NCBI GenBank assembly: GCA_000002445.1
Contig: CM000208.1
Location: 2,752,001 to 2,816,000, forward strand
Source of the DNA: Trypanosoma brucei
Taxonomy: Eukaryota
Length of the DNA: 64,000 nucleotides
Reading direction: 5' to 3'
Shown: piece by piece, positions 1-64,000 of the stretch
Layout of the letters: each line of letters begins with the position of its first letter
Numbering within the stretch: position 1 is the stretch's first letter
Notes under the pieces: generated by a model
Seen by the model: the letters and a program-made list of their open reading frames with translations, nothing else
Told to the model about the DNA's origin: nothing
Databases searched by the model: none
Program-made: the position numbers and the translations under genes

Positions 1-3000
1 AACCTCGCGGTGCCTTGACGGTTAACTCGCGCAGTGGGCTAAAGTTCGTGTTTGAGAATAAAGAAGAGCTGCAGCGAGTCCTTACACAGGCTTGGGACTG
101 CAACCAAAACTTTGACAGAACATACTCCCGCGCTCTCAGTGAGGACGAGTTTTCTCAGGCGGTCAGGCGCTTAGTGCCCGCTGCGGGGGATGACGAGATT
201 ATGGACCTGATGAAGAGGGTAGACTACGAGGCGAAGGGAACTATCAGTTGGGATGATTTTGCTACTTTTCTGGTTTCTCAAGGGAGACACCACTCCAACC
301 TTTCCCAGGGGACATTTGGTGAGTTTAGCAACGTGCCTGATCCGGAATCTTGTTTCCCGTCTCAGCAGCACGTGAATGGTACGTGCATGGAGGCAGATGG
401 GCAGCGTAATATCTTACTTACAGGTGGATCGGAGGGGACCGTGCGCGCATGGAACCTTAATACACTCGCTAGCTGTGGTGTTGTCTTCAGTGGGGACTGT
501 TGGGTTGTCGGCGTTCATTGGGCAAATCATATTCAGGGCATTATAATTGTAACGATGGATCGGCGGGTGATGATTCTGGACTCCAAAACCCTGGAGGTCC
601 GGCGCCTGTTTCGTGGTCGCCCGGTTGTAGACACATTCGAGGGTTATATGTATGCACACGACAGTGTGGAGACGGTCCGAGTTGGGGCATCGGTGGGGTC
701 AAAGTCGGGGAAGTTAGGTAACCGCAACGGTGGCCTACCTGGGCGTCCATCGCAGAGGAAGAAAGATGTTGATGGCAGCGGGAAGCCAAAACCAGCGCCA
801 GGGACAGGCAACATGTTTGGGGGTACCGCTAAAGGTTCTTGTGTGCAGTGCCACGTCGAGGAGTGCACCTTTGCTGGTTTAGTGGATGCTGTGACTTGTT
901 CTCTTTACCACCGCACGGCGTCAAACGAGGATATGCTGCTTTTGGCCACGGCAGGAGGGGAGGTGCGATTCTACTCAATTCCACGGACAACAAAGCGGGT
1001 TGTCACACCTCATGTTGTCCTCTTGTTACACGAGAAGCGGATTAACAAGATGAGCATCTTTTACAACTCCAATGCATTACTAACTGCTTCCGATGATGGT
1101 TATGTCAAAATGACTTCATTTGACACGGGCGGGATGCTGCGGACGTTTCCCACCTCTGGCCCGTCACCACACGCGGCGGTACACGACTTCGACATCAATC
1201 CAAATCTGAGAATGCTTGTTACAGTGGGACCAGAACGCCACGGCATTGTCTGGGATCTCTCCCTCGACGTACCGATGGCCACACTTGATTCCCACAACGG
1301 CCCATGTCGATGCTGTGCGATGCAACTTGATCAGAGACAAATTGTGACGGTTGGGGCTGATGGGGTCATATTTATTTTTGAAGCACAAGGTTTTCGCCTA
1401 ATACAAATCATTGGAGTTGACCGCCTTCATCCCCAGCGTGTAGTCTCCGACCCACTGAGAAAGCGTATCATATGCCTTGCTGCGTTTCCCTATTCTCACG
1501 GTCGGAACCGAAACATGGCTTTGGCTTACTCCTCTAAATATAAGGGTCACATGGCTCCAATGGTGGGAGTTATGTATAGTGCCATCCATGATTTGATAAT
1601 TACCGTCGACTCAGAGGGTTTGGTCATGACTTGGAAGCGAGCTACTGGTGGCTCCTCATTCACCTTTCAGATCAAAGAGTTCTCGGACTCTGCTGTTATG
1701 AATGCGGCCAGGCTCACATGTTTTGCCCTCGACAAACTTGAGCGTCGGCTTCTAACGGGGTTTAATAATGGGGCCGCAGCAGTATGGAATTTAATGAACG
1801 GGCAGACAACAAACGTTATCACGGCTGCTGCGGAGGGCACCCAGCCTAGCACCGTTGCTCCTGGCGTGACTGCGCTTGGTACACTTATGCGTGAAGGTCT
1901 TACCTTTTTTATCTTTGCTGCGGGAGGGTGTCTTTATTCTACAAGGGAGTCCAGCACATTTACTATTGCAAGCGCGTCGAAATGGGAGGTTCCAGCGCAT
2001 TTCGGAGAAGTTCTTCATATAATGGCCGTATCGCCGCACTGCATTGTTTGCGGTACCTCTTACGGTGCGCTGTTTTTCTATCGCGTTTTGGCTGAGCGGC
2101 AGGAAGGCTCTGTTTTGTGGGTGATGGAAACTGTCGACATGTTGGCACGCTCGACTTGTAATGTTTCTGAAGCACGGCGTGGCGAACAACCTAGCACCGC
2201 CACCACTTCGCGCATCGTTAAGATATTTCCTCTGCGTACTGTCGGTGAACATATCCTAATGTCTGTTCACGCAGACGGCACTGTAGCTCTGTGGCACACA
2301 CTGCGGCGTACAATGATGGGGGTTGTAAGCTTGCGATCTGCTTTTCCCGTAAAGGGCCTTGAAGTGGGTCTGACGCACGCAGCAGCGGACACCGGTGGAC
2401 AGTACTTCGTGTTTTCAGATGAGCAGGGTAACATTCATGTGTGCAGTATTCTGCTGCGCGAGACACGCGACGATGCCTCCATGTTTGAGACGTGTGTCAC
2501 TTTGGTGCACGATGATGATAAGAAACCTACTGTCAGTTGGCCGGGATCCCCTTTTTGTACTGACGGAGTTCCACCTGTTTTCGGGCCAATGGACGGCGTA
2601 ACATGTGGGGGGGATGATGCTGCGAACTCCTCTGGGGAGGTAAAGCAGCAAACTGGGTCTTTGCGACCAAGATCACTGGACACAGAGAAGACCCTCTATA
2701 CGTTTAGCCGATTCCGCCGTGAATACGTGTTTCATTGTGGGTTTAATGCGGTGACTGGTCTTGCCCTGGTGGATGACCCCAAGGAGATCACTGTGCGGAC
2801 ATATGGGCAGGAACCAGAGGAGGCTGCAGGGCAGGACGTTGGAGAGGAGGATTGTTCTGATATCGGTGGGTTGCATCTTGGAGCCTCAACCAGCTCTCTT
2901 TGTGACGTTGACAGCACGCAGAATTTGCTTTTACCCTCTGTAGATCTCTCGTCCACAATGATGATCACAGTGTCTTCCGGAGTAGATAACCTCACCAGGG

Positions 3001-4355
3001 TGTTCATGTTAGATGGTTTAATAGTTGGTGAGTGTGGGATGAACACGTGGGTCGCGGGGAAGGAGTCAACGTACCAGTTTCTTAGTGTCAAACCGTCTAG
3101 GAGGCTACCTCCTCACTCCTGCAGTGCCGATCCTATAAATTTTCTGGCAGAAGCCTTGTCGTCGGATAAGGCTGGCGCCTCAAAGCAGATGCGCAGCAAC
3201 TGGAATTCAAGGGGAGGCGTTCCCCGGTCCGACTGCCAAACTGGACAAGACAATGCTGCATCGGTTATATGTGAGGCTGGGTTGCCTACCTTTCAGAATA
3301 TTGGTGTAGCATTGGTAGATAGTGCTGGTGGTGAGCGCACCCCGATGGTCCAATTAAGCAGTGATCCTGTCGAACGGGAGCCATCGGTAAAACCGCAGCA
3401 ACAAAGCTGTCAGATACAGGGAGAAGAACCAGGCTCTGATAAAGTGCAGGGGGCTGCATCACCAAGGGCGCTTTCCACTTTTATGAGGCCGCAACGATCC
3501 CGTGAAGCGATGCTCAAGGGTCTGGTGAAACCCAAATTTATTAATGCCTTACGCGGAATACCAGTGGAGGAAGGAGGGGAGGAGTTGGCGTCCTTCATTA
3601 TTAGCCCGGTGTCAAGAAGCGGTGGGAAGAAGCAGCACCGAGCTGACCAGGCGAGTGAGCACTCACACACCCTTTATTCAAGAAATGGAAGCGCCATTAA
3701 CCAAACGCCTGCTTCAGTGCGCCACGCAACAGAGTTAAGTGTCTCAGAAGTGCAGCAAAGCGGGGCGCAGGATGGTCGGCCAGTGCCTTCGCAACCCGCC
3801 CTTGCGGCTGGGCTCCCCACTCCGCACCAGGCAAGCCGCCAGCTGAGAACTCACTCGTGGGCAGTCCAGGGACGAAGGTGTCCTACAACTTCGCACGACG
3901 TAGACACGACACCTGCACTCACTAAGACACACGCGGGACCCCACCAATCGTCTGGTGGTGGAGTTAATAACGTCTCGTTGGAGGGGGACACATCACCCCG
4001 TGGGGCTCTGCACGAGCATATCGATTCGCGGCGTCGGCATTTGCTTTCGCTTGGGTGTAAGGACCCTGTGGTCCTTGCAGTGCCTTGTACTACAAACACC
4101 AACACCAAGGGGGAATCTACAGCGGTGAGTGGATCTGATCGTAAACGTAACACGGCTTCTGGTTCAACTGCTCTGTTACGTCGAATACAGGGTAACTCTA
4201 TTTTAGAGGCGAGGTCTCGTGTTGCGCAGATAACTTCCAGGCTATTGATGGCGCCCGTTGAAGAAATTGTGCCACCAAAGGGAACACGCGTTAAGGAGCA
4301 GACAACCGCATGGAAGAATGTGGTTAAGAACGCAACCAGCGCCTCACAACAATAA
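1..4355 (+). CDS. Large WD40-repeat protein with N-terminal EF-hand-like pair and Ser/Thr/Gln-rich C-terminal tail; 5' partial
   Basis: Reading frame is open from window position 3 (track shows TTG at 15 as M; first in-frame ATG at 201), so the true start is probably upstream of the window. EF-hand-like loops 'DRTYSRALSEDEF' and 'VDYEAKGTISWDDF'. WD-like repeats 'GTVRAWNLNT', 'ASDDGYVKMTSFDTG', 'ADGTVALWH', 'ADGVIFIFE'. Long uninterrupted ORF (about 1446 codons) with coding-like composition; stop TAA at 4353-4355. Confidence 0.8.
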   Translation, partial: PRGALTVNSRSGLKFVFENKEELQRVLTQAWDCNQNFDRTYSRALSEDEFSQAVRRLVPAAGDDEIMDLMKRVDYEAKGTISWDDFATFLVSQGRHHSNLSQGTFGEFSNVPDPESCFPSQQHVNGTCMEADGQRNILLTGGSEGTVRAWNLNTLASCGVVFSGDCWVVGVHWANHIQGIIIVTMDRRVMILDSKTLEVRRLFRGRPVVDTFEGYMYAHDSVETVRVGASVGSKSGKLGNRNGGLPGRPSQRKKDVDGSGKPKPAPGTGNMFGGTAKGSCVQCHVEECTFAGLVDAVTCSLYHRTASNEDMLLLATAGGEVRFYSIPRTTKRVVTPHVVLLLHEKRINKMSIFYNSNALLTASDDGYVKMTSFDTGGMLRTFPTSGPSPHAAVHDFDINPNLRMLVTVGPERHGIVWDLSLDVPMATLDSHNGPCRCCAMQLDQRQIVTVGADGVIFIFEAQGFRLIQIIGVDRLHPQRVVSDPLRKRIICLAAFPYSHGRNRNMALAYSSKYKGHMAPMVGVMYSAIHDLIITVDSEGLVMTWKRATGGSSFTFQIKEFSDSAVMNAARLTCFALDKLERRLLTGFNNGAAAVWNLMNGQTTNVITAAAEGTQPSTVAPGVTALGTLMREGLTFFIFAAGGCLYSTRESSTFTIASASKWEVPAHFGEVLHIMAVSPHCIVCGTSYGALFFYRVLAERQEGSVLWVMETVDMLARSTCNVSEARRGEQPSTATTSRIVKIFPLRTVGEHILMSVHADGTVALWHTLRRTMMGVVSLRSAFPVKGLEVGLTHAAADTGGQYFVFSDEQGNIHVCSILLRETRDDASMFETCVTLVHDDDKKPTVSWPGSPFCTDGVPPVFGPMDGVTCGGDDAANSSGEVKQQTGSLRPRSLDTEKTLYTFSRFRREYVFHCGFNAVTGLALVDDPKEITVRTYGQEPEEAAGQDVGEEDCSDIGGLHLGASTSSLCDVDSTQNLLLPSVDLSSTMMITVSSGVDNLTRVFMLDGLIVGECGMNTWVAGKESTYQFLSVKPSRRLPPHSCSADPINFLAEALSSDKAGASKQMRSNWNSRGGVPRSDCQTGQDNAASVICEAGLPTFQNIGVALVDSAGGERTPMVQLSSDPVEREPSVKPQQQSCQIQGEEPGSDKVQGAASPRALSTFMRPQRSREAMLKGLVKPKFINALRGIPVEEGGEELASFIISPVSRSGGKKQHRADQASEHSHTLYSRNGSAINQTPASVRHATELSVSEVQQSGAQDGRPVPSQPALAAGLPTPHQASRQLRTHSWAVQGRRCPTTSHDVDTTPALTKTHAGPHQSSGGGVNNVSLEGDTSPRGALHEHIDSRRRHLLSLGCKDPVVLAVPCTTNTNTKGESTAVSGSDRKRNTASGSTALLRRIQGNSILEARSRVAQITSRLLMAPVEEIVPPKGTRVKEQTTAWKNVVKNATSASQQ

Positions 4356-4784
4356 CGGGACTGACAGCCAGATATGCTGAGCTAGGTCTTTTCTTTCAGG
4401 TTCCCATCTTTTTTTTGTTTCCTTCCTTTCCTTTCCTTTACGTAGCGTCGTGCTTTTGAGATGTAAAGTGGACTGTGTCAAAATCTTTCCTTTTCCTCCC
4501 CGTTTTCGACTTTTATTTATTGTTTCCATACCACAAGTTAGTCTGACCTTCTTACTCATTTGCGTTGCACTCCTTCTCAGTGCCCCGTGTCGTGATGGAG
4601 TGTGTATTTGTCTGTAGAAGGAAGAATTCTATGTTTTGCTGCCCTTTTGGTGCTGGTGTCTGGCCGCTGCGTGCATTGGATAGCGTGCCTTTCTTGTTTC
4701 CTCTTCCTTCTACTTTTTGCTCCCCTTCTCAGAAGAGTACCAAAGGCATAAATTCACTTGAATTCACGCGCAGTTTTGGATGCA

Positions 4785-4827
4785 CATACACACACACACA
4801 AACACAAACAGACAAACAAACACACAT
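4785..4827. repeat. (CA)n/(CAAA)n microsatellite in intergenic region
   Basis: Direct reading: tgcacatacacacacacacaaacacaaacagacaaacaaacacaca. Confidence 0.9.
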
Positions 4828-5262
4828 GTGATCACTTGGTGACGGGTGTCTTTAGGGGTATGTCTTAGGCACGTTCATATGGATGAGTGATGTCGTGTGG
4901 CGTTCTATTCTGAATTTTACACTAGCGGTGTCCCGAAATTGGGGTAAAAGGTGGTGAGTGATAAGAGGTGAAGGTGCCCATAATAGTTAAATAGAAATTT
5001 GGGAAAGGGGAATGGTACGGGTGAGTGGAGGTTGTGCTTGGAGGAGAGTGGCCCGATGCATCGGAGGTGGCGAACATGTAGGTAAGGGAGCAGTTAGGTG
5101 GTCAGGTTGGTATGGCAAATCCCACACCACTTGGCAGTCGATTCCTTCAGGGACGTGCGATTTATCTCCCCCTTTCCTCAGCCGTGCAGGTAACCGACAT
5201 AAAATAAAGAAACGTTTCCTTTTAGCATATTCTCGCGTCGGTGTCTCAGTACTCGTGCGGGG

Positions 5263-5287
5263 TTTCCATCCCCTTTGCTTGCTCCCA
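5263..5287 (+). promoter_or_regulatory. Polypyrimidine tract plus downstream AG, candidate trans-splice acceptor region for the NAPRT gene
   Basis: tttccatcccctttgcttgctccc followed by AG dinucleotides about 230 nt upstream of ATG 5521. Kinetoplastid mRNA processing uses polyY+AG. The position is inferred, not mapped. Confidence 0.35.
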
Positions 5288-5520
5288 CGAAAATTGTTGA
5301 TTTAAAGTTTTTTCAATTCTGTGTTCAAGTGCCTGATTTTTGCTATAGGAAAGAGGGTAAACGACAGTTCAGCAACTCTCCGACCGCGGTCACCAGGGAA
5401 AAGACAAGTTAACATCAGATAATAATAACGAGCAGCACTCTAGAGAGGAATATATAAGACACACGAGCCACGGGAACAGCAAGGGTTAAAAGAACCCTAC
5501 CTACGTATAGCATTTTCACA

Positions 5521-6807
5521 ATGAAGCCAATTATAAAGTCGATCCTTGATACAGATGCGTACAAGTTACACATGCAGCAGGCTGTCTTTCATTTCTATCC
5601 CACAATTCACGTTGTTTACGAGTTTCAGTGCCGCAGTTCGGAGAACAAATTGGGTGATGCTGCAGATGCTATTCGAGAGCAGGTAGACCTCATGCGGCAC
5701 GTTGCCTTGACAGATGATGAATATGCTTACCTCTCAACCAAACGTTACCTCAAAAAGGATTACCTTGACTGGCTTCGTGAGTACAGGTTCAAGCCAGATC
5801 AAGTCATTATTGATGCTGTTCCGAAGACTCGGTGCAACGGGGAGACGAATATAACGTATCGGGAGCTCGCCATCACAATCAAAGGTCCATGGGTGGAAAC
5901 TATATTATGGGAAGTGCCGTTACTAGCGATTGTGTGTGAAGTAGTGCATAGCAAGCGGACGCAACATATTGGGGCTGCCGAGGCAGTTGAACACCTCAAT
6001 GCGAAGTTGGATAAACTTTTTGCTACATACGTGAATGGTGAACTAGACATGTTTCGGGTCACGGATTTTGGGACACGACGGCGCTACAGCTTCGATGTGC
6101 AGGAAGCCATTGTCAGGACGTTGCAGTCGCATCCATCATTTGGACGGAACTTTTCTGGCACGAGCAATTACCATTTGGCGATGAAGCTGGGTCTACCGGC
6201 GGTAGGGACGCAGGCACACGAGTGGTTTCAGGCCCATCAGCAGCTTTCCCCAGTTCTACGGGATTTCCAGCGCGTGGCTCTTAAGCAGTGGTTGCTAGAG
6301 TACCCTCAAGATCTTCACATCGCACTCACCGACTGTATTTCAATGGACGGTTTTCTGGGTGACTTTGATGCTGACCTCGCACAAGCGTACGTCGGCTTGC
6401 GGCACGATTCGGGTAATCCATATGTTTGGGGTCGCAAGGCCATTGAGCATTATAAGCGATTCAATATTGATCCGAAGTTGAAGACGCTTGTCTTTTCCGA
6501 TTCTCTTGACCTTGAGAGGGCCGCAAAACTGCATTGTACCTTTGCGCAGGAGTCAAATGTCATGTGTGGTATCGGAACCCAACTCACGTGCTCCATCCCC
6601 GGTGTGCAACCGCTGAGCATTGTGATTAAGATGACAGAATGCGATGGGAAGCCTGTTGCAAAGATATCTGATGAACCAGAGAAAACTACATTTAGGGATT
6701 TGGACTATGTTCAATTGTTAGGGCGAACATTCAATGTGGAATTGCAGGATATGATTGATGCGGGTTGTGGTAGGAGCGCTGTTCACCACCCAACACAGGT
6801 ACAATGA
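5521..6807 (+). CDS. pncB: Nicotinate phosphoribosyltransferase, bacterial PncB-type (NAD salvage, Preiss-Handler pathway)
   Basis: 428 aa. Near-colinear matches to enterobacterial PncB as I remember it: 'ILDTDAYKLHMQQAVFH', 'EYRFKPDQV', 'GPWVETILWEVPLLA', 'TDFGTRRRYS', 'GTSNYHLAMKLGL', 'GTQAHEWFQAHQQLSP', 'IALTDCISMDGFL', 'GLRHDSGNPYVWG', 'KTLVFSDSLDL', 'PLSIVIKMTECDGKPVAKISDEP'. ATG at 5521, stop TGA. Confidence 0.93.
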   Translation: MKPIIKSILDTDAYKLHMQQAVFHFYPTIHVVYEFQCRSSENKLGDAADAIREQVDLMRHVALTDDEYAYLSTKRYLKKDYLDWLREYRFKPDQVIIDAVPKTRCNGETNITYRELAITIKGPWVETILWEVPLLAIVCEVVHSKRTQHIGAAEAVEHLNAKLDKLFATYVNGELDMFRVTDFGTRRRYSFDVQEAIVRTLQSHPSFGRNFSGTSNYHLAMKLGLPAVGTQAHEWFQAHQQLSPVLRDFQRVALKQWLLEYPQDLHIALTDCISMDGFLGDFDADLAQAYVGLRHDSGNPYVWGRKAIEHYKRFNIDPKLKTLVFSDSLDLERAAKLHCTFAQESNVMCGIGTQLTCSIPGVQPLSIVIKMTECDGKPVAKISDEPEKTTFRDLDYVQLLGRTFNVELQDMIDAGCGRSAVHHPTQVQ

Positions 6808-8429
6808 CAAAATTGGAAGGTTGAGCAAGTGCTCATGAATTCAAGAGAATAAGGAAGAGTCGCCGATGGTTTCTCCATATATTCCTTTTTTGTCTTTGGC
6901 TCTCTCGCCTAATTTGTTTGCTAATTTTAAAAATTTATCTTGTCTTGTTGGTATACGTTTTTTCATTTCATTTCATCTCTCAGTTTTTTTTTTTCGCTTA
7001 GGCACTTCACACGTATTTTTAAGGTATGGTTTTCACTTTGTTTTGCGTGTGCGTGTGTTTTGTGCTCGGATACTGGTGTTTACATGTAGCGCTGTGTGTT
7101 GAAACAGGGTATGTGTGTGGGGAAAACGCTGATTTTACATTGCTTCTCTCATTTGATGTTGTGCCGCTTGCTGCTGTTCGGCTTGAATCTGTTAATGCCT
7201 GTCCCTGCATCCCTGCGCTCCTCTTATCCGCATTGTACGCTCAATGGGAGCTTCACAGAGAGAAACATTAGGAGGAATGTTGTGGGATTGAAGGAAAGTG
7301 CTTCTTTTTCATTCTCTAACCATTATTTTCATCTTCAAGTGCCCTCGTGTGTCACTAGCATGAGGGACAAAGCACAATATGACGTGCCGAATGGCGGGGC
7401 GTATCGCTGAGAAGTTGTTGTCACGGCAATAATATGATGTGGATACGGTGCAGCACAGTAGTTGAGGGCATTGATAGAGTTGGGTGGATTATTTTCTTTT
7501 TCATTTTGCTTTCCCAGACACTGAAATGGGAGTCGGTGCGTGGCGCCAACACTACCCTCACTTGCGCCTCGTGAAGGTCTATCGTGTGACATATGGTGCT
7601 GCAAAGCTGTTCGGTCATTTATCCCTCTTCGCTCGGAAATTACCTTTCTTCCGCTGCTGTTCTGTGATCTTGGTAGCTCGTAAACACTTCAAAGTGCAAA
7701 ATTCCTAATCCTTATGGCCATGCAACTGCTCACTTTTTTTTTCTTCTTGATCGACGTCGGGCCGAAGCTTCTGCTATCCCTTCTAGAAGCGCGTGTATAC
7801 TTCTATATATTCTAACTATCGAGTAAAGGGTAATAATACTGCTGTCTGCACCACGACCTAATGAAAGCTTATGGAGAAAACCGAGACATGTAGAGGGGTC
7901 CTCAGTCGGTTGCCGCGCTTCCCCCTTCCGCTATTGTGGATACCCTCCTAAACAATCTTTCGTGTGCAACAATTCCCACACTTTTATTTTCTTTTTAAAT
8001 CAATGTTTATCAGCTCGGTGGCAACGTAGCGATAAGCTCGTGAGCGCAAATTGCCGTGCCTGCGCTCAGGCGTTAAGCATTTGTTATTTAATAGCGGTTC
8101 TAATAATATTTTTTGTTTCGTCTTTTTTGGTTTGCTGGGATGTGGCGCCGTGCATTCGTTTAGGACTCTACGCGCCCGCCCTTTGGGGAATCCGCGACAC
8201 GCAGTATATGTGAGGGAAATTTGATATTCGCTATCCCGTTGCATTCATTCTAGAATAGTGACGAGGGAAAGAGGTTAGGGGGAACAGTTGGGCGGTTTGC
8301 TTGGTTCTATCGAATAACTGCCACTTTTCTCCTCCCATCTTTTAGTTGACGTACTTTTCTTCGATTTCCTTCACCATTTTTCAGTGTTCCCTTCCTCTTC
8401 GCTCTCTCCTTTTATTATGAAATAGAGTG

Positions 8430-10229
8430 ATGGAGTATTCGTCAGATGCAGTGTTGAATGGATATGCTTTACTAGTTTGGTGTGCTCCATCTGTTAAAGA
8501 GGAGGGGGATACTTTTTTGCGTGCTTTCTTCTTGCGGCGCTTTCAAGGGACAGTGGCCGCTTCACCCGCCAGTATTGTTTTCGCAACGCCCAATGGTTCA
8601 CATAAAACCACCTTTTGGGGTGCCGATGGCGAAGGGGGTGCGGAGCCCCCCGACCGTGGAAGCGAGGCGTTGGTATTTTTCCGCGAGCGAGAGGGGGTTA
8701 AAATTGTTTTGTCAGGCATCGTTCAGCGCATACTGCATGAGAAGGAGCCACACAGCGGGGTAGAGCTGCTGCGTGGGTATGTGTTCTTGGGTACTGATCG
8801 TTTGTTAGTTGAAGGTGTTTTTCACCCGACGAGTTGCGCTGTGGGTGCGGGGGGAACAGAAGTCAGTGGGAGAGCCAATACGTCAGGTAGTGATGACAGC
8901 TTGTGGAGACGGCGAGTGTGCACCGACTCATGCTCACAATCATTAATGGGTTGGGGTCAACCGCGGGCTGAAGTTGTCGGAATGGGACGGGACGAGACTG
9001 TTGATTATAATCGCGTTACTGATTCTTACCTGGGAGGTGGAGGAGACTTTGCCGCCACTCCTTCCCAGGGTTGTGATAATAAGAATCATAGTGACCCCCA
9101 GTGCAATTCTTACCATGGGAAATCGAGAGAACACAATCGTGGGGGACGTATTGTTTTGCGCGTGACATTTGTGTGCTTGCTCGGCCGCTGCAAGGGTCTG
9201 CACGAGGGCGGGCACGGTGGTTGCCACTCAACTGGTGTCTCCACCCACGTTGTTTTTAAACTTCTGCGTGGTACTTGCTTCCCGCGGGGCATTATTATGT
9301 TTCCTCCGAGATTACTTGGTTGTACCGATGGGGTTATGGGCGGGGATGGGGCCTGGGGGGTTGATGCCGTCGTGGAAGTGGAGGATGCGGAGGCTGCAAA
9401 TTCCGTTGTTGATTCTTTCGACGGTTCCTTACTCGAGCTCGTAAAACCAGGCCCAAACTCAGACGAAGTGGAGTTTAGGTTTCGTTTGTTTGTGCGCGAG
9501 GACCGGCCTGGGGTGGAGCAGAAGCTTTCAATTCCATTCAACACTGAGTCAGAGTTAAGCATAACTCCAAGTAACTTGCTTCAGATGGGTGGGTCGTTTC
9601 GTTGTGAAAAGTATTCCGTCGAGCCAGCTGATACGGCAGCCAACGGGAGGTGGAACGCTGCTGTGGTACGTGCAAATGGCATAGCCGATAATCTTGTAGG
9701 GTTGGGGAGTATACAACATTTTTCAAGGGACCTAGCCCCTGGTCACCAGGGGATGAATTATGGGCACGACGCAGGCCTTAGCCGATCCCCTGAGCGGGGC
9801 TACGATAGCGTGCAGCGAAGCCGAAATCGCAGTCGAGGGCGGAGTCGGAGCCGGAGCCGAAGTCGAAGCCGCAGACGTGCTCGAAGGCGGGACCGGAGCC
9901 GCAGCCAACACCGAAGCCGAGTTCGCAGCCGCAGCCGCAGCCGCAGCGGGCGACGGGGGCGCCGGCGAGCTCACGGTCGAAGTCGAAGTCGAAATCGCAG
10001 TCGAGGGCGGAGCCGAATCCGAACTCGTGGCCGTAAGCGAAGTCGTAGCTCTAGCCGTGGCTCTTGGTACAGCTACAGCTCTGCCTCCAACTCTGATCGC
10101 AGCCGTAGTCGCAGTCCTAGTTTGAGTCGCAGTCGAACACGGAGTAGTGGAAAAGCTCGTAGGAGCGAGAATGTTGGTGACGATGAAATAAGTAAGAAAT
10201 GTGCTCTTACCCATCACCGTTATCAATAG
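8430..10229 (+). CDS. Arginine/serine-rich (RS-domain) protein, SR-related; N-terminal region of unknown fold
   Basis: Track ORF starts at GTG 8427; first ATG at 8430. The C-terminal roughly 140 aa are almost pure RS/RSRS/RRR dipeptide repeats ('RSRNRSRGRSRSRSRSRSRRRARRRDRSRSQHRSRVRSRSRSRSG...SRSRSPSLSRSRTRSS'). No RRM RNP1/RNP2 motif recognised in the N-terminal 450 aa. Confidence 0.65.
   Translation: MEYSSDAVLNGYALLVWCAPSVKEEGDTFLRAFFLRRFQGTVAASPASIVFATPNGSHKTTFWGADGEGGAEPPDRGSEALVFFREREGVKIVLSGIVQRILHEKEPHSGVELLRGYVFLGTDRLLVEGVFHPTSCAVGAGGTEVSGRANTSGSDDSLWRRRVCTDSCSQSLMGWGQPRAEVVGMGRDETVDYNRVTDSYLGGGGDFAATPSQGCDNKNHSDPQCNSYHGKSREHNRGGRIVLRVTFVCLLGRCKGLHEGGHGGCHSTGVSTHVVFKLLRGTCFPRGIIMFPPRLLGCTDGVMGGDGAWGVDAVVEVEDAEAANSVVDSFDGSLLELVKPGPNSDEVEFRFRLFVREDRPGVEQKLSIPFNTESELSITPSNLLQMGGSFRCEKYSVEPADTAANGRWNAAVVRANGIADNLVGLGSIQHFSRDLAPGHQGMNYGHDAGLSRSPERGYDSVQRSRNRSRGRSRSRSRSRSRRRARRRDRSRSQHRSRVRSRSRSRSGRRGRRRAHGRSRSRNRSRGRSRIRTRGRKRSRSSSRGSWYSYSSASNSDRSRSRSPSLSRSRTRSSGKARRSENVGDDEISKKCALTHHRYQ
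9790..10140. repeat. Coding hexanucleotide repeat (AGYCGN)n encoding the RS tract
   Basis: cgaagccgaaatcgcagtcgagggcggagtcggagccggagccgaagtcgaagccgcagacg... periodic 6-nt units. The other frame encodes poly-Ala/Glu, and the minus strand gives a Thr/Ala/Ser-rich artefactual ORF (9732..10250). Confidence 0.85.
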
Positions 10230-31539: not shown

Positions 31540-34497
31540 ATGAAGGGGCAGTCTTCACAGTGTAGGGTCCCACTGCTCGGCGCAGGTTCGTCTGATGACT
31601 GCGACGGCGATAATAATGCCAACCAACCTGTGGCTGCAGTCAGGCGATGTACGAATCGTTTCTCAACAAACATGCCGCTGCTTGAAGAACGACACGACCT
31701 TTCGCTGCGGCAGAAGCTGCAAGCAACGATCCCTACAAGACACCCACGCTTCTATAGTTCGGAAGAAAGGCGTAAAATGGAGCGGTATGAGTCCGTTGAC
31801 ACGTTCGAGCCGGCAACAACAGTATACAAGGACCATCTTGCAGGTCGCAGTCAGGAACCGCGTTGGTTCATATGGGTGTTCGTTGTTGTAATTGGTATTG
31901 CTGTTAGTTTTACAGCCATAGTAGTTGTGGCGTTGTTACACGTGTTTGCAAGCGTGCGTTACGAGCTTCTAGGTTATGGGCTTAATAATTTCTCATTTTA
32001 CAACCCAAACCGCTATCCCGAGCGCTCTCCGGACCATGCGGAGTTGGACTTCACCGCTATGTTCGAGGGTGTTGGCGTTGGTTTGTACGGCATTAGCCCG
32101 CGTTCCTACATGAAAGGGTACCTGATGTGGGTGTCTTTCAGCTTTGTCACATCGCTTATTTCAAGCGTTATTTGTATTTGCGTTCCTGGGAGTGTTGGGG
32201 CAGGTATGCCAGAGGTTATGGCGTATTTAAATGGTGTTGATTACCCCATGTTGGGAAGTTTTGGCGTTTTGCTTGCGAAGATCGCCTCCGTTGTTTTTAG
32301 TGTGGCAAGTGGCGTTTGTACCGGCCATTGTGGTACGTTAATGCTAACTGGAGCCATGGTGGGGGCGCAGACGCTTCAGAGACGGCGTTGGATACAGATC
32401 GAACACGTAAATATTATTGAGTGCTTCAGGAATCCCCGTGATCGTCGGACAATTGTAGTAATCGGTGCCGCGGCGGGCATTGCATCTGCGTTTAATGTTT
32501 CGATTGGGGGTCTCATGGTCGTGGTGGAGTTAATTTCCACTACCATACCAGTCCGCTTCGCTCTTTACGTATTTGCTGCGTCACTGGTTTCTTCGTTGTT
32601 TATTCAAGTTTATTTTTCGCACTTTTTGTATTTTGCTGGGCGCGACCGTACCGGGTATTCATCAGGAGAACTAATATCGGAACTGGTTCAGGTGTTCGCG
32701 TCAACTATTCCTTTTGAGCAGATTGTGAGAATGCATATATTATATTTCATTCCAACTGTTGTTATTGGTTTTATTTGTGGTGCGCTGTCCGGTGTCTATG
32801 TCCGGCTGAGTTGGTTCGCGCTTGTGGTACGGCGGCACTTGGAACAACGCTTCAAAGTGAGAGCCTTCCGCGCGTTGTTACCGGTTGCCTTCACCGTTGC
32901 TTATGTTAGTTTGCACTACTGGATGGTTGTTGCCTTTGGGAGTGCCGGCTGGTCACCCCCCTCGTCGGCGCTGAATCCAACCGATAACACGACAGCTGGA
33001 GGTTTAACAACGCTGCGGTGGGGAAACTCATCAGCGGTGTCTCCCCACTTTGTTGATACTCAGAGCGGGCCTTGCGTTGCCGTGCCCCAAACGTTGTCTG
33101 ATTCGCGTGACGTGTCGGTCATATCGTTCTACGGTGCTAACGGCTTCTTCTGTGCGGCACCAAACAATACAGTGATCCCCGTTACTGCAACCGTGCATGA
33201 ACAACAGGTCTGGATTGTACTGCATTCCTATGCTTCTCTTGCTTTCGCCAACGCAGACTCAGCGCTGCAGACGCTTCTCAGTCTGCGGACAGAGACAATG
33301 CTCTCTCTCCCTGTTCTAATGATATTTCTGCTGATTTACTACACGTCTTCCGCAATTTTCCTTGGAATATCGCCGTGTGGGGACACTGTGTTTCCCACAC
33401 TCGTTGTTGGTGCCACCGTTGGCCGTATTGTTGGTCTTGTGGTGTTCCTCATTGTTAGCCCCGGTAGTCGGTCCTCGTGGGCCGATCCGGGCATTTTTGC
33501 TCTTATCGGTGCGGGTAGTTTTGTGGGTGGCACAACGGGACTTGCGTTTTCCATCTGTACCATCCTGATGGAAAGCACAGGACAGTTTCAACACATGTTG
33601 CCACTCATGGTGGGTATCATGATTGCTAAGAAAACAGCGGAGATCTTCACGCATAATATCAATGCTGTTCTCTTAGAGGCGCGTTGTGTGCCTATGTTGA
33701 ATTATATGAATGTGGTGGAGAAGTATCCCATGTTCGACGCTCGCCACGTTATGTCCTCTAAAGTGGTTGTGTTGGAGACGGTAACTCCCATTGGTCGCGT
33801 GGTGGACGTGCTGGAAAACACCCGCCACAACGCTTTTCCTATTGAAAGCGTTAGGGATCAGACGTACAAGGGGGTTGTGATGCGAAGGCAGTTGGAGATC
33901 GTTTTGTGGCACTTATATTACTCGCATCACCTTTCGACTTGTTCGTATGAGTGCGGGAAGCGTGTTGAGGCATCCCTGTATCGGGATAACCTGCATGGTG
34001 TGCTTCCTCCTCTGGAAAAGTGGTTAGATGCGCAGTTGGATCTCTCTCCATATATTGACTATTCGGGGTTTTGCGTGCTCGCCACCGCTACACTCCCGCG
34101 TACGTATCAAATGTTCCTAACCCTTGGGCTTCGTCATCTGACCGTCGTGGACAGCGGAAACCGGATCGTTGGAATCATCACACGGAAAGATCTTATGGCC
34201 GATCGGATCATTGAGTCAATAATCCGAACTGACAGAAGGCGACGGAGAATCCAGGGGTCGAGAAAACATTCCACAAACACCGGGTCAAGTGATGTTGCAG
34301 ATGTTGAGGTTGCCGGTGGGGAGGAGTCGAGTGAAGTTGCGTCCGGAAGGTCAGCGAGCGGGTGGGAAGCTGCGTTGAAATATGAATTTTACCGCTCTGG
34401 TGAGTGGTGTGTGAGTGATGAGGAAGATAGGGTGTCGGAGAACAATTCCATTAGAGAAGAACCCGGCGGGACTTGGAAACCCGATGCTACTTTCTAA
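31540..34497 (+). CDS. CLC-family voltage-gated chloride channel/transporter with C-terminal CBS-domain pair
   Basis: 985 aa. CLC selectivity-filter-like motifs 'GAGMPEV' (GSGIP), 'GDTVFPTLVVGATVGRIVG' (GxFxP...G..GR) and 'PLMVGIMIAKKTAEIF'. More than 10 hydrophobic helices. C-terminal CBS-like units ('VTPIGRVVDVLENTRHNAFPIE' and 'LGLRHLTVVDSGNRIVGIITRKDL'). Large hydrophilic N-glycosylation-sequon-rich insert (NTTAG, NSSAV, NNTV) between helices. Confidence 0.9.
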   Translation: MKGQSSQCRVPLLGAGSSDDCDGDNNANQPVAAVRRCTNRFSTNMPLLEERHDLSLRQKLQATIPTRHPRFYSSEERRKMERYESVDTFEPATTVYKDHLAGRSQEPRWFIWVFVVVIGIAVSFTAIVVVALLHVFASVRYELLGYGLNNFSFYNPNRYPERSPDHAELDFTAMFEGVGVGLYGISPRSYMKGYLMWVSFSFVTSLISSVICICVPGSVGAGMPEVMAYLNGVDYPMLGSFGVLLAKIASVVFSVASGVCTGHCGTLMLTGAMVGAQTLQRRRWIQIEHVNIIECFRNPRDRRTIVVIGAAAGIASAFNVSIGGLMVVVELISTTIPVRFALYVFAASLVSSLFIQVYFSHFLYFAGRDRTGYSSGELISELVQVFASTIPFEQIVRMHILYFIPTVVIGFICGALSGVYVRLSWFALVVRRHLEQRFKVRAFRALLPVAFTVAYVSLHYWMVVAFGSAGWSPPSSALNPTDNTTAGGLTTLRWGNSSAVSPHFVDTQSGPCVAVPQTLSDSRDVSVISFYGANGFFCAAPNNTVIPVTATVHEQQVWIVLHSYASLAFANADSALQTLLSLRTETMLSLPVLMIFLLIYYTSSAIFLGISPCGDTVFPTLVVGATVGRIVGLVVFLIVSPGSRSSWADPGIFALIGAGSFVGGTTGLAFSICTILMESTGQFQHMLPLMVGIMIAKKTAEIFTHNINAVLLEARCVPMLNYMNVVEKYPMFDARHVMSSKVVVLETVTPIGRVVDVLENTRHNAFPIESVRDQTYKGVVMRRQLEIVLWHLYYSHHLSTCSYECGKRVEASLYRDNLHGVLPPLEKWLDAQLDLSPYIDYSGFCVLATATLPRTYQMFLTLGLRHLTVVDSGNRIVGIITRKDLMADRIIESIIRTDRRRRRIQGSRKHSTNTGSSDVADVEVAGGEESSEVASGRSASGWEAALKYEFYRSGEWCVSDEEDRVSENNSIREEPGGTWKPDATF

Positions 34498-35540
34498 GGT
34501 AAATAATACCCCTAAGCAATGTGGCGTAGTTGTCAATATACCAACGTTGTGATCCGTACCCACCCGCCATTCTCAATGCAGTTACGACCTTGTCTTTAAG
34601 GAGTCATGAATCAAACGTGCGTGTGATGATGATGATTATTATCATCATTCTTTTTTTTCTCTAAAGGATGGCAGAGTTACAGCTTTGTGTTCTGAGGGGG
34701 AGTTTAAGTATGGGTGGGTGTACCTCTACAAAATTGGGCACTATCATCAGTAGTATAACCTGGGAGGGGACCGCTCCCGCAGAAATGAGGTTATGGAGTA
34801 GCGTTTGCGGATGTGATTGGACCCAATTGTATCAGCTTACGAGTTTCAGGGGGAAGGGATGATGGGGGTAGCAGATGTGTGATCAGCAGGAAGCCATAAT
34901 TGGCGAGCAAATCCTACTGACACTAACTGCATTCACGCATCTAAAGAAAACAACAACAACAACAAAAGGAAAGACAATGAAAGTGTGGAAATGGAGAAGA
35001 ACGGGATTGTTGAACTGCTCTTTTGGATCATTTATTTCCTTTCCTTTCCTCTACATTGCCTCTTTGCTCTGTTTGGTTAGTCGAGCCGTCCTGGATTGCA
35101 CCCGACGGTGAAGTTGTTATGTAAAAAAAAAAGAATGGGGCTAACTATAACTCTCCCGCACTTTTTTTTTACTTCCTCTTCCCTTTTGTTGCAAAGGGGG
35201 GAAGAAGGCGAAGTATGCTTTTCTGGTCCATTTCTGTTTTTTCTTTTTTTTTTTTACTGTTTGTAAAAGTGTTCTCCATTGAGGTCGAGCATATCGTCCA
35301 AGAGGGGTAATTTTTTTTTTCCCCTTTCCCTCCTTGGCCAACATCTACTTTCCGTCACCGAAGAAAAGCAGACTAAGGAGAAGCATTTCTCCACTTGCCG
35401 CCGAGGGAAGACATCTCCATTCATTCACATCTACAAGGGCGGAAGAAGCTGAAGATCAGCTGCGGCGCTGTGATAGTGGGGAACCATAGGGGCAAGGTGC
35501 TGGAATAGAGGGAGAACGTGTGTGGTGTAGTTGAAGTTCA

Positions 35541-36995
35541 ATGCAGGCCACTTCTAAATCTACTGGATCTTCTGTTTCCATCACGGGGGAACACGAATAT
35601 GTAGTTTACACAGGTGCCACCCTTATTCCATTTTGCGTTGGGAGTGTTGCGCTTCCTTTAACATTGTGCCGTGCTTCTTCTTCAGCAGTCGCCGCATCCT
35701 CTCAAGCGCATGCATTGTCCTCTGCGTCCCGTGGTAACGCCAAGCAGAAGCGTAGCGGGAAGGGTAGTGGCCAACAAGAAACATCTCGTGACGAGGATAC
35801 TGGAGACAATGTTCATGACTACTGCGCAGGAATCAGTCGCTGCACGCACGTCCGGTATATTTACTTTCGTGATGGTTCCGTAGCGTCGCAGGACCTATCG
35901 TACCGTCATCAGTTATTCATGAAGGCAGATGGTGTGAAGCGGTCTGAAATGTTAGATGGAAAGGAGAGTAACCAGGTGTATAGTGCTTCACCACTGTACG
36001 CATTAGTCGATCGAGTTGTGTTCACTCTTCCTAACGGCTTTCCGGAGCGGCGCCGCGAAGTCACGCACCCGCCGTTTTTCATTGTGGACGACACGTGGGC
36101 GGAACATTTGGTGGAGGTGGAGGTGCACTTTCATCCATGGTTGGGCATAGCCCCTTTTACAGCGAGTCACATGGTTCTCTTAAACCAGCGTGTTGACGTC
36201 ACACCGCAGTTGCTAAGCTCAACTCAAGGCCAATGTAAACCACCGTCAACTGTCATCCTCTCACCCGACGAAGAGGAACGTTTAGCGGGTGTTGGGTCAT
36301 CTTCGCTTATTGGAACGAAGAGGTCCAGAGTACCCGAGTGTGGTGTTGTATTGCCTGAGGAAACTAGTGCAGTGCGTATGGATCTTAGTAATTCTGTTTA
36401 TTCACCTGATATGGTTATCCTTGGCGAACCCGGGTTTCGGGAAAGGCTTGTAGACCTCGTGGGGGCCCCTGTCGTAGCCGAGAGGCGTGATGCGATGCGA
36501 ATATTTCACCCGACGCTTGACGTTGTGCGATATCTTGCCGCTGTGCGAGCAATGCCTCAGCCAGAGTTAATGGCACCACCTCGAATATGTCTCTTGCCGT
36601 GGTACCAGCAGTCGGTTCAACCGCTGGCGACGCAACATACGGAGAAGAAATGCGAGAAAAGTGAGCGGTGCGACCGACACGGGACACGCAGTCGCTCCGT
36701 AATGAATGATGATAATATTTGTGATGACTCCGACCACGAAATTGACGTGGGATCCCTACCCCCCTGGTGCTTTCCATTTGAGGTGATAATTCATGCATGC
36801 GAGTCACGGCGGCAGAGTGGTGCCGTTGATGCCATGCGGGCTGTGCTTGCAGAGCTCAAGAAGGAGCAGTTGGAGTTACGTGAAAGCATTGAACAGAACA
36901 TTGCAGCCGCAACAGCAAATGCAGAAGAGCTGCGGGACGTCATCAAACACATGAGCCAGAGGTGCGCTGCTCTTCAGACGTCGTGGAAGCGCTAG
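35541..36995 (+). CDS. Hypothetical nuclear protein with putative YEATS-like domain (candidate histone acyl-lysine reader) and C-terminal coiled coil
   Basis: 484 aa. The segment 'RVVFTLPNGFPERRREVTHPPFFIVDDTWAEHLVEVEVHFHPW' parallels the YEATS consensus as I remember it ('V.F.LH.SFPNP.R.V...PY.V.E.GWGEF.I.I.I.F'). The C-terminus 'LAELKKEQLELRESIEQNIAAATANAEELRDVIKHM' is coiled-coil-like. Confidence 0.5.
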   Translation: MQATSKSTGSSVSITGEHEYVVYTGATLIPFCVGSVALPLTLCRASSSAVAASSQAHALSSASRGNAKQKRSGKGSGQQETSRDEDTGDNVHDYCAGISRCTHVRYIYFRDGSVASQDLSYRHQLFMKADGVKRSEMLDGKESNQVYSASPLYALVDRVVFTLPNGFPERRREVTHPPFFIVDDTWAEHLVEVEVHFHPWLGIAPFTASHMVLLNQRVDVTPQLLSSTQGQCKPPSTVILSPDEEERLAGVGSSSLIGTKRSRVPECGVVLPEETSAVRMDLSNSVYSPDMVILGEPGFRERLVDLVGAPVVAERRDAMRIFHPTLDVVRYLAAVRAMPQPELMAPPRICLLPWYQQSVQPLATQHTEKKCEKSERCDRHGTRSRSVMNDDNICDDSDHEIDVGSLPPWCFPFEVIIHACESRRQSGAVDAMRAVLAELKKEQLELRESIEQNIAAATANAEELRDVIKHMSQRCAALQTSWKR

Positions 36996-37138
36996 GGAGT
37001 GTGTTCCTTGCGTGTGGTCATGGTTACAGGTTTAGGATGTTGAAGGGCGTTAACCAAGCGAGCGGCATTTACCGTCCCACTTCTGCTGCGTATTGGGGTG
37101 TAACTGTTGAGAAGTCAATTTTTTTGTCTTGAGGCGTA

Positions 37139-37310
37139 CCGTTGCTGTCATCTGCCCAACCCTGTTCCGGTTCCGTTACCAAGCCTGCTCCCCCCCCACA
37201 ATTTCCTGCCTAATATCTTCCCTTTTAGCTTTGTTGCGCACTCTCACATCTGATGCTCCTTTTTTTTTCATTCTTTGAATGATCTCCTTTCACTTCCTCC
37301 CCGCTGTGGG
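37139..37310 (+). promoter_or_regulatory. Extended polypyrimidine-rich 5' flank of the guanylate kinase gene (candidate splice-acceptor region)
   Basis: ccgttgctgtcatctgcccaaccctgttccggttccgttaccaagcctgctccccccccacaatttcctgcc...ctcctttttttttcattctttg. Confidence 0.35.
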
Positions 37311-37464
37311 TGTCGGTGCTCACGTCCGAGGTATCACTAGTAGGGGGTTATAACTGACTGGTAGCAGAAGAGCGGAGTTCTACGCACGCGCGTACACACA
37401 CAATTTTGTATTGTTTCATACCTTATTGATAACTGACGTTATACGTACTGTTCCATTGAAGTAA

Positions 37465-38085
37465 ATGAGCTCTGGAAGCACGAAGCTTGAAGCAATTGTT
37501 GTATGTGGACCATCCGGTGCGGGAAAGACTACGCTCCTTGAGCGTTTGATGGGCGCTTATCCGAATCGCTTTGGATTTTCCGTATCACACACGACGCGTG
37601 CTCCCCGTGAGGGTGAGGTGCACGGCCGTGAGTACTTCTTCTCGACTCGTGAGAGCATGCTCACAATGGAGAAAGAGGGAAAGTTCATTGAACTATGTGA
37701 TGTTCACGGAAACTTGTATGGCACCAGCATTGATGCGGTTAAGGAGGTTCAAAGTACCGGCAAGGTGTGTGTCATTGACATGGACGTGAAGGGCGCGCAG
37801 AAGCTGCGAGCGAGCGGTTACTTGAAGAATGTACTTTATTTGTTTGTCACGGTGCCATCAATCGATGTTCTGCGCGCGCGAATTCAAAAGCGGGGTGCAT
37901 TGAGTGAGGAAGTGCTTCAGCGGCGCATTGCAACCGCTGAGGTGGAGTTGCACTTTTTGGGGGAAAATCCTACCTTTTTTTCCCACGTCATCACAAATGA
38001 GGAGTTGGAGGTATCGTACAAAAAACTGTGCGAAATCGTTGGGAGCGAGTTTCTGAAATATGGTATGGAGGGGTTAAATAAGTGA
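37465..38085 (+). CDS. gmk: Guanylate kinase (GMP kinase)
   Basis: 206 aa. P-loop 'VCGPSGAGKTTL'. Guanylate-kinase signature 'SVSHTTRAPREGEVHGREYFF'. 'CVIDMDVKGAQKL' and 'IQKRGALSEEVLQRRIATAEVEL' match GK family architecture. Confidence 0.92.
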   Translation: MSSGSTKLEAIVVCGPSGAGKTTLLERLMGAYPNRFGFSVSHTTRAPREGEVHGREYFFSTRESMLTMEKEGKFIELCDVHGNLYGTSIDAVKEVQSTGKVCVIDMDVKGAQKLRASGYLKNVLYLFVTVPSIDVLRARIQKRGALSEEVLQRRIATAEVELHFLGENPTFFSHVITNEELEVSYKKLCEIVGSEFLKYGMEGLNK

Positions 38086-38779
38086 TCGTGTGAGTGCCTG
38101 CGTGTGCACGCATTCGATGGCAGAGTGGTGGGACATGTTTTTCTAAAATATGCAAGTGATGCGCTGAAGAACTCTAAGGACATGGGAAAAAAGAATTAAA
38201 AAAAAAAATACTCCTGTTATTATTAATTATGCTATGACATAAACAACGGCAATAATATGTCAATCTGACCCTGATCAGCTTATGGGTAATAGGAGCTGTG
38301 GGATGCGGTGTTGGGGACTAGATATCATGTGAGCCACATCGTAAGTGTGTGTTCGTGTTTAATGGATATAGAGCAAATGGAAACGTTGAACTTGGTTCAG
38401 TGCCGGTCAATGGATCTTCTGGTTAAAAGCGTTCGCACGCCCCTCCCTTGTGGTGTTGGAAAGCTTTCTTAGGGCATACGCGGGTATATATATATATATC
38501 TTCATTGACATGCACATACTGAAATATACATTCCTATGTGTATATATATATTCTTCTTTGTGTGTGCCTTCGTATACGTGTAAACTAAGTGGTGTGTGGT
38601 GGAAACATATAGGGAGGAAACCAACGGAAATGCTTGACGTTTCCTCGCCTTTGTTTTTCTTTACCTTTCCGTGCAGGTCTCGTATGACTCAAAATCTGCT
38701 TCATGTGCTTGGTACAAAACCACTACTGCCGTATTGGGTTACTCTTTGTCCACCAATCATTCAATGTACACGTGGACAT

Positions 38780-38805
38780 ATAATATATATATATATATAT
38801 ATATG
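38780..38805. repeat. (TA)n microsatellite
   Basis: ataatatatatatatatatatatatgc. Shorter (TA)n tracts also at about 38474-38490 and 38531-38548. Confidence 0.85.
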
Positions 38806-39831
38806 CTACTTCTTGTTTGGTTGCCTTGTGACTTCAAGTGGCGGGATGTATGGGGCCTTTTGGCTTATTTATTTATTGAATTTGTGTGACATGTCGACGC
38901 GGTGGGTTTCCATTTCACCTCACTTCACTCCTATTTCTGTTAGCTTTTGCTTTCGCGTTGCTCTTGCGGATGGTGAGGGGGTTCAGGCAATTTCTTCCTT
39001 TCTGTGGCTTCATTCCCCTCTACCCACCCCCGTTACTGTGGAGGTCAGGGCCCGTGGGTTAATGTTTTCATGTTGAAATTTCGGGAGTTTAATACGTAAG
39101 GCAGAAAAGGGTTTCGTTTTGGATGGATATCGCTTCTGCATAAAAGGATGGGCGCAAAGGCTGCTGTACAAATGAGGTTGCTGACGGTTGGTTCCTGCTT
39201 ATTCTGTTTATTCGATGCATTAAAGCTCGTGAGGCAGAGTGAATGAAAATGCATTTTACATCTTTTTTTTGGCATCATTTTTAGTTTCTACGGTTCTGAC
39301 TTAGCACTTCCTTTTTTCTTCTCATCTTTATTGATAATGTGTTACTTTTTTTTTTCGTGGCGGTGAAGTGCGTGAACGGGCGCTAAAGTAACCCCTAAGC
39401 TCTATCTCCACCCTAACGACACTGCAAATCCCTGGCGGCCCCACACATACACGCACTCGCACAGGACCACCATAAGAAAAGGGTGCTTCCACCGTGCACA
39501 GCAACGTTTTCTCCCTTTGCAGGCAAGAAAGAAAACATTTTACACATAAACTTTCCTCATAATTTAAATATTTTAGTTCGGGTTCGACGCTTCGCCCCCC
39601 TCCCCCCCAAATTCATCTGAGAGTCCGGGATGTGTTTGCAACTCACCGCTTCTGCCGGTCAAAGTGGCACTCTATTTTGTCGTCGTTTTCCTTTTTTATT
39701 CTTTTACATTCCCGCCTCCGCATACGTACAACCTCCTCAAATGCATTCTGTTGACAATTCGAACGAGCGAAGAACTTGTCTGCAACGTGTGTGGCTGGCA
39801 ATAGTTGTGCATATTTGTTATATATATATAT

Positions 39832-42174
39832 ATGCTAACTCGAAGAGCCGCAGCCCTCTTGGGACAAGGGAGGGAGGACGGCCAAAATAGTGCATCTTCA
39901 TCACATGGTCAGCCTCAACAGCAGCGGCAAGGTTCTTCTTCCCCTTCCCTTGCTCCTTCCGCGCGCCCCTTAGGGGAGTTTAATGGGGGAACGGGGTCGG
40001 ATAGGGCACCACCACCGTATATTCCGCTACCAGAACCGCTATGGGAATTGAGAAGACGCTTTCCATCAGTTACACGCACGGTGCTCTTACAGTGTATACG
40101 CTGTCATCGCTGGGTTGCGCAGCCTGTTACCAAGTCGCCCCCACAGGAAAGCGAACCTGAGGTGACAAAAGAGGGAGAGGTGATCAGTTCATCCATAATT
40201 AAGGCGTCAAATGCAAGTGGAGAGAATGAGTCCGGTGAGGAGCGTGACGGAGAGGAAGAGTGGCGGTCACCGCGTCTACAGCTGCATTACGATAAGGTTG
40301 TCGGATACGTTAAGGGGAACGCTGGGGAGCGTTCGGGGAAGAAAAAGGAACTCTGCCCATACTTCATTCCTAACCCAGCCGTCTTTACGTGCCAATGGAC
40401 TTATTGTGAGTTAGAGGACACATGGTCCGATCTGCGGGGAAAGTGGCTTGGGGAGCTATACGCTGCAATGGGAAGTGCAAAAAATGATAATGAAGGGGGT
40501 TCCCGCAAGAATGGCGGTGTGGGTGATCAGGAGGAACGGAAACGTCTGAATCTTCAACTATCGAGGGAACTTCATGGTCGGCGGAGCGGCCGCCTAGCAG
40601 GGGGACTGCATGGGACCGCAGGCACGAGGGGTGAGTCAACCAAAGTGCAAGAGTGCGCAACGGAGTCAACGCACAGTGGTGGGATGGCTGACCGTGTGGA
40701 TAATCTTGTAAGAAGCGATGAGGCTGTTCTAGCTGCGTTTTGCTGGATTACTTGCGACAGTTGCGGGAAGCTACGGCGTGTTCATCAGCCTTTCCCCGGT
40801 GGCGCACCTTTTGTATGCTCGTTAGCGCTTAACATTGGATCCTGTAGTGTGCCGGAGATCGACGGAGTTAGCGCCATATTTGGAAGTGCGCGTGGCCACT
40901 CGGCCTTAAACAGAAAGTTGGCCTATAGAGATGGTGATGCTGCTCTGCGTGGTGCTGTGAAATCGGACGCTGCAGTTTCGCATGCTAAAGCTCGCCAAGG
41001 GACAGCTCAAAACTCTATTGGGAGTCAGGGTTGCCACCCCAACTCTTTAGAATCTTCGATTCCTCTTCTTCGCTCGCTGACGGCGGCGGTGCGAAAGAGG
41101 TCCCTAGGCGGGTTTATCAAAAATATATTAACAACGCCAGATGAAGTGCGCTCCAAGCGGGAGGAGGTCATGAAGGCCTCTCTCGATCTTGCAGGGGAGA
41201 AACCCAGTGACATCCCCAAACAGCAGTTGGAAGTGGAATCCATCGCTATGAGACCAAGCGATCCGACACTAAAGGTAGACCTTGGCGAACCACATAAGGT
41301 TAAGGTTGAGGAAGATCCCGCGGTTCAACCGAAGCAGACCGGTGAAAGGGGGAAAATTAGCGCTGCCCCACCTGGAAGCGCACGTGGAGGCGCTGAGGAT
41401 GCTAATATAGGCGGCGATGCCGCACCAAAATGTTCTAGACGGCTTGGGTGTCCACCCCGTCCAGTTATGCGGCCGTTGAGTAACAGCGCCGAGCGTCACG
41501 CAGCAACTGGAAACAGTGCGCAAGGAAACCTAACTACACAACCCGGTGCGGCTCCAGCAAGGATCAAGACAGAGGGCTCCATTGGCAGCGGTGTGATGGG
41601 CATTAACTCGAAACCCAATGCTAAATCAGGAACGGACACCGGTCGGACGGCGCGACCAGAAAGCGGACGAGAAGCGGGTATTGAGTCTAAGTCGAATTCC
41701 TCAGATGGACATTCCTCTTTTAGCACAGGAAATAGCGCGAGGTGTACCCGGCGGCAGCTGAAGCTGACCGAAATGCTTGCGCAAGTGGACAGTGGTAAAT
41801 TGCCATCTCCCTCTAGTGCAGTGACCGGTAACGTTTCCAAAAACAAAAACGACAACCGAGGCGCGGCGACCGCTAATCGTTCCCAAGCCAGTGGGCACAA
41901 AGCATCCCGCCGAACCGATAGGAACTGTTCCAAGGTTGAGGAGGCCAGTACCTCTGAGGATGAAGAAGGATATGAAGTAACCCATTGGGTCTGCTGTGAC
42001 GCATGCGACAAGTGGCGTGTCCTATCAAAAAAACTTCCCCATGGGACGAAACGGTGGGAGTGCACTATGCGTGGAGACGGAACCACGTGTGACGATACCG
42101 ATGACGAAGTCAAAATGAATCGTGAGGAAAAGCGTAAGAAGGCGCATAAGGAGCTTAAAAGGAGGAGGACATAG
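39832..42174 (+). CDS. CW-type zinc-finger protein (putative chromatin/methyl-lysine reader), Ser/Gly/Arg-rich; start uncertain
   Basis: Track ORF 39805 begins at a non-ATG codon inside a (TA)n tract; first in-frame ATG is about 39832 (MLTRRAAALLGQG). Canonical zf-CW near the C-terminus: 'THWVCCDACDKWRVLSKKLPHGTKRWECTMRGDGTTCDD' (W-x-C-x2-C-x2-W ... W-x-C). Degenerate CW-like units at 'CWITCDSCGKLRRVHQPFPGGAPFVCSL' and 'CIRCHRWVAQP'. Lys/Arg-rich tail 'EEKRKKAHKELKRRRT'. Confidence 0.65.
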   Translation: MLTRRAAALLGQGREDGQNSASSSHGQPQQQRQGSSSPSLAPSARPLGEFNGGTGSDRAPPPYIPLPEPLWELRRRFPSVTRTVLLQCIRCHRWVAQPVTKSPPQESEPEVTKEGEVISSSIIKASNASGENESGEERDGEEEWRSPRLQLHYDKVVGYVKGNAGERSGKKKELCPYFIPNPAVFTCQWTYCELEDTWSDLRGKWLGELYAAMGSAKNDNEGGSRKNGGVGDQEERKRLNLQLSRELHGRRSGRLAGGLHGTAGTRGESTKVQECATESTHSGGMADRVDNLVRSDEAVLAAFCWITCDSCGKLRRVHQPFPGGAPFVCSLALNIGSCSVPEIDGVSAIFGSARGHSALNRKLAYRDGDAALRGAVKSDAAVSHAKARQGTAQNSIGSQGCHPNSLESSIPLLRSLTAAVRKRSLGGFIKNILTTPDEVRSKREEVMKASLDLAGEKPSDIPKQQLEVESIAMRPSDPTLKVDLGEPHKVKVEEDPAVQPKQTGERGKISAAPPGSARGGAEDANIGGDAAPKCSRRLGCPPRPVMRPLSNSAERHAATGNSAQGNLTTQPGAAPARIKTEGSIGSGVMGINSKPNAKSGTDTGRTARPESGREAGIESKSNSSDGHSSFSTGNSARCTRRQLKLTEMLAQVDSGKLPSPSSAVTGNVSKNKNDNRGAATANRSQASGHKASRRTDRNCSKVEEASTSEDEEGYEVTHWVCCDACDKWRVLSKKLPHGTKRWECTMRGDGTTCDDTDDEVKMNREEKRKKAHKELKRRRT

Positions 42175-42939
42175 TTGGGATTTCCATAACTCGTAGAGTA
42201 CCCGACGCGTTTGAGTGTTGAGATGTCTTTTCGAGCTGCTCAATGCACATGAACTGGCTCTTTTTTGTGACGTTGGTTCTTTGAAACGCACGAGCAAATG
42301 GGAAGAAGGAGCGAAAAAAAAAAGAACCAACAAGTTGCTGCAGGCTTGACCGTACGAACGTGGACCCAAGGGGGGTCCCTTAATAAAGCGTTGTTTTCCT
42401 TTATCTTTTTCCCCCCTCACTGAGACATTCACCTTTGCTGCAGATTATAACGTGCCGCGCACCTTTACACTAACAGAGAGGCTGCAACACATCAGGAAGA
42501 AGATAGTGGCAGGTGGTGTCGGCCTGCTTGACCTAGCCCCGTTGTTCGTAGTGGGTAATGTATGCGTATTGGAGCGAACCGATAGCCCAGGAGGAAAATG
42601 TGTAAGAACACGCCACTGCAAGTGAACAACAACAACAACATACAATCAATCCAAATGTTGTTGCTCCCACATCTGCGGTTGTGGGAGTTAAGTATTTTGT
42701 AACCATTAACACCAGCAAGTGTGTTTAGCGGTGTTCCCCACGATGTCTCTTTCTTTTTGTATTAGTGCACGAAAACGCAAAGCGCTTCGTTTCCCATTCT
42801 TTGTCGTTTATAATCTGTCACAGAAATTGAAGAAGCGGGTTGCATTTGGTTATAGGAGCAAAATTCGGCATAGTGCAACAAAAAAGAGGAAAGTTAGACC
42901 GAAAGAGTAGTAACCATACAACGTTTAGGGCTACAACAA

Positions 42940-45210
42940 ATGGATAGCTCGCTTTGCTTCGTGTGCTCTAGGTGTGAGCACCCCATTTGCTCACACGTGG
43001 ATATTATCACCAAGACTGTGAGCAACGGGACGACAGAACATGCGTTTGTTTATGAGATGGAGGACTTGCTGAACATGGACAGACCTGTTCCGTGTTACAG
43101 TGGTGATGAAATATGTGAAACTCGAGTTCACGTTTCTGAAAAAATTCTCAATGTGCCGCTGCCACCAGCCGCCAGGTTGGTGGCACTAGAGGCCTTAGCA
43201 AACTCGCAGCGAGCTCGGGCCCTTGAGGTTGTCCCATCGGGTCCTGTGACGGATGCCGATAACAGCTTGACATCTGAGGTGGGACATGTCACGACGGACA
43301 GCGGGCAAAACCCCCAAGGCAACCATGATGAGGAAGCTGACAACGTCGCTGGCAACAGTTTGGGGCAAATTTCGCGGATTGGTGGGCAGGGACGCTCATC
43401 GCCGAGTTCCCCAACCAATGGTTCCGGTGATGTGTTAACACGATCTCTTGCGCGTTTTTCCCGTACCAAGGAAACTCGTGTGGACCTCATTTGTGTAAAG
43501 GAGGATGTTCTCTCTGGCGGTCTTGCTCGATGCACCACGGATCGTAGCGCCGACACTCCTCCAGTGCCCTTAACATCATCATTGGTTTCTGACGCCCCCG
43601 GAACCGCCTCTGTCGCTGCTGGTGGCGAGGAGAGTGGGGGAGCCAGTGCTTCACTAATGCGTGGGACACAGAGTACCCTGGGAATAGTGTCGCAAACGCC
43701 GACAGCCACGCGGTGGTTACGACACCCAGGAAACCTTATTGTGGAAGAAGGCTTCGTTCAAGTCAGGCGCCGCACCAAAACGTCCCGCTGTCCGTGGTTT
43801 AACACTTATAACTGTTCGGAGCGGCTGGAATGTCCCGACTGCCACCTTGCGTTGGGATACCTTTTTGTTGTTAAACCCACTACTCAAACCCATTCGCACC
43901 ACGCTCCCGCTCCTGGGCCGGAACCCACTGTGATGGAGGATGCAGAGGAAGGCAGCCCTGTGGGGACGCACCGGCTACAACAAAAAAGGGAGCGAAATGA
44001 GGACCAGGAGGAAGTGGTGCTGACAGTATCAGAGGAGACAACTGCTAGAGAGAACTCATCCACGCAGGAGCAGAAGCAGCAGTGTGAAGGGAAAGGTGCT
44101 GATGAGCCGTTCCCCACAACTTTTGTGGGTCTGGAGCTCAAGAAGATACGGCAGCGTCACTGGGGTTTGCGCGACTTCCAGAAACGATATCATCAGGCTA
44201 AAGACCTCAAAACGTTCCGACTGCTGTTTCCGGAAGCCGAGGAGTTGGAAAGTGTTTATAGTCGTCTTGTGGCTCTGCGGACGCAATCTGAGCTTTACGG
44301 CAATCTCCTGCGTAAGCACAAGGAACAGAATGATGTACAATATGCACTTATTGAGAGCCAGAAGGAACGGATAAGCAGTTATGAGGAGAAGCTTAATACT
44401 ATGCAGCAAATCATTGAGGCTCAGAGAGCTCAACTTGACATGCAGTGTAAGCAAATAAAGCACCAGGAGGAGCTGCTACGCAATCACAAAAGCCAGGTGG
44501 CAACGCAGCAGTATCAGATTCACGTCGAACAACTCCTGCGGAGTGAACAGAGCCGTACGATTGAATCACAGCGTGAACAACTAACACTCATGCAGGCCCA
44601 TCTCCGGGCGCGTGTCATGAAAGAGCAGCTGGAAGAGCGTTATGGGCAGCTCATTTCACTTCTTCAGCATGTGGATGAGCAGCAACAGCAACAGGAGTCG
44701 CCGACATCTCCTAGCAGCACCCCTACGCCCTCCCCTAGTGCGCCTTCGCAGGGAACATCGTGCCCAATTTTGCCTCCGGCGCATCTTGTGGGAGTCATCG
44801 GGCGAGATGTTCGTGAACAGTCACGTGTTTCCTCTGAATATAATCGCAGTGAGGGGAGTCATGGCGCACAGGAACGGTACCCCTCACGAGGGTCCACGCT
44901 GCCAACCTTGCTTGTGAACAGAAATGTGCCTCACAATGAGGGTGAGGCAACTGTGGATAACGGGCCCAGTAACAAATTCTCGGCAGGCAGGTCCGTCGCA
45001 TCAGGTGTTTCTGGCGGTAGGGAAAAAAACCACATCCTTTATGGTTGCAGTACGAGTGCTGCCGAGCAGGCGGTGGGAAGTGCAAGAAGAGCCCCGAGAG
45101 AGCGGGCCCAACTAAGCCCCGTCCAGGAGGCTTCGCCAAATAGAAGTAACGCGAGTGGTAACTGTCCAAGGGGGTCCGTAAGCGACACGAGCACGAGTGG
45201 GGAACCGTGA
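42940..45210 (+). CDS. Hypothetical protein with N-terminal Cys/His cluster and central Gln-rich coiled coil
   Basis: 756 aa, ATG at 42940. 'CFVCSRCEHPICSH' is a possible zinc-binding cluster. About 200 aa heptad region ('QKERISSYEEKLNTMQQIIEAQRAQLDMQCKQIKHQEELLRNHKSQVATQQYQIHVEQLL...'). Ser/Pro-rich low-complexity ends. Confidence 0.6.
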   Translation: MDSSLCFVCSRCEHPICSHVDIITKTVSNGTTEHAFVYEMEDLLNMDRPVPCYSGDEICETRVHVSEKILNVPLPPAARLVALEALANSQRARALEVVPSGPVTDADNSLTSEVGHVTTDSGQNPQGNHDEEADNVAGNSLGQISRIGGQGRSSPSSPTNGSGDVLTRSLARFSRTKETRVDLICVKEDVLSGGLARCTTDRSADTPPVPLTSSLVSDAPGTASVAAGGEESGGASASLMRGTQSTLGIVSQTPTATRWLRHPGNLIVEEGFVQVRRRTKTSRCPWFNTYNCSERLECPDCHLALGYLFVVKPTTQTHSHHAPAPGPEPTVMEDAEEGSPVGTHRLQQKRERNEDQEEVVLTVSEETTARENSSTQEQKQQCEGKGADEPFPTTFVGLELKKIRQRHWGLRDFQKRYHQAKDLKTFRLLFPEAEELESVYSRLVALRTQSELYGNLLRKHKEQNDVQYALIESQKERISSYEEKLNTMQQIIEAQRAQLDMQCKQIKHQEELLRNHKSQVATQQYQIHVEQLLRSEQSRTIESQREQLTLMQAHLRARVMKEQLEERYGQLISLLQHVDEQQQQQESPTSPSSTPTPSPSAPSQGTSCPILPPAHLVGVIGRDVREQSRVSSEYNRSEGSHGAQERYPSRGSTLPTLLVNRNVPHNEGEATVDNGPSNKFSAGRSVASGVSGGREKNHILYGCSTSAAEQAVGSARRAPRERAQLSPVQEASPNRSNASGNCPRGSVSDTSTSGEP

Positions 45211-46263
45211 CACGTATGCCCCGTCGTTTGCAGGTGGTCTGTGACCAAAGAGGTTTATATCACTGGTTACGAGGTGAAGTGAATTTCCCTGATTTTTCCT
45301 CTGTACATTCTCGAATTCGCTACTTAATCTGCAGTTACCATGACTCGTTTGACTTTTTGAAATGGGAATGTGAATATCTAAGAAGTTATATGTCACTGCA
45401 CAAGCACACGGGCAGCCGAGACTGAGGACCAGCTTAGTGTCTGCTGTGATTCACGTCGATGTTGTGGTTTGTGAAAAGGCACCAAAGTTAGGTCTGGTTT
45501 CATTGTGTGGGTTGCTTTGATGCCTGTGGGCAGGTCTTGTTGGATGCCTTTGCACAGCTCAGCTGCCACATGAAATGAAGGAAGGGAGTCACGATAGTGC
45601 AAAGAAATATCAATATTTCCGTTTCTGTGGCTTTTTGCTGGATTCTCGTGCTGTGGATACGTTTGTTTGTAGACATTGATACTGGTGTCGAGTGGCGGCA
45701 CAGTATCTCTGAATAAAAAATCCACCATTCCCCCTCCACTTGCCCTTTACCCCCATCCCCCCACTCCCGTCGTGGTGTGGCGATAACTTTTCCCCCCACC
45801 ATCGCTTAACTTATTGAAAAGGGCAGGTACAGGCTCTAAGAGAAGAGGTGAGCTTAAGCTACCGCTTCTGTTTGACATGAGAAGAGGGGGAATGGACTAG
45901 CAAAAGAAAATATACTCAAGTGGCGAAACGGTGTTTGTGGAACCATGTTGGTGAGCACCCCCTATGCATGGATGAAGGGGGGGAAAAAATTACATCCCTC
46001 ATTTTACTGCGTTTTTGCTTGTAGCTCGTGCATGACCCCTGTGAAAAACAAATGTAAAGTGTCCAGAGTTGGATATACGATGAGTGGCCTGTACTTAGTC
46101 CTTAGTTTTGCTTACGTCACTTTCTGCATTCTCCGTTTAAGCTTCTTTCCTCTTTCTCTCGTGGTGTCGGAAGGCGGTTGCCTCCTTAATCGTCAGGAGG
46201 GCAACGTGGTGCGTGGAGTCCTGCCGCGGTGTGTAGGTTTTTGAGCTGTAGGAATATCCCGTC

Positions 46264-46932
46264 ATGCCAGTTGAGCAGTTGGAAGAGGAAAATAAGACTC
46301 TCAGAACGAAGGTTCGGGTGCTGGAGGAGGAACTCAAGCACCGCAATGCCGAATGCGTTAGGCTGAGGGATGAGCTGCAGTTGCTATCGGGGGTGATGCG
46401 GGAAAATGACAGTCAACGCCAATTGATCGATACGTTGCGAGAGGAGCTTGAATTCTCCCGAAAGAGCCATGCGGAGGCGGTAGAGGCGCTTAACGTGGGG
46501 GAGAAGCAAAGGAGAAATGAAGAACACAGACAGCGCATGGCGAGGGTGCAGTTGCAGCTTTCTACCAGTGGGATGGATGTAAAGACGGGTACTTCATCAC
46601 AAGCGGGGGGTGCGGTGTTACCGGTTGTGACCGGAGGTGTGGTACCGACGTCAAGCGGTGTAGAGATCATATGCAAGAGTTCAAACATCTCTTCCCTTGG
46701 GTTCGCGCCGGTGCAGCGACCCCCAGATTTTGCTGGCAGTGCTTATGGGCAATTTTACAGAGGTGTTGCTAATAGTGCTGACCTGGTGGAAGAGGAGGAC
46801 GAGGTTTCACGGCTTATGGCAATGGCGAAGGACGGGGCAATGCTGGACATTAAGCATGCTGAGGTTACCGATGGTGAGGAAAATGAGCTTCTGGAGCGTT
46901 ACAAGGCGTTAAAGCTGTGGAAACCTAACTAG
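46264..46932 (+). CDS. Small hypothetical coiled-coil protein
   Basis: 222 aa, ATG at 46264. N-terminal roughly 100 aa strongly heptad ('LEEENKTLRTKVRVLEEELKHRNAECVRLRDELQLL'). Coding-like composition, flanked by typical intergenic sequence. Confidence 0.55.
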   Translation: MPVEQLEEENKTLRTKVRVLEEELKHRNAECVRLRDELQLLSGVMRENDSQRQLIDTLREELEFSRKSHAEAVEALNVGEKQRRNEEHRQRMARVQLQLSTSGMDVKTGTSSQAGGAVLPVVTGGVVPTSSGVEIICKSSNISSLGFAPVQRPPDFAGSAYGQFYRGVANSADLVEEEDEVSRLMAMAKDGAMLDIKHAEVTDGEENELLERYKALKLWKPN

Positions 46933-47670
46933 GTGCATCGGTGTCCTTCAGTGGTAATGTGAGTGTGTGGGGATGTGGATATCGTCCGGTGGTACAAATT
47001 TGTTGATTTTTTCAGTGTGCTTATTGATGCGTTGCATACTTTCAGTTCATATTAATTGTGTTGATATTGTGCCAGCACTTTTGTGCAAGTTGGTGTCATG
47101 ATCGAGTCCGCCAACAGTTTTTGTTTCGGTCATTTTAATTGCCAGCAAGTGCGCGCGTCGACGGAATGCAACGGAGGGAGCTGTCCAACTAACGAAAAGA
47201 ATTTTCAGTGTGGAATATCGAAAAGTTTTGTTTCGATAATGATTGAATGTTGGTAGCACAAGCGCTATGGCGCCTCCACCTCACTTTTTTTTTCAACCCG
47301 TGTACACCAATTTCGGCCTTACTCTCCCACTTTTTAAACATGTGACGTGTATGCGCTTCGCTAGTTCTTCAGGGTAACAAACTCTCTAAGGGAGAATAGG
47401 GAATAACGAAGGAAGGAAGAAGGCAGAAGAAGTGATTTACGTAGACGAAAGCGGGTGAAAGCAAAGGAAAAAAGCAAGGGCTGAGGCACAAACGCGAGAA
47501 AAAGAGAGGGGGTTTTCTTTCGAAGTTGGGAAAAGGGTGATCGTCAGGTAGGGTGATATAAAGGAGCGTTGCATTTAGCAAAGAATAACGCCCGGTTGCG
47601 ATAAGTCGTAGAGTGCCACACATCTGACGAACGGTAACCTTTCCCTCGCAGATATAAGGGCACGCACTCA

Positions 47671-47690
47671 CCTGTTCCTTTTAACTCCTC
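47671..47690 (+). promoter_or_regulatory. Polypyrimidine tract upstream of the PUF gene ATG (candidate splice-acceptor region)
   Basis: cctgttccttttaactcctctg followed by AG, about 80 nt before ATG 47773. Confidence 0.35.
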
Positions 47691-47772
47691 TGGGCGGCCG
47701 TCATATAGCGGAAACTTCTGAGTTGATTGTCGTCTCAGAACTTTGTGTAACTCTTTCTTACCGTTGCGTAAA

Positions 47773-50304
47773 ATGAGTTCAACCAAAGAGCCGCTACACA
47801 TGTTCTCCTTAGGCGTAACGGAGCGCTCATGGGACGATGATGATGGAAATGCGCAGCATCAGCAGCGTCAACAACCGATGCCGCTTAAGATAGGATCTGA
47901 GCAGGGTGGTGGCGTTTACAACAGTAACGTTGCACAGCTTCAGGCCCATGGGCGGTCCGACTTTGGCGCCACGGGTGAAATTCTGGGGTCGTCATCCTAC
48001 CCGTCCAATACGCCACCACCAGGGACGGGTTCCAATGCAATGGGGTGGGTGCGTTACACTGCGATGGACTTTGAGCTTCTACTCCACGAGGGAAAACAAC
48101 CTACGGATGATATGCGCCGTTCGCAGGTCTACGCTAAGTGGTACCAGACGAAAAGGTTAACTGATGATCGCGTTCTCCCGCCCCTGACAAATCCTCGCTA
48201 TGACGCGAAGGGCGATGCGGAGGCCCCGTGGGATCCTGTGGTCCCCATGCGTATTCAAGGCCAGCAAAGCGTCGCCGGAGGCGGCGGCTCAGAGTTGGTA
48301 GGAAAAGGGGGTATTCGTATGGAGCTAGATACCAAAAACCTTCAGCAGGCACATGAGCAGCAAACGTTCAACCCGTACGCGATGTGCTTTCAACAGCAAG
48401 ACGACAATATAATGAGTCCAGGAACGCAGTTCTTTGGCGCCTATGCACCGACGCCGCTAGCAACGATGGCAACACCAAATACACTGCGTGCCTACGCTCA
48501 CTCTCGTATGGGCACACAGGTTCGCAACAATAACAACGTTAACCGCGGGGAAATTACACAAATCATGGCACCTGTGGCGGGGCAAACGCTTTACAACTCG
48601 GACTGGAATGCGACTGGCGACTTCACAGCAGCTCAAGGCATGGTGCCGAATGTCTGTCAGCAATATTACACTCAAGAACAAATGAACACCTTTGATTATT
48701 ATGCCGACCCGACGGTAGTTAATTACTACAATACGGCAACCACCAATGTGACTGACCACACGCAGATGCAGCCAGCCATAATGGCCATCGCCCCTACGGG
48801 GGATATGGGTGCATTACGTGGTCCTGCTGGTAGCGCTGGTCCAATGGCTGGTCCGAGTGGAGGCGCTACTCGAGGTGGTAGACGTAGCGGTGGTAGGGGA
48901 CGTGGAGGTAACAGCGGCAAATGGGGTTCAGGCGCGGCGAGAGGTCGTGGCACAGCCCCTCGTGAGTCGACGCAGCCGTGCTCCGAGTTGTTGGAACATT
49001 TCCGCACTGACGCGGCGAGTGGTGGAGTAAGCCAGTGGCGCATTGCTCATATTCTTAACCACGCCGTGGAGTTTGCGCAAGATCAAGAGGGTAGTCGCTT
49101 TATTCAGCGTGCAGTGGAGAGCGCCACTCATGATGAGGTGGACGCTCTCTTCCGCGAGATTTTCGAGTCTCCCCTCGAACTGGTAGTTGACGTCTTCGGT
49201 AATTATGTACTGCAGAAGCTTCTTGAGGTGGGAAATGCGCGCCAACTTGCCTACGCTGCCACGCGCTTACAGAACAATGTTGTCAATCTCACCCTTCAAA
49301 CATATGGGTGCCGTGTGATCCAAAAGTGCATTGAGGTGATGCCCCCCGAAGGCCTCGATATTATTCTCTCTGAACTTAGGGGCAATGTAGCGAAATGCAT
49401 TCAGGACCAGAACGGAAACCACGTGGTGCAGAAATGCGTGGAGGTTATTCCGCAACGTTGCGGCTTTATTGTCTCGGCGTTCTCTGGACGGGTGATGGAG
49501 TTGGCCACCCATGCGTACGGTTGCCGCGTTATTCAGTGCATTATGGATCATTGCCCCGACCAGGAGGAAGCCATTTTTTCGGAGTTGCTTGATTGCGTAG
49601 GTACTTTGGCCACAGACCAATACGGTAACTATGTCATTCAACATGTGCTGCAGCACATGAAAGATGATGAAAAGGTGGGACGCATCTTCGACGCCTTGAA
49701 GGGGAACTTCTACGAATCCAGCAAGCAGAAATTTGCATCTAATGTAATGGAGAAACTATTTGTGCGTGCTGACCCTCAGCAGCGTATGGAACTTGTCAAC
49801 ATGATGTGCTCACCTATAGGAGATGACAGTGGTGAACCTGTTGAGGTGTTGTCCTTTAAGCGTTCGTCCGCTCCCAAAAAGGAAAATGTTGAGAAGCAGC
49901 GCAACGAGTACGCCAAAAAGGGCCGTCGCGACAGAGAACGCGATCGCGAGAAGGAGAACTCTCTTGGACTTGTGGTTGAAGTGCAGTTGGCGGGAAGAGA
50001 GCCTCCCAGCATGCTTTGCCTTATGATGCAGAATCCTTTCGCTAATTACGTTGCCCAACGCGTACTTGACGCCGCTCACGTTGATCAGTACGTTTGCCTC
50101 ATCGATAATATTCAAAAGTTCCTGTTGCCCATCAGCACCTACACATATGGTGCCCCAATCGTGCAGCGTTTGGTCCGACGCGAGTTAGTAAAGGCTCCCG
50201 ACGACGTTTCGCTAAATCTCGCAGTGAGTGCTGTTTCTGCAGGGGGAAGGGGCAGTTATGGGCACCACCGCAGGGAAGCGCGCGAGCACTTCGATGCCGA
50301 GTGA
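47773..50304 (+). CDS. Pumilio/PUF-family RNA-binding protein (about 8 PUF repeats), Gly/Arg-rich linker
   Basis: Track start 47743 is TTG; first ATG at 47773 (MSSTKEPL). PUF repeat helices: 'FGNYVLQKLLEVG', 'YGCRVIQKCIEV', 'QNGNHVVQKCVEV', 'YGCRVIQCIMDHC', 'QYGNYVIQHVLQH', 'FASNVMEKLF', 'ANYVAQRVLD', 'YGAPIVQRL'. RGG-like tract 'GGRRSGGRGRGGNSGKWGSGAARGRG'. Confidence 0.9.
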   Translation: MSSTKEPLHMFSLGVTERSWDDDDGNAQHQQRQQPMPLKIGSEQGGGVYNSNVAQLQAHGRSDFGATGEILGSSSYPSNTPPPGTGSNAMGWVRYTAMDFELLLHEGKQPTDDMRRSQVYAKWYQTKRLTDDRVLPPLTNPRYDAKGDAEAPWDPVVPMRIQGQQSVAGGGGSELVGKGGIRMELDTKNLQQAHEQQTFNPYAMCFQQQDDNIMSPGTQFFGAYAPTPLATMATPNTLRAYAHSRMGTQVRNNNNVNRGEITQIMAPVAGQTLYNSDWNATGDFTAAQGMVPNVCQQYYTQEQMNTFDYYADPTVVNYYNTATTNVTDHTQMQPAIMAIAPTGDMGALRGPAGSAGPMAGPSGGATRGGRRSGGRGRGGNSGKWGSGAARGRGTAPRESTQPCSELLEHFRTDAASGGVSQWRIAHILNHAVEFAQDQEGSRFIQRAVESATHDEVDALFREIFESPLELVVDVFGNYVLQKLLEVGNARQLAYAATRLQNNVVNLTLQTYGCRVIQKCIEVMPPEGLDIILSELRGNVAKCIQDQNGNHVVQKCVEVIPQRCGFIVSAFSGRVMELATHAYGCRVIQCIMDHCPDQEEAIFSELLDCVGTLATDQYGNYVIQHVLQHMKDDEKVGRIFDALKGNFYESSKQKFASNVMEKLFVRADPQQRMELVNMMCSPIGDDSGEPVEVLSFKRSSAPKKENVEKQRNEYAKKGRRDRERDREKENSLGLVVEVQLAGREPPSMLCLMMQNPFANYVAQRVLDAAHVDQYVCLIDNIQKFLLPISTYTYGAPIVQRLVRRELVKAPDDVSLNLAVSAVSAGGRGSYGHHRREAREHFDAE

Positions 50305-61596: not shown

Positions 61597-62718
61597 ATGG
61601 GGTTGCTTAAGGTGGAGACTCACGTTATTAACGACGATGTGCAGGTAGATGATGTTTTACAGGAGCAAAGGCTCAGTGAATCCGTTCCTCTCTCACGCCG
61701 ACTGGAAGTAAGGAAACATACAAGTGGGCAAGGTGCCGTAGAATGTAAGGAGAAGGCAGCTACGTCGCAAATGTCTTCCCCTTCCACTCAATTAGTGGTA
61801 GCGGGTGAAACAACACCTTCCACCGACATACGGAGGTCACTAATGGCGCAAAGGGGTAGCAAACTTCCCTCCTGCACCAAAGAATGTGTTTCCAATACGA
61901 GTGTCAATAAGACTCCACTAAGTGCGTTGAAATTATCCCAAAACGCCTCGTCACCTGCTGCCAAACTTGCCTTCTTGAAAAGGCACAACAAGGCACCTTC
62001 TGTATCCCACCCGGGAGGTGCTATCCTTCCCGCACTGATGACGAGAGTTACCGATGTGGAGACGTTACTTTACACTCTCCTCCCCCCTCAGCGCATAGTG
62101 TGCGAGGAAACAGGGGAAACGATTGTGAAGTCGGTCTCATTAGAACAACCGTCTCGCGTTGAAGTAGCTAAATTGCACGAACGGACACTGCAGCAGCTAC
62201 AGCAGCGTCGGGCACGAGAATGGGGAATATGCCCGCTTAGACGTGAAATCTATACCGAGTTGTTCGATGAACTTATTAGAGAAATTACGCTTGAGGAACC
62301 CGCACGTGGTGTCTTGTTGCTTCGTATTCGTGATGAGATGAATCAAACCCTAGCTGCTCACCGCGCCCTTGCCGAGCGAACCTTACTTTTCGCCTCAAAG
62401 CAGCGGATGGAACCACCCGAAGATATCAGTGCCCTTCGTCAGCGGATAAAGGAACTGGAAGAGGAGCGGGAAGAATTACTGGTGAAGCGAAGGATGGCAA
62501 CTGTGCGGGAGGAACAGATACAGAGCGCGCTTCTTGATGAAAACACAGCTAGGGTGAAGTTGTGGCAAGATGAAACTTGTTACTACCGCCGCGCCAACAG
62601 ACAGGTATCACAGCGCATCAAGACAGAGACGGAGCGCGCAAATGCCCATGGTGTTCAGGTGGATCGCTTTGTTCTAGAGGGAGGTCCCCCATCGTCTGAC
62701 CTCGGTGTAGAGCTCTAG
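61597..62718 (+). CDS. Axonemal inner-arm dynein light chain p28 (DNALI1/IDA4 family) with about 200-aa Ser/Thr-rich N-terminal extension
   Basis: 373 aa. The core 'WGICPLRREIYTELFDELIREITLEEPARGVLLLRIRDEMNQTLAAHRALAERTLLF' closely parallels p28/DNALI1 as I remember it ('TGICPVRRELYSQCFDELIRQVTI..ERGLLLLRVRDEIRMTIAAYQTLYESSVAF'). It is followed by a coiled coil ('LRQRIKELEEEREELLVKRRMATVREEQ'). Confidence 0.8.
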   Translation: MGLLKVETHVINDDVQVDDVLQEQRLSESVPLSRRLEVRKHTSGQGAVECKEKAATSQMSSPSTQLVVAGETTPSTDIRRSLMAQRGSKLPSCTKECVSNTSVNKTPLSALKLSQNASSPAAKLAFLKRHNKAPSVSHPGGAILPALMTRVTDVETLLYTLLPPQRIVCEETGETIVKSVSLEQPSRVEVAKLHERTLQQLQQRRAREWGICPLRREIYTELFDELIREITLEEPARGVLLLRIRDEMNQTLAAHRALAERTLLFASKQRMEPPEDISALRQRIKELEEEREELLVKRRMATVREEQIQSALLDENTARVKLWQDETCYYRRANRQVSQRIKTETERANAHGVQVDRFVLEGGPPSSDLGVEL

Positions 62719-63425
62719 CGTGGATCTGTTGGCAGGAACACAAGTGACATTTAGTGTGTGTTTGGTCGTGAGACGGGGAAGGGGAAGCGGGTGAAGTTGC
62801 TTTCGTTTTGTATCCGCACTGTTCCCCTATTTTTATCCCTTTCCTCCCCTTCGTGCCGTTACACCACCTGGAGTATTGTGAGTACATTCCCCTTGACCGC
62901 AGCACTTTAAATGTTTAAACATGTATGTAATGGATTCGATAAAGTACTTCGAATGTGTCTGTCTGTCTTCCACTGAGAGCTCTTCCCTTTGTCAGGTGAC
63001 ACAGGATGTTATGTATATGCATATGTTGTTGAATGTAACGACAATAGCGTTCCAGCGTACCCGGTTGTCCCTTACGTTTCCGGACTGCAATGTGCATGTG
63101 CTCGTGCTTCTGTAGGTCCACAACAATCAAGGGCATTACCCAGTACCCCCAATTTGTGCTATACGAAGCCGAACGTTCGTTTTTGCGCGTATACCATCAA
63201 CTGGGGCCCTTTCTTTCTTCTCTCTTAGCTCATTTCTTGCGGCTGTTTGTGCTACTTTACTTCGAGTGATTGTTGTTAATGTTATCATCTGGAATGTACA
63301 TATATACATGCACTTTTTGTATGCTTGTTTAAAGCGTCAAAGCTCTGCACATTGTGCGCAAAGCTCAATAGTAACAATAGTAGGTCAATAACTACGTGGT
63401 CAAGGAAGGGCTGATAGGAACACAA

Positions 63426-64000
63426 ATGTCACAGGCAGGTGTGAGTGGGAATCGCACCACTTTGGCCACACCCTCTAATGACTGCAATGACAAGGAAATA
63501 TTGGATATTATTCAACAACGCGGTGCGCCACATCTCTATTGTTACCCGAGTGTGCGTGCCCACTCCGGTGTCCGTTCCTGTTACTATGCAGCCTGCGGCA
63601 GAGGCCCAACTTTGCCGCCACCACTCCGCACCGTCCTGTCGGCCGCTGCCTCATCATTTCACTGCATTGTTCAGGGGAGAGGTGTAAACATGACGCGGAG
63701 AACAGTGCGTGCGGAAGCGGAAGAAGAATGTATTGCAAAACAAATTTCTCCATCGTGCGGGGCCCCCCTTGTGAGTGATAGCACCGTTAGTATGGTAGAT
63801 GCAGTCTTAAGGCATTTGTGTATGGTCAAAGGCACCCCTGTCTTTCTTCCGGGCTTTTTATCGTATCCTTATTACAATCTGCTTGAGCTTTTTGATCGGT
63901 GGGGACTACATATTGTAGGTTACGATGTGGATTTCGTGAAAATGCGCGTAGACGAGAACGACCTTCGGCTGAAGGCAAGATCGGTGGGTTTGGCCGGTAG
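63426..64000 (+). CDS. Hypothetical protein, 3' partial (ORF runs off the window end; absent from the ORF track)
   Basis: By my manual translation the frame is open from a TAG at 63381-63383 to the window end. In-frame ATGs at 63426 and 63690 ('MTRRTVRAEAEEECIAKQISPSCGAPLVSDSTVSMVDAVLRHLCMVKGTPVFLPGFLSYPYYNLLELFDRWGLHIVGYDVDFVKMRVDENDLRLKARSVGLAG...'). It fits the + strand gene series; the region upstream of 63690 is less protein-like, so 63690 may be the true start. Confidence 0.4.
   Translation, partial: MSQAGVSGNRTTLATPSNDCNDKEILDIIQQRGAPHLYCYPSVRAHSGVRSCYYAACGRGPTLPPPLRTVLSAAASSFHCIVQGRGVNMTRRTVRAEAEEECIAKQISPSCGAPLVSDSTVSMVDAVLRHLCMVKGTPVFLPGFLSYPYYNLLELFDRWGLHIVGYDVDFVKMRVDENDLRLKARSVGLAG

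What the first reader, a model, noticed from the sequence alone, without database searches (positions are those of the whole stretch)
8430..10229. SR-like protein whose RS domain is encoded by a near-perfect hexanucleotide DNA repeat, with no recognisable RRM
The C-terminal roughly 140 residues are almost uninterrupted RS/RSRS dipeptides generated by an (AGCCGN/AGTCGN)n array at 9790-10140, a textbook RS domain of the SR splicing-factor type. I cannot find RNP1/RNP2 motifs in the 450-residue N-terminal part, so it may be an RS-domain cofactor rather than a classical SR protein, relevant to trans-splicing regulation in kinetoplastids. The repeat is likely length-polymorphic.
Basis: partly seen in the sequence, partly recalled or inferred. 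Interest (0 to 1): 0.5.

Follow-up and report, generated by a model that had tools for sequence, protein, structure and literature searches.

The report
Known trypanosome RS-tailed protein ESAP1
The flagged gene is Trypanosoma brucei Tb927.10.11600, published in 2025/26 as ESAP1, a nuclear adaptor with an RRM-like domain and an arginine-serine tail that helps recruit an RNA nuclease to the antigen expression site, so the finding is real but already explained.

Summary
The ORF (8430-10229, +, 599 aa) and its C-terminal arginine/serine domain are real. The protein is identical to T. brucei TREU927 XP_823367.1. Its neighbours (WD40, NAPRTase, Skp1-like, Ca-ATPase) and its 66.0 kDa mass identify it as Tb927.10.11600. 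[quoted passage not shown] It is needed to recruit ESB3 and the PIN nuclease ESB2, which lower ESAG transcripts.

- The RS domain (residues 451-579) has 51% of its residues in RS/SR dipeptides and meets the SR-protein composition criterion.
- Pfam finds no RRM.
- The DNA is not a near-perfect hexamer repeat. Lag-6 identity is 0.55 and the longest perfect run is 24 bp.
- Published RNAi data point to ESAG transcript decay, not trans-splicing.

The cited paper's main text does not mention three things found here.
- Orthologues in T. congolense, T. grayi, T. cruzi, T. melophagium and a bodonid have only a short basic patch, and all end in a weak (sub-threshold) WW-like motif.
- The long RS tail is therefore specific to the T. 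brucei group.
- The tail is length-polymorphic by one in-frame hexamer.

The parts
8430..10229 (+). Coding sequence of Tb927.10.11600 (ESAP1), 599 aa plus stop codon. Mass 66.0 kDa, pI 10.5.
   Evidence: ORF list. The translation is identical to XP_823367.1. Gene order matches Tb927.10.11580-11620.
8466..8744 (+). N-terminal RRM-like core, residues 13-105, with beta-alpha-beta-beta-alpha-beta order and a long disordered beta2-beta3 loop. The beta1 strand (ALLVWC) and beta3 strand (EALVF) lack the canonical RNP aromatic residues.
8763..8822 (+). Strongly conserved beta-hairpin extension, residues 112-131 (LLRGYVFLGTDRLLVEGVFH), packed after the RRM-like core.
   Evidence: Invariant columns L113, R115, G116, G121, R124, V127, E128 and G129 across 7 orthologues. 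Strands E112-120 and E123-131 have pLDDT about 88.
8832..9134 (+). Poorly conserved, predicted disordered linker, residues 135-235. It is acidic and low-complexity in the T. grayi, T. cruzi-group and T. melophagium orthologues.
   Evidence: Alignment A2. pLDDT is 22-31 in the full-length model.
9135..9620 (+). Second conserved domain, residues 236-397. It is the best-conserved part of the family. Its secondary-structure order is again beta-alpha-beta-beta-alpha-beta (241-338), so it may be a second RRM-like fold, but this is unconfirmed.
   Evidence: Alignment A4. This region gave the best phmmer stretches to two of the orthologues (T. c. marinkellei, bodonid). Secondary-structure order comes from the low-confidence full-length model. 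There were no Pfam or PDB sequence hits, and Foldseek on the poor model was not significant.
9780..10166 (+). RS domain, residues 451-579, encoded by a degenerate (AGY CGN)n codon array.
   Evidence: Composition and shuffle test. Codon usage. Periodicity by codon position. TRF fragments.
9924..9947 (+). The only perfect hexamer run, (CGCAGC)x4. It is the site of the 6-bp in-frame length difference from T. b. gambiense.
   Evidence: longest perfect run. (indel at 9924-9929; placement within the run is arbitrary). (599 aa against 597 aa proteins).
10167..10226 (+). Short C-terminal tail that is not RS-rich (ENVGDDEISKKCALTHHRYQ). It occupies the position where orthologues carry a Q-rich stretch and a WW-like motif. 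No WW relic is detectable.
   Evidence: Alignment A2. The tail does not score against a WW-tail profile, whereas 676 of 1000 shuffles do. tblastn with orthologue tails against the window gave nothing better than E 0.14.
8324..8426 (+). Polypyrimidine tracts (8324-8336, 8354-8372, 8387-8413) followed by AG dinucleotides (8344, 8383, 8424, 8426). This is the likely trans-splice acceptor region. The role is inferred only.
   Evidence: Direct reading of the sequence. The in-frame stop at 8418 fixes the ATG at 8430 as the first possible Met.

Best explanation
The region is the gene for ESAP1 (ESB-associated protein 1, Tb927.10.11600) of Trypanosoma brucei.

Architecture: an N-terminal non-canonical RRM-like domain with a conserved beta-hairpin extension, a disordered linker, a second conserved domain, and a 129-residue C-terminal RS domain.

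Shown by others (PMC13056571):
- In bloodstream forms ESAP1 forms a single nuclear focus at the VSG expression-site body, and this depends on VEX2.
- It is required to localise ESB3 and then the PIN endonuclease ESB2.
- Its depletion raises ESAG transcripts from the active expression site.
- In procyclic forms it is dispersed in nucleoplasmic speckles and is dispensable.

Inferred here:
- The RRM-like domain lacks the RNP aromatic residues, so it may act as a protein-interaction module rather than, or as well as, an RNA-binding one.
- The RS tail is a multivalent, probably phospho-regulated, disordered region that drives partitioning into the ESB and speckle condensates.
- The tail arose in the T. 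brucei lineage by slippage-type expansion of AGY-CGN hexamers from a short ancestral R/S/H-rich patch. The ancestral Q-rich and WW-like C-terminus was lost at the same time.
- The tail is now maintained at the protein level.
For: Identity:
- The translation is identical to XP_823367.1 from TREU927 chromosome 10.
- The neighbours are a WD40 protein, NAPRTase, a Skp1-like protein and a P-type Ca-ATPase. This is the order of Tb927.10.11580-11620 in the supplement of PMC13056571.
- The 66.0 kDa mass equals the value listed for Tb927.10.11600 in PMC4783070, Table 1.

Function:
- PMC13056571 describes an RRM-like domain plus RS repeats and the VEX2 > ESAP1 > ESB3 > ESB2 recruitment hierarchy.

RS domain:
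- Composition and the excess of alternating RS/SR over shuffles.

Selection at the protein level:
- Lag-6 identity is 0.66 and 0.61 at codon positions 1 and 2 but 0.39 at position 3.
- Against T. b. gambiense, the tract has 4 synonymous and 0 non-synonymous changes plus one in-frame hexamer indel. The first 450 codons have 7 synonymous and 7 non-synonymous changes.

RRM-like fold:
-.

Lineage specificity:
- The best 100-aa window holds 43 RS/SR dipeptides in T. brucei and 2-7 in T. congolense, T. grayi, T. cruzi-group, T. melophagium and the bodonid homologue.
- Those orthologues end in a conserved WW-like motif.
- T. grayi is fully syntenic, and the bodonid homologue also sits upstream of a Skp1-like gene.

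Kinase link:
- Tb927.10.11600 co-purified with the splicing kinase CRK9, alongside DYRK and CLK-like kinases and TSR1.
Against: - The role of the RS tail itself has not been tested. I found no RS-deletion mutant described in PMC13056571.
- The synonymous/non-synonymous contrast rests on only 4 substitutions.
- The alignments behind the models have only 6-7 sequences.
- The WW-like motif in orthologues is below Pfam's threshold (13.5-21.7 bits against 26.9). The best PDB profile hit, Salvador WW, has E 0.076.
- The CRK9 co-purification is low-ranked (rank 59), and the purification also recovered some ribosomal proteins.
Confidence: 0.85

Rival explanations
1. It is a bona fide SR or SR-like splicing cofactor. 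The RS domain recruits it to the trans-splicing machinery and it regulates spliced-leader trans-splicing generally.
For: - The RS domain meets the >=50 aa and >=40% RS criterion quoted in PMC8311971.
- It has an RRM-like fold.
- It co-purified with the splicing kinase CRK9, TSR1 and a CLK-like kinase.
- It shows a speckle pattern in procyclic forms, and the ESB lies next to the spliced-leader array body.
Against: - RNAi in procyclic forms gave no fitness cost and no transcriptome change.
- In bloodstream forms the main reported transcriptome effect is upregulation of ESAGs, mainly from the active expression site. This mirrors ESB2 and ESB3 knockdown and is attributed to loss of ESB2.
- It is not among the trypanosome SR proteins listed in the 2021 review.
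- The RNP1 and RNP2 aromatic residues are missing.
- The RS tail is absent from all orthologues outside the T. brucei group, which does not fit a core splicing role.
Confidence: 0.08
2. The RS tract is a functionally neutral by-product of hexanucleotide slippage in a disordered tail. The protein works through its folded domains only.
For: - Orthologues do without the tract.
- It is length-polymorphic at the one perfect hexamer run.
- AGY-biased Ser codons point to an origin as a DNA repeat.
- No experiment has isolated the function of the tail.
Against: - Third codon positions have diverged while the R/S alternation is kept.
- There are 4 synonymous and 0 non-synonymous changes in the tract, against 7 and 7 in the N-terminal part.
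- The alternating RS order exceeds every one of 5000 shuffles.
- An R/S/H-rich basic patch sits at the same position in all orthologues.
- RS domains are established drivers of nuclear-speckle targeting (general knowledge).
Confidence: 0.12
3. ESAP1 is a UPF3-like adaptor in an NMD-like module. Its RRM-like domain bridges the UPF1-like helicase VEX2 to the SMG6-like nuclease ESB2 (via ESB3), and the RS tail is only an accessory.
For: [quoted passage not shown]
- The RRM-like domain lacks RNA-stacking aromatic residues, as protein-binding RRM-like domains do (general knowledge).
- The recruitment hierarchy fits an adaptor role.
Against: - The same paper states that the proteins are not homologues of NMD factors.
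- No direct ESAP1-VEX2 or ESAP1-ESB3 binding is reported in the passages I read.
- This reading is compatible with the best explanation rather than exclusive of it.
Confidence: 0.3

Closest known systems
ESAP1 / Tb927.10.11600 (Nat Microbiol 2026, PMC13056571; bioRxiv 10.1101/2025.05.24.654301)
   Same: It is the same gene. The protein sequence, chromosomal neighbours and mass are identical, and the published description (RRM-like domain plus C-terminal RS repeats) matches.
   Different: Nothing differs. I add three points: the RS tail is specific to the T. brucei group, the other orthologues end in a WW-like motif, and a syntenic homologue exists in a bodonid, although the paper calls ESAP1 'restricted to trypanosomes'.
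Classical SR proteins (SRSF family; trypanosome TSR1, RBSR1-3, TRRM1)
   Same: It has a C-terminal RS domain of at least 50 aa with more than 40% RS content, lying downstream of an RRM-type fold, and it is nuclear with a speckle-like distribution.
   Different: There is no Pfam RRM_1 match, and the RNP1 and RNP2 aromatic residues are absent. About 350 residues and a second domain separate the RRM-like fold from the RS tail. The published RNAi phenotypes are not those of a general splicing factor.
SR-related RS-domain proteins without a canonical RRM (for example cyclin L / trypanosome CYC12, as discussed in PMC4783070)
   Same: An RS or basic C-terminal domain is attached to a module that is not a classical RRM. 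There is an association with the CRK9 kinase complex.
   Different: ESAP1 has no cyclin fold. Its RS tail is much richer in RS dipeptides than the 'moderate accumulation' described for CYC12.
UPF3 RRM-like domain (PDB 7NWU)
   Same: It is a non-canonical RRM-like fold used as an adaptor within an RNA-decay pathway that includes a PIN nuclease. The structural overlay is reported in PMC13056571.

Membership tests
ESAP1 (Tb927.10.11600) orthogroup | Protein sequence identical to the TREU927 chromosome 10 product | tested here: met
   The window translation equals P0003, which is XP_823367.1 / Q389I1.
ESAP1 (Tb927.10.11600) orthogroup | Genomic position between Tb927.10.11590 (NAPRTase) and Tb927.10.11610 (SKP1-like) | tested here: met
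   Pfam on the neighbours gives WD40, NAPRTase, Skp1 and cation ATPase. The gene list with product names is in supplement file 13 of PMC13056571. The 66.0 kDa mass also matches.
ESAP1 (Tb927.10.11600) orthogroup | Localisation to the expression-site body and requirement for ESB3/ESB2 recruitment | not testable with these tools
   Experimental result reported in PMC13056571.
Classical SR protein (definition quoted in PMC8311971 after Manley & Krainer 2010) | N-terminal canonical RRM | tested here: inconclusive
Classical SR protein (definition quoted in PMC8311971 after Manley & Krainer 2010) | [quoted passage not shown] | tested here: met
   In residues 451-579, 51% of residues lie in RS/SR dipeptides. 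The best 50-aa window reaches 64%.
Classical SR protein (definition quoted in PMC8311971 after Manley & Krainer 2010) | Glycine/arginine-rich spacer directly linking the RRM to the RS domain | tested here: not met
   About 345 residues separate the RRM-like core from the RS domain. They include a disordered linker and a second conserved domain.
Classical SR protein (definition quoted in PMC8311971 after Manley & Krainer 2010) | Activity in constitutive or alternative splicing | not testable with these tools
   The published RNAi phenotypes point to ESAG decay, not splicing.
WW-domain protein (Pfam PF00397) | WW domain in the T. brucei protein | tested here: not met
   No Pfam hit. tblastn with orthologue tails against the window found nothing. 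The tail does not score against the orthologue WW-tail profile.
WW-domain protein (Pfam PF00397) | WW domain in orthologues outside the T. brucei group | tested here: inconclusive
   Pfam WW scores 13.5-21.7 bits, below the 26.9 cut-off, in 3 of 5 orthologues. The best PDB profile hit is Salvador WW, E 0.076. The motif LPPGWrav.S....R.YYV..D..TG....SWE is conserved.
UPF3-like RRM-like domain | Closest structural neighbour is UPF3 | tested here: not met

The most novel reading that the evidence does not exclude
The RS domain may be a recent innovation of the T. brucei group. On this reading, hexamer expansion of an ancestral basic patch, together with loss of an ancient Q-rich and WW-like C-terminus, rewired an old kinetoplastid RRM-like protein into the VSG expression-site body. 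That protein is already present, next to the same Skp1-like gene, in bodonids. The RS tail would then be the element that targets ESAP1 to the ESB condensate and recruits ESB3 and ESB2. It would have co-evolved with ESAGs and ESB3, which occur only in the same species.
Probability: 0.3. Interest if true: 0.55.

Novelty: already known. Interest (0 to 1): 0.27.

Why it matters
ESAP1 belongs to the machinery that lets African trypanosomes express one VSG at very high level while keeping co-transcribed ESAGs low. This is central to antigenic variation, and that part is published. The comparative result here narrows the next experiment. Only the species that have ESAGs and ESB3 carry the long RS tail, and their relatives carry a WW-like end instead. 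The RS tail is therefore the obvious candidate for the ESB-targeting or ESB3-recruiting element, and a tail swap would test it. The case also documents how an RS domain can be built from a codon-level hexamer repeat and then held by selection on the protein.

Tried and rejected
1. Pfam on the whole protein and on each conserved domain of six orthologues gave no family for T. brucei. The only hits were weak RRM_1 hits in the bodonid homologue.
2. phmmer and profile searches of PDB sequences with residues 1-447, domain 1 and domain 2 found nothing meaningful.
3. A word-index protein search with the domain-2 profile returned nothing, not even the known members, so it was a wasted search.
4. The full-length AF2 model was poor (pLDDT 36.5), and its Foldseek search was not significant. 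Domain 2 therefore stays unassigned.
6. I looked for a WW relic, or a downstream WW-encoding segment, in T. brucei. Three-frame translation downstream of the stop, tblastn and a profile-versus-shuffle test of the tail were all negative. The MAFFT alignment of the T. brucei tail with the WW motif (S573, R578, V582, D585) is therefore treated as chance.
7. I considered that the stop-free ORFs overlapping the repeat (9760-10125 +, 9732-10250 -) might be genes. I rejected this because they are by-products of a stop-free codon repeat. Their translations are Ala/Val/Glu-rich or Ala/Ser/Thr/Pro-rich low-complexity strings.
8. The T. congolense locus could not be fetched because no gene with exactly that product is on record.
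9. Rfam and tRNA scans of the window found nothing.
Full report
**What is in the sequence**

- One ORF runs from 8427 (GTG) or 8430 (ATG) to 10229 on the + strand. An in-frame stop at 8418 leaves the ATG at 8430 as the first methionine.
- The 599-aa product is identical to XP_823367.1 / Q389I1 of Trypanosoma brucei brucei TREU927 chromosome 10.
- Polypyrimidine tracts at 8324-8413, followed by AG dinucleotides, lie just upstream, as expected for a trans-splice acceptor region. This role is inferred.
- The window is a single + strand polycistronic stretch of ordinary housekeeping genes, with no tRNA or Rfam hits.

**The RS domain**

- Residues 451-579 (window 9780-10166) are 70.5% R+S.
- 51% of these residues lie in RS or SR dipeptides, and the best 50-aa window reaches 64%.
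- There are 50 RS/SR dipeptides, against 31.6 +/- 4.0 (maximum 46) in 5000 shuffles of the same residues. The alternation is therefore more than a composition effect.
- This meets the composition criterion for an RS domain quoted in PMC8311971.
- Serine in the tail is encoded by AGY in 35 of 41 codons, whereas TCN dominates in the rest of the protein. Arginine is almost always CGN.

**The DNA is not a near-perfect hexamer repeat**

- TRF finds only short pieces with 63-84% matches and scores of 36-52, below several AT-rich microsatellites elsewhere in the window.
- Lag-6 self-identity is 0.55. It is 0.66 and 0.61 at codon positions 1 and 2 but 0.39 at position 3.
- The longest perfect run is 24 bp, (CGCAGC)x4 at 9924-9947.
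- This is the pattern of an old repeat whose silent sites have drifted while the encoded R/S alternation was kept.

**Variation within the T. brucei group**

- T. b. gambiense and T. equiperdum proteins are 597 aa and lack one RS dipeptide.
- At the DNA level, T. b. gambiense shows a 6-bp in-frame deletion inside the one perfect run.
- The RS tract shows 4 substitutions, all synonymous. The first 450 codons show 7 synonymous and 7 non-synonymous changes.
- The numbers are small, but they point to constraint on the protein sequence. They also confirm the predicted length polymorphism.

**Identity with a published gene**

- The neighbours are a WD40 protein, nicotinate phosphoribosyltransferase, a Skp1-like protein and a P-type Ca-ATPase.
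- A supplement of PMC13056571 lists exactly this order: Tb927.10.11580 WD40.11590 NAPRTase.11600 hypothetical conserved.11610 SKP1-like.11620 calcium-transporting ATPase.
- The calculated mass is 66.0 kDa. This is the value given for Tb927.10.11600 in the CRK9 purification table of PMC4783070.
- Tb927.10.11600 was named ESAP1 in a 2025 preprint and a 2026 Nature Microbiology paper.

**What the ESAP1 paper reports**

- It forms one focus at the VSG expression-site body in bloodstream forms and nucleoplasmic speckles in procyclic forms.
- Its localisation depends on VEX2.
- It is needed for ESB3 localisation, and with ESB3 for localisation of the PIN endonuclease ESB2.
- Its knockdown gives a fitness cost and upregulates ESAG transcripts from the active expression site.
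- RNAi in procyclic forms had no fitness or transcriptome effect.

The biology of this gene is therefore already described, and the role shown is targeted RNA decay at the expression site, not trans-splicing control.

**Is there an RRM?**

- At the sequence level there is none. Pfam gives no family at E <= 1. PDB sequence and profile searches are empty.
- At the fold level there is one, for the N-terminus. A full-length AF2 model from a 7-sequence alignment was poor (pLDDT 36.5). Its secondary-structure order is nevertheless beta-alpha-beta-beta-alpha-beta twice, at residues 13-105 and 241-338.
- A model of residues 1-132 alone reached pLDDT 76.7 and pTM 0.75.
- Foldseek was not significant (best E 0.13). 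Its highest-probability rows were UHM and RRM domains.
- The beta1 and beta3 strands read ALLVWC and EALVF, without the aromatic residues of RNP2 and RNP1. This fits a non-canonical, possibly protein-binding, RRM-like module.
- A strongly conserved hairpin (LRRGYVYLGxDRLLVEGV, residues 112-131) extends the sheet.
- The second conserved domain (residues 236-397) could not be assigned. An RRM-like fold there is only a suggestion from the secondary-structure order.

**Orthologues**

- An exhaustive HMMER scan of 1.84 billion representative proteins with residues 1-447 found only five other clusters. They are T. congolense, T. grayi, the T. cruzi group, T. melophagium and one unnamed sequence from a Logan assembly.
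- T. grayi is fully syntenic: WD40, NAPRTase, the gene, Skp1.
- The unnamed homologue also lies directly upstream of a Skp1-like gene. A DAGAT gene on the same contig is 69% identical to that of Bodo saltans, its closest named relative. The contig is therefore from a bodonid, and the family predates the genus Trypanosoma.
- No Leishmania homologue reached E 0.001.
- None of these orthologues has a long RS tract. The best 100-aa window holds 2-7 RS/SR dipeptides, against 43 in T. brucei.
- At the aligned position they have a short R/S/H-rich basic patch. This is followed by a further variable (Q-rich in T. grayi, T. c. marinkellei and T. melophagium) stretch and a conserved C-terminal motif, LPPGWrAvYS...R.YYV..DP.TG...SSWE.
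- That motif resembles a WW domain, but only below threshold. Pfam WW scores 13.5-21.7 bits against a 26.9 cut-off in 3 of 5 orthologues. The best PDB profile hit is the Salvador WW domain at E 0.076.
- T. brucei has no such motif in the protein, downstream of the stop, or elsewhere in the window.
- The main text of the ESAP1 paper does not contain 'WW domain' or 'CRK9'. It calls ESAP1 restricted to trypanosomes.

**Interpretation**

- Shown: the gene is ESAP1, it has a genuine RS domain and an RRM-like N-terminal fold, the RS tail is specific to the T. brucei group, and it varies by in-frame hexamers.
- Shown by others: the ESB localisation, the recruitment hierarchy and the ESAG phenotype.
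- Inferred: the tail grew by slippage of AGY-CGN hexamers from the ancestral basic patch and is now kept by selection.
- Inferred: it acts as a multivalent, probably phosphorylation-controlled, disordered region for partitioning into the ESB and speckles.
- Inferred: its appearance, together with loss of the WW-like end, is linked to the ESAG/ESB3 system, which exists only in the same species. The co-occurrence is noted; the link is my inference.
- The low-ranked co-purification with CRK9, DYRK and CLK-like kinases and TSR1 is consistent with kinase regulation but proves nothing.

**Verdict**

- The feature is already known, so overall interest is low.
- The one fresh element is the comparative finding on the origin of the RS tail and the ancestral WW-like end. 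It suggests a direct tail-swap experiment.

Noticed in passing
L002:2860-4476 (Logan SRR22387936 contig, 8016 bp): A 538-aa homologue (P0009) has the same two conserved domains, a weak Pfam RRM_1 hit at its N-terminus and a WW-like C-terminus. It sits 27 bp upstream of a Skp1-like gene. The contig's DAGAT gene is 69% identical to that of Bodo saltans, so the contig is from a bodonid. This conflicts with the published statement that ESAP1 is restricted to trypanosomes.
   Followed up: partly
window 9732-10250 (-) and 9760-10125 (+): ORFs of 172 aa and 121 aa overlap the RS-coding array in other frames. Their translations are Ala/Ser/Thr/Pro-rich or Ala/Val/Glu-rich low-complexity strings. They are stop-free by-products of the codon repeat, not genes.
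   Followed up: yes
window 8427-8430: The mechanical ORF call starts at GTG 8427, one codon before the annotated ATG at 8430.
   Followed up: yes
P0005 (T. brucei equiperdum RHW68971.1, 464 aa): This annotated protein starts at the equivalent of residue 134. At that position the window sequence has Thr, while T. b. gambiense has Met. It therefore lacks the whole RRM-like domain. This is probably a gene-model truncation rather than biology.
   Followed up: no
window 1-64000: All large ORFs lie on the + strand, forming one polycistronic unit. They include WD40 (15-4355), NAPRTase (5521-6807), Skp1-like (11123-11812), P-type Ca-ATPase (12172-15504), PSP1 C-terminal domain protein (16875-18779), prenyltransferase alpha (23542-25017), CLC chloride channel with CBS (31540-34497), YEATS protein (35541-36995), guanylate kinase (37465-38085) and zf-CW protein (39805-42174). 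Several further ORFs of 200-750 aa have no Pfam family.
   Followed up: partly
window 50304-57115 and 18779-23542: There are long stretches without any ORF of 200 aa or more. They contain AT-rich microsatellites: (ATATAT)n at 23436-23515, (TA)n at 26359-26406 and (ATTATT)n at 53267-53365. They are presumably long UTRs or intergenic regions. No RNA genes were found by Rfam or ARAGORN.
   Followed up: partly
window 57495-57596: A 36-bp tandem repeat (2.8 copies, 73% matches), rich in GAA/GAG/GAT codons, lies near the 5' end of the 1163-aa ORF at 57115-60606. It probably encodes an acidic E/D-rich low-complexity stretch.
   Followed up: no
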